A stretch of 64,000 nt of DNA from Octopus sinensis (Eukaryota). The notes under the pieces were generated by a model that was not told the origin of the DNA, did not search any database, and saw only the letters and a program-made list of their open reading frames with translations. Shown piece after piece: positions 1 through 64,000 of the stretch; the first letter of the stretch is position 1; every line of letters starts with the position of its first letter. Position numbers and translations under genes: made by a program. The stretch spans positions 122,140,001 through 122,204,000 of the forward strand of contig NC_043001.1 of NCBI RefSeq assembly GCF_006345805.1, given 5' to 3'.

Positions 1-560
1 CATAATAAATAATACATTTATGATCCCACTAAACCCAAAGCATAACGTTTTTGGCATGGATATTTGTCTTTGGTTGCTGTTTTGAGGGATCTTTACGCAA
101 ACTCCAGGATCTTTGTCACTCTGCGTTTTTGTACACAATCTATTTTTCATCTCCAGTCACAAGTTGTTTAAAAAAAGGTATGCTTTCATTCCTTTTCAAA
201 AGCATATCAAAAACGGAATATTGGTCCAAGCAATTCTTTTCTGAGAGTTTGCGAGGGACTCATACATTATAGCAAAAAATGTATCCTGCCTTCACTAGGT
301 GTTCATGAGCCGTACTTTTAGAAGCATCTAACTTTTCTCTGCGAGTTCTCTAGTCATGATATTCATTTTCTCCAATTTTTGCCTTCAAAAAATCTTCAAT
401 TTTGAAGGTCTTCCATTGCGACTGTCAATTACCAAGCTAAACTTTCCAGCTTTAAATGTTGCAAACCACCTTCGTGCAGTTGGTTCACCTACAGCATAAA
501 CTTCACAAATGCTTTTGCAAATCTTTGTAGCATTTTCTCCTTTTTTTAAAAAAGAAAAGC
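1..560 (-). mobile_element. Degraded mariner transposase remnant (N-terminal half)
   Basis: Minus frame GENATKICKSICEVYAVGEPTARRWFATFKAGKFSL..SRNGRPS, then degenerate VPRKLSEKN (WVPHEL-like); stops present. Confidence 0.8.
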
Positions 561-774
561 ATTACAACACAAATATGAAATGTTTGGTTATCCATTTCAA
601 ATATCAATAAAGGGTAACTGGAATGAAAGATAGATCTGGTTTTAGTCAAGAACAAAGAGATGAACTACCACTTCAAGCTATGCCAAAGTTTTAACCGTGT
701 GACGTTTCAGGTGTGTTCAATGAAGCCTTAAAAGATTTAGCTTAAAAACGCTCAGAACTTTCTGGATAACCTAA

Positions 775-1100
775 TACATATATATATACACACACACAAA
801 CATATATACATATGTGCTTATGTATCTATGTATGTATGTGTGCATATATGTATACATACACATATATACACTCACAACACACATACACACATATATATAT
901 ACACATACATATAATGTACTTCTACTTATATGTGTATATATATATAACACACACACACACACATATATAAATATATATATATGATACATATGTGTATGTA
1001 TATATAAAACATACATACATACATACATACATATATATGTGTGTGTGCATGTCTGTGTCTTTGTATACACACACGCACATGTATATATTTATGTATATAT
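775..1100. repeat. Compound (TA)/(CA)/(TACA) microsatellite
   Basis: Direct reading. Confidence 0.9.
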
Positions 1101-2073
1101 GGTGTAGATAAGGTGTTCTAGTGAAGTAAAAATTCTTAACTGAAGAATTTTAAAAAATCTATTCCAATCATTTGTCAAGAATACTGATATTGCATCTTTT
1201 TATAACTTAAGAGACTTTCTCCTTTCACCTTGATTCTTAGTTGACAATATTCCACTGAAGAGACACTAGTGACCGATATGGAAAGACAATCTGTTTCCAT
1301 TGGTAGATAAATTTTGAATTTTCATATTTCATTATGGATTTTCAATGAAACCTTTCATTCTTTAAAATAACACAGCAACTTTCTTCATTATCTCCACCCA
1401 GAAAGGTAAATCGCCATAAATTCCATGTCAGAACTACACATGTTGGTACTTCTCTTCCTCTTGTAACAATTAATTATACAAGAATATGTAAGTCAGTGCT
1501 GTTTCTTGTTCCAACCAAAAGAAGTTTTACAAGGACTTCCCAAACCACTTATGGATTGATTCTTTCATTGGAAATAACATACATGCATCTACAAACTGTT
1601 CCTTCTTCACACATTCTGAAGACAGCTTTCAACCTCAGTATTATCTTTGGGAGATTTATCTTCTACTACTTACATACATCCAAATTAGCATTAATCGTGT
1701 TTACATAGGATGAATGGAACGTGAGAAAAGTTTGGACATTAAAAAAATCAAAATAAAAAGCAAAACTAAAACAAAACAATTGTTTCCTATCAGACAAAGA
1801 ATATTATGTCAGGTATTCTAAATTTTCATTTTTTTTTTCTATATTTGATTTCTTCTGAGTTGATACAAGTATTCAGAAAACAAGTTTGTATTCTTAAATA
1901 CACTCTGGATCAGATTAGGATGAAAAACACCCGACATCTGTCCTTTCGTTGTATCACAGTTCATATTTTGTTTTTATTGAACTAAAAAGAAAAAAAATCA
2001 ATGATTTTTATTGTTCTTTGATTGGTATCTGTAGCATGTGTGTTATGTAAATAATATTTTTAACTGCTCCTCC

Positions 2074-2137
2074 CTTCAAGTTCTTTGCTTCGATGTTTGT
2101 TATCAATAAATTCTTCATCGAAACGAAGGACTTGAAG
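2074..2137 (+). ncRNA. Candidate pre-miRNA-like hairpin
   Basis: 22-nt arms CTTCAAGTTCTTTGCTTCGATG / CATCGAAACGAAGGACTTGAAG: 19 Watson-Crick pairs, 2 G-U, 1 mismatch, 20-nt loop; lies in apparently non-repetitive sequence. Confidence 0.3.
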
Positions 2138-2799
2138 TTGATTGAAGAAATGGGTTGACATTTTTATTATTTACATACAACACAAAAACAAACAATTGTC
2201 AAGACTAACCAGAGATCAACAGAAGTCATGCAAATAAAATTTATATCTTATTAACTTATCATTTTAAAAACAATATTCTTTATTCCATTAACCATTGCAC
2301 AAGTTCATATGATAAAGATGATTGTAACGACTTGTATGTCAATGTATCTACCTGTACATTATTTAGCACAAACTCTCAAAATAACGATTTAGTCCATTTC
2401 AGAATTGTTTTTTTGTCTTCAATGGTAGCCACACTTTGTTTAACTTTCCATATATCTACCCTAAAAACCATTGTGGCTAATGTAAGCATAATTTTTAAAT
2501 AGATTTTATTATTATTATCATTATTATTATTATTTTATTATATTATGATTTTCTCCTCCTTTTATAATGTGAAATCTTTTTATTTATTTGTTTATTTGTC
2601 AGCTATTTTTTAAGGACATTTTATCTGGAAATGTTACAATTCTGACTATATCTAAACTATGTATTCATCATGTACTATAAACTGTATTGATCCTGGAAAA
2701 TTTAGATCACTCAGAGATAAATACTTTTGAAAAAACGTAATTTTTGTTATATTTTCTTTTATATTTCTTTTCCTTATCACCTTTATTTTTTTATCATAT

Positions 2800-3090
2800 A
2801 TTTGTCGAGCGTGATCGTTACCAACGTCACTTCACTGGCACCTGTGCTGGTGGCACGTGTAAAAAGATTTGAGCGAGGTCATTGCCAGTACCGCCTGACT
2901 GGCCCCCGTGCCGGTGGCATGTAAAAATCACCCACTACACTCTCGGAGTGGTTGGCGTTAGGAAGGGCAGCCAGCTGTAGAAACTCTGCCAGATCAAGAT
3001 TGGAGCCTGGTGCAGCCATTTGGTTTGCCAGCCCTCAGTCAAAATCGTCCAACCCATGCTAGCATGGAAAGCAGACATTAAATGATGATG
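2800..3090 (+). mobile_element. SINE-like repeat 'family C' (GGAAGGGCATCC core, (GAT)n tail); other copies 3425-3670, 9470-9795, 10427-10830(-), 11620-11780, 14570-14960(-)
   Basis: Multiple dispersed homologous copies; the tail resembles RTE-type 3' ends (inference). Confidence 0.75.
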
Positions 3091-3724
3091 CTTGTGTCAT
3101 TGGATTGTGGCCATGCTGTGGTACTACCTTGAAGGATTTTAGTCAAACAATTCAACCCCAGTACATATTTTTCAAAGTCTGGTACTTATTTTATTGATCT
3201 CTTTTGCTGAACCACTAAGTTATGGGGATGTAAACAAACCAACACTGGTTGTAAAGTGGTGGAGTAGGGCACAAAGACACATATACAACAGGCTTCCACA
3301 CAGTTTTCATTTTCCAAATTCCCTCACATGACATTGTTTGGCCCTGAGCTATAGCAAGAAGACAGTTGTGCTAGGTGCCATGCAGTGGGACTGAACCTGT
3401 AAACATGTGGTTGCAAAACAAGCTCCTGTGCTGGTGGCACATAAAAAAGCACCATTTGAGCGTGGTTGTTGCCAGTACCACCTGACTGGCCTCCATGCCG
3501 GTGGCTTGTAAAAAGCACTACACTCTCGGAGTGGTTGGCATTAGGAAGGGCATCCAGCTGTAGAAACCTTGCCAGATCAGATTGGAACCTGGTGCAGCCT
3601 TTTGGCTTGCCAGCCCTCAGTCAAACCGTCCGACCCATGCCAGCATGGAAAGCGGACATTAAACAATGATGCTCTCCACGCCACCAGTTTTATCCAAGGG
3701 AAAGGCAAAGGGGCCGATACAGCT

Positions 3725-3890
3725 TGGCACCTGTGACGTCGTAACTCATTTCTACAGCTGAGTGAACTGGAGCAACGTGAAATAAAGTGTCTTGCTCAAG
3801 AACACAACACATAGCCCGGTCCGGGATTTGAACTCACAACCTCACGATCATAAGCTTGACGCTCTAACCACTGAGCCATGCACCTTCACG
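3725..3890 (-). mobile_element. tRNA-headed CORE-like SINE fragment
   Basis: Minus: GGCTCAGTGGTTAGAGCG (A box), GTGAGTTCAAATCC (B box), CTTGAGCAAGACACTT (CORE-like); related pieces at ~38990-39095, 42735-42885, 49900-49965. Confidence 0.65.
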
Positions 3891-4659
3891 ACGATGATGA
3901 TGATGGATAATAATAACCCATTGTTTAGAACATGACTTTACAAAAAGTTCTTCAATCAAATTGTGATGAAAGGTTTTATTTTATCTAAGAACACTTCAAA
4001 GTGGATATTTTCGTACCATGGGACCAGGGTAGTCTCAGATGGGTTTGTATGGGCTTTTAAGAGACCAATCTTATTTCTCTACTGGCAAAATAAGTAAAAA
4101 TGGTTACTATTATTTATTTGTGTAATTAGCATTGTTTGAGCCCTTCTCAAGAAATATATTCACTGTGATATTTTTTTCAAGAAGAAGAAATGGAAATAAA
4201 TTTCATAGCGTAGACATGGCTGTGCAATCAAGCTCATTTGCAACCAAGTGGTTTGGGGTTCAGTCCTCTTGCATGCCACCTTGAGTAAGTGTCTTCTGTT
4301 GTAGCTATATCCAGGCTGATCAGTGCCTTGTGAGTGAATTTAATAGATGGAAACTGTGTGGAAGCCCATCATTTGTGTGTATGTAGACATATGTATGTGT
4401 GTGTCTTTGAATATGTCCCCTGCACCTATTGTTTGATAATCAGTGTTGGTTGATTTATATCCCTAAAACTTAAGGGTTTGGCAATTGGTTCTGATTAAAT
4501 AAGTACCAAACTTTAAAAAAATAAGCACTGGGATTGAGTTGTTAAAGTAAACTCTTCACGGTGGTGCCCCAGCATGGCCACAGTATAATAGCTAAAAGAC
4601 GAAAGAATGCTTATGAAATTCAGTTTATCACCATCATCACCACTGTCATCATCATCATT

Positions 4660-5010
4660 GATGTTGATGATTTGTTTGTTGAACGAAGCGGTCTTCGTCC
4701 CAGAGTGGGAGAAGTCCGAAACGTGGTCCTTTGCTATTCGTAAGATCCACAGAAATGAGAGCAGGTCAACCCCCGACACTGAGAGCATTGACGGATGGAT
4801 GAATGCACATCCAGGCTCAGTGGTTGCGTAAGAAGTTGGAGACAAGAAACAGGAAGAAAGAGTGAGAGAAAGTTGGAGCGAAAGAGTACAGCAGGGGTCA
4901 CCACCACCCCCTGCCGGAGCCTTGTGGAGCTTTAGGTGTTTTCGCTCAATAAACACACACAATGCCCGGTCTGGGAATCGAAACCGCGAGTTTCCTGCCC
5001 TAACCGTTGG
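4660..5010 (-). mobile_element. tRNA-headed SINE 'family E'
   Basis: Reverse complement of the head/body seen at 25347 and 34968. Confidence 0.7.
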
Positions 5011-5205
5011 GCCATTGCGCATCCACTTGATGTTGATGATGATGATAATGACAATGGTGATAGTGATGATGATGAATCTGTTGGAGGAGTTGTGCTTGCA
5101 ATTCAAAGGTCCAGTTTTATCACAAATTTATACAGAGAGGACAAACAAGGACAGACAAACAGATTAAGTCGACTATATCAACCCCAGTGCATAACTGGTA
5201 CTTCA

Positions 5206-5432
5206 AGGTGGCGAGCTGGCAGAAACGTTAGCACGCTGGGCAAAATTCTTAGCATTATTTTGTCTGCGTTCTGAGTTCAAATTCCACCGAGGTTGACTTT
5301 GCCTTTCATCCTTTCGGGGTCAATTAAATAAGTACCAGTTTTGCACTGGGGTTGATGTAATCGACTTAATCCGGTTTGTCTGTCCTTGTTTGTCCCCTCT
5401 GTGTTTAGCCCCCTGTGGGTAGTAAAGAAATA
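5206..5432 (+). mobile_element. tRNA-derived SINE 'family A' (GGCGAGCTGGCAGAAACGTTAGC...); about 15 copies/fragments in the window (e.g. 7060-7380, 18722-18952, 21180-21735, 34608-34800, 40650-41085, 44385-44600, 46570-46995, 56135-56346)
   Basis: A/B-box-like head, central GACTTTGCCTTTCATCCTTTCGGGGTCGATAAA.TAAGTACCAG block, tail ending GTGGGCAATAAAGAAATA. Confidence 0.85.
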
Positions 5433-6650
5433 GGTACTTATTTAATCGACCCCAAAAGGGTGAAAGGTAAAGTCAACCTCAGAGGAATTTGAACTCAGAA
5501 CGTACCAGCAGATGAAATACTGCAAAGTATTTTGCCCAGTGTGCTAATGATTCTGCCAGCTTGCCACCTTAAACACCCTCAAATAATAACAACAACAATA
5601 GCTGAATGGAATGTTAAGTTTATTATCATATGGAAAATGTTTAAAAATATTCTTTAAGTCAATTGCAAATTAGAAAGTATAATGAACCTTTTAACATTTT
5701 GCAAAATAAAAATATTGATTCTACAGTTTTTGAGAATGCATAAAAATGTGACCATCATTTTCCATCTTCTTAGTGAATACAACAGGGTGTCATTATATCT
5801 TTCCATTGTGGTAGAAACTCAGCATTCTAAAATTTGGTACGTTTCCATAAAAACTTGGATTTTGACCATAATCTGTGAATCTGGGTTTTACACCATTCAA
5901 GTTACTCATCACTTTACAGAATAAAGATCTTTAGATCATCATTAGAATTACATTTTATTGCTTTTCATGTTGCATCTGGTATTTTGACTCAAAGTTCCTG
6001 TAAAAATTTCTATATTCCAACTTTATAACTGATTACTCAATTGGCACTTTATTTTGTCAACCTAAGGTAACGAAAGGCAAAGTTGATCTCAGTGGGCTTT
6101 AAGCATTTTTAAAAATATTGCCATACACTTAATGAATTATTTTAATCTAAACTCTGTCTGGATTTAATATTCTAAAGTTAAACTATACAAATCAATATCT
6201 TAACAAATTAATGTATTAAGCATATTTAAGTACTTTTGATAGTTTTATTTATATCAAATAATTAACCAATTAATAACCAAGCAAAAGCTCTATGTATTTT
6301 ATGCATTTAATAAACTATATAATTTATAAAAAAAAAAAAACTGTTATATGTACAGATTGGTTGTTTCACTTTAATCTTCCCAGGCTTGCATGAATAGGAT
6401 GGTTTTGATAAATTTGGACGTTTCAGTAGGATAGGAACGATTTTTACAGCTGGCTATCCTTCCAGCCTCCAGGCTTTTTAAATATAAAACAGGAGTGGCA
6501 ATCAGTGTCAGTCCAATTGACTGAGGCAAGCAGAGTTGAGTGTGGTTTGTGCAGGGGCAGAACACAATGGCTATAATAAAGTTTGAATTCAGAACCCACT
6601 CAGGTTTTGCTGTGCTGTATTTTAAAAGTTTCAAACAAAGATTTGATGCA

Positions 6651-6656
6651 TTTATT
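6651..6656 (-). promoter_or_regulatory. Candidate poly(A) signal AATAAA for CYBC1-like gene
   Basis: First AATAAA I found on the minus strand after the stop (~180 nt downstream); others lie further down (e.g. ~6244). Confidence 0.3.
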
Positions 6657-6836
6657 TAAGTGATGCATTTTTATATCAGCAAACACAATATTTCTGCAAT
6701 TTCCCTGTTTATGTTCCGGAAATGAAGCAGTTGTGGCCGAAGCCTTGATGCTAGCGCTTTCTTCACACACCCGATTTTGTGTACAGACAACAATTCAGTG
6801 AAAATAAAATTACAAATTTTTTTTGTATCAGTTCAG

Positions 6837-7035
6837 TCACATCTTGTACATATTTTCTGTATTTGCTGCAACACTTGAACTTTCAGGCAGAACATATTGT
6901 GGACCGATTTGTTCGAAACTATCCTCGGATGATGAACTGTCTCCAAGATAGTCATCCCCATCATTTGGGTCATGGTGATGATTCAGGTCTACTTCAAGGA
7001 AATCTTGGATTTTGTGAGCAATAGCATAGTGATCA
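6837..7035 (-). CDS. CYBC1: CYBC1-like terminal coding exon, 199 nt (S-DHYAIAHKIQDFLEVD...NMYKM*)
   Basis: long U tract + ggcag| acceptor; TGA at 6839-6837; overlaps ORF 6837..7091. Confidence 0.88.
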
Positions 7036-10000
7036 CTGCCAAAAAGAAAAAAAAAAAATAGTTTCTTTACTACCCACGAGGGGACAAACAAATGGATTAA
7101 GTCGATTATATCGATCCCAGTGCGTAACTGGTACTTATTTAATCAACCCCGAAAGGATGAAAGGCAAAGTAGACCTCAGCGGAATTTGAACGTAGCAGCA
7201 GACGAAATACCTATTTCTTTATTACCCACAAGGGGCTAAACACAGAGAGGACAAACAAGGACAGACAAACAGATTAAGTCGATTATATCAACCCCAGTGA
7301 GTAACTGGTACTTATTTAATCGACCCCGAAAGGATAAAAGGCAAAGTCGACCTCGGCGGAATTTGAACTCAGAACGTATGACTTACAAAATAAAACTTTT
7401 TTTCCACTACTACCTACCTCCTCAACAATTGCTACCACCAGTGAATATACAATCACTCTTAATCTGTAACATAGGAATATAGGACTCTTCTTTATTTTTC
7501 TTTTCCAACTATCTCTACTTGTTTCAATTATTGGACTGCAGCCATACTGAGGTACCACCTTGAAGGGTTTTCATTGAACAAATCAACCCCCAGCTGAAAT
7601 CTAGTTCTGATTATATGAGCCTCTATTGACGAACTGCAAAATTGCAAGGATGTAAATATAGGCACTGGTGTACCTGTGTGGTTGCTTTCCAATGAGTTCA
7701 GTCCCACTGCATGCCACCTTGGGCAAGTGTCTTCAACTAAAACCTCAGGCTGAACTAGTGCAAGGATTTGGTAGACAGAAACTGAAAGAAGCCTGTCGTG
7801 TGTGTGTATGTATATATATATGCATATATATACATAAACGATGATACCTATGCATATATATACATATGCATATATATATATGCATATATATATGCATATA
7901 TATATATATGCATATCATCGTTTAACGTCCGTTCTCCATGCTAGCATGGGTTGGACTATATATATGTATATCTATATATAAGCATATATATATATATATG
8001 CATATATCATAGGCACAGGAATGGCTGTGTGGTAAGTAGCTTGCTTACCAACCACATGGTCCCAGGTTCAGTCCCACTGCATGGCACCTTGGGCAAGTGT
8101 CTTCTACTATAGCTTCGGGCTGACCAATGCCTTGTGAGTGGATTTGGTAGATGGAAACTGGAAGAAGCTCATTGCATATGTTTATATATGTATGTCTGTC
8201 TGTTTGTCCCACCCGCTGCTGCCAGCATGGAAAGTGGTTGTTAAACGATGATGATGATGATGAAAGAAGCAATAAGGTGTTCAATGAATTGGTCATACAA
8301 TAACAAACCTGCTGTCTCCTATTGTAAAGGATTCTGTGATACCAATTATAGCACCAGCTGCCAAAAGAACCACCACCTGGTTTCCTTTACCAAGGTATTT
8401 CATTTCCCTTTCTTCAACGCGTACACCAACAATGTCGTCTAAGCTGGCTTTCACTGGAAATAAGACAATAACCAATGAAACTCTTGAAACTGCACGTTTC
8501 CATGTCAGAGATAAATGATAAGATATTAATTACCAAGATATCAATTACCAAGATATCAATTACCGAGATATCAATTACCGAGATATCAATTACCGAGATA
8601 TCAATTACCGAGATATCAATTACCAAGATATTAATTACCAAGATATCAATTACCAAGATATCAATTACCAAGATATCAATTACCAAGATATCAATTATCA
8701 AGATATCAATTACCAAGATATTAATTACCAAGATATCAATTACCAAGATATCAATTACCAAGATATCAATTACCAAGATATCAATTACCAAGATATCAAT
8801 TACCAAGATATCAATTACCAAGATATTGGTAACCAGAGTGACTAACCAGTCAGTTGGAACCCTATCCATCAATCCATTATCTTCACCCACTATTTCAGGG
8901 AGGCATTGTTGGGGTAGAGTCCTCAGGCACCCCCTCCATAGAATCCCGTAAGATCAGCCATGATCACACGAGAGCATGGATGTTATCCAACCATTTTGTT
9001 CTTGGTCTACTCCTAGGTTTCCTGCTGGTTGAAGAATCCATCTGGCAAGTCTTTCCTGTGACAGTCTAATCACATGTCCATAGTACTGGAGCTGTGCCTT
9101 CTCAATACAGAGACTTAACCTGGCTTAACCTCAAGAGACTCCTTGGTCTCTGAGCTACATATCCTGTCAAGTAAAATTACACCAAAGATCGTTTAGAGCA
9201 ACCATCCATCAGATGGAACTAACAAATATACTTTTCATCACTTATACGACAAACATGACAGAACTAGTTCAGATGAGTGATAGATTATTATAGGTTTGTG
9301 CTGAGTAAAAACAGTAGGAAAATACTGGAAGATTAAGACTGCAGGATAAGAAATATCAGTCTCAGGAAAGAGTTAAGAATATACAGGGTTGGCCAAAAGT
9401 CACCCGACAGTAAATCAAAATTCCATAAATACTATCTGTAATTCTGTATTGACTCGGATGGTAAAATGTGTCACTGTGCCGGTGGCATGTAAAAAGCACC
9501 ATCCAAACATGGCCGATGCCAGTGCCGCCTTGACTGGCTTCTGTGCCGGTGGCACGTTAAAAGCACCAACCGATCATGACCGATGCCAGACTCCCCTGGC
9601 ACCTGTGCCGGTGGCACGTAAAAAGCACCCACTACACTCGCGGAGTGGTTGGCGTTAGGAAGGGCATCCAGCTGTAGAAACACTGCCAGATCAGACTGGA
9701 GCCTGGTGCAGCCTCCTGGCTTCCCAGACCCCAGTCGAACCGTCCAACCCATGCTAGCGTGGAAAACGGACGTTAAACGATGATGATGATGATGAAGAAG
9801 GACATCAGTTTGAACAATTTTCATGATGTTTCATATTTAGATGCTCTTATTAAATTCATTCAGTTGTCAAACATAAATTAATCTTGGAATTAATTGGTTT
9901 TTACTTACTGTCAGGTGGCTTTTTGGCCAACCCTGTATATCTTAGAATGATGTACTTAGATTAGAAAAGAAAAGAAAGTACTATAATAATAAGAATCCTT

Positions 10001-13000
10001 TCTACTATAGGCACAGGGACTGGAATTTTGGGAGAGGGGGGCTAGTCAATTAGATTGGTCCCAGTATGCAATTGGTACTTATTTTAATGACTTTGAAAGG
10101 GTGAGTAGCATCTTTGATCTCAGCGGGATTTGAAGTCAGAATATAAAGATGGATGAAGTATTTTATCCAGGATACAAATAGTTGCCACCTTAATGACAAT
10201 AATAATAATAATAATAATGATGATTACTTACCAACATGTTGTTTGAGCAGTGGGTGAAGGAACCGTTGTAGAAGACTTCGCTTTTTGATGGTCAGCAGTC
10301 CAGTTGACTTCTCAAATATACAGTCCTGATAAAGAAGACAGATCATGTACAGAATATTTTTCCTTTTACAGGGTAATGGATTGCCAAAATCAGCAGAGTG
10401 ATAAAAAAGATGTCCTCCTCCTCCGCATCATCATCATTTAACGTCTGTTGTCCATGCTGGCATGAGTTGGACAGTTTGACTGGGCTGGCACTCTGTAAGG
10501 CTGCACCAGGCCCCAATCTGATTTAGCATGGTTTTCTACAGCTGGATGCCCTTCCTAACACTAACCACTCAGCAGAATGTAATAAGTACTTTCATGTGCC
10601 ACCAGCATGTGTGTCATTTCTGTGACACTGGTATCTTGTCACGACTACGATTTTGCTCGGCTTGGTGGGTCTTCTTCTCAAGCACGTCATACTGTCAAAA
10701 GTCTTGGTCATTGCTGCTGTGAGGCCCAACACTCGAAAGGAACTCGGCCATTTTGCCTCCACAAGGCCCAATGTTTGAAAGGAACTCAACCACTTTGCCT
10801 CTGTGAGGCCAAACTCATGTAATATCTAATTTCAAATCTTTACATGCTGAGTTCAAACCCTACCAAGATCTACTATGCTTTTCATCCTTTTACGGGTTAA
10901 TAAAATAAGTGGCAGTTGAGGGCTGGGATCAGTAGAATCAAAATCCTTTCGTATTTCTATAATTAGATATTATAAGGAATTGTATAAAAATTGTTTACTC
11001 TTTTACTTGTTTCAGTCATTTGACTGTGGCCATGCTGGAGCACTGCCTTTAGTCGAGCAAATTGACCGCAGGACTTATTCTTTGTAAGCCTAGTACTTAT
11101 TCTATCGGTCACTTTTGCCGAACCGCTAAGTTACAGGGATGTAAACACACCAGCATCGGTTGTCAAAGCAATGTTGGGGGGACAAACACAGACACACAAA
11201 CATATACACACACACATACATATATCTACATATATACAATGGGCTTCTTTCAATTTCCGTCTACCAAATCCACTCACAAGGCTTTGGTTGGCCCGAGGCT
11301 ATAGTAGAAGACATTTGCCCAAGGTTCCATGCAGTAGAACTGAACCCGGAACCATGTGGTTGGTAAGCAAGCTACTTACCACACAGCCACTCTTTAAAAA
11401 AGATTTTGTGAATTGTAAAAGTATAAACAATGTATTATACATAAACTTCACAGGTCTGAAACGCCATTTTTCTTGGCCCTAGAAAAAAATTACTGTAGGC
11501 CACCAAAAATCTTATATGGACTACCAGGATCCACATGAATCCTGGTTGAGAACCCCTGGTCTAAATAATTATACAACCTTAGTAATAACAACTCAGCCAA
11601 GGTATTAAATAAATATTCTTAACTCTGTAAAGTGATTGGCGTTAAGAAAGGGATCCTGCCATTTGACACTGTGCAAAAATAGACAATTGGGGCCTGGAGC
11701 AGCTTCCTGGCTTCCCAGCTCCTCTCAAACTGTCCAGCTTATGCCGGTATAGAAAAACGATGTTAAATGACGATGATGATGATGAAGAGGTGGTATGGCT
11801 TTGTGGTTAAAACGTTTGCTTCCCAGCCACATGCTTTGGGGTTCAGTCCCACTGTGGAGCTTCGTGCAATTTTCTGCAATAACACTGGACTGAGTAGATT
11901 TGCAAGATGGAAACCGAGACAGGCCTGTTATTCATTCGTTCATAAATGCATGCATACATACATTCACACACAATGCAGTATCTATATATGGACGGCCAAT
12001 TAAAGGAACAAACTGAATTAAAAGCGGTTTTTCTGATGAAAATTAAATTTGCATCATGAGCTGGGATAAAACATAGGAATTTGATACCAAACTAGCTTAA
12101 ATTTTCTCCACCAACTATAAAACCGCATAATAAATATAAGTGGCTGGGAGAGCTTGTACACAATTCACGTAGCTTGAAAATTTTGCATATTTTACATAGA
12201 AAAAAAAACATTATTCATAGTTTTTGCAAGAAAAATGAAACTGGATCGACAGAAACAAGAAAATGTTGAAAAAAGCCACAATCGTACCCACACACAGAGA
12301 TTCCTATAGTAAGGGAGGTAATCGCGGTTGAAATGTGTAAGAGTGCTTTCCCTTTACACACTAACATCCGACATTTTGGCAGATTTGAATGTTGTGTATC
12401 GGATCACAGTTGTTATTCACGATAGAAATTGGTCTTCCAGAAAGCGGTGTGTGTTTATAACACGTGAATCACAAGGCTAAAGGTTACTTCGGGGTACCGC
12501 AGTGTTTAGCCTTTGTTTTGCATCTCTTCAACCGATTAATTTCACAAGAGGCCGAGCTAAGGACATTCACTTTCGAGGTACTACTAGCGTAGTCGCGCAT
12601 CCGCGTTAGCTAGTCATGACTAGTCGATACTTACTGTGTGTTTTTGTGTGTTATTTACTTTGATTAAAAAACTATTTATTGTGTGTTTTTGTACTTTATT
12701 TACTTTCTGTAAAAAAACTATTTACTTTGTGTAAAAAAAATTATTCATTTTGTGTTTTATTTACTTTGCTAGGTAGTCGTTGTAGGATCGACTAGTCACG
12801 ACTAGCTAGCGCGGATGCGCGCACCGGGACCACTATTCGCTAGTTGTACCCACTTTCGAATCTACCAGAACGAATTAACAATGAATAGCTACGTTATTTG
12901 GATTCTCACAGTTCTGCGTGCATCCCATGAATAATTTGTTTGCTGATTCTTATAAACAAAAACTCGGTCCAGTGAAGCTCTCAACTCTCCTTACACAAGC

Positions 13001-16000
13001 GAATCACGTATTATGAACACCCGTCATTTCCACGGAGGGGATATTGTCCGATAATAACGGCAATCAGAAATTTAACGTCTAAATCTATAAAAATATTTTG
13101 AGATTAAAATACGCTTGTCGTCAAAGGGAAAGCACTCTTACATATTTTAAACGCGTTTGTCTCCCTTTGACCAGAAAACTTGGAAGTAAGCCTGTTCATC
13201 CACGCAGCTAAGCCTGCCGTAAGAGAACGTTAAATGAAAACTGGAATATCTCTTAGAGGATTACTCATTTACTTGTTTCAGTCATTTGACTGCGACCATG
13301 CTGGAGCGCTGCCTTTTAGTCGAGCTGGGATAAAACATAGGAATATACACATTAATGATAATGATGACACATACACACACACACACACACGCGGCCAGAG
13401 TTAATGGTTTCTTAGACTGGTTACCTGAATGGCATTTGGCAGTGGTGTCCACAATGCTTGCATTAGCTATTCAGATGAATGCTTAACTCTTTAATATTAA
13501 AATCAGCCACATCCGGCCAATGGCATGAAAAACTGTTAATCCAGATACATTTTCATCCTCTCTCCATTGTTTTTCTCTCTCTCTTTCCTCAATCCTTTCT
13601 GTCAAAGAGAGTAGGCTCAAAACGTCTAAGACTTTTCCATTTTCCCAGAGTATCAAACTAATACACCTTCTATACTTAAGAGATGAGGAATTATGTACAT
13701 TATTTACATTTGATGGATATTTGTCCTCATCTTGTTTGCTGTTAACACAACGTTTTGGCTGATATAGCCTCCAGCCTTCATTAGGTGTCTTGGGAAAATT
13801 TCGAATCTGGGTTCTCATTCAAAATGTATTTTTCGATGTTATTATTATCATTATTAATATTTAGATCACTGCTTGGAATCGAATGCGGAATCTTGGGGGT
13901 TAGCAGCCCGCGCACTTAACCACTACGCCATATGGAGGGTATATCAGCCAAAACGTTGTGCTGAGGACAAATATCCGTCAAATGTAAATAATGTAATACA
14001 CCTTGTTTGTTATTCCTTTACTTGTCTGTCTGTTGTACATTTGAACAAAATATTCTACTTGTTTTATGTGCAAACCAGCCAGATCCAGCCTCTCACACCT
14101 ACCCTACAGCGTAATTTCCAAAAATATGAAATCACCTTATGAAAACCTTGAAGCTACAAGATAATCCATGATTAACTTAAAACAATGTGAATAAATAAGC
14201 ATTACATTTGACAGAGTAACCTGAATGCTTATGGGTTAAATAGCTAGAAAGACTCTACCACAGTGTAACTGTTTCAGTTCCAACACAGGGTTCCTAACCA
14301 AATTACTTACCAAGCGATGAGAACACAGAAGTCTTGTGCAAATAAGTTTACGACAGAAAATGAAAATAATGAAAAGCAAAGAGAAAAAGGTATGATAAAA
14401 ATAAGAGAGTTAATGTCAACTAACCTCCCAATCTTCCATTGCAGTGAGACCGAGCAGGAGAGCTCCCAATAACCAAAAGATCTTCCATAAAAAGTGATCT
14501 GGGGAAATAATAAATTCTACAGATTTATCGAAATACAACAGAGGTACATCTATGTATCAATCATTATCATCATCATCATTGTTTAACGTCCACTTTCCAT
14601 GCTGGCATGGGTTGGACGATTTGACTGAGGTCTGGCGAACCAGATGGCTGCACCAGGCTCCAATCTGATCTGGCAGAGTCTCTACAGCTGGATGCCCTTC
14701 CTAATACCAACCACTCCGAGAGTGTAGTGGGTGCTTTTATGTGCCACTGGCACGAGGGCCAGTCAAGCGGTACTGGCAACAGCCACACTCAAATGGTGCT
14801 TTTTATGTGCCACCTGCGCAGGACCCAGTCCAGCGGCACTGGCAACGACCTCGCTCGAATGTTTTTTCACGTGCCACCAGCACAAGTGCTAGTAAGGCGA
14901 CGCAGGTAACGACCACACACGAATGGTGTTTTTAATGTGCCATCGGCATGGAGGCCAGCTTGTTGCTCTGGCCCCAAGGTTGTACAGTACAGCCAATGCT
15001 TATTTGTAAATGAGTCTGGCTTGGTAACATGCTTTTGCTAATTGTTTTAAGTGCCCGTGAAGTCATGAGCAGACACAGACACCTTTGTTGGCCCCTTGGC
15101 CATTAATCCTGCAGAACATAAAGGATTTTACAACTGAAGTGAGGTTGGGCTTCACCAGCATACAGCTGGTACTCAGCACAGCTAGGTTAACTGGAGCTGC
15201 CTGGTCTAGGAATTAAATCTAAGACATGACCATCACAAACGAGAACCTTAACTCCAAGACCATCCACTTCACCACATATTGTAGAATATTCTCTAGATAT
15301 TCTCTAGTCAAGAGAGCAAGTGGATGCTGATGGGTGAGTACTGGGGTTATAATTTGTAGAATGGTGCTATAGAACAGTGATAGTATCTGGGAGAGGGGTC
15401 TATGAAGGAGAAATGTAGGTTGTAGAACATTCTATAGATGTTGTTGTTTAGCCATAGGCTGCCACTGACCCAGTAGACTTATGGTCAGAGGCTTTCTAAC
15501 CTTGACTGTCCAAGTATTTCATCTGGCATTATACACCACAGACTACATTATCAAATGTGTCCTTTTTCAAAAAGAGTAGGATAAGATTTAGTTACTGCTT
15601 CTGTTTGGTTGCATGACTACTTCAAGGTACCCTAGTAGTAGTAGTAGTAGTAGTGGTGGGTCATCAGCAATATTATTATCAATAAAACTATGTCAAATGA
15701 ATTGTTTAAAAATATTAATCTGGAACAAAATAACTAACTGGCTTAATTAAAAAGTTTGGACCATGACCAGTTAATTAGTCTTGCTAATTACCACTTTAAT
15801 TATATTTACTACAGAAGGGCAGCGAGCTGGCAGAAACGTTAGCACACCAGGCAGAATGCTTAGCCGTATTTCGTCTGTCGTTACGTTCCGAGTTCAAATT
15901 CCGCCGAGGTCAACTTTGCCTGTCATCCTTTCAGGGTTGATAAATAAAGTACCAGTTTCGCACTGGGGTCGATGTAATCGACTTAATCCGTTTGTCTGAC

Positions 16001-17517
16001 CTTGTTTGTCCCCTCTATGTTTAGCCCCTTGTGGGCAGTAAAGAAATATATATTTACTACAGAACAATGAAAAGTTTCAAAGATATTAAATTTATAGTTT
16101 GAAGGTTGAAAATATGACATACCTGAACCATAGTAAATTGCTCCTATACCACCAGTAATCACACCTGCAAATGACAGCAACATAAATGGGTTGTTTGTAT
16201 TAAAAAGCAGCAATGTGACATGTAAAAAAATTATTTCGTTTTGACTGCATATATAATTGTAACATTTTCTCATATGAGAAATATTTAGAAAGAAATCCAT
16301 CCATCCTTCATCTCTACATGCTATTCTTGGGATGGTTGTGGAGGTAGGGTCCTCCGGCACTTCTTCTATAAGGTTCTATCAGAAGCAACATTCATTACAG
16401 TTACTGGCTGCATTCCCAAATGTGACCAACTCAAACAATGGAAACTATCAAACTGGTATTCTTTCGATAGGAGTCCCACTTACGTCACGTGTATTTGTTT
16501 ACATTTGAAGAAGAAGTTCGTCACTTTCGGTAAAATTTTTATTTTTTTATATATGTGGGGTTAGGGTTAAGGTTAGGGTTGGGGGGGAGGGTATCTTTTT
16601 TCTTCAGAAATGTAAATAAACCCACGTGGGTTTATAAGTGACAGCTATGTTACTAGTAGCAAATGATCGCCTATCAAACCTTCATACCTTAGGTCTTCTG
16701 CTGCTCGGACAGGCTTGGCTTGGCTTGGCTCGAAGCATGCATCTTGTGGTTCTTTCCAGCAACATTCTAATCACATAACCACATACTGAAGCCGAAGCAG
16801 ATTAAACCTAGATCCTGTTTTAGGTGATGTGGTTACTGGAGGTTAACACAAAGTCAGTCAAGGTGTTTCAGTAGTGGCCTTCTTGTATTTTTGCATGGTC
16901 AAGACTAAATTACCCACTGATAATTTAGTTGCTGTTTCAAGCATGTCAAGAGACTGCACTGATGTTCTTGCTACTGCTGTTTATCGTGAAGTCAGGCCTG
17001 ATTGAGTAGACACCATTCTGTCTTTTTCAGTAACCCTAATTACACAAACGTTTTGAACTTCCCTCTTCTTCCCCATCCTCACACAAATTAACTATTTGAT
17101 ACCAAATCCTTACTCAGTTGCATTTAGGATTCATCAGTTCAACATCCTGCTATGTCCTCTCCTTAATATTGCTACAACAATAACTGCAGCCCCTCTGAAC
17201 TTGCAGACTGCATTTTACACCCTTTCCCTCTCTGCTTGTGATATTTCAATTTCTCAACTTCAAGCACTTTATTCAAACCTTTTCTAAGAAGAGAATATCT
17301 CCAAAGGACAGAAACCAGGAATCAAAGTTAGAAGAATAAGATAAAAAAGAATAAGAAAATAAGGAATTTTAATGAGTTAACTCCATTAATTTTTAAGTAC
17401 AAAGATCATAAATAATAAGTTTAATTTACCAAAAAGCAAACACCAAGACCAGGAATTTGGTTCTCGACACAAGTGTAGCTTATCAGCGGTTTGTTCTTTG
17501 ATCTGCATATACACCAT
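6837..17517 (-). CDS. CYBC1: Cytochrome b-245 chaperone 1 (EROS/C17orf62) homologue; join(17517-17430,16164-16123,14498-14425,10325-10232,8453-8309,7035-6837) = 642 nt, 213 aa
   Basis: All six exons have GT-AG ends and splice into one open frame: MVYMQIKEQTADKLHLCREPNSWSWCLLFGVITGGIGAIYYGSDHFLWKIFWLLGALLLGLTAMEDWEDCIFEKSTGLLTIKKRSLLQRFLHPLLKQHVVKASLDDIVGVRVEEREMKYLGKGNQVVVLLAAGAIIGITESFTIGDSSDHYAIAHKIQDFLEVD...ENMYKM*. Collinear with human EROS as recalled (MYLQVETRTSSRLHLKRAPGIRSWSLLVGILSIGLAAAYYSGDSLGWKLF...EDWEEAIFDKSTG...VEEEKVRYFGKGYMVV). Confidence 0.93.
8309..8453 (-). CDS. CYBC1: CYBC1-like coding exon 5, 145 nt (V-KASLDDIVGVRVEEREMKYLGKGNQVVVLLAAGAIIGITESFTIGDS-S)
   Basis: ttatttccag| ... 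|gtttgt; overlaps ORF 8293..8475. Confidence 0.9.
8521..8827. repeat. 15-bp minisatellite (AGATATCAATTACCA)~20 in CYBC1 intron
   Basis: Direct reading; variant units TACCGAG and GATATTAAT. Confidence 0.95.
9384..9935. mobile_element. Tc1/mariner-type MITE with a nested family-C SINE
   Basis: TA|CAGGGTTGGCCAAAAGTCACCCGACAGTAA ... TTACTGTCAGGTGGCTTTTTGGCCAACCCTG|TA; TA TSD. Confidence 0.85.
10232..10325 (-). CDS. CYBC1: CYBC1-like coding exon 4, 94 nt (DCIFEKSTGLLTIKKRSLLQRFLHPLLKQHV-V)
   Basis: ctttatcag| ... |gtaagt; IFEKSTG matches human IFDKSTG. Confidence 0.9.
11000..11395 (-). mobile_element. CORE-type SINE 'family B', near full length
   Basis: GGCACCTTGGGCAAGTGTCTT CORE-like block, internal (TA)(TG) microsatellite, GTAAAAGAG tail; other copies 22265-22740, 26465-26820, 36985-37250, 38418-38735, 47580-47975. 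Confidence 0.85.
12311..13168. mobile_element. Long foldback element with diverged terminal inverted arms
   Basis: AAGGGAGGTAATCGCGGTTGAAATGTGTAAGAGTGCTTTCCCTTT mirrors AAAGGGAAAGCACTCTTACATATTTTAAACGCGTTTGTCTCCCTT; inner arms ~12450-12475 / ~12998-13020 also pair. Confidence 0.7.
12577..12850. mobile_element. 274-bp MITE with 9-bp TSD (MULE- or Merlin-like)
   Basis: TSD CACTTTCGA at 12568-12576 and 12851-12859; TIR GGTACTACTAGCG / CGCTAGTTGTACC; 34-bp subterminal IR with 2 mismatches. Confidence 0.85.
13640..14000. mobile_element. Penelope-like pLTR fragments in inverted arrangement with a decayed hammerhead-like motif
   Basis: Minus 13784->13751: CTAATGA-AGGCTG-gaggctatat-CAGCC-AAAA-CG; an inverted partial copy lies at ~13932-13995. 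Confidence 0.5.
14425..14498 (-). CDS. CYBC1: CYBC1-like coding exon 3, 74 nt (D-HFLWKIFWLLGALLLGLTAMEDWE)
   Basis: atttccccag| ... |gttagt; second hydrophobic segment followed by the conserved EDWE. Confidence 0.9.
15817..16048 (+). mobile_element. Family-A SINE with 16-bp TSD
   Basis: TATATTTACTACAGAA at 15801-15816 and 16049-16064. Confidence 0.9.
16123..16164 (-). CDS. CYBC1: CYBC1-like coding exon 2, 42 nt (G-VITGGIGAIYYGS-D)
   Basis: tttgcag| ... |gtatgt; phase 1-1. Confidence 0.9.
16476..16640. mobile_element. Small foldback/MITE with internal TTAGGG-like repeats
   Basis: CACGTGTATTTGTTTACATTT vs AAATGTAAATAAACCCACGTG; GGTTAGGGTTAAGGTTAGGGTT inside. Confidence 0.55.
17430..17517 (-). 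CDS. CYBC1: CYBC1-like coding exon 1 (MVYMQIKEQTADKLHLCREPNSWSWCLLF-G)
   Basis: ATG at 17517-17515; donor G|gtaaat; an acceptor ttttacag| lies 27 nt upstream of the ATG (exon starts at 17544), so a 5'UTR exon exists further upstream. Confidence 0.9.
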
Positions 17518-18009
17518 TGTTAATCCAGAAAAGTTCTATGGCTACTGTAAAAAAAAAAAAAAGAGATAAAAATATAGAAAATAATTTTCAAGGTAAAAAG
17601 TTGTTTATATTTCTGCTATGGTTGTTTAGTAGGACAAAAAGCAAAAGCTGAAAATCTAAACAATTCATCAAGCAGACTTCCATATAAAAAGCAAACCAGG
17701 AGAGACCATTCCACTTTTTTCCCAGACAGTGAACCAACAGTACATTATCCAGTGGGGTCCTTCCATTTTTAAGATGATGGGAACATAAAATGATAATGAT
17801 GTACAATGAATGTTTTTCACAATTGTAGTGTGGTTTGAAACTTTCTCACTGAAATATTGTCTTACCAATGCTGCCAGACCTTAAACTGACTAAAACACAT
17901 TGTTTTAGAGAATTAAAGGGAATTTAGAAATCTAAGTGGTTTCCTCAATCAGCACTCCTGCAAATACAGGCTAACAGAACATATAAGTGGATGGCTTTCC
18001 TTGCAGGAA

Positions 18010-18318
18010 ACTGTTCAACACAAATTGAAATTCCAGGGATAATTTATCAGTTGCAGAGTTGCTGAAGTATGGAACAAACTGCCAGCATTAGTTGTTAGTT
18101 GTTGGAGCACTGCAACCTTCAAAACTTCCTGAGATTCGCCAACACTACACCTGATTTTCTCCCCGCTCCCATACACATGCAAGCATGTATCTGACTCATA
18201 CACTGTTCACTTTCCAGACATTTGTACATTACTGCATATGCTTTATACGCACTTTTGACAAGTTGTGGTGCACCTGAGCACTGTATACAATAATTTCATT
18301 ATTATTATTATTATTTTA
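18010..18318 (+). mobile_element. CR1/L2-type LINE 3' end with (ATT)n tail
   Basis: Translates to ...CRVAEVWNKLPALVVSCWSTATFK, resembling the conserved RVVNAWNSLP terminal motif. Confidence 0.65.
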
Positions 18319-18512
18319 TAAAATAGACTATGTCCAAAGATGAAATGACCTCTTCAGGGAGGGAGAGGGAGATTGCAGGGTATATAAAAACCAGTATCAA
18401 ATGATGTTGCATACATCAAGTAAACAGAAGGGTGTAACAAATGCATCCTTTAATGATGGTAAGGTGTGATGTGAGGGACATATTGTCATTTTTAGATAAT
18501 GATTATCTTGAA

Positions 18513-18713
18513 CAGTGCTTTTCAAACATTTTGGTGGAGTGGAACCCCAAGGAAACATACCACTGGCTCGAGGAACCCCTGTGTTATAATTTAATAGTCT
18601 TATGCACCCATATCTGCACAGGAGAATTAAAAATTACTGCCGATTTTAGCAGTTTTGTAACTTCTTGCAGAACCCCTGGACTGTACTGGCAGAACCCTGG
18701 TTGAAAACCACTG
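18513..18713. mobile_element. hAT (Charlie-type) MITE
   Basis: TIR CAGTGCTTTTCAA / TTGAAAACCACTG; 8-bp TSD ATCTTGAA / ATCTAGAA (NTCTAGAN target consensus). Confidence 0.85.
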
Positions 18714-20257
18714 ATCTAGAAGGTGGCGAGCAGGCAGAAATGTTAGCACACCGGGTGAAATGCTTAGTGGTATTTCGTCTGCCGTTACGTTCTGAGTTCA
18801 AATTCCGCTGTGGTCGACTTTGCCTTTCATCCTTTCGGGGTTGATAAATTAAGTACCAGTTATGCACTGGGGTCAATGTAATCATCTTAATCCCTTTGTC
18901 TGTCCTTGTTTGTCCCTTCTATGTTTAGCCCCTTGTGGGCAATAAAGAAATAAGATAATGATTATCTCCTGTGGTTTCATAAAAGCAAGCTGTATAAAAC
19001 ATCTACTGTAATATGCATAACATAACTGTGAAACAAGCAAATAGCTATCAATCTATAATGAAAGAAGAGGCTGTCGTCCCTTCAGACTAAGTCATTTTTA
19101 ATATCTGTTCAAAAAAATATTTTTTGGAGTCCTCTGATTGCAGTTCAAGGAAGTTCTGAAAAGAATTACTAAATCTCATTAAGTGATATGTGGCCGTTGA
19201 CGCAACAGTGAGTTTCTAAGTTTATGAGGTTGAAATGCTAGCATAATTGACGGATTAAGCGAGCTTTATTGATTACGTATTGGTTGTCTTTGTGCATTAA
19301 AAATGTAACAGTTTATATAGAACAAAAAAAAAGTGCACCTACATTGTTCAGGTGCACTGTAGTTGCTACATTATTGATCTTAAAACACTTTAGGATAATA
19401 TATATATATCCTTGCTCTATCACTACTACCTCTAGGTTATTAACGTAATCTACATGACTCTCTCTTTCTATTATATCGTACATCATCTTCACATACATCA
19501 CCACTATTCATAATTTCCTTTTCCTATCTAACATCTCCTTTACTCCTCTCTGCAGAAATTTTTTTTTTTAATAATTATTGATCTTCCATATGTTATATAT
19601 TTGAAGATGATATTGTGTATGTGTGTACCAGAGTTGAAAAATAGATGTAACCATGATATTCTATCAATCTGAAGAGCTAGCCTTCTGTATCTGCATTGGT
19701 TTGTACTATGCAATTTATAGCCTACATACTAGCGTAGACATATAAAATAATTTATATCAAAATTTAACGTCCACTTTCCATAAGACGTTGGCTGTAGAAA
19801 CAGCCGTCATCCTATGAATATCAACTGGTGAAATAAATATACTTCATCTCATTCCTCCTGACTTTCTTTATATTCATTATACTACTCATGAAATAATTTT
19901 CACTGACTTGATTTACTGGATTTCAACAGCATGGGACTCTACATTACATTCCTACGTAGTGGTTTACTATGTGGTATGTAACCGGATCCATAAAGGAGCT
20001 TTTGTCATTACCAGTGGTCTATATAAATACATATATTGTAGATTATGTATGTATGTACGTGTTTGTAAACTTTTATTTACACATGAACTCATCGATATAC
20101 AAAGCAAACGTGCAAAATCTATCGGCAAAATACGCAGAGCAGTCTGGGAACTGTTACAAGAGTATAATTAAGAATTAATTAACTAAAAAAAAAGTCCTAA
20201 GTAATTTGTGGCCTGTGAGGCAATCAGTTGTTGAACACACACACACGTGTGTATATA

Positions 20258-20322
<65 letters not shown>

Positions 20323-22158
20323 ATATATATGCCTTAATATTTTGAAACGTCGTATAATGAGGAAAGCAGAAGTACATTAAAATACATTTTTTGTGTCAAG
20401 TGAAAAGGAACCCGGAATTAATTTTTTGCTGTAATGCATCGGTATTTTCAGATTAGCTCAACAAGCAATAAGTATAATCAAAACGAGTAAATACATACTT
20501 GAAGCAATATTAGATAAGGCTAGTATTGCTGTAGGCCTTCTTTTGGGTCACTGAGAACACTATGATATCGGTTGAGAAGAGAAAACCCGGTTAGATTACC
20601 AGTGAAGCGGAGACGATAAGCATAGTGTTTCCATATTGATAGCGGTGAACGATGACAACCTGTTCATCATCTAAAAAATATCCGACTATGCTAAACCTAT
20701 TTAGTTTGCTGTTTAGATCAACCCAGACGGATCTATAAGGGGACAAACACGTTTCAGACGCAATAATGTCGATTTAGGTGTGTTTTTTTTTTGTTAAATA
20801 TACATTAAGTATTTAGCATCATATGATACAATGCACTAATTTTTTAAGATAGTGGTTTAAGTTCGATGGGAAACTTAGGTGCTATTTCTAGCAAATCGAC
20901 TGATCATAGAGACGTCTTTAGCTTATTTGTTTTCAGTTGGTGATATCTCATTATTTAAACAAAGACAAACGAAGAGAGGTGATTCATCGCATTGCAAAGA
21001 ATTGATTTTTACTCACAGACATAATAAAGAGGTGTAGATATGACTGTTTTAAGAAATTCGTTCCGCAACAACATGGTTTCAGTTTCAATCCTGCTGCTCG
21101 GCAGTTTGAGAAAGTGTCTTCTTTATTAAATTGAAGAAAACTACTGTGTATACACACACACTCACACATTTAATATCGGTTTCAAATTTTGGCACAAGGC
21201 CAGCAATTTCAGGGAGTGGGTAAGTCGATTACATTGACCCTAGTGATCAACTGGTACTTATTTTATCGACCCCGAAAGAATAAAAGGTAAAGTCGACCTC
21301 GGTAGAATTTGAACTCAGAATGCTAACAATTCTTTTCTATTCTAGGCACAAGGCCCGAAATTTCATCGGGAGAGTGTCAGTCGATTATATCGACCCCAGT
21401 ACGCAACTGGTATTTAATTTATCGACTCCGAAAGGATGAAAGGCAAAACTCGACCTCGGCGGAGTTTGAACTCAGAAAGTAAAGACAGACGTAATACCTA
21501 TTTCTTTACTACCCACAAGGGGCTAAACACAGAGGGGACAAACAAGGACAGACAAACGGATTAAGTCGATTACATCGACTCCACTGCGTAAGTGATACTT
21601 AATTTATCGACCCCGAAAGGATGAAAGGCAAAATCGACCTCGGCGGAATCTAAACTCAGAATGTAACGGCAGACGAAATACGGCTAACGCATTTCGCCCG
21701 GCGTGCTAACGATTCTGCCAGCTCGCCGCCTTACATCTTCAGTCATATATCAACTAACCAGACTTCATATTTAAAGCAGTGTGTGCGTGCACGAACGCAA
21801 AAACAGAAACACATACGTGCACACACACACACACTGGTCTTTTGCACATCTTCTGTCGCCCAAATTCACTCGGAAAGGAGTGGGCGGTATTGGACTGTCG
21901 CACAAGGTGTGAGTTGTGGGGCCAAACCCGAACCCACATAGTTGCAAAATGAGATTCTTTACTAAAAATAATATGTAGTCATGCAATAGGGAGCGAGTTT
22001 AGTCTTTGGTAAGTACAGAGACAACTTCGGGCATGTTTCGGTTTTGTTAGGTATCTTCAGCGAAGCGCAGTCCTACTGGTGTTACCGAACCTTAAACTTA
22101 GTAAGAGCTAAATAAATTTCTAGTAAATAAATTGTCTTGATTTTATTTGGGAATTCCT

Positions 22159-22160
<2 letters not shown>

Positions 22161-22230
<70 letters not shown>
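22161..22230. repeat. (GA)n microsatellite; long (TA)n follows at ~22396-22492 inside a SINE
   Basis: Direct reading. Confidence 0.9.
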
Positions 22231-22233
<3 letters not shown>

Positions 22234-22394
22234 CATTGTCTAGAAAGGATGCAGCATCCACCCTTACCAACAACATGGTTCCGGGTTCAGTCCCACTGAG
22301 TGGCACCTTGGGTAAGTGTCTTCTATAGACTCGGGCCGAGCCGACCAAAGCCTTGTCAGTGGATTTGGTAGATAGAAACTGAAAGAAGCCCGTC

Positions 22395-22505
<111 letters not shown>

Positions 22506-22979
22506 GTGTGTGTACATGTGTGTATATGTTTGTGTGTCTGTGTTTGTCTCCCCAACACCGCTTGACAACCGATGTTGGTGTATTTACATCCCTGTAACGT
22601 AGCGGTTCGGCAAAAGAGACCGATAGAATAAGTAATAGGTTTACAAAGAGTAAGTCCCGGGGTCGATTCGCTCGACTTAAGGCGGTGCTCCAGAATGGCC
22701 ACAGTCAAATGACTGAAACAAGTAAAAGAGTAAAAAGAGAGTAGACTCTAGTACGCTGACCTTCACTTACTGAGCAGCATCTTCTATAGTCATCAACAGC
22801 AGCAGATTCCAACCATACACAAACTTCCCTAGAGATTATCTCGATGTTCTTTCATACAGGGACTTAGTGACTGGCAGAGAGTTATCTTGTTTAAAACACT
22901 GTAATTGACACCGGTACGAGACATTACTCGTTTACATCTAGTGTTGTTATTACTGTTGTACTCCAAATCATTCGTTAGA

Positions 22980-23590
22980 CCAGCGTTAGACCCTTCAGTG
23001 GGTTGCGAGATGAATAAAAAGAGTCGCAACAAAAAAGAAGGAAAGAAAAAAGAAACGCAACTGGGTACAAAGTGCAGAATATACAGCGTTTGTCAAAACT
23101 GTGGGTCCTGGCCCTTCAGTGGGTCGCAACATAAAAGAAAGAAAGAAAGAAAACAAAACGCAAGTGGGTGCAAAGTGCAGAATATCCAACGGTTTTCACA
23201 TTGTGGATCCCGGCCCTTCAGTGGGTCGCGAAATAAATAAAATGGGTCGCAACAAAAAAGAAGGAAAGAAAAAAAAGGCAACTGAGCGCAAAGTGCAGAA
23301 TAACCAGCGTTTTTCAAACTGTGGGTCCTCGCCCTTCAATGGGTTGCGAGATAAATAAAATGGGTCGCAAAAAAATAAATAAATAAATAAAATTATGAAA
23401 AAAAAAACAAAACAAAAAAAAAAAACGCAACTGGGTGCAAAGTGCAGAATATTCAGTGGTTTTCAAACTGTGGGTCCTGGCCCTTCAGTGGGTCGCAACA
23501 TAAAATTGGTCGCAACATAAAAGAAGGAAAGAAAAAAAAAACCAACTGGGTGCAAAGTGCAGAATATCCAGCGGTTTTCAAACTGGGGAT
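22980..23590 (+). repeat. Tandem array of 5-6 units (100-150 bp), each starting with a hAT-like terminal sequence
   Basis: Unit starts ~22981, 23084, 23186, 23306, 23454, 23569: CAGYGGTTTTCAAACTGTGGGTCCTGGCCCTTCAGTGGGTCGC. Confidence 0.8.
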
Positions 23591-23992
23591 CCCGTATACC
23601 TGTGTGCGTGTGTGTGTGCATGTATGTCTGTGTTTGTTCCACCACAACTTTGGCAACTAACTGGTATTGGTTTGTTTACGTCCCCGTAACGCAGCGTTTT
23701 AGCAAAAGTGGACGATAGAATAATAATAAACTTTAAAAAGGCACTGGGGCAAATTTCTTCGACTAAAACTCACCAAAGCAGTGCCCCAGCATGGGCACAG
23801 TCCACTGATTGAAACAGGTAAAAGATGAACTATATATTCTTTTAGCGCTTCCAGCGATGTTCTATAGCTGAATGCGAATACTTAGAACTGAGGAAAATGC
23901 TTTTATCTGTTATATATGAAGAAGTATATATAAATAGAAATAGAAATATTATTATTTCTAAGTCTCTCTAAAGGAGAATACGGCAGCGGTAC

Positions 23993-24355
23993 TGGATATT
24001 AACAGTTATCGCCAAGCTAATTTGGCAGTCCATAAATATAGGACTAAAGCTGCCGTTGATTAGCTTCAAGAGGCCATCGCCTCTAGCTAGCTATATGACA
24101 CACGGACCTGTGTCCATTATAATCTTCGAACAGGGAAGGTCAACATTGATAAAGGGCAAATACCCTGAAACATGTCTACAGATGCCTGACCAGCAAGGGG
24201 AAGCGGCTGACCCCCCCTGTTCGAAGGTTATAATGCACACAGGTCCGTGTGTCATACAGCTAGTTAGAGGCGATGGCCTCTTGGAGCTAATCAACGGCCG
24301 CTTTAGTCCTGTATTTATGGACTGCCATATTAGCTTGGCAATAACAGTTAATCCA
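23993..24355. mobile_element. Palindromic MITE: ~148-bp arms, ~66-bp spacer
   Basis: Arms 23993-24141 and 24208-24355 are reverse complements; the ORF track shows mirrored peptides on both strands. Confidence 0.85.
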
Positions 24356-24397
24356 CACACACACACACACATATACATACTATATTATGTGTGTGCA

Positions 24398-24428
<31 letters not shown>

Positions 24429-24730
24429 TTATATATAAGCATTAAGCATCGATGCCTAAGAATCTAGTTCAGGGAGTAAGCAGAAGGATCTCGGATTTGT
24501 TCTCTAGTATAGAAATCCTCGATTTATAATAACATTTATAGTAACAACATCCTCGTGCTAAGTGGTTTGAAAGAAAAGATCACTTATACATCCAACCCGA
24601 ATCCACCAAAATGACATCGTCGTTGCGATGTGATCGACTTTACACCCCAACCCTTTTTGCTATAATTTGTTTTTTTTAGAAACAGTTATAGAAAACTTTA
24701 CGATAGAGATGCGATTAAGGTCTCCTGAAG

Positions 24731-24803
<73 letters not shown>

Positions 24804-24834
24804 ACACACACACACACATTAAAAGTGTTGTGCA

Positions 24835-25310
24835 AACATACACCCAGGCATTGCGGCCAGATGTTCTTGTAGAGATACCACCATTTGCCCACTCAATGGC
24901 CACTGCAAAGTACACTGCAGCATAAAGACCATCGTGCATTAAGCTAAATTCAATTCGGGATAGGGGAGAGAACGATGAATCTAGAATATAAAGTTTTATA
25001 AGATTGACAAAGAGCCTTTTCAAGAAACACCTACATAACCACATCGCATTCAGTTTTGGAAATTTAAGAATCAGAATATCAGAAGGCTTGCAAAACACAG
25101 GCGATGGTTGAAGGAGTAAGTTGTAGACTAGGACATCAAATGGAGTCTGTTGGAGAAAAGCAAGTCTAAATACAACGGCATGGTGTGTGTATGTGTTTAA
25201 AAGAGAAGAGACAGACTTTTCAGCTGTCTCTCGCCCAGTGAGTTTACACCTGATCCAAGCTACGTCGGGGAACCAACACAAGTGCTGTCCCTCATTGCTT
25301 TTTACGGTCG
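24835..25310 (+). mobile_element. Penelope-like element GIY-YIG endonuclease remnant
   Basis: CSCRDTTICPLNGHC..KTIVH*AK...LAKHRRWLKE...DIKWSLLEKSKSKYNG; multiple stops. Confidence 0.7.
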
Positions 25311-25346
25311 ATCTCCATTCATCCTTTCACACATTTAATATATCAG

Positions 25347-25730
25347 TGTGGAGGCGCAATGGCCCAGTGGTTAGGGCGGCGGACTCACGGTCATAGGATC
25401 GCGGTTTCGATTCCCAGACCAGGCGTTGTGAGTGTTTATTGAGCGAAAACACCTAAAAGCTCCACGAGGCTCCGGCAGGGGATGGTGGTGATCCCTGCTG
25501 TACTCTTTCACCACAACTTTCTCTCACTCTTACTTCCTGTTTCTGTTGTACCTGTATTTCAAAGGGCCGGCCTTGTCACTCTCTGTGTCACGCTGAATAT
25601 CCCCGAGAACTACGTTAAGGGTGCACGTGTCTGTGGAGTGCTCAGCCACTTACACGTTGATTTCACGAGCTGGCTGTTCCGTTGATTCGGATCAACCGGA
25701 ACCCTCATCGTCGTAACCGACGGAGTGCTT
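25347..25730 (+). mobile_element. tRNA-headed SINE 'family E', full length
   Basis: TGGCCCAGTGG (A box), GGTTTCGATTCC (B box), 3' GTCGTAACCGACGGAGTGC; fragments at 38780-39000, 42545-42760, 49715-49925. Confidence 0.8.
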
Positions 25731-25815
25731 CCATATATCAGTTCTATATTATGTTATCTTTTTTCTTCCTACACTTCTCTCTCTCTCACTCACTCACTCC
25801 CTGTGCGTGCGTGTG

Positions 25816-25861
<46 letters not shown>

Positions 25862-26673
25862 TGTTTGTCTGTCTGTCAATCTCCTTCTTTCCCTCGCTGT
25901 CATCTCACAATCTTAAGCTAACTTCTCAAACCATTTAGAGCAAGGTAAATAACTCCTCTACTCTGGATACAGAGTTACTGTTCCTGCACTATTCTTAACG
26001 GCAGCAATAATTTTGTAATATTTCGGGACGGTCATTTTTTTCTTGCCAAATAAACACACGCACTATATATTCGTTCTTCACTTATTTATTATTGTTCTTA
26101 TTTTATGTCCATTGTCTGGAAATCTTTCATCATACATTCTGTGATCTCTTCAGCGACTCTGCATCCTACGTGTCCTCTCCCCTGTAAGAACACTAATAAG
26201 GTCTCTACTGTTTGGCTGCACCTGTGGAAAATTTTGAGGTTTAGTGAAAATGATCAAAATTTGGTGCATTTATGCAATTTTCCACGCTGAATCTCAGGGG
26301 TTAATTCTCAAGAAAATATTTTTAAAAATGCTACAGAGGTTTAAAGTTTGATAATTTTTTCACAGTTAGAAAACAAGATTTGGAAGCTGTCATCTTGTGC
26401 GTGACAGCACAGGTTGTCAACTGTAAGTAGATGAAATATTGAGGGAATTCTATTTTATGTACTTTTTTACTCTTTTACTTGTTTCAGTCATGTGACTGTG
26501 GCCATGCTGGAGCACCGCCTTTAGTCGAGCAAATCGACCCCAGGACTTATTCTTTGTAAGCCTAGTACTTATTTTATCGGTCTCTTTCGCCGAACCGCTA
26601 AGTTATGGGGGCGTAAACACACCAGCGTCGGTTGTCAAGTGATGTTGGGGGGACAAACACAGATACACACACA

Positions 26674-26721
<48 letters not shown>

Positions 26722-27474
26722 CGACGGGCTTCTTTCAGTTTCCGTCTGCCAAATCCACTCACAAGGCTTTGGTCGTCCCGAGGTTATAGTAGAAGGCAGT
26801 TGCCCAAGGTGCCACGCCAAATAACTCCTCGTAACTTTTTTAGTTTTTGGAATTTTCAGAAAAGTTTTGCGAAATTGTATTCTACACACGGGAAATAAAT
26901 AACACGATCATACTAAAAAAAAAAGAAAAAAAATGGCGCGTGATTTAAGGCCTATTTAGCTATTATTTTTAGCACATCTTATGAACACTTCATGAGTTTT
27001 AAGTATTTAATAAGCTAAAAATGACCACGTGGGTAAGCTGGTGGGTAATAGCTTGGCTTGTTACTATGGAAACAAGCACCCATGTGTATGTAGCTTTCGA
27101 CTGGCTAAAATTACCCAAAATTTGCAAACTTTAAAAGCTATTAACTCTTTATTTATTGATTTCTGGCAAAAATGAATTTCCTGTCAATGATTACCATACA
27201 AAACCACACCAATACACCGAATATGAAATCAATTGAAACAAAATTAAAGAAATTGAAAAGTGGCCGTCAAAGAGAAAAAAGATTCTAATAATAAATAAGC
27301 GAAGAACGAATATAAAGCAAGTGTGTGTATTTGGCAAGAAAAATGACCATCTCGAAATATAACAATATCTGTTTCAACACACGATTTTATATCAGGAATC
27401 TTGCAAAAGAAATTCGTAAACGTAACAACATTTTTCTTTATATCAAAATATATTTTCCTTTCCCCGAAAAGCTA

Positions 27475-27541
<67 letters not shown>

Positions 27542-27554
27542 TATACACATATAT

Positions 27555-28506
27555 AATTTTTACCCTAAATTTAATTTTATATAAATATTTGTTCTCTAAC
27601 CGATAAATTAACTGCTGCTAACTATTAGCTGCAGGCTAGTTTTCTCGGGTCCCATCGCGCCAAAAGTAGAGACATTTGAAATATATATTTCAAATGTAAT
27701 AGACCGTACTCCATGCACGCGATATTTCGGTATCGTGTTGGCATTTAGTATAGCAAATTGCATTTTATATGGGACCATGCTGATGATGGTTGCACTTTTC
27801 CTTGCGGAAAATAACAACCGAAACTAAATTTAGTACATGGGTAAATATTTATTTCGTATATTTTTCACTTGTTTATTGCTTTGGTTTTGTGTTGAGTTTG
27901 ATCTGAGAACATAGACTTTTTGTGGAGAATGGCGATTTGACGTCTATATCTAGCATGTTGACTGTCCACTTTTCGTGTTCAGTCCTTAATTGGTATATAT
28001 AAATATTTTAATCTTCGGATTCTTTCTTTAATATGCTAGACCACTGGTTCTAATTGATAAATATCAATTTTTACCCTAAATTTAATTTTATATAAATATT
28101 TGTTCTCTAACCGATAAATTAACTGCTGCTAACTATTAGCTGCAGGCTAGTTTTCTCGGGTCCCATCGCGCCAAAAGTAGAGACATTTGAAATATATATT
28201 TCAAATGTAATAGGCCGTACTCCATGCACGCGATATTCGGTATCGTGTTGGCATTTAGTATAGCAAATTGCATTTTATATGGGACCATGCTGATGATGGT
28301 TGCACTTTTCCTTGCGGAAAATAACAACCGAAACTAAATTTAGTACATGGGTAAATATTTATTTCGTATATTTTTCACTTGTTTATTGCTTTGGTTTTGT
28401 GTTGAGTTTGATCTGAGAACATAGACTTTTTGTGGAGAATGGCGATTTGACGTCTATATCTAGCATGTTGACTGTCCACTTTTCGTGTTCAGTCCTTAAT
28501 TGGTAT
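27555..28506. repeat. Near-identical tandem dimer (~511-bp period) of an unclassified repeat next to (TA)n
   Basis: 27561 aligns with 28072; a reverse-complement copy of the unit end is at 63938-64000. Confidence 0.85.
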
Positions 28507-28529
28507 ACACACACACACACACACTTATA

Positions 28530-28565
<36 letters not shown>

Positions 28566-29302
28566 TGTATGTATGTATGTATGTAGTATGTATGTATGGT
28601 TTATGTCTATCACTCTTTGAGTTGCATAATAGTGGTTTTATCTCCAATTTATATATATATATTCTATATACAACAGCTGAAATCCTATCTACAGGGTTTG
28701 ACATCAGTTTATCACCTGTCACATGAGAGATTCTCTCCTGAAGGTCAGTAGTAATACAAGACTATGTCCTCAGTTTTCTTCAGATTACAGTGAAGAGACC
28801 TTTGAACAAATCTACAACTAAGTATGTTGAATCTGAAACGAGAAAGCAAGTAACAATATTATCATATTTCAGGCAATACTGGAGATACTTCAATGCCCAC
28901 AAAGTGCCGGTGATTTTTTGCCAATTACAAAATATTTCTGTTAGAAATTCATTTTCTTTATATCTAATTCGTAGCCTTGAATTTTCATTATGCTTTGAAC
29001 AGGGAAAAGAATTTGCACAATTGAAATGCTAGTCATAAAGAATGCAACCAGAAGCAGTGGACGAAATTGATAGAAAATAACGCTTCTGATGGGAAAAACT
29101 AAAATTCCTTAGAGTAATAGAAGCTAGAGGGGTTTTGTTCGTTAACTGTGCCTCTATTGACTGAAACAATAAAGTCAAGATTATGACAATACAAATGAGT
29201 TTACTTGAAGTCTCTGGTGTACTTGCCAATTTGGTTCACGACAGTATCGTAGCTAGAAGTCGAATGAGTGTGAGGGGAAACCTGGCCCGGGCGCCGCTTT
29301 TT

Positions 29303-29480
29303 TGTGGAGGCTTATGAGGTTGGTACTTGTGGAGGCTTATGAGGTTGGTACTTGTGGAGGCTTATGAGGTTGGTACTTGTGGAGGCTTATGAGGTTGGTA
29401 CTTGTAAAGGCTTGTGGAGGCTTATGAGGTTGGTACTTGTGGAGGCTTATGAGGTTGGTACTTGTAAAGGCTTGTGGAGG
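29303..29480. repeat. 25-bp minisatellite (TGTGGAGGCTTATGAGGTTGGTACT)~6, probably inside a decayed hAT 3' end (to ~29517)
   Basis: Direct reading; downstream TAGTAACTCCACTG resembles a hAT TIR (inference). Confidence 0.8.
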
Positions 29481-29859
29481 CACGAGGTGGGTGGCACACA
29501 CTCTAGTAACTCCACTGATGTACGGTGTGTTTAGACAACCGATTGACAAGAACCATTTGGATTTATCAGTTTGGGTTGAGAAATATTTAACATCGTTAGT
29601 ACTTGCCATTGAGCATGCCGGAAAAGGCTCAATAATAGATTTCTATTAAACGCAGCAAGATAGTTTCACGGGGGGTACTTAATATTGACTTAATTATATT
29701 AATTTCACAAATTAATTTTGTAGCCCATTTGAACTTGTAATTTCATATTCGAACACTTGTCTGATATCAGATTGCGTTTAGAACATACAACAGCAGGATA
29801 ATAAGACAAAATTTGTCAAATATATATTTCATTTTTTTTCAAGACAATAAGACGGAATT

Positions 29860-30260
29860 TTTAAGGTGTTGCAGCCAAGAAAAACTTAGAATTGCGCAAA
29901 GTATTCTAGATTATGTACCCTGTGTACCGCTAAGCTTCTTTTCAAGTGTCCTGTTCAATATCCATACTGAAGAGCCATAGTGAAGTACTGATTCATCGAT
30001 TGCTTTGAAGAAACCCTGCTTCAGCCTGTCTAGGGTATTCCATGCTTCTGAAATCCCTATCTGGGCATCTTTTTCTTTTAAAGCAATGTCACTTCCTAGA
30101 TAGATGAAGTCATCAACCATCTACAGATTGACCTCATTCAGAGCACAGCTATCACATTGTTACGCTATAGTTCCTATATTCAGTTTTACCAGCATTGACA
30201 TACAGACCTATCTGTGCAGCTGCAGTTTCGGATGAAGAAATATTTGGTGTAACATAGGGT
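29860..30260 (-). mobile_element. RTE-clade LINE RT C-terminal remnant
   Basis: VDDFIYLGSDIA...ISEAWNTL...FFKAIDESVLHYGSSVWIL...LEKKLSG. Confidence 0.75.
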
Positions 30261-30269
30261 CTCTTCAGA

Positions 30270-30620
30270 ACTAGATTCAATAGCCACAAGTCCTCCTTTA
30301 AATACAAGAGATGCTAAATATCTCATCAATAGTGAGGTATATATGGACATTGAAGGAAAGCGTTAGGCATTACGACATCAAGTGGAGGCTACTTAAAAAG
30401 TGTAATCTTTACTTAAATGGCAGTAGGAGTTGCAGGCTCTGTCTGGCTGAGAAAAAGATCATACTAAAGAGCTTTCTTCACTTGTGTACCTACATACATT
30501 ATAAAAGGGAGGTTTCTTCTTCCTTCCTCCATAAGTGTAAATTTGCTCATGTTCATGATGTGGTCGAACACATCATAAATATAAGCATTAGAGCAAGCCT
30601 ATGGGTTTTCTCGTAACCGA
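30270..30620 (+). mobile_element. Penelope-like GIY-YIG C-terminal remnant
   Basis: RYIWTLKESVRHYDIKWRLLKKCNLYLNGSRSCRLCLAEKKIIL. Confidence 0.75.
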
Positions 30621-30794
30621 AATCTCAGGATTAATTTAAGTTAGGTATGACATTAGTTTGATGTCATACCCAACTATGACATATGCACACACACACATAT
30701 ACATGGATTTTGGTCCGGGCGATTTTGTTCAGGTTGCTTTTACAAGTGTCTTAAGTTTCGTGAACCGAACGAAATACCTTCAGCCCTCCACGTA

Positions 30795-33700
30795 CATAAA
30801 ACTTAGATAAAACTTAGATATGTTTCGACCAGAGATTGGTCCAGGCCATGTCTAACTTAATAGCACCACCTGATAGGATTATTCGAATCCTGTTTGTTCA
30901 AGTAGTGAGTTCTTGTTGGGTGAGTTGTATCCAATTATGGGTGGCTTGTCTGGTATTCTTTGAAGGAATCTATCCAGACTCTGTTTGAAGTTGATGGGAT
31001 CCTTTTCCTCTTTGATCTCCCTCGGGACAATGTTAAATAGGGCAGGGCCTGTTGAGGAAAAGAAATTATGTTGCAGTGTACATGTATGTTGTGATCTTGA
31101 ATTTGGCAGGGGACGTATAGCCCGTGGTCCAAGTCTCGGATGAACCTTGAAGCTAATGTTTAGGTCGTTTGGGCAAAGTTGGCGGTATATTTTCCACATC
31201 GTACAAATGATGTACCGCTCACGGCGACGCTGGAGGGAGTAAAGTTTCAAGGCTTTAAGGCGATCCCAATAGTCGAGAGCAGCCATGCCTTCAATTTGTT
31301 TAGTAAGAGCCCTCTGGGGTGACTCAATTCTGGAGATGTTTTGTCTTGTGTGAGGAGACCACAGTGGGCAGCAGTATTCAAGGTGTGGCCGTACAAAGGA
31401 TGAAAAAAGTGGTATGATGACACCTTGCTCTCTGGACCGGAAAGTTCTTAAGATCCAGGAACTCATCCTACGAGCTGTATCGACCTTCTTGTTGATGTGT
31501 GCACTCCAACTGAGATCGTCATCAACAATTACACCCAAGTCTCTGATATTGTTAGAGGCTGTGAGCAGTTCCCCTGAAGGAAGAGAGTATGGTTGTTTTA
31601 GTGAGGAATTTCTTCCAAAATGCATCAGCTCAAATTTTCCCTCATTCAGTTGCATTTTGTTTCTGTCTGCTCATTGACTCACAGCATATAGGTCAGACTG
31701 GAGTTGAGTTCGGTCTGCTTCTTCATTGACGATTTGCTGGAGCTTAGTGTCATCAGCGAATATTTTCACTTTGCAGTGATGTACGACACTGGAAAGGTCG
31801 TTTACATAAATTATGAAGAGTAGCGGACCCAAACAGTTCCCTGGGGAACACCGCTGGTGACTTTTGCTGGGTTTGAGTGGACTCCATCAACTACAACATG
31901 TTGTGTGTTCTATTCGCTAGGAAATACTGAATCCAGTGTAGAACTTTTCCACGGATTCCACATTTGCCAATTTTGAGAGTAGGATGTTATGGTCTACCCT
32001 GTCGAACGCTTTACTGAAGTCAAGGTATATGACGTCAGAGTTCGAACCTGTTCCCAAGGCTTTGAGTACATCTTCAATGTGGTGTAAGAGCTGTGTTAGA
32101 CAGTCCCTGCCACAGCGAAAGCCATGTTGATTTGAATTTAGGAGTTTGTGGGTCTCCAGGAAGTCAGCTATCCTTGATCTTAACACTCTTTCAACACTTT
32201 AATGATGTGGGAGGTGAGTGAGATTGGGCGATAGTTGACTGCGAGGGATCTGTTTCCCTGTTTGAAAACCGGGATGACCGACTGGGATAGAAACTTTTTC
32301 GGTATATAACCTGCGTCTAACGAGTTTCTCCCAGAGGTTGGTCAGAGGGAATGCAAGTTGATATCTACATTCCTTCAGGAGACTGGCGGGAAATCTATCA
32401 GGGCCTACAGCGGAGTAATGTTTGACCTCATTTATTGCTGCTACGATGTCGGTGGCAGTGAAGGTTATGTCTGCGATTTTGTGTTGGGAGTCAGCTTCGT
32501 TCGTTTCCCTCACATCAATATCAGTGGGAACACTGAAGACAGAGCAATATGTTTCTGCAGTATTTCTGCCATTTCTTTAGCATCGTGTTGGGGAATGCCG
32601 TTTTCATCAATCAATGGCCCAATAGGTGAGACAGTGGTTCTATGCTTATTTGCATAAGAATAGAACACTTTTGGGTTCTGTTTGATGTTTTTGATTACCC
32701 ATTGTTCCTCCACAGCTCTTTGATTTTCAATGGAGGTTTTCATGTTAGTCTGCAGATGAAGTTTTTCCAGCTCTAGTCTTTTCATTGTTGTTGAATGTGG
32801 ATGTTGCGTGTGGGAATATTTTAATTGGTTGATTTTTTTTGTTGAGTCTTTTGATGCGCCTGATGAGTGTTTTTTTTTTTTTAGGGAGCCGGTTTCTGTT
32901 TGTGTTAGTAGATTTCTTGGGAGCGTGTTTAGAGCATGTGTCGGTGACAATGGTTTCAAAGTGCTGCCACGCGGTCTCAATATGAGGGGAATTGAGAGTA
33001 AAAGACCAGTCGATGGAAGACAGATCCTTTCTGATTGTTCCCCAGTCCGCTTTGTGGAAATTTATGTTGTCAAATGGGTGCCATGGAGTGGGATTGGCTG
33101 GTTTGGTTTTTATACGTCGGGAATTAAGATTGCAGAGTACCATGTCGTGGTCTGAGAGGAGAGTTTTTTCGACTGAAATGCTGTGAACGTAGCTAGAGTG
33201 ATTGGTCAGTACCAGATCCAAGATCGTTTTATTCTGTCTCGTTGGTTCAAGCACTAGCTGAGTCAGGAATACTCATCCATCAGATTAAAGAGCAGTTCTG
33301 CTGCTGCCCTATCTGATGTAGAGCACTTGCCTAACTTCGGTATTTGTGGGCCAGTTCACATGAGGGAGGTTAAAATCACCCATCACACTATTATGTTTCC
33401 GGAGTGGTACTTCCGAAGGAAGGACTTGACTTTGCTAAGGCACTCTTCAAAGTACTTTAGAGGTGCCTGGGGAGGCCTGTAAAGACCAACAATGGTTATG
33501 TCCTTGGCTTTGTTGTATACTGATACCGATTCACAGTAGCCATTGGAAAATGTGTCCTTGGCATCAAGTGAAAAGGAGTCATGGATAAAGATGGCTGTCC
33601 CTCCCTTATTTCGGTCTGTGCGATCCGCACGAACAATGGTGAAATCTTTTTTTTCACCTCTGCGTCCATATGGGTGTTGTTCAGGTGAGTCTCGGTAAGG

Positions 33701-34160
33701 ATAAAGAAAGGGAAGCAATGTGCCATTTCGGCAAGCCAACTCTCTATATATGGGATCTTCCATTTTTGGGCAATAATTGATGGGTTGATGCCACGTACAT
33801 TTAACAGGAATGTCGAGGTAAGGGAAGTTGGTAATGGGTGAGTGGTCCTTGTGATTTGCATAGATGGTTGGTGATGGCTCGCTGGATCTCCTGGCTTAGG
33901 TCGGCCTTCATATTTTCCAGGTATGTCAGTAAAAAAGCCTACGCATACCATTACTTTCGAGCTTTTCTGATGATTGCCGAGATTTTCCTCTGGATAGTAA
34001 CTGGCCGTTATGAAAATTTATTGTTGTGGTTGCTATTGTTGTTGTTGTTTTACTTCTCAGAAGGTTCGTTCTGCTTGTTTTGGTAGATTCTGTGCAAGCG
34101 GACAGCAGCTTGCTATCAGAGGTCTTACAGGGTTTCTTTCCGTAAATCATAAGCTTTGAT
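30795..34160 (-). mobile_element. CR1-clade LINE: ORF1 end, APE endonuclease and RT, disrupted
   Basis: LLNVRGIN..ILTETHL (APE); NQHGFR, YLDFSKAFDRVDH, GVPQG, KIFADDTKL (RT); RPHLEYCCPLWSP, LYSLQRRRERY; 3' tail (TATCTAAGTTT)2 at ~30798-30821; several frameshifts. Confidence 0.92.
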
Positions 34161-34190
34161 ACTTGGTTGTTTAATTATCGTGGGAGACAT

Positions 34191-34529
34191 TCAACATCCA
34201 AGTACCAATCTCAAAATCCAAACTGTCCCCAGCAGAGCAGTCTTTGGGGCTTGCTCTGCTCTCATGTCAATTCCGATTTCATTGACATATTTCTCCAACT
34301 TCGTTGCTTGTGCTCCGAGTACCCCAACAAATACTGGAATGACAGACACTCTCCCCATAGTCCGCATTCTTGCAATTTCGTGTTTTAGTAGTCTGTACTT
34401 TTCAATCTTTTCTAGTACTTTGTCACTTATGCGTGCATCTCCAGGTATTGCAATATCTATGAGCTTGGTTTACTTTTTTCCTTAATCCACCACGACAATA
34501 TTTGGTCTCCGATTAGCCTCGATTAGAAG

Positions 34530-34530
<1 letters not shown>
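34191..34530 (-). mobile_element. Dong/R4-type restriction-like endonuclease C-terminal fragment abutting (TAA)n
   Basis: Minus frame NLLIEANRRPNIVVVD*GKK*TKLIDIAIPGDARISDKVLEKIEKYRLLKHEIARM...VIPVFVGVLG...TALLGTVWILRLVLGC*; same domain as 59760-60188. Confidence 0.8.
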
Positions 34531-34588
<58 letters not shown>

Positions 34589-34967
34589 CATCATCATCAT
34601 CATCATGAAGGCGGCGAGCTGGCAGAATCTTTAGCACGCTGGACGAGATGCTTAGCGGTATTTCGTCCGTCGCCATGTCCTGAGTTCAAATTCTGCCGAG
34701 GTCGACTTTGCCTTTCACCTTTTCGGGGTCGATGAATTAAGTACCAGTGAAGTACTGGGATCGATGTAATCGACTCCCCCCCACCCCAAATTTCAGGCTC
34801 TTGTGCTTATTGTAGTCAAGATTATCATTATTATTAGGATGTCATGAAGACTGACGTAAATCTTCACGAAGGTAAGTGAGCGCGATAAGATGTGTAATAG
34901 AGATTGACTTTGATTTATTATTAAACAGAATTTCGACAGGGGTTGTTGTGTTGCAAGAAGCTCGCTT

Positions 34968-35271
34968 GTGGACGCACATGGCCTAGTGGCTAGAGCAGCG
35001 GACTCGCAGTCGAGGGATCGCGAGTTCGAATCTCAGACCGGACGATGTGTGTGTTAATGAGCGAAACACCTAAGCTCCACGAGGCTCCAGCAGAAGGTAA
35101 TGGCGAACTTCTGCTGATTCTTTCGCCACAACTTTCTCTCACTCTTTCCTCCTGCATCTTGCAGCTCACCTGCGTCGGACCGACGTCCCGTCCAGGTGGG
35201 GAATCTATACGCCAAGGAAACCGGGAAACAGGCCTTTATGAGCCAGGCGTGGATCGAGAAGGAACAAACAA
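34968..35271 (+). mobile_element. tRNA-headed SINE (family-E head, different tail ending GAAGGAACAAACAA)
   Basis: TGGCCTAGTGG and GAGTTCGAATCT boxes. Confidence 0.75.
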
Positions 35272-35274
35272 GAA

Positions 35275-36985
35275 GCTCGCTTCCGGTTACCCATGATTCA
35301 TTTGGTTTGTTGACTTTGAGTGAAACGGACGTGTTTTTTTTTACTGTGCGACGTTTTTCCTGTTGTGATGGAGGTGCGTCGAACGAAAAGTTGGGAGAAT
35401 TTGAGGGGTTCTTCCCCAGAAGGTGATTCGTCTGAGGAGGAATTGGTTAATAAGATGGATAAGGAAATAAAGAAGAACTATGCAGCGGCGGCCATAGAAA
35501 AAAATTAAAGAATATAATCAGGAAGATTTGAGTGAGTTGAAGGAAATGCTTGAAAGGGGGTGGGGAACGATGTGAAGGTGTTCCACCCCCAAAATGTATC
35601 AAAGGACAAGGAAGAAAGAACAATTGTATACAGATATTACGTCACAGCAACTAGGAAAATTGAAGTGGTGTCGGAGGCACAGGTGGAAAAGGCTCTGAGG
35701 TCAGTCTGGTAGGAGATAGCATACCTTGCCAGAGGTCAAAAATATGGAACGGTGGAGGTGTAGTTTAAGGAGATAGCAACTGCTAAATTGTACTCAGCCA
35801 CACCGTTGAAAGCGGATGAGGTAGTACTGCTACCCATGTACCACAGGGGACGTACAATCAGGGTTCAGGTGGAGGACATACCACCGGAAGTAAATGTGGC
35901 CTGGCTGGTGGCTACCATATTGCTGGGCATGGAGGAGAATGTAGTGGTCCTGCAGGCCACCAGAACGCTCCATAGGCACTGGAAATAAGAAACCCATGAA
36001 ATGGTGGCACAGGTCGCGGGGTCGAAAGTATCACAGTGGGAGAGTCGACTTTAAAGGTCAAAGTGGAAGGGAGAATCCCGCAATGTTATAAATGTGGCCT
36101 GAAAGGATGCCTTCCACCACTAGAAAAGGACAAGGAGAGACAGAGGGAAAAAGTGGTTGGTGTTACACGTCCTGAGGAGGAAGAAGAAAGTGAGGTGGAA
36201 CCACAGAAAAAAGACAGGTACCAGCGTCGAAAAGGAGGAAGAATCGAACACCAGTTGGGAAATGGTGGAGAAGAAGAGCAGGAAGAGGAGGAAAAAGACA
36301 CACATGGTAAAAAAATTACCTCAACCCACAACCATCCAGCCCTCATACACACCCACTCTACTCCAACCACTCCCTACAGACACAAACCCTCCCCATGCCC
36401 AGTCTGACAAAAAAAAAAGCAATTGCAAACACACAAGAGCCTCAAAACTACCCACCCGACTTGTAATGAAAAAATCGTATTAATGTACATTGGACAGATT
36501 CAGGAACTGTATAACGAAGTAAATTCGTGGGACGGAATAGTCAAGGTGGATATAGCAGGTGTAAGGGGTCTTCCCGAGAATGATTATTGTATGCTGACGG
36601 ACGTGGATAACCTGTGGAACGTGCATGGGTATATGGAAAACTGTGACAGTGAGTGGTGGTCCAAAAAAAGTGGACGCCAGCACAATGCCGAAAAAAATCA
36701 GATACTTGGACATTAAAAAAATATAATGTAGACATTTTGGAAAAAGACCTGGATTAATTATTGTGTAAATAATTGTGTTCAAATTGTGTATCAAATTGGC
36801 TGTTGTAAAGAGTAATATAAATGGTGTTGCTAGAGGTTCTATGAGGTCACTCGGAGGTGGGGCCGAGCGACTTCATTTCATCCTTCATTGTATAAATTCA
36901 TTCATTCCATTCGTTTTGTTTTTGTCCCCACCTTGTGCTGTCCCCTCTGTGTAAGGCCTTTATGGCCAATTCATAAAATAAAGAA
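35275..36985 (+). mobile_element. ORF1-only (HAL1-like) non-LTR retroelement, decayed
   Basis: ATG ~35368 MEVRRTKSWENLRGSSPEGDSSEEE...; RRM-like TVEV*F..LYSATPL..PMYHRGRTIRV; zinc knuckle remnant VEGRIPQCYKCGLKG; acidic/basic low-complexity tail; no RT before the 3' end. Confidence 0.65.
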
Positions 36986-37659
36986 GCTTGGTTCCGAACC
37001 ACACGGTTCTGGGTTCAGTTCCACTGCGTGGCACCTTAGGCAAGTGTCTTCTACTATAGCCTCGAGTACACCAAAGCTGTTTGTGTAAATTTGGCAGACG
37101 GAAACTGAAAGAAGCCCGTCGTATATATATGTGTGTGTGTGCGTGTGCGTGCAAGTGTATTTGTGTTTGTCCCTCCACCATCGCTTGACAACAGATGTTG
37201 GTGTGTTTACGTCCCCGTAACACTAGCGTTTGCGAAAGGATGAAAGGCAAAGAAACCTGAAAGCGCAGCCTGTGCTGCGTCTGTATCAAAAGACAGTCGC
37301 TCATCTGTAAGTCATTGAAAAGTGAAAGAAATCGGAATACGATGATATAGACACTTTATATACTTTATGTACAATTTTATAGACTTAATGCATAGCACTC
37401 ATAAAATGAATATTCGTTCTTATTTTTACATTTCCCCCAAAAACAAAACAAAAAGAAAATATCGCCGTACATATGATACAACCTTTAGTTAAATTTCATA
37501 TATCTGCCACGTAAATAAGTGTGAATATATCACGGAATTGCTCTTATGTGCATGCGTTAAGTGATAGGTGATATAAAAAAAACACTAAGTTCAATCAAAA
37601 ATAGATACACCTTTCTCTATTCACTTACCACGGCCACCTTCACCACCACCACCACCGCC

Positions 37660-37697
<38 letters not shown>

Positions 37698-38071
37698 ATG
37701 TATATATGATATTAAATGCCTCACTGGATATCTTATTGAATATTGAAAGTCACACCTTCTAAGTTTTGGTTATTCATTTTGGGGTAGTTTCTAAATAATA
37801 TTGCCATAAATTTTGAGGGGAAGTGCATATTCTATGCAATTGATTCCAGTAATTGATTGGCAGTTATTTTATCGACATACGTGTGACGAGAAGTAATGTC
37901 GATTTGCACGGGATTTGAGCTCAGAATGTAAAGATCTGGAACAAATAACACAAAACGTTTTCCGACGGTTTAACGATTCTAAATAATATAAAATTGGAGA
38001 AAATATTTCTTGATGAAAATAACACCTGAAGACGTTTTAGTATTACATCTGGGTTGCTATGATTACAGCAG

Positions 38072-38229
38072 TTATCGATGGCTAAGTTTGATACGAATGC
38101 CATTGGAAGGATTGAGTACCAAGTCAAAAGATGGCTCAAGCTCTTCTATTGTCTGTGTCGTTTCAAGATTAAATTTGTGGATGATTCGTGATATTACGAC
38201 TTTCTCCTCTAACATAGCGAATTTCTGAC
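38072..38229 (-). CDS. CYP4V2: CYP4V-like terminal exon, G-QKFAMLEEKVV...NGIRIKLSHR*
   Basis: gatttcag| acceptor, stop at 38074-38072. Confidence 0.93.
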
Positions 38230-39780
38230 CTGAAATCACAGAGAATAGATATTTTGAAAGTACTTTTGAATTCATTGAGTCACAGGAAAAAAATTAAAAT
38301 AATTAGAGTAGCTTGTTAGATCAATCACATTTTTTAAATGCAAAATATCGCAAATACATGAATGAATGATATTTACATTGCTGAAGCAGAATAAAAGAGA
38401 AACATATTTGCATATATAGGCGCAGGAGTGGTTGTGTGGTAAGTAGCTTGCTTACCAACCACATGGTTTCGGGTTCAGTCCCACTACGTGGCACCTTGGG
38501 CAAGTGAAAGAAGCCCATTGTATATATGTGTGTGTGTATGTGTTTGTGTTTACCCCCCCCCCCCAACATCGCTTGATAACCGATGCTGGTGTGCTTACAT
38601 TCCCGTAACTTAGCGATAGAGTAAGTAATAGGCTTACAAAGAATAAATCTTGGGGTCGATTTGCTCGACTAAAGGCAGTGCTCCAGCATGGCCACAGTCA
38701 AATGACTGAAACAAGTAAAAGAGTAAAAGAGTAAAAAGAGTATATATTCTTATAATATTTACACAATAAATTGAATAAAATTTATTATGACGATAAAGGA
38801 GCACTCCGACGGTTACGACGACGAGGGTCCCAGCTGATACGATCAACAGAATAGCTTGCTCTTGAAATCAACGTGCAAGTGGCTGAGCAATCCACCGACA
38901 CGTGTATCCTTAACGTAGTTCACAAAGAAATTCAGCGAGATACAGAGTGTGATAAGGCTGGCCCTTTGAAATACAGGTATAACTTATTTTTGCCAGCTGA
39001 GTGAACTGGAGCAACGTGAATTAAAGTGCCTTGCTCAAGGACACAATACGTCGCTTTACAATCGAATGCCCTAACCACTAAGCCACGCGACTTCACATTA
39101 TGATCACAACTTCTCCCTTTACATGTATACGAAGGAAGTAAAGAAGATAGTGTTGTTGTTGTTGTAATTGTTAAGTTCCAGCTAATGGTTAACCAAACGA
39201 TCAGTACCTAACGTCTGTGACAACATTTAGTTATGAGTTACTCTTTGAATTCTTCGGATGTGTAAACAAAAATTGTCTGGAGTGTATATTGATATTAATA
39301 ATAATAAATAGACTTGTCACATTCGTAAAATTTAGCTTTTGTAAAATTATCTTCACCGTTCATACAAGGCGAGATAAAGAAATAAGTTGAAACGGAAATA
39401 TTTAACAGAAAGTAAAGAATGCAATGATTTATAACTGGCAGAGGCTCTACACACCATTAGGAAGGCACGGTTGATCCTAGTACCTGTGACTTCCGGTGGA
39501 ATAGGAACTTAGACTGAAAAGGGAAGCAAAGGTATGCAGACGAAATCTTCCGACTTTCTGATAGTAAATTATTCAATGTAAAATAGAACACAGAAAAATA
39601 TAATCACTATATAGGCGTAGGAGTGGCTGTGTGGTAAGTAGCTTGTTTACCAACCACATGGTTCCGGGTTCAGTCTCACTGCGTGGCACCTTGGGCAAGT
39701 GTCTTCTACTATAGCCTCGGGCCGACCAAAGCCTAGTGAGTGGATTTGGTAGACGGAAACTGAAAGAAACCCGTCGTATG

Positions 39781-39856
<76 letters not shown>

Positions 39857-40345
39857 CATATGTTTGTGTGTCTGTGTTTGTCCTCCCAGCATCGCTTGAC
39901 AACCGATGCTGGTGTGTTTACGTCCCCGTAACTTATCGATTCGGCAAAAGAGACCGATAGAATAAGTACTAGGCTTACAAAGAATAAGTCCTGGGGTCGA
40001 TTTGCTCGACTAAAGGTGGTGCTCCAGCATGGCCACAGTCAAATGACTGAAACAAGTAAAAGAGTAAAAGAGAAAGAGTACTATGTACATTAGACACCCT
40101 GATCTTTGAGCTACGCATCCTGTTGAGTATCCTACAAAGGAAACTCATTTTTGTTGCTTATATTTACGATCGTATTCTTTCAGTCACTACCAACATTCGT
40201 GACCAAAGGTGAGAATAGGCAAGGAAACCGATTTGAAGATAGCAAGTTGCAGTCCGCAAATCTTTCTGAAAATTGACTCACTAAAAAGAGAAATATTTTT
40301 TTTTTTTAAAAGGAGTTTTTAAAGCACTTCCACCAAATCCCTATC

Positions 40346-40388
<43 letters not shown>

Positions 40389-43300
40389 AACAACAACAAT
40401 AACAAAAACGGCAACAACAGAACTTACCTATGCAGTTACGAGGCCCTGCTGAGAATGGTATAAAGGCATGCGGTGACCTGTCGGTATCTTCTAGAAGAAA
40501 TCTATCAGGATCGAATGTGTCTGGGTCTGGAAAGTTTTGGGGATCTCTATGTAGAGAAGAAATCACTATTGAGATAGGAGTACCCTTCTTTACTTCATGA
40601 TGACCTGTAAATATAATTTCAGCATTTTGAATCTTAATCACTACAATGTAAGATTGGTTTCAGATTTTGGCACAATGCCAGCAATTTCGGGGGAGGGTTT
40701 AAGTGGATTAAATCTACCCCAGTGCTCAACTGGTACTTATTTTATGGACCCCGAGGGGATGAAAGGCAAAGTCGATCTCAGTGGAATCTGAGATTTTTTT
40801 ATGTCTGGATGAAAGACAAAATGATCATGGCTGGAGCGCTGTTCAATCAATGCTGACTTGAAGTTTAAGCCACATCATAATCATTTGAAATTTTCGCACA
40901 AAGCCAGCGATTTCGGGCAAGATGGTAAGTCGATTACTTCAACCCCAGTGTTTAACTGATACTTATTTTATCGACCCCGAAAGGCAAAGTCAACCTCGGC
41001 GGAATTTGAACTCAGGGCGTAAAGACGGACGAAATGCCGCTAAGCATTTTGCCCGGCGTGTTAACGATTCTTCCAGCTCGCCTTAAGCCACTTCAATGAT
41101 GATTTTAGCACAAGACTAACAATTTCGAAGAGGGGATTCATCGATGACTTTGACCCCAGATTTTAACTGGCACTTACTTTATCGACCCCGGTTTCAACTT
41201 GAAAGAACAGGCCTATCATCAAATGCTTTTCAAACCTGACCGTTTCATCTCCTCTATATCTCTGACTATATTGATCATTATGTCATTACTTTAGTTAAGA
41301 ATGTGGGATGTGATTTGAGTTATATTTGGCTGTTGTTACTGACTTATCAAACCACCTCACTGGGTTGCCATTCGTGGTTATTCATCATCATAAGAAATAA
41401 ACTTACCAATTTTGAAATCCTCAGCAGACACACGTCCAATTATTGGTACAGATGGATAAAGACGTTGAACCTCCTTAAACAAAAAACACAGTAAATATTA
41501 TTTTCAATTTATTATTAAATAATAAAGTATTTCAGCTCTTAACTTCATTTTTGTAGATTTATGTAAAAAGTCCTTAACAGCATTTATTGAATAAGGTGAA
41601 ATAAACTCATTCAAGCGTTACTACTCTTCAATGTAAACTTAGCCTCTTATCCCTCGGAATTGAAAAAAGAAAGTACCAGTTAAATATTGTGGGCGATCTA
41701 ATCGACTAACACCGACTCGTAACTTCCCGGCTTTGTAATTCTGTGAGAAATTATTGTTGTGTGCAGGGTGGATCCGACTAACGTTTGAGTCCATCGTGAA
41801 AATTGTCACGTTGTTTTGATTTGGAGAGAAAGTTTAAGCTGTCTTCCTTTGTTTGATGGCTTTCGTGAAAGAGATTTGAAAGGGGCGGAGTCTGGTTCAG
41901 ACAAGATGGTTAGAAACGGACCGGAAAAAGTTGTTCTTGAAAGGTCAGGAGGAAAAGTATAATGCAGACACTGATGATCTCGTTATGCTGTCTCTAATGA
42001 TGCGCAGGAGCGCAATGAGAGTGATGTAGCTACAGAAATATTTAATGACGACGAAGAAAATGAGAATTAACAGTTGTGGTATCTGTCTTGCAACATGTCT
42101 CTCCGCAGCTCGTGTCTTTGACAGAATTGCAATCATGGGTCAAACGTAGAGCAAGGTTGAGCGTTTGTGATCTAAAATGTTGTGAGGATAGCACTGCATT
42201 TTTGCCATCGAGATAGTAGAGGGTCTAAACAACAATAGGAGGACATATGAAATTCCCCAGAACTTCTCTACTTCTTCTGAATATCGTACAAAAAATTACA
42301 CTATTTTACCCAAAATTGTTTTCTTTTTTCATTCATGACAATAAATCGCATGCGACAAGATCTCAAAATGGTTTGAATTTCGAACTTCAAAACCTGATTT
42401 TGCTACCAGTTTCTTTGGGTTCTAGTTCGTATTTTATCTCTGACAATCTTCAGTCATATATTAATAACCAGACTTCATATTTAAGATACAGAAAATAGGA
42501 ATGATTATACTATTTCAGTAATGTCTATTAGTTTAACGGTTGAACTGGTACTCCGTCGGTAACGAAGACGAGTGTGATATTTGATCCAATCAACGGATCA
42601 ATCTGCTCATAAAATCGATGTATAAGCGGCTGAGCACTCTACTCTCACGTGTGCCCTTAAAGTAGTTCCCACGTAGATTCAGTGTGACACAAGATGTAAC
42701 CAGAGTGGCTACTTCGAATTACAGGTACAATTAATTTTTGCCAGCTGAGGGGACTGGAACAATGTGAAATAAAGTGTCATGCTCAAGGACGTAACGCTTA
42801 GAATCGAACTTACTGCTTAGAATCGAACTTACGACCTTACGATCGAGATCAGAATACCCTAACCAATAAGCTACACACCTTCACAGTTTAACAGTTGTAT
42901 CTCTTATTATAAAAGGCAGATTTTATCTGCCTCCCTTTGTCAGTTATAGAAATCTACAATATAGGATTTCTTCAATTACAATTTACCTAGCATTTTTAAG
43001 AGTAGAATGCATCGGGTTTTGCCAGGTCCAGTTTTTAAAATTTAAACTCCAATTAAGCAAAATTTACAGAAAACTCACATTCTGGTGTGTATGTCAAATG
43101 CTTTTCTTAGTCTGGTTTACAGCACACGCAAACGCACACACACAGTGTGCAACGAATAAAGTGAAACTAGATGTAATATTTGTTTCTGTCTATCACGCTG
43201 ATAGATACATGAGTAAAATGTATGGCAAGCTAACAGATAAGGGTGAGTGAAAATGTTCTTGGAAGAGAGTAAATAGCGACAGAGTGATTTGAGGAAGACT

Positions 43301-46300
43301 AAACTGAAAGTATGAAAAAGTGTTTATGTATAAACAGACGACACTTATATATAGTTATAAATGTATGCATCCGTTTAACCCTTTCGTTACCAAACCGCCC
43401 GAATTTACCTATTCATATTTAAATGAGAATATCAGAGTAAATCTCTTTAGTACATTCGTGAAAACACGTATTATACTTCGTAAACACTTCAAATACAGTT
43501 TTGTACAAAAATCGAAGTGTAATTTTAATTCCGTGAATTATGGGAGATTTTTTTCCGAAATTTGTTCCTATTGTGTTTTCAAAATTTGTAATTCTGACAA
43601 AAAATGGATACGAATTTCATTATATCAAGCAGCGAGTCAGAATTCGAAGGATTTTCTACTGAAGACCTTCATAAATCTAACTCTATGACTGAAAAAAAAA
43701 GCATCTTTATATAAGAGTGAAGTTGTGTGTCTGTCTCCTACGATTTAGATTCGTAACTACTCCCACATTTTGCGGTGCAGTTTAACCAAAAGCGGGTATC
43801 TTATAGTCGTGATTCATATCGAGCCCTTCTGGGTATTAGCGCGCGTCTACGATGAGTCCACGATTTAAAAAAAATTTAGCATCATATTTTTCCATTTTAA
43901 TGCATTTTTTCGCTTTTATATAGGGGAAGTAACTCTCTAAAAATATCTACGATGTGTCAACGATTTAAAAAAAAAATTTACCTTAATTTTTTTTCAATTT
44001 TTAATGCATTTTTTTGCTATTTTTTGGCTATAACTCTCTAAAAATGCTTATATAGTTATTTCCCTTATAATCCGAGCAAAGCCGGGCGATACTGCTAGTT
44101 GTCCATATAAATTTGTCATCTCTAAAACAGGAAAAAAAGAAAGCCTTAATTGCAACAAACTTCATATAAATGGCTCAGAATTTGATACAAAGTTACGGTA
44201 ACTTGAAATATTTTACAGATTAATATTCAAAGGATAATACTTAAACGATATGAAATTAAAATATATATTAAATATCTCCTCCGTATTTTGTTTTACTGTT
44301 TATCATAAATTCTGAGTACTTTATTGACTCCATAATTTAGTAATTGTAATTAACGCATGCCTAGAATAAAGATGTCTAACTTAAGGCGGCGAGCTGGCAG
44401 AAACGTTAACGCCCCGGGCGAATTGTTTAGCGCTATTTCGTTTGTATTTACAATCTGAGTTCAAATTAAGCCGAGGTCGACTTTTCCTTTCATCTTTTCG
44501 GGGTCGATAAATTAAGTACCAGTTATGTACTGGAGTCGATCTAATCAACTGGCCCTCTCACCCTGAAATTTTGGGCCTTATCCTTAGAGTAGAAAAGAAT
44601 AGGTTAAACATTTATTTTGTTATAATTTCTGTTTACCTTGATAATACATTCCAAATAGAACAGTTTCTTAATATTTGACAGTGTGAGTTCTTCATTTTCA
44701 CCTTGAATAAAAAGAAAGCAGAAAAGTATGTGTTTACGAACATAGAACAACTTTACAACAACAATAATAAAAATAATAGCTCATCTAATACTTAGAGTTA
44801 CTTTCTAAAAATCTTTCACATATGTTTTACTTGTTCCGGTATTTGAACTTCTGTTAAAGTTCGCCCTTCAAGAATTTCAGTCAGTATATCGACCATGGAA
44901 ATTAGTGTTATATTTACTGTGTTACTCAGACACGTGAGTTTTGTATACATTGAATCAGGCATGTATAGGAGATACAGCCAATGTGAGAATATCATATGAA
45001 ACACAACCACTTGGAATTAGGTTTAAAGCATTAATTCAATCCTCTAAATATATCCACCTGGCATTACTATCTATCTTCACATGTTACCTTATTTGTAATT
45101 CTAACAACTGGAGAGTAATAGTTAGAATCGTTATCATTATATATCAATATAAGAGTAAGTTTTGAATATTTCATTTCTGGAGGCCAAAAACTTAACTTCA
45201 GAAACTTTTAAAACAAAACTGCTGTCCTAGGTCCAGTGAAGACCATGTTTGGGAGTGTGGCAACTGAAAGTCGATCAGCTACTCACAGTTCTTTGCCAAG
45301 AAAGGAAACCAGGAATTGGCACTTCAACCCTTGCAGATTATGAAAGTTGGGAAAAAGTGAGAAAGTGGATATTCACGAGGATATTCTTGGAGTCAATGTG
45401 GACGTCAGCAATTCCGGAGGATTATCAGACAAGAGATTACGGGAAACCTGTGTAAATTCCAATCCTAGAAGTGCTAACGGAGTGGAAGGGGAGTCCTAAT
45501 TCGCAATCAATACGGCAGGTACGCCAGCACCGTCAACCTAGGTCTCTCCGACACTTGAATAGATCGGTAAAACCATTTTGAACGTTTCGTTCATTTTCGA
45601 ACCTTGCTGACATGTAGTGTTATGTGAAACAGCTCTGTAGTCAAGTTCAGGACGTGTCCTCTTATCCCTTGTGTCTATTGTAAGATCTTCCTGCTGTCCT
45701 CTTTTGACCGGGAATGGCAAATCTTGTATTTTTTGAAATGGTGGACAAACTGAAATGATTGGATGTAGACACTTGAGCCCTCATGAAGAACATCATCTTT
45801 TCCAAGTTCCTCTTGAAATGGCCTGTATGAATTGACATAATCTCAACATGCACCAGTGGGTCGGAAAACACATCTGGTAAAGATAATCTTGGATTTGCTA
45901 GTTCCCTGTTTGTCTCCTGGTATCTGTCCCTTTTATTATGTTTTCCATACATATTTCTAATTTTCATAATAATTCAGTGAAAAGCCCCAACTTTTTAAGT
46001 AATTTGACCCTGTATCGACCTGATTATCCGTCATTACTTTGGCAAATACAGGAATTTATTATTTTTAAATGCTGATAATCATTTTGTTCGGTGCAGCAAC
46101 GAATTGTCCTGCACGCCGTGGCAACATTTGCAAAATATTAATCACAACAATAAAACGAGAGTTTGTATGAAGTTCATAACTCACCATAAAAATCATCGAC
46201 TTCTTTCTGTAACTTCTTTTGTACATTTGGATAAGCGGCTATGAAGTATAATGTCCAGCTAATTCCTGCAGCCGTTGTATCATGACCCTGGAGGAACAGC

Positions 46301-49210
46301 GTAAACATTTCATTTTAATGGATACTGAATACATGATAACTCGGAAAGTCAGAGGCTATATTTCAGAATTATGCAACATTTAGCATAACTACGCACACCA
46401 TAATTAGGCTTACAAAATGAAAAGTAATATAAGATGCATTTAGACAAAATTCAATTGAGACAGTTCAGCAAACATTAGGGTAATTAAATGTTGTTGAAAG
46501 GTTTACAGTGCAGTGTTTTTCACGTTGTACTTATTAAATGTGGACACATGCACCGGAAAATTCAATAAGTATTGGTTTCAGATTTTAGCAGCGTGGGGGC
46601 AAGTCGATTGCATCAATCCCAGTGATCAAATGGTACCTATTTAATCGATGCCGACTGGATGAAAAAGTTGACCATGATGGATTTTGAACTCAGAACGCTG
46701 CGACGTAAAAAAATGGTGTGCTAACGATTCTGCCAGTTCACCTTTCTTAAATGCAGTGTTTTCTTATCTTATTTCTTTATTGCCCACAAGAGGCTAAACA
46801 TAGAGGGGACAAACAAGGACAGACAAAGGGATTAATTCGATTACATCGACCCCAGTGCGTAACTGGTACTTAATCTATCGACCCCGAAATGATGAAAGGC
46901 AAAGTCAACCTCGGCGGAATTTGAACTCAGAACGTAACGGCAGACAAAATACCGCTAGGCATTTCGCCCGGCGTGTTAACGATTCTGCCAGCTCGCCATG
47001 TTTTCTTATCTGTAGAAAGTACGGTACAACAGTTATTAGATTTGTTTTTCAAGTCAGACGGTAAAAATAAAAATTGTGCTTTTGAATGTAGACAGTAGAG
47101 AACTGTTCACATTATACGTATTAACTGTTGATAAAGCAATCCTGTAAACATAATATTTATTAAATATTTATTAGATATAGGCGCAATCATAACTTTGTGG
47201 TCAACAAGCTCGTTTTGAAACTTCCTGGTTTCAAGTTCAGTATTACAGCACGGAACTTTGGGTATTTTCTGCCATAACTCCGGACCGACCAATGCCTTGT
47301 AGACAGCAATTGTGTGGAAGTCCATCGCAGACATGAACATGTGTGTCCGTGCGTTTGATTTTAATACAATAATAAATTCAATGTATGAATTATTACGGAC
47401 ATATTTCAAACCGTAGTCTGAGAAACAAATGAGTGTGCCTCCATACATTTGGTCGACCTGATACTTACACTTAGATTAAAGATAATAACGGTCTTATCTA
47501 CCTGGACATTGATATATGTAAATACAGACATAATGTATACTGAATTGTCGGTGACAGATTCCACCTATAAACTGAAGTTAGTGGCTGTGTGGTAAGTAGC
47601 TTGTTTACCAACCACATGGTTCCGGGTTCAGTTCCACTGCGTGGCACCTTGGGCAGGTGTCTTCCACTATAGCCTCGGGCCGACCAAAGCCTTGTGAGTG
47701 GATTTGGTAAACGGAAACTGAAAGAAGCCCGTCGTATATATGTATATATACATATGTGTGTGTGTTTGTGTGTCTGTGTTTGTCCCCTTAGCATTGCTTG
47801 ACAACCGATGCTGGTGTGTTTACGTCCCCGTCACTTAGCGGTTCGGCAAAAGAGACCGATAGAATAAGTACTGGGCTTACAAAGGAATAAGTCACGGGGT
47901 CGAGCTGTTCGATTAAAGGCGGTGCTCCAGCATGGCCGCAGTCAAACGACTGAAACAATTAAAAGAGTAAAAGAGAATTATAGCCTTGAAAACTTTCAGA
48001 TAGCATTTTAATGAATATCAATGTTCTAAATAAACTCACCTCGAACATAAATGTGTCTACTTCTTCTCTCAATGACTTTTTGTCTATTTCCCCTTTGTGT
48101 AAATGATCAAGGAGCGTATCTAAAAAAGCCATTTTCTTTCTCTGTGTGTCTCCCTCTTCATTATCAGTTTTTTCCTTCGCGTCTTTTATATAGAGTGCAC
48201 TGCGTTCTTCAATCACCTATAACAATTGAAACAAATTGGGACAATGATGAATAAATAGCAAAGAGAAAATTAAAGATGCACAGGCGTATGTATGTTTCGT
48301 CGTCGTCGTCGTCGTCGTCGGCGGCGGCATCCGTCCGTCTCGAGAGACGATGGTGTAGCTCGGAAAAGGAGGTGGGTTTATCTGCACTTCCTGGTGTGGC
48401 TGTGCAGACCAATCATCGAGTGGCAGTCTCTACCACATATGGTGCATGTGAAAGGGAATGAGAGCTGAGCTTATCACCGGTAACTGTCCCTTCCCGTGTT
48501 GTGTCAGGATCTTACGATACTGTCCTCTTCGTTGAGCTACAAGTCCTGGGCAGGTTTATATGAGGGATCAGCTGTTGCCCATGCAGTTTGATCCACCCTC
48601 CCCACGCAGCTGGTAGCTCCAAGGGAACGACGGGTGGCGCCAGCTTGGTACCAGATGCGTCGCAGGAGTTGCCGGTGATGGCGTGTTGTGTCAAGCCGCC
48701 TTAGGGATTCCGGCTCCGGATTTTCTGTCGGGGTTTACTCCCTTAGCCTTCCGCAGCAGGGAGTCCTGCCGCAAGGCAGCGGAGGTTTGAAATCGGAGTT
48801 TCCTTCTCCTAGTTGGGCTGCCAGCCAAGCTATCGAGTCCCAACTACCCGAAGCATGTTTAGGGTTATGTTTACTTGACGACCGTGTATTTCAGGGATCG
48901 ATCCCACTGCACGACAGTTTGGGTAAGTGTCTTCTTTTCTAAGTTTAACAAATTGTGTGGAATACTGTCTTTATATCTGTGAATGACAGATTTGCTTTTC
49001 ATAGCTGACGAAGCGAAAGGGCACAGAAACCCTAGCCCCATACGATCAAGTGGCGTCATTTACAACTCAGGGTTTGAACATAGATCTTGGAGAAGAAATT
49101 TCTTCCGGGATTATTTCCGCAGCGGAAAGTTTGCTCACGTCCGTTGAATGCACTTGAATGTGTTAAATATGATTTTACAAGAATAAATCTTATTGAACGC
49201 TGACAACACA

Positions 49211-49267
<57 letters not shown>

Positions 49268-51257
49268 CTTTTCAATCGGCAGAATTATAAGTTCTGCCGA
49301 TTGAAAGTTGTCTGTATGTGTGTACACTTAATGTAATTCTCAGGGAGATTTAACATGATACATAATGACAAAGCTGAACCTTTAAAATGCAGGTGTAATT
49401 CATTTTTGCCAGCTGACTAGATTGGAGCAACATATCAATTTTGAAAACAAATTAAAGTTACTTATATTTTCTTAAATATTCTCTAGATTAGTGCTATGTG
49501 CAAAACCAACTATATGACGCCCTATGCATAACACCATCATGAACTTCTAACTTATTGTCTCTTGAGGTCTCTGGGTGAGACTTGGAGCCAACTTGTACAA
49601 ATACAAAAGCAAAATTCAAGCGTATGATAATAATAATAATAATAATAATATTAATAATAATACGTACATACATACATACATACATACATACATACATACA
49701 TACACACACACACACTAGTGCTCCGTCGATTACGACGACGAATGTTCCAGTTGATCTGATCAACGGAACAGCCTGCTTGTGAAATTAAGGAGCAAGTGGC
49801 TGGGCACTTCACAGACACACGTCCCCTTAGAAGTGCTTAGGGAGATTCAGCTTGACACAGAGTGTGAATAGGCTGGCTCTGTGAAATACAGGTACAACAC
49901 ATTTTTGTCAGCTAAGTCGACTGGAGCAACGTGAAAAAAAGTGTCTTGCTAACCCTAAGTCATGTGCCCTCACTCACTGTCTGTCTGTCTCTCTCTCTCA
50001 CACACACACATACACACATACACATACAAACATATGCACGTTCACGAGTGATGGGAAGCATGACGTTGAATTCGATGCTAGAATTGCAGTCGTTGGCTCA
50101 GTAATACCTGCTCTGGTATTCCATGCTCAGAAGAGAATTTGGTAAAAAAAAAGCCAGACTCGCTGTCTTCATTTTAGTTTCCTGTCTGCCGTCACCTTTG
50201 GAAATAAATGATGGGTAATGACCGAAGGAGTACGATCGTAAAGAGAAGCAGCCGAAATGAGGTACGTCCAAGGGACTCTGGAATAACGTTACTTGACACA
50301 ATGCGGAGCTCGGAGACCAGGCAAATTCTCCAAGCTGAAATCGCAGCTCTAGCTCTACGAATATGTTATTAGAGAGCCACAGGGAAATACTGCAAGAAGG
50401 ATTCTTCAAGCGAAGTTAACTGGCAGGAGACCTAAAGGTAGAGCAAGAACGAGAAGGTTGGATGATAACCATAGTCCATTTTTGGTCACGCTTGGGAACC
50501 CAGCCAGGAGTATAATGACGGATGGTTGATTAAGGACTATTTTAAGTTTATTTTTTTCCTTAGACTTTTATTTAAGTTCTTCAAGGAGTTCAAACTTGTT
50601 ACTAACAAAGCGACAAGACATTTTGTGATAAAAGAATTCCCGGGGTTTATGAATATGTGGTTGAGTTATATTGTACATGTGAACTTTTAGTTAAAAAATT
50701 CAAACATAACTAAGAAAGAGAAATCGATGAAATAAAGGTTGGACTTAAATAAATATTGGAATTGTTACGATGGACGTGGTCTAGCAAGCGATGTACCAGC
50801 AAGACCACAGTTTACTAAGATAGACTTGTAGAAAAGATCACAACATACAAGTAATATAAGACATAATTCGTATACCTTATCCGTGAAATCATGAAGGTAT
50901 TTCAAGCATTTAGCTGCTTCTTTCCCGTAAGGATGCAAATTGAAGAGAAACTGTGGCCACAACCACGGTGATATTGACTGGTAAGTAATTAGATCAGCTA
51001 TCCTAAAAAATATTATGCAAATTGTCGTTAATTTAGTTAATGTTAATGAAATTAATTATGAACATAAAGGTATTACTTGACAAAACATGCTGGGTCTTGA
51101 GTCGCTTTCGACTGTTAGCGCTGTAGTACATTATAAAGTATATTACGGACGCACATACGCGCTCGCACAGACACAGACATACATACACACATACACATAT
51201 ATGTTAATGTGTGTGTGTATGTATGCGTACCTATGTATTTATCTATCTGTCTGACTG

Positions 51258-51298
<41 letters not shown>

Positions 51299-51342
51299 AT
51301 AATTATTATTATTATTATAATTATATTAACAACAATAACAGC

Positions 51343-51373
<31 letters not shown>

Positions 51374-51375
51374 GC

Positions 51376-51406
<31 letters not shown>

Positions 51407-54400
51407 GTAATAATAATAATAATAACGAACAAAATATGGAACAAAGCCGTAATAGGCAACAAGAAAACATCCAGGCAGAAGATACAGAAAAGGACAGGCA
51501 AAAACAAGGACGGGTTATTCGGAGCTTTTTTTATCATCAGTCGAATTCCAGATCATCGTTGCAGTTTCGCCGGTTACGCACAAGACTGCTCCAATCTGGC
51601 CAGTCCCAAGAAAATTCTAAGATAAGAGCACTAGATCCTTTGAAAGAAAGCAAGCGAATGTATAGGAAATCAAAGACGAAAAAAATTGAGTAATGGTACA
51701 TAATTACAAATACAAACAACAGATCTCTTTCGACTGAGGACGAATTAAATTAAGCTGGCGTGTTACAACGGGAACATAGGAGATGAAAGTCATGGGAAGG
51801 AATATAAGAGGATGCTACACGGATGGTAGTCGAATCAAGAAAGGGCAGTTTTGGAAGAACACTGATCACGTGGAAGGAGAGGAAAGAGGTAGGGGGCAGA
51901 GGGATTGAAGAATTAGGGAGGGACGAGAAAGAGAGAAAAAGAAAGGAAAGGGACAGAGTGAGGTAAAGCAGGAGGAAAAGTGGTGAGAATGAAGCGAAAG
52001 CCAAGAAATGTGAGAGAGGGTGAGCGAGGAAAAGAAAAGTGGAAAGAACGAAACAAGTGTGAAGAGGGCTAAAAGAAAGAGTAAAAGAGTTAAGCGTTGC
52101 CGAAAAGTAACGTTGTTTTTTTTTAAGCGATAGTGCGGCTTCATACCACAGATTGTTTACGAACCGAATAAAAAGTGTCCGAATAATCAGCATAAAGTAG
52201 TAAGCACATTAATGTGGCTATATGATATGCGTGCATATGTTCTGTCTGATATGTTTTGGAAGACAAGGACTTTAGTGAGCTGCACATTCGGCATGGCATG
52301 CTTTACGAATCTCGTAAAGGCAACAGTGTATCATGTGCTAAGGAAAACATAGGTACTTTATATCCTGATGGTTTGAGTATTCGAAAATGCGAAAGGTGGT
52401 TTAAAAAATATATTAAAGAAGGAAATTCGAACTTTTGGATAAATATCAATCTGTTAGAAAAACCATCCGTTTTCACTAATGACACCGTAATTTTAGCAAC
52501 TGAGGACGTCGAGCGTCAAAGTATTTATTTCTTTATTACCCACAGGGGGCTAAACATAGAGGGGACAAACAAGGACAGACAAAGGGATTAAGTCGATTAT
52601 ATCGACCCCACTGCGTAACTGGTACTTATTTAATCGACCCCGAAAGGATGAAAGGCAAAGTCGACCTCGGCGGAATTTTAACTCAGAACGTAGTGACAGA
52701 CGAAATACTGCTAAGCATTTCGTCCGGCGTGCTAACGTTTCTGCCAGCTCACCGTCTCCTCACGCGTCAAAGTATTGACTTTTCCCGGAGGTTTAGTAAT
52801 CCTCGGTCCACAGTGCAAAATTAGCTGAAATAGGTTGAGAAAGTCTATACAGAAGAGAAGCGGGTACCTCATGTACTCTTCTTAGACTTTCACGTATTCA
52901 GATCATTCGAACATTCACAATTATGGGCGATACCAATATGGCATTATAAACATTTTTATTTTCTAAAGAAACTTCATATTTTCCCCCAGGAAAACTCGTT
53001 TCGTGGTGAGTTAATTGTTATTGCTAACAATGATGACTATCTCTTGAATGAAGAAATGTATTAACGATACGTATTATACTTATTTGAAATGCATTATTTT
53101 TCTGTACCTCTAATACATACATACATACATACATACATACATACATACATACATACATACATACATACATACATACATACATACAAGCATGTATGCATGC
53201 ATGCATACATACATACATACATACATACATACATACATACATACATACATACATACATACATACATACATACATACATGCGTACTTACATACATACATAT
53301 ATGCATGCATGCATACATACATACATACTTACATACATACATACATATATACATACATACATGCATGCATACATACATACATACATACATACATACATAC
53401 ATACATACATAATACATAAATACATACATACATACATATATACATATATACTTACATGCATACATATATACATACATATATATACATGTATATATAAAAA
53501 ATACAAAATGGGACAAGAACGCAAAACATCCAAAACATACAAAAAGGTATAACAAAACATCCAGATAGAGGATACAAAGAAAACAAGGACAGGTCATTCG
53601 AAGTTTTCTTTCCACAGTCAAGTTCCAGATTATCTTTGCAATTTCGGCTGGTTATACTCGAGATGGCTCCAATCTGACCAACCCCAAGGAAAAACTAAGA
53701 TAAGCGCGTTAGATTGCTTGGCAGAAAACAGGGACGGAAAAATAGGAGAATGTTATACAAATACAAATAACAGGACATACATACATACTTACATACACAT
53801 ATACATGCATACATGCATACATATATACTTGCATGCATGCACACACACACACGCTTCGGTACTTTATTGTTTATTAATCTTGTATTAATTTACATGTGTA
53901 TATATTACCGAGGTACGTGTGCATGCTCGTGTACGTGTATCTTTTTATGTCCGTTTTGTAAGTTTGTCACAGCAATTTATTGCTATACCTACTTAAGTGT
54001 ACGAGGGGCGTTCAATAAGTAATGTCTCTGGCCCACTTGCAGCTTTTTGATTTAGCTGAAATTTTGCATGTGCAATTATTTATTCCTCTATAGATTAAGT
54101 GGGAAATTACAGCTCTGAACTAATTGTGGTTTCTGATTTACATGTGTTTGAACTGAGTCAAGTGTGAAATGGAGACTGTTGAGTGTCGAACAGTGATCCG
54201 GTTTTTGTATTTGAAAGGACGCACACCACGGGAGACTTTTGCTGAAATGAAAGTAACTTATGGTGATGATGCCCCATCATATGCCCTTGTAAAATGCTGG
54301 CATCGTGAATTCAAACATGGTCGGAACTCTGTGGAAACAGCTCCCAGATCTGGTCGCCCCACTTCTGCCATTGATGAGGTATCTGTCCGTCAAGTTGAGG

Positions 54401-57400
54401 CTGCCATTTTGGAAGATCGACGCATAACTATTCGCCAAATAGTCCATGAGGTCAAGATTAGTACCGGGTCTGTGGAAACTATCATTCATGACTATTTGCA
54501 TATGCAAAAGGTGTCTGCCAGATGGATTCCCAGCAAGAACGCGTCAAGTGCTCGAGGATGAATTTGGAGATGTGCCAAGAAGATGAGTCAAACTTTTTCA
54601 AAAGACTGATTACACAGGATGAAACCTGGGTCCATCACTATGATCCAGAGACCAAAGCCCAGTCAATGCAGTGGAAGCACCGTGACTCACCTCCTCCAAA
54701 GAAGGCAAGTGTGCAGCCCTCCACTGGCAAGATCATGCTCACAGTCTTCTGGGACCAGGACGGAGTAATGATGACATATTTCCTGGCAAAGGGTACCACA
54801 ATTACAGGAGCCTATTATGCTTCACTTTTGAGGAAATTAAGAGAAGCCACCAAAATCAAGAGGCGGGGCAAGATCAGCAAAGGCATCCTCCTCCTGCAGG
54901 ACAACGCTGCAGGACAAGCACAAGCGTGCGGCTATGAACTCCTCCTCCATCCCCCTACTCTCCTGACCTTGCACCCTCTGATTTTCACCTCTTCCCAGCC
55001 ATGAAGTTGTTTTTGAAAGGAAAGCATTTCCCAGATGATGCAGCCTTGATTTCTGAAGTTACGTCGTGGTTGGAGGACCAATGTGGGGTCTTCTACAAAA
55101 ACGGTCTCCAGAGCTGCATCAAACGATGGGAGAAAGGCGTAAATCTGCGTGGTTCCTATGTAGAAAAAGACTAATAACTGCGCCAAGTTTCGTTGCTCTA
55201 CTGCTATGGGAAGTGGGTCAGGGGCATTACTTATTGAACAGCCCTCGTATACTCATACATATGTAAGTATAAATTTTATGTTTCATCATAACTTATAGCC
55301 ATTAATGTATGTAAGATATTTATGAAACAACATACAGTATGTCTAATATAAAAATGTAATCATTACAACTTACCTGCTAACACTTTCAATATATTCTGAA
55401 TGTTCGTTGCCTTGTGCGTTCACACATTTACCCATGGCAGTTTCTGGAGTAATATATAATTTACTTGTGAAATCAATGGCAAACAGCATAAGTTTTATAA
55501 AATAGCAAGAGAAGACAACTAAAAATACACTGGGAAGTCTTTTCTCAGGAGACCAATGTCTCACTCTTCGCTGCACTTATTTTAACTCTGTCTTGCAGCT
55601 CTCGGCAGCGTCCAACCTATTTAGTGCATGATGAAAATCACCTTCAGACGAGCCAAGTAGCACCATATCGTCTGCAAATATCAACTGACCGATCCAACAT
55701 CCACTAATTGATACATCTTCAATAACACCTGCATATGTGTATCCACTTCATCAAAGTATTATGTAATGAGTGAAAGAATACGGTTGCTTCTTCTCCCGTT
55801 TCTTAAGTAATTTCTTACTTAATGTTAATGTTTTCTATCAGAAAGCAACATATTTTATTGGTCAACGTTTACGTCTTGTGTAATTAAACTTGTTTCCCGT
55901 GCTTTGTTTATTATTTTGTGCTGCTGCAATAACCTGACTTCCTCAGTGGAGCTTATTTCTCTAGAGGGAAGAGATCTTTGTGTGAATAGGAGTATATTCG
56001 ACATGTGCAAAGCTGACAAACGTCATTTCTATCCTAGTATGGGACAGGTGTTCAGAGTGTCTCCAAGATAATATTCAGAGAGAAATATATCTGGAGGGCG
56101 AGACAACGACTGACCATGGTAAACAAATAATAATCTTTTCTAATTTAGGCACAAGGTCCGAAATATTTTGGGAGGGGGCCAGTCGATTAGATCGACACCA
56201 ATACGTAAATGGTACTTAATTTCTCGACTCCGAAAGGATGAAAGGCAAAGTCGACCTCGGCGGAATTTGAACTCAGAACGTAACGGCAGACGAAATACCG
56301 CTCAGCATTTCGCCCGGCGTGCTAACGATTCTGTTAGCTCGCCACCTTAATAATAATAATGATAAAAAAAAATGTTCGGAGATAAAACTATCAACAAAAA
56401 AATACAGACGAATACAGATCTGCTAGCCTGAAGAAGCTGCACTACGAGCAATGCTTACGTGTAGAGAACCCTAAACTGACAGATCCATCTCCTAATATAA
56501 AATGGAAGGTCGTCATGCTTCAATGTCAACAAATCAAACAATAAACCGCATTGGTCGTCGCGCGGATTACAAAAGACCACGTACCCGAAAATTGAACCAA
56601 ATTCTGATTGAAAAATCAGCTACTGGATCAAATCTTCCCAACACACAGGAGCTGGACGTACCCCACAACTGGAATATTCCAACAGATGGCCATCCATGCT
56701 CGTCACCAAATAATCAAAAGAAAAAGAAGGAAAAATGATCTAGGGAAGATAATAAAGAAGTTCTTGAGGCCTTCTACCATGCCATATATTTCCCCACAGA
56801 TAAATCTAACACTGTACAAACATACTTAAACTGGAGACAGAAACACCCTGAAGTAAGACCCTACATAGACAATAACAAACATGCCAACGTCAGAAGAAAC
56901 ATTATAAAAAAAAATTACTGACTGAAGTAGAGATTGGTCAAGTTAGACAAGCAGTAACGGATAGAATGAGCGAAGCTGCAGCTAGAGAAGATAATACAGA
57001 GGAAATAATTATAGACAAGCCCAGGGCTGACAAAAACGAAGTAAGGATTGAAAAAGTTAGTATAAGTGATAGGCAAAGTGAAATACTCCCTGAACCAAAT
57101 ATAAACACTAAGACAGATGAACATCAAATAGATGAAGAAAGTCACACAAATATTGACCCGACAGAACTACATGAGCTAAAAAGTCAAATCATGATTGAAT
57201 GGCTGAAAATTAAAGAAACCAGTATGGATGAACGTGATACACTCCCTAAAATCCGCAACTCTAACCAAAACATGAAAATAATTGGTAAAATCCGGCTTGC
57301 ACTTAAGGATATAATTTCAGCTAATGATGTTGATATCACAGATCTCAACCACCTATACTATGCATCCGCGAAAATCTCAACGATCCTATGTGGTGAAAAG

Positions 57401-60386
57401 ATTAGAAAACGGCAACATTTCCACAAAAAGCCTTCTTGGGAAGAGCGCCTGCAACAACAAATTAAACTATTTAGATCTGACATTGAATATTTGAAAAACC
57501 TTAAGGTTCACAAGACTACCAAACCTACAAAAACCCCAAAATTGCGGAAAAAATACAATATGAAAACTATACTTGATATTGATGCCACCATAGAAACCAT
57601 CAAACAAAAGGTATCTGCCAAAGCTGCCCGCATAGCGAGGTATGAAAAGCGTGTTTGATTTTTCAAGGACAACAACATAACAAAAATAACCCCAAGAATT
57701 TTTACAGGAAGATAGGAAAAACAGCGTTTACTGCAAGGTCTGTACCATCAAAAGAAGAAGTGCAGGGATTTTGGAATAAAATTTGGGCAGAAGAAAAAAC
57801 ACACAACGAAAAGCCCCCCTGGATTGACAGAATATCTACAGAACTGGACCCCTTAGAAGAGCAAAAGTGGGAGGGTGTCAAGGTAGAAGATATAAGATCT
57901 GCTCTCAGGAGGTCAAGCAAATGGAAGTCTCCAGGAAAGGATAAAATTCCTAACTTCTGGCTGATTGCCTTCCCAGAGAGCCATGAACTGCTAACAGAAC
58001 TGTACAATGATGTTTTGCAACACCCTAATAGGATGCCTCCATGGCTAGTTAATGGGTTAACATTCTTGCTTCCAAAAAGTGAAGAAACAAATGAACCAAA
58101 AAAACTATAGACCCATAACCTGCTTAACAACTATGTACAAAACGCTAACATCTGTCCTGACGGAATATACTTATAGTTTTTTAACAGACAGCAGCATATT
58201 CCCTAATGAACAGAAAGGATGTAAACGTGGATCCTACGGCTGTAAAGATCAACTACTCATCAATAAGATGATCTTAGAAGATTGTCACAACCGACACAAA
58301 AACTTATCAATAGCCTGGATAGACTATAAAAAGGCTTTTGATAGCCTACCAAATAGCTGGATTAGGAAATTCCTGGAAATGTATAAGATAGCACCTACTC
58401 TGCGAAACTTTTTGACTGTAAGTATGAGATCATGGAGAACCACACTAACTCTGAACAGTGACAATGAATCCCTAAATGCTGGTGATGTAAAAATTTCGTG
58501 TGGCATTTTCCAGGGTGACTCACTGTCACCACTCTTCTTTTGTTTAACCTTAATACCTCTCTCAAAACTGCTCAATGATGCGCAGTACGGGTATAAAATG
58601 TTTGATAAAAATATAAATCATCTCATTTACATGGATGATTTAAAGCTTTTTGCAAAAAATGACCAACAACTCAAGGGCTTACTAGCGATAGTCAAACAAT
58701 TCAGTGACGACATCAGAATGCAATTCGGCCTCGATAAATGTGCAAAAGCTACCTTTATCAAAGGAAAAATGACAGAAACATCTAACGTTAACCTTGACCA
58801 GCAGAATGTCATAAAAGAACTAGACCCAGCGGAGAGCTACAAATACCTAGGGGTAATTGAAGGGAACGGAATAAGGCATTCAGAGATGAAGGAAAGGATC
58901 AGGAGAGAATGCTATCGAAGAGTGAGAGAAATACTCAAGACAGAGCTGAATGCAAGAAACAGGATCGAAGCGATCAATGCATTAGCCATACCAGTCGTGA
59001 CTTACAGTTTCAATATCGTTAACTGGTCAATTACTGAAATATGTAATCTTGACAGAAAAATAAGAAAACTTTTGACAATGCATAGAATGCACCACCCTAA
59101 GGCAGATACAGAACGACTTTATCTGCCAAGAAAAGAGGGAGGCCGTGGTCTTTTGCAACTGGCAATAACAATGAATATTGCTACAATTGGCCTAGACACC
59201 TACCTGAAAAACTCTGAGGACTGGATGTTAAAACTTGTCTCAAAACATGAAAACAAGAAAGCATCATACTCAGTAACAAAACAGGCAAAGGAATATCTAA
59301 GTGAATTCCGAATACAACCAATTTCGGAAGTAGAGATAGACATACAAGAAACAAGCACAGAAAAAGCTAGGCGCATGAAAACCCGTGCCAAAAACTGCGG
59401 CCTTAGATATTCTGAATAATAAATGGCAAGAAAAACATCTCTATGGCAAATACCCAAAGAGAGCGAATAATGCAGATATTGACAAAGCCCTGACCTATCA
59501 ATGGCTAATGCCCTCTGGCTTAAAATCTGAAACAGAAGGGTTTATCATAGCAGCTCAAGATCAATGCCTACCAACAAGAAACTACCAGGCCAACATATTA
59601 AAGAACGGCAGTAGCCCAACATGTCGTGTATGCCGACAACAAAATGAAACCATTGATCATGTTGTCTCCAAATGCAGTCTTCTAGCGCCTACAGAGTACC
59701 TCAACAGGCATAATAGAGCTGTACAATATATTCACTGGGTAATTTGAAAAAACCTGGATTTGCCCCAAGAAAAAAACTGGTGGGAACACAATCCACCTCC
59801 AGTGCTTGAAAATGACCACATCTCACTCCTCTGGAACTTCACCATTCAAACTGACAGAAAGATAGATGCAAATAAGCCAGACATCATATTGAAAGACTTC
59901 AGACAAAGAACATGCCTCCTCATTGATATGACTGTCCCAATCGATATAAACGTATCTGTCAAGACCTACCAAAAACTGAGCAAATATAAAGATCTTGAAA
60001 TAGAAATCAGCAAAATGTGGAACCTGAAGACTAAAACAATACCTGTTGTCATAGGTGCCCTGGTAATGATAGCGAAAGGGGCTGATTGCTACCTAACTCA
60101 GATACTAGGAAACCCCAAAATGGCAGAAATTCAAAAGATAGTGCTCATGGGAACTGCTCATTTCCTACGCAAAATACTCTCTATGTAATCCCAAGGTTTA
60201 AAACAAACTTTTTTTTCTTTTCTTTTTTTTAAATTTATGTATTAGACATTCACTAGTACAACACCAAAAAAACCCCCAAATATATGGCACACTAGGCATA
60301 ACAACAACGTGAACTTCCAACCTGTTGTCTCTTGAGGTCTCTGGGTGAGACTTGGAGCCAACATGTACAGACAAAAGTCAAACATA

Positions 60387-60464
<78 letters not shown>

Positions 60465-60760
60465 TATTCATGCGGATGAGGAGGAGAATGATGAGGATAA
60501 TTGTGATCATGATATTAAAAATAATGTGAACATAAGGTAGAGTGGCAGCATATAAAGATATGACTTTACCTGTTATAGTATCCAAAGCAAAATTTGTAAT
60601 ATACGGGCGAATATTGAATTCTCCTTTACCAACCATTTTGTCCAGTTTCTTACATAGTATATTTGATTGGTTCTGCATTACAGTAAGGAAATTATTCAAA
60701 ATGTTATAATGGAAGGATGGTGTCAACATCTTCCTCGATTTGAACCATTTTGATCCTGTA
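38072..60760 (-). CDS. CYP4V2: Cytochrome P450 family 4, CYP4V2-like, 5'-partial; join(60760-60570,55443-55374,51002-50876,48216-48040,46287-46185,44701-44637,41473-41407,40604-40428,38229-38072)
   Basis: Nine GT-AG exons splice in frame. They contain WxxxR (KWFKSRKMLTPSFH), the CYP4 I-helix EVDTFMFEGHDTTA, ExxR (KEVQR), PERF-like FDPDRF and the heme motif PFSAGPRNCIG. Exon sizes 191/70/127/177/103/65+67/177 versus human CYP4V2 exons 4-10 as recalled: 191/70/127/186/103/135/180. One-to-one orthology not proven. Confidence 0.92.
39612..40078 (+). mobile_element. CORE-type SINE family B, full length, in CYP4 last intron
   Basis: Complete head, CORE block, (TA)n(TG)n and GTAAAAGAG tail. Confidence 0.88.
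40345..40420. repeat. (CAA)n microsatellite just inside the intron after the heme exon
   Basis: Direct reading; explains the poly-Cys run in ORF 40306..40641. Confidence 0.9.
40428..40604 (-). CDS. CYP4V2: CYP4V-like exon (=exon 10), 177 nt, heme-binding PFSAGPRNCI-G
   Basis: atttacag| ... |gtaagt. Confidence 0.95.
41407..41473 (-). CDS. CYP4V2: CYP4V-like exon 9b, 67 nt, EVQRLYPSVPIIGRVSAEDFKI-G
   Basis: ttttttgtttaag| ... |gtaagt; not in the ORF track. Confidence 0.88.
41760..42490 (-). mobile_element. Possible degraded Penelope-like 5' fragment
   Basis: CTGAAGA core at ~42455-42449 inside a 45-bp stretch shared with 21735-21780, followed by broken coding-like sequence; weak. Confidence 0.3.
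42900..43170 (+). mobile_element. Non-autonomous Helitron-like element
   Basis: A|TCTCTTATTATAAAAG start; GCACAC...GTGTGC hairpin then CTAG (followed by A rather than T). Confidence 0.5.
43704..44098 (+). mobile_element. Non-autonomous Helitron (395 bp)
   Basis: A|TC...CTAG|T ends; CCGAGCAAAGCCGGG hairpin ~12 nt before CTAG; internal ~115-bp direct repeat. Confidence 0.85.
44637..44701 (-). CDS. CYP4V2: CYP4V-like exon 9a, 65 nt, G-ENEELTLSNIKKLFYLECIIK
   Basis: ctttttattcaag| ... |gtaaac; not in the ORF track. Confidence 0.88.
46185..46287 (-). CDS. CYP4V2: CYP4V-like exon (=exon 8), 103 nt, GHDTTAAGISWTLYFIAAYPNVQKKLQKEVDDFY-G
   Basis: ttcctccag| ... |gtgagt; not in the ORF track. Confidence 0.93.
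48040..48216 (-). CDS. CYP4V2: CYP4V-like exon (=exon 7), 177 nt, VIEERS...AFLDTLL...LREEVDTFMFE
   Basis: ttgttatag| ... |gtgagt. Confidence 0.93.
48290..48860 (-). mobile_element. Bipartite (internally deleted) RTE-clade retroelement
   Basis: RTE-type 5'UTR (GGCAGCCCAACTAGGAGAAGGAAACTCCGATTTCAAACCTCCGCTGCCTTGCGG) joined to C-terminal FTCTICGRDCHSMIGLHSHTRKCR* and a (GAC)n tail. Confidence 0.7.
49480..49662 (+). mobile_element. 5'-truncated Dong 3'UTR copy followed by (AAT)n
   Basis: TTGTCTCTTGAGGTCTCTGGGTGAGACTTGGAGCCAAC is identical to 60324-60361. Confidence 0.85.
50045..50520 (+). mobile_element. RTE-clade LINE 3' remnant
   Basis: SDGKHDVEFDARIA...EAAEMRY...RRILQAKLTGRRPKGRARTR across frameshifts. 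Confidence 0.7.
50876..51002 (-). CDS. CYP4V2: CYP4V-like exon (=exon 6), 127 nt, IADLITYQSISPWLWPQFLF...LHDFTDK
   Basis: ttttttag| ... |gtatac. Confidence 0.92.
51430..51720. repeat. Unclassified dispersed repeat; second diverged copy at 53490-53770
   Basis: Shared AACAAGGAC.GGT.ATTCG.AG...GCTCCAATCTG.CCA..CCCAAG.AAAA..CTAAGATAAG. Confidence 0.7.
52200..53000 (+). mobile_element. Degraded mariner transposase remnant interrupted by a family-A SINE (52525-52765, TSD GCGTCAAAGTATT)
   Basis: HIRHGMLYESRKG...YPDGLSIRKCERWFKK; later GTSCT/WVPHVL-like region; 13-bp TSD seen on both sides of the SINE. Confidence 0.75.
53110..53480. repeat. Long (TACA)n microsatellite
   Basis: Direct reading. Confidence 0.95.
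54002..55247 (+). mobile_element. Full-length mariner (D,D34D) element, transposase 54169-~55175 disrupted
   Basis: TA|CGAGGGGCGTTCAATAAGTAATGTCTCTGGCCC ... GGGTCAGGGGCATTACTTATTGAACAGCCCTCG|TA; WIP, ITQDETWVHHY, LQDNA, frameshifted YSPDLAPSDF. Confidence 0.95.
55374..55443 (-). CDS. CYP4V2: CYP4V-like exon (=exon 5), 70 nt, E-TAMGKCVNAQGNEHSEYIESVS-R
   Basis: actccag| ... |gtaagt. Confidence 0.92.
55545..55745 (-). mobile_element. RTE-clade RT remnant
   Basis: QLIFADDMVLLGSSEGDFHHALNRLDAA. Confidence 0.75.
56361..60387 (+). mobile_element. Near-full-length Dong/R4-clade non-LTR retrotransposon (RT + CCHC + REL), antisense in CYP4 intron
   Basis: KSPGKDKI, NYRPITCL, EQKGCKRG, WIDYKKAFDS, GIFQGDSLSP, YMDDLKLF; CRVC..ETIDHVVSKC; KPDII..LLIDMTVP..K..KYKDL; (TAA)4 on the left, (AAT)n 60388-60461 on the right; broken into about 6 ORFs. 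Confidence 0.93.
60570..60760 (-). CDS. CYP4V2: CYP4V-like exon (=CYP4V2 exon 4), 191 nt, TGSKWFKSRKMLTPSFH...FALDTIT-E
   Basis: ttttcag| ... |gtaaag. Confidence 0.92.
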
Positions 60761-61027
60761 CTGAAAATAGCAATCAAAGAATAACACTTGAATATTTCAT
60801 TAATTTTAAGGAAGTTTTATAAATAGTTATTTTTTCGAGAAATAAAATAACAGCAACTGGAAAATGAAAATCATAAGTCGCAGCTACTTTTGTTCTATTG
60901 ATGTTCTCGTTTTTGTTAGTTCCCCCTTGCCAGAACTGATTAAGTAGATTCATGGCCAAAAGCATTCAAGCGTTGATCAAACAATTTGGGTTTAAGGACT
61001 CCTAACTTCCAGCTCGCATCTTTAACC

Positions 61028-62260
61028 TTTTATTTGTTTCAGTCATTAGACGACGGTCATGCTGGAGCACTGCTTTGTAGAATCTTTCGTCTTAATTCTT
61101 ACCCCGTTTTTCTTTTTCCCCTTGAGCCACGGGAGGGTGGAGATCCTCCGTTTTGTCCAGCGGATCTTCCCTCCCTCCCGCAGCTTGCGGATCCTTCGGT
61201 GGGCAACCATTGTTGCCCACCTTTCATTTCTTGCTCTTTTCGAGGAGGTTTCCACCTCCTCGACTTCCTCTTCCTCTTCCTCCAATGAGGGAGCAGGACC
61301 TTATTTTGGTCCTGAGGTCAGTTCTTTTTAATATAGCCCGGTTCCAGGTACAGGTGACACTTGGTGGGGGGTGTCTCGCAACTATCACCGGATAACTAGA
61401 CTCGGCCATTCTTAAAAAATCTGGAAATACTAGATTTTCGGCTGATTGTGTCCACAGGGTGTAATAGCTTTTGACCCCTCCCAATCAGCTGCAGGCAGGA
61501 TATTCACATTGAGGAGCTTGGTACTGCTGCCACCCAGACGCCGGCAGATAGTATCCTCTATCCACTCGGGCTCAATTACGGGTGGCAAGCCACAGACACA
61601 AGTCCTCGTCAACTTCTTCCCACAATAAGTGGGAAGAAACAAAATTTCTTTGTCCTCCAGAGGCTGGCTCGCGAATTTGCGAGCCACCTCGTAGGTGTCA
61701 AATAGCAACCACACCGTTGCGTATTTGACCCCCGAGAGATATACTTAATAGTTGATATATGTCCCACCAACTCTTTTTCATTTACATTTTTCTCAAAGAC
61801 GATGATGTTGTCGAGGGACTTGGAGTAAGTCCTCAACACCACCGTCTTCTTTTCGAACTCTTCCAACCATTTCTTGGGTGGCACTATTTCCCACTCCACA
61901 TTTTTTTCATTGTTTTTGCCATGTTAAATGAAAAGTTCAAACAATAGTTCAAAAATTCAAAACAATTCAAAGGAAAAATCACAAAGACAGTCTCAACCAA
62001 ACAGGAAGAAGAAGAAAAAAGATAAAAAGTTCAATAAAGTGTTTGAAAATAAAAGATAGAAGAGAGAGCGACAGTTCAAAACACACAGCATAAAATCCTT
62101 TGGCCACATGGTACTCCTGGCCTTCAATTTGAAACTGGAACACAGCTTCTCACAGTTGTTGTATAACTCCACATAAACCAACTTTTTCTGCGAACAATTC
62201 TCAAAATTAATTGAGAACAACACGATTCTCGAACTAAGTTTGGAGACAGGATACGCCAGA
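61028..62260 (-). mobile_element. Second ORF1-only non-LTR element, joined to a family-B SINE tail (61028-61085)
   Basis: MEWEIVPPKKWLEEFEKKTVVLR...WLLFDTYEVARKFASQPL...FLPTYCGKK; knuckle remnant TKCHLYLEPGYIKKN*P (CX2CX4HX4C); poly-E tract. Confidence 0.65.
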
Positions 62261-62404
62261 AAGATTTCCTGCTGGTCCGAAACCTAATTCCACAGGAGAA
62301 AAAATTCTCCTTTATGCAACTTCAGGTAGCTGGCTATAGTATGAATGCTTCATGAGGTAAACGACTGGATTATCTCATCATTTCTTGCTAACTATATATA
62401 TATA

Positions 62405-63898
62405 TTTCAACAATTGAGGGTAAAATTAATTAGTTATTAATCAATTTCACCAAGTATTCAGTATGTAAAGGGACCATTTAAGACGAATTCAAAATATTAC
62501 ATTGTATAAAAGGGCTTAGTAAAATAAATTACTTTGCCACATACTGAACTCATTAGAAATAGCAGCCAAAAAAGATTTTTTAGCCATTTCCAATACTTAA
62601 AGAAAATTTCTCTCAGGTAGTGCTTACTCAAAATAACCCACGAAGGTATGGGGGTAAAAACATTAAAAAATCACAAGTGCAAAGATTATTTGAGAACGTA
62701 CGTTTCTAGATCAGCCAAATACAATTCGACATTTCTTTCGTCAGCCCAAAATTTCTTAATTCGGATTTGGAAACACTGAAAGTAGGAGCATACCCTTTTG
62801 GCGACTTTTCACCTCAGAAGATCCGTTCAAAACTAACAGTGCCAACAAATTCAAAATATGCAAGCGAAGAATTCCTGCTCTCCCCCTTCCACCCACGTGG
62901 GTCACTAGTAAACACCATATTTTATCGGTGAAAACCGAGGCATTAAACAGAGAGAATGAATTATAATTTCAACAATGAGGGTAAAATTAATTAGTTATTA
63001 ATCAATTTCACCAAGTATTCAGTATGTAAAGGGACCATTTAAGACGAATTCAAAATATTACATGTATAAAAGGGCTTAGTAAAATAAATTACTTTGCCAC
63101 ATACTGAACTCATTAGAAATAGCAGCCAAAAAAGATTTTTTAGCCATTTCCAATACTTAAAGAAAATTTCTCTCAGGTAGTGATTACTCAAAATAACCCA
63201 CGAAGGTATGGGGGTAAAAACATTAAAAAAATCACAAGTGCAAAGATTATTTGAGAACGTACGTTTCTAGATCAGCCAAATACAATTCGACATTTCTTTC
63301 GTCAGCCCAAAATTTCTTAATTCGGATTTGGAAACACTGAAAGTAGGAGCATACCCTTTTGGCGACTTTTCACCTCAGAAGATCCGTTCAAAACTAACAG
63401 TGCCAACAAATTCAAAATATGCAAGCGAAGAATTATAATTCATTTCTCTCTGTTTAATGCCTCGGTTTTCACCGATAAAATATGGTGTTTACTAGTCTGA
63501 CCCACGTGGGTGGAAGGGGGAGAGCAGGAATTCTTCGCTTGCATATTTTGAATTTGTTGGCACTGTTAGTTTTGAACGGATCTTCTGAGGTGAAAAGTCG
63601 CCAAAAGGGTATGCTCCTACTTTCAGTGTTTCCAAATCCGAATTAAGAAATTTTGGGCTGACGAAAGAAATGTCGAATTGTATTTGGCTGATCTAGAAAC
63701 GTACGTTCTCAAATAATCTTTGCACTTGTGATTTTTTAATGTTTTACCCCCATACCTTCGTGGGTATTTTGAGTAATCATACCTGAGAGAAATTTTCTTT
63801 AAGTATTGGAAATGGCTAAAAAATCTTTTTTGGTTGCTATTTCTAATGAGTTCAGTATGTGGCAAAGTAATTTATTTTACTAAGCCCTTTTATACAAT
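62405..63898. repeat. Duplication-inversion complex A-B-A'-inv(B)-inv(A) between two (TA)n tracts
   Basis: A 62405-62872, B 62873-62965, A' 62966-63434, inverted copy 63435-63898; copies differ at only a few positions. Confidence 0.9.
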
Positions 63899-63900
63899 AT

Positions 63901-63938
<38 letters not shown>

Positions 63939-64000
63939 CCAATTAAGGACTGAACACGAAAGTGGACAGTCAACATGCTAGATATAGACGTCAAATCGCC

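Follow-up and report, generated by a model that had tools for sequence, protein, structure and literature searches.

EROS, the product of the gene CYBC1 (C17orf62), is a helper protein that mammals need for building their microbe-killing NADPH oxidase, and mammals express it broadly. The human protein (8KEI, chain D) is composed of beta-strands, two transmembrane (TM) helices, a short helix H3 and a C-terminal helix H4. Annotated CYBC1 orthologues are known from sponges to vertebrates, and the family also occurs in Capsaspora and in a choanoflagellate. The chloroplast protein Ycf4, a photosystem I assembly factor, has been called the plant orthologue of EROS (PMC13296129). The likeness between the two is one of functional analogy, Ycf4 being a small membrane protein with two TM segments on which the accumulation of a redox membrane complex depends.

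Here, we analysed a window of 64,000 nucleotides from Octopus sinensis (contig NC_043001.1) which carries a complete copy of CYBC1/EROS. Over residues 2-163, the octopus protein is about 40% identical to human CYBC1, with the same secondary structure elements in the same order, and the motifs EDWE and [KR]-Y-x-G-K-G as well as Gly133 are conserved in both. Compared with human CYBC1, the octopus protein is longer by one residue at the N-terminus and shorter by one in exon 4 (88 and 94 nt in exons 1 and 4, against 85 and 97 nt), and its tail, which carries the motif DDYLGDSSSSEDSFEQI, is 26 residues longer.

Gene structure and database status

The gene lies on the minus strand, to which all coordinates below refer, and is divided into six coding exons of 88, 42, 74, 94, 145 and 199 nt. 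Together these form a CDS of 642 nt encoding 213 amino acids with no internal stop, and the introns that follow exons 1-5 are in phases 1, 1, 0, 1 and 2. A sequence-only reading of this DNA had proposed a complete six-exon gene of 213 aa with these phases and the sizes of the first five exons, and splicing reproduced all its numbers. The ten splice sites are all canonical, with AG acceptors and GT donors, and a pyrimidine tract with AG is found 5' of each internal exon.

Coding exon 1 (17430..17517, 88 nt) runs from the ATG at 17517-17515 to the donor G/GTAAAT. It covers residues 1-29 plus one base, the first, of the Gly30 codon, and hence the beta-strands of the N-terminus and the beginning of TM helix H1. 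The remainder of H1, VITGGIGAIYYGS, is encoded by exon 2 (16123..16164, 42 nt). Exon 3 (14425..14498, 74 nt), which ends in phase 0, contributes the second TM helix (H2) and EDWE, an invariant motif, and exon 4 (10232..10325, 94 nt; DCIFEKSTGLLTIKKRSLLQRFLHPLLKQHV) the first beta-strands past the TM hairpin and the short helix H3. A long beta-hairpin with loop 2 (EMKYLGKG) follows in exon 5 (8309..8453, 145 nt). Finally, exon 6 (6837..7035, 199 nt including the TGA at 6839-6837) encodes helix H4 and a disordered, acidic and Ser-rich tail. A 111-aa open frame at 13486-13818 (ISLILWENGKVLDVLSLL) was considered as exon 4 and rejected, as it is not flanked by AG and GT in a compatible phase and a stop interrupts one of the candidate frames.

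Upstream of the start codon, 17518..17544 is the probable 5' UTR of the first coding exon, judged from the sequence only. It is bounded by an acceptor-like T12-ACAG (17545-17560) located 27 nt upstream of the ATG, directly beyond position 17544, which the sequence-only reading had given as the outer coordinate of the gene. Argonauta CYBC1 has a similar pyrimidine tract and CAG, 7 nt before its ATG. The acceptor-like sequence would fit a spliced 5' UTR, with at least one putative non-coding exon further upstream. On the other side of the gene, a candidate poly(A) signal AATAAA, recognized by its pattern, is the first past the stop codon, 180 nt downstream (6651..6656). A scan of the entire window against Rfam at gathering thresholds gave no matches.

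An identical protein of 213 aa (100% over all residues) is present in RefSeq under XP_029636487.1 and the companion entries ending in 88 and 89, named 'cytochrome b-245 chaperone 1 [Octopus sinensis]', with the same genomic CDS span of 10,681 nt. The NCBI annotation pipeline calls three transcripts for this gene; as the three RefSeq products do not differ in protein sequence, alternative UTRs would fit. The orthologue of Octopus bimaculoides (XP_014780050.1, 'cytochrome b-245 chaperone 1') belongs to the same 90%-identity cluster. The description of the gene as hidden thus holds with respect to a prokaryote-style ORF track, but not with respect to RefSeq. Gene, product and name are already known for O. 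sinensis, and the finding is correct but ordinary, since public databases already list the gene and its exact protein.

Family identity and predicted fold

The octopus protein matches the Pfam family PF15169 (Cybc1_Eros) with E 3.2e-37 and 128.6 bits, the gathering cut-off being 27, over profile positions 1-172 of 185. The family profile matches only 292 proteins among 1.84 billion searched. The sole sequence match in the PDB is human CYBC1 in 8KEI (E 1.3e-33, residues 2-163 aligned), and all 14 matches among the database relatives carry PF15169, those with a name being CYBC1 or C17orf62. With respect to Ycf4 (PF02392), no Pfam match of the octopus protein appeared even at E <= 1, and no sequence-level relationship was detected.

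In the AlphaFold2 (AF2) model, the core of the octopus protein has a pLDDT of about 87, with strands at residues 5-9 and 13-18 and helices at residues 22-41, 46-63, 86-90 and 147-167, a layout that agrees with the helices H1-H4 and the beta-strands described for human EROS. The hydropathy profile peaks around residues 31-34 and 53-58. Foldseek retrieved 8kei_D as the top match (E 4.5e-16, TM 0.82, rmsd 3.1 A), with PH domains ranking next. As modelled, octopus EROS is a beta-sandwich of PH-like type, interrupted by a hairpin of two antiparallel TM helices, with the short helix H3 and the C-terminal helix H4. The assignment to EROS/CYBC1, already made from sequence, is borne out by Pfam, the PDB, the database relatives and the fold, with no other family competing, and we are practically certain that the window contains the single-copy O. 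sinensis orthologue of CYBC1/EROS.

Conservation of introns and the CGD-associated exon boundary

The five coding introns, at alignment columns 30, 44, 69, 101 and 149, are shared in column and phase by six species from two superphyla: the octopus, the argonaut Argonauta, the snail Gigantopelta, the chiton Liolophura, the toad Bombina and the marmoset. For the human gene structure, marmoset CYBC1 (187 aa, 97% identical to human) and toad Bombina served as proxies. The coding exons of both measure 85/42/74/97/145 nt, exactly the human sizes that had been deduced from an alignment, and with marmoset as the proxy the five intron positions and phases of human CYBC1 are those of the octopus gene.

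A missense/splice variant at human c.127 (Asp43) associated with chronic granulomatous disease (CGD), which the sequence-only reading had named, is indeed in the literature. In marmoset, c.127 is a G and the last base of coding exon 2, and it is homologous to octopus G16123. The latter, as had been noticed, closes exon 2 and opens the GAT codon (Asp44) that is split by the exon 2/3 junction. As this exon boundary is common to molluscs and vertebrates, the boundary at the CGD-associated c.127 probably dates back to their common ancestor. The N-terminal Tyr (human Tyr2) was also rightly reported as kept; it is octopus residue 3 because of the extra N-terminal residue. The published human variant at this site, c.6C>G (p.Tyr2*), is a nonsense allele, and the conserved Tyr is therefore uninformative on the disease mechanism.

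A conserved motif in the C-terminal tail

The conserved tail motif DDYLGDSSSSEDSFEQI (residues 175-191; 6906..6956) includes an LIR/FIR-type core, S-F-E-Q-I, at residues 187-191. The octopus sequence SSSSEDS-F-E-Q-I (residues 181-191) fits the pattern of a core formed by an acidic residue or phospho-Ser, W/F/Y, two arbitrary residues and L/I/V, preceded by acidic residues or Ser; the peptide DDYLGDSSSSEDSFEQIGPQ comprises Ser187, F188 and I191. AF2 assigns pLDDT values of about 45-52 to the blocks covering the motif. Among the tails of the family, 35 of 206 contain the LIR/FIR pattern, as compared with 2.65 +/- 1.5 in shuffles. The tail motif hardly varies among cephalopods, gastropods and a chiton. 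It can still be recognised in oysters, an annelid and a catfish; none of the sampled mammals, birds, reptiles and amphibians has it.

The LIR/FIR of optineurin (peptide SSEDSFVEIRMAE; PMC7946963) agrees with octopus SSEDSFEQI at seven of nine positions; the protein context is unrelated and the likeness is a resemblance only, seen in the sequence. This likeness to the optineurin LC3-interacting region may be new, and a literature search for CYBC1 together with 'LC3-interacting region' found nothing relevant. Going by the sequence pattern, it is conceivable, if doubtful, that the EROS tail outside tetrapods carries an ancient, phospho-regulatable motif of the LIR/FIR type.

Proposed client of octopus EROS and alternative explanations

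By homology with the human protein (8KEI), octopus EROS would be a small ER-membrane chaperone that binds a newly made NOX2-type flavocytochrome via its hairpin and beta-strands. Its loop-2 Lys/Arg-Tyr pair would be inserted towards the inner heme, and the protein would stabilise the NOX2-p22phox heterodimer and keep it inactive until release. We infer an ER location, a NOX2-like oxidase, possibly P2X-type receptors, as the client and haemocytes as the tissue. The sequence-only reading had gone further and suggested that cephalopod haemocytes possess a dedicated pathway for the maturation of NOX2; such a pathway may exist, but given the broad expression of mammalian EROS and its control of purinergic signalling, neither 'dedicated' nor 'haemocyte' is implied by the presence of the gene.

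It is possible, although we consider it rather unlikely, that this is a genuine EROS-family gene whose main client in octopus is other than haemocyte NOX2, and that it is perhaps broadly expressed. The protein could serve as a general ER chaperone or quality control factor for other proteins with several TM segments, for instance P2X-type channels or further NOX/DUOX enzymes. Most of the named polar NOX2 contacts of human EROS are indeed replaced in octopus (e.g. R22W, N62A, R108V, E115R and R129L). Three of the 16 contact residues are identical (Y119, A131 and G133) and about four more are conservative; in all molluscs, R22 is fixed as W, R108 as V or I and R129 as L, and position 62 (human N62) is variable. 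This poor conservation could stem from co-evolution with the client, and the NOX2 interface either co-evolved or differs in detail. The additional motif in the tail, strongly conserved but missing from tetrapods, points to further partners. Mammalian EROS also controls purinergic receptors, according to the title of reference 15 in PMC13296129. Moreover, cephalopod haemocyte papers, as far as they are searchable, do not mention NADPH oxidase or link haemocytes to NOX2, and literature searches for cephalopod NOX2 and octopus 'cytochrome b-245' yielded nothing relevant.

Against a client other than NOX2, the TM hairpin and the beta-sandwich, which make backbone contacts with NOX2, are conserved, and so is the heme-facing pair of loop 2: octopus Lys118-Tyr119 corresponds to the heme-contacting Arg118-Tyr119 of human EROS, and each of the 18 sequences aligned has the [KR]-[YF] pair as well as Gly133. 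The family also occurs in lineages with reported NOX2-like and p22phox genes, including the mollusc Lottia, which has p47phox and p67phox genes in addition (PMC2121648). Monosiga, a choanoflagellate other than the one that bears EROS, likewise has NOX2-like and p22phox genes. A role of octopus CYBC1 as a NOX2 chaperone appears moderately probable, and the best explanation as a whole, a CYBC1/EROS orthologue that would act by homology as a NOX2-type chaperone, is one that we hold with considerable confidence.

That the locus could be a decaying or unexpressed pseudogene which merely looks intact is extremely improbable. Its reading frame and ten splice sites are intact, and CYBC1 of octopus and Argonauta differ by a pN of 0.097 and a pS of 0.633, with an omega (dN/dS) of about 0.07. 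The octopus gene is under strong purifying selection. When the two loci are compared by blastn, coding exons 1, 2, 3 and 5 and dispersed repeats align and nothing else does: the region of exon 1 is 81% identical over 116 nt and that of exon 5 82% over 162 nt, exons 4 and 6 fall below the blastn threshold at the DNA level, the introns are unalignable, and no conserved non-coding sequence or upstream UTR exon was aligned. The product length of 213 aa is common to three octopod species, and the three transcripts called by the NCBI pipeline also speak against a pseudogene. A chance string of short ORF pieces resembling EROS, for which nothing more than the small size of the exons could be invoked, can be dismissed in view of E-values of 1e-33 to 1e-37 and of the matching exon structure and phases in five other species.

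Implications for the EROS family

As orthologues are already annotated across animals and their unicellular relatives, the biological addition made by the octopus gene is small. The retention of all five CYBC1 coding introns in position and phase from molluscs to primates is a modestly useful point. The tail motif of invertebrates and fish allows a concrete hypothesis to be put to the test, namely an EROS function without tetrapod counterpart. If the motif binds ATG8 or FIP200, EROS of the animals that carry it would tie NOX2 chaperoning to autophagy. In that case, unassembled oxidase might be turned over by a process of the ER-phagy type, or EROS might be linked to LC3-associated phagocytosis, and tetrapods would have lost this connection between EROS and autophagy.

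Gene structure and identity

This eukaryotic window is rich in AT (GC 0.31-0.44) and dense in dispersed repeats. Its minus strand carries a CYBC1 (EROS) gene at 17517-6837, in which six stop-free pieces are joined by canonical splice sites: coding exons 1 (17517-17430, 88 nt), 2 (16164-16123, 42 nt), 3 (14498-14425, 74 nt), 4 (10325-10232, 94 nt), 5 (8453-8309, 145 nt) and 6 (7035-6837, 199 nt with the TGA). A pyrimidine tract and AG precede each internal exon, and GT stands at each donor. Splicing on this strand gave a 642-nt coding sequence and exactly reproduced the exon sizes, the phases (1,1,0,1,2) and the 213-residue product proposed by the sequence-only reading.

The assignment to CYBC1 was borne out by both sequence and fold. 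The product matches Pfam PF15169 (Cybc1_Eros) with 128.6 bits (E 3.2e-37; cut-off 27 bits), and a search of PDB sequences gave a single match, human CYBC1 from 8KEI, the NOX2-p22phox-EROS complex (E 1.3e-33), octopus residues 2-163 aligning to human residues 1-163. The AlphaFold2 model, for which 18 sequences were aligned (mean pLDDT 77.8; ~87 over residues 1-165), shows a pair of N-terminal strands and a beta-sheet, together with two helices at 22-41 and 46-63, a short one at 86-90 and a long one at 147-167. Human EROS has the same layout of elements, with H1 at 21-40, H2 at 47-61, H3 at 85-93, H4 at 147-161 and a TM hairpin that splits a PH domain (PMC11161758). Foldseek against the PDB placed 8kei_D, the CYBC1 chain, first (E 4.5e-16, TM 0.82, rmsd 3.1 A), followed by PH domains at E ~0.02. 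The observation is confirmed and its interpretation supported.

The gene had also been called hidden, which holds only for a prokaryote-style ORF list, since an identical named entry and a gene call exist. The protein database contains 'cytochrome b-245 chaperone 1 [Octopus sinensis]' (XP_029636487.1,.88 and.89; full-length, 213 aa, 100% identical), and CM016863.1 (GCA_006345805.1) carries a gene call of 10,681 nt, equal to 6837-17517, which puts the window at about 122,140,001-122,204,000 of this chromosome. In O. sinensis it is therefore a gene already known by name. XP_014780050.1 of O. bimaculoides, from the same 90%-identity cluster, was first named 'uncharacterized protein C17orf62 homolog'.

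Conservation of the exon architecture

To map exons, annotated proteins were matched exactly to their own loci by spliced alignment. Coding exons measure 88/42/74/94/145/199 nt in the cephalopod Argonauta, 88/42/74/94/145/163 in the gastropod Gigantopelta, 88/42/74/94/145/211 in the chiton Liolophura, 85/42/74/97/145/145 in the amphibian Bombina and 85/42/74/97/145/121 in marmoset, whose 187-residue protein is 97% identical to the human query. In all six species, octopus included, the five introns fall at protein-alignment columns 30, 44, 69, 101 and 149 with phases 1,1,0,1,2. The 88/85-nt difference in exon 1 reflects a one-residue N-terminal insertion, and the 94/97-nt difference in exon 4 a one-residue indel inside the exon. 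Given the marmoset map and these shared columns and phases, the sizes previously inferred for human (85/42/74/97/145) are right, as tested in a primate proxy.

A split Asp codon had been noted at the exon 2/3 junction; G16123 is indeed the final base of octopus exon 2 and the first of GAT (Asp44). Marmoset coding exon 2 ends in ...GTGGAG, with gtaaag opening the intron (locus L002, 2320-2363), so that c.127 (85+42) is a G that closes the exon and opens the Asp43 codon, the exact homologue of octopus G16123. The variant of chronic granulomatous disease (CGD) noted at this position is in the literature as a missense/splice change, c.127 (NM_001033046), p.Asp43Asn with a retained intron, in one patient. 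CGD papers give it as 'A to G'; as the protein change is p.Asp43Asn and the primate reference base is G, the coding-strand change must be G>A. The N-terminal Tyr (human Tyr2), reported as kept, is invariant in the 18-sequence alignment. Its conservation carries no mechanistic weight, because the Icelandic founder allele c.6C>G p.Tyr2* is a nonsense allele.

Octopus and Argonauta hians CYBC1 share 82% amino-acid identity (pN 0.097, pS 0.633), with an omega of ~0.07 that is approximate because dS is near saturation. A DNA-level comparison of the two loci aligned coding exons 1, 2, 3 and 5 together with dispersed repeats and nothing else, leaving the introns unaligned. It is very unlikely that the octopus gene is a pseudogene.

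Neighbouring elements

Within intron 4, the 15-bp unit AAGATATCAATTACC is repeated in tandem with great regularity (8520-8826; 20.5 copies, 96% matches), and only ~67 nt separate the end of the array from the exon 5 acceptor downstream. A dispersed SINE-like repeat, with translations recurrently reading '...HLPKVPCSGTEPGTMWLVSKLLTTQP...', occurs in both orientations at about 7920-8170, 9474-9830, 10427-10535, 11299-11480, 14560-14790, as well as at numerous places past 20 kb. Its pieces match the Argonauta locus at non-orthologous positions, and no tRNA or Rfam match was found at gathering thresholds.

Two minus-strand cytochrome P450 exons, at 40309-40659 (PF00067 E 5e-23, with the heme-binding FSAGPRNCIG signature) and 60295-60816 (PF00067 E 2.7e-10), point to a neighbouring P450 gene that covers 20 kb or more and whose introns are filled with transposons. 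Between them, on the plus strand, sits a non-LTR retrotransposon (56876-60185), in which ORF pieces flank a reverse-transcriptase ORF of 452 aa (RVT_1 E 1.1e-25). A plus-strand mariner/Mos1-type transposase remnant (54157-55001; HTH_48 E 1.7e-9, Transposase_1 E 3.5e-23) is probably frameshifted and dead, its sequence being divided between two reading frames. A minus-strand run of ORFs of up to 263 aa (30882-34017) resembles LINE endonuclease or RT-tail sequence; two tested pieces gave no Pfam match at E <= 0.01.

A conserved motif in the tail

The EROS tail, disordered in the model (pLDDT ~45-60), contains the motif DDYLGDSSSSEDSFEQI (residues 175-191; 6956-6906, minus strand), which hardly varies among nine sequences of three mollusc classes (cephalopods, gastropods, chiton). 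Versions of its core are also present in oysters (EEDFEHV), an annelid (NESFEHI), Bulinus (EDDFEQI), a catfish (DDEFEQL) and several transcriptome proteins. The core is absent from the mammal, bird, reptile and amphibian tails aligned, which keep the acidic-serine part LSQSSDSEA... alone. Of 206 EROS-family tails, 35 match the pattern [DEST][DEST][FWY][DEVTQ]x[ILV], versus 2.65 +/- 1.5 (maximum 7) in shuffled tails.

The octopus motif shares seven of nine positions with the optineurin LC3-interacting region (LIR) peptide SSEDSFVEI and fits the LIR/FIR consensus of PMC7946963. This is a resemblance rather than a demonstrated function, and our literature search found no paper tying CYBC1 to an LIR. 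Alternatively, the motif could be a CK2-type acidic sorting cluster or a site for some other partner. This motif might be the sole new part of the finding.

Choanoflagellate P0207 (Salpingoeca kvevrii) shares with family members P0238, P0271 and P0272 an alternative C-terminal element, PGF-x-G-[WF]-LE-x-x-L-x-x-x-FR, probably an amphipathic helix, in place of the acidic F-E-x-I tail of animal EROS.

The predicted NOX2 interface in octopus

Human EROS contacts NOX2 via H1/H2 and beta-strands and inserts loop-2 residues R118/Y119 against the inner heme; it also clashes with FAD binding, and NOX2 is thereby kept protected and inactive (PMC11161758). Octopus EROS conserves the hairpin, the sandwich, Gly133 and the loop-2 pair (K118-Y119), which is [KR]-[YF] in 18/18 aligned sequences. 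Among 16 human side chains named as NOX2 contacts, only three are identical in octopus (Y119, A131, G133), a pattern that would also accommodate other clients or a wider range of them. Positions W52, K118, A132 and E140 are conservative in octopus, and R22, N62, R108 and R129 are substituted in all molluscs aligned.

The family reaches sponges (Amphimedon, Sycon), Capsaspora and a choanoflagellate, and also occurs in an annelid, oysters, horseshoe crabs, one starfish, a hemichordate and amphioxus. Among molluscs, Lottia has NOX2-like, p22phox, p47phox and p67phox genes (PMC2121648). Our literature search found no mention of NADPH oxidase in cephalopod haemocyte papers, and the haemocyte/NOX2 role of octopus EROS is therefore one that we infer. 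Octopus EROS would probably employ the mechanism of human EROS, at a NOX2 interface that would have co-evolved.
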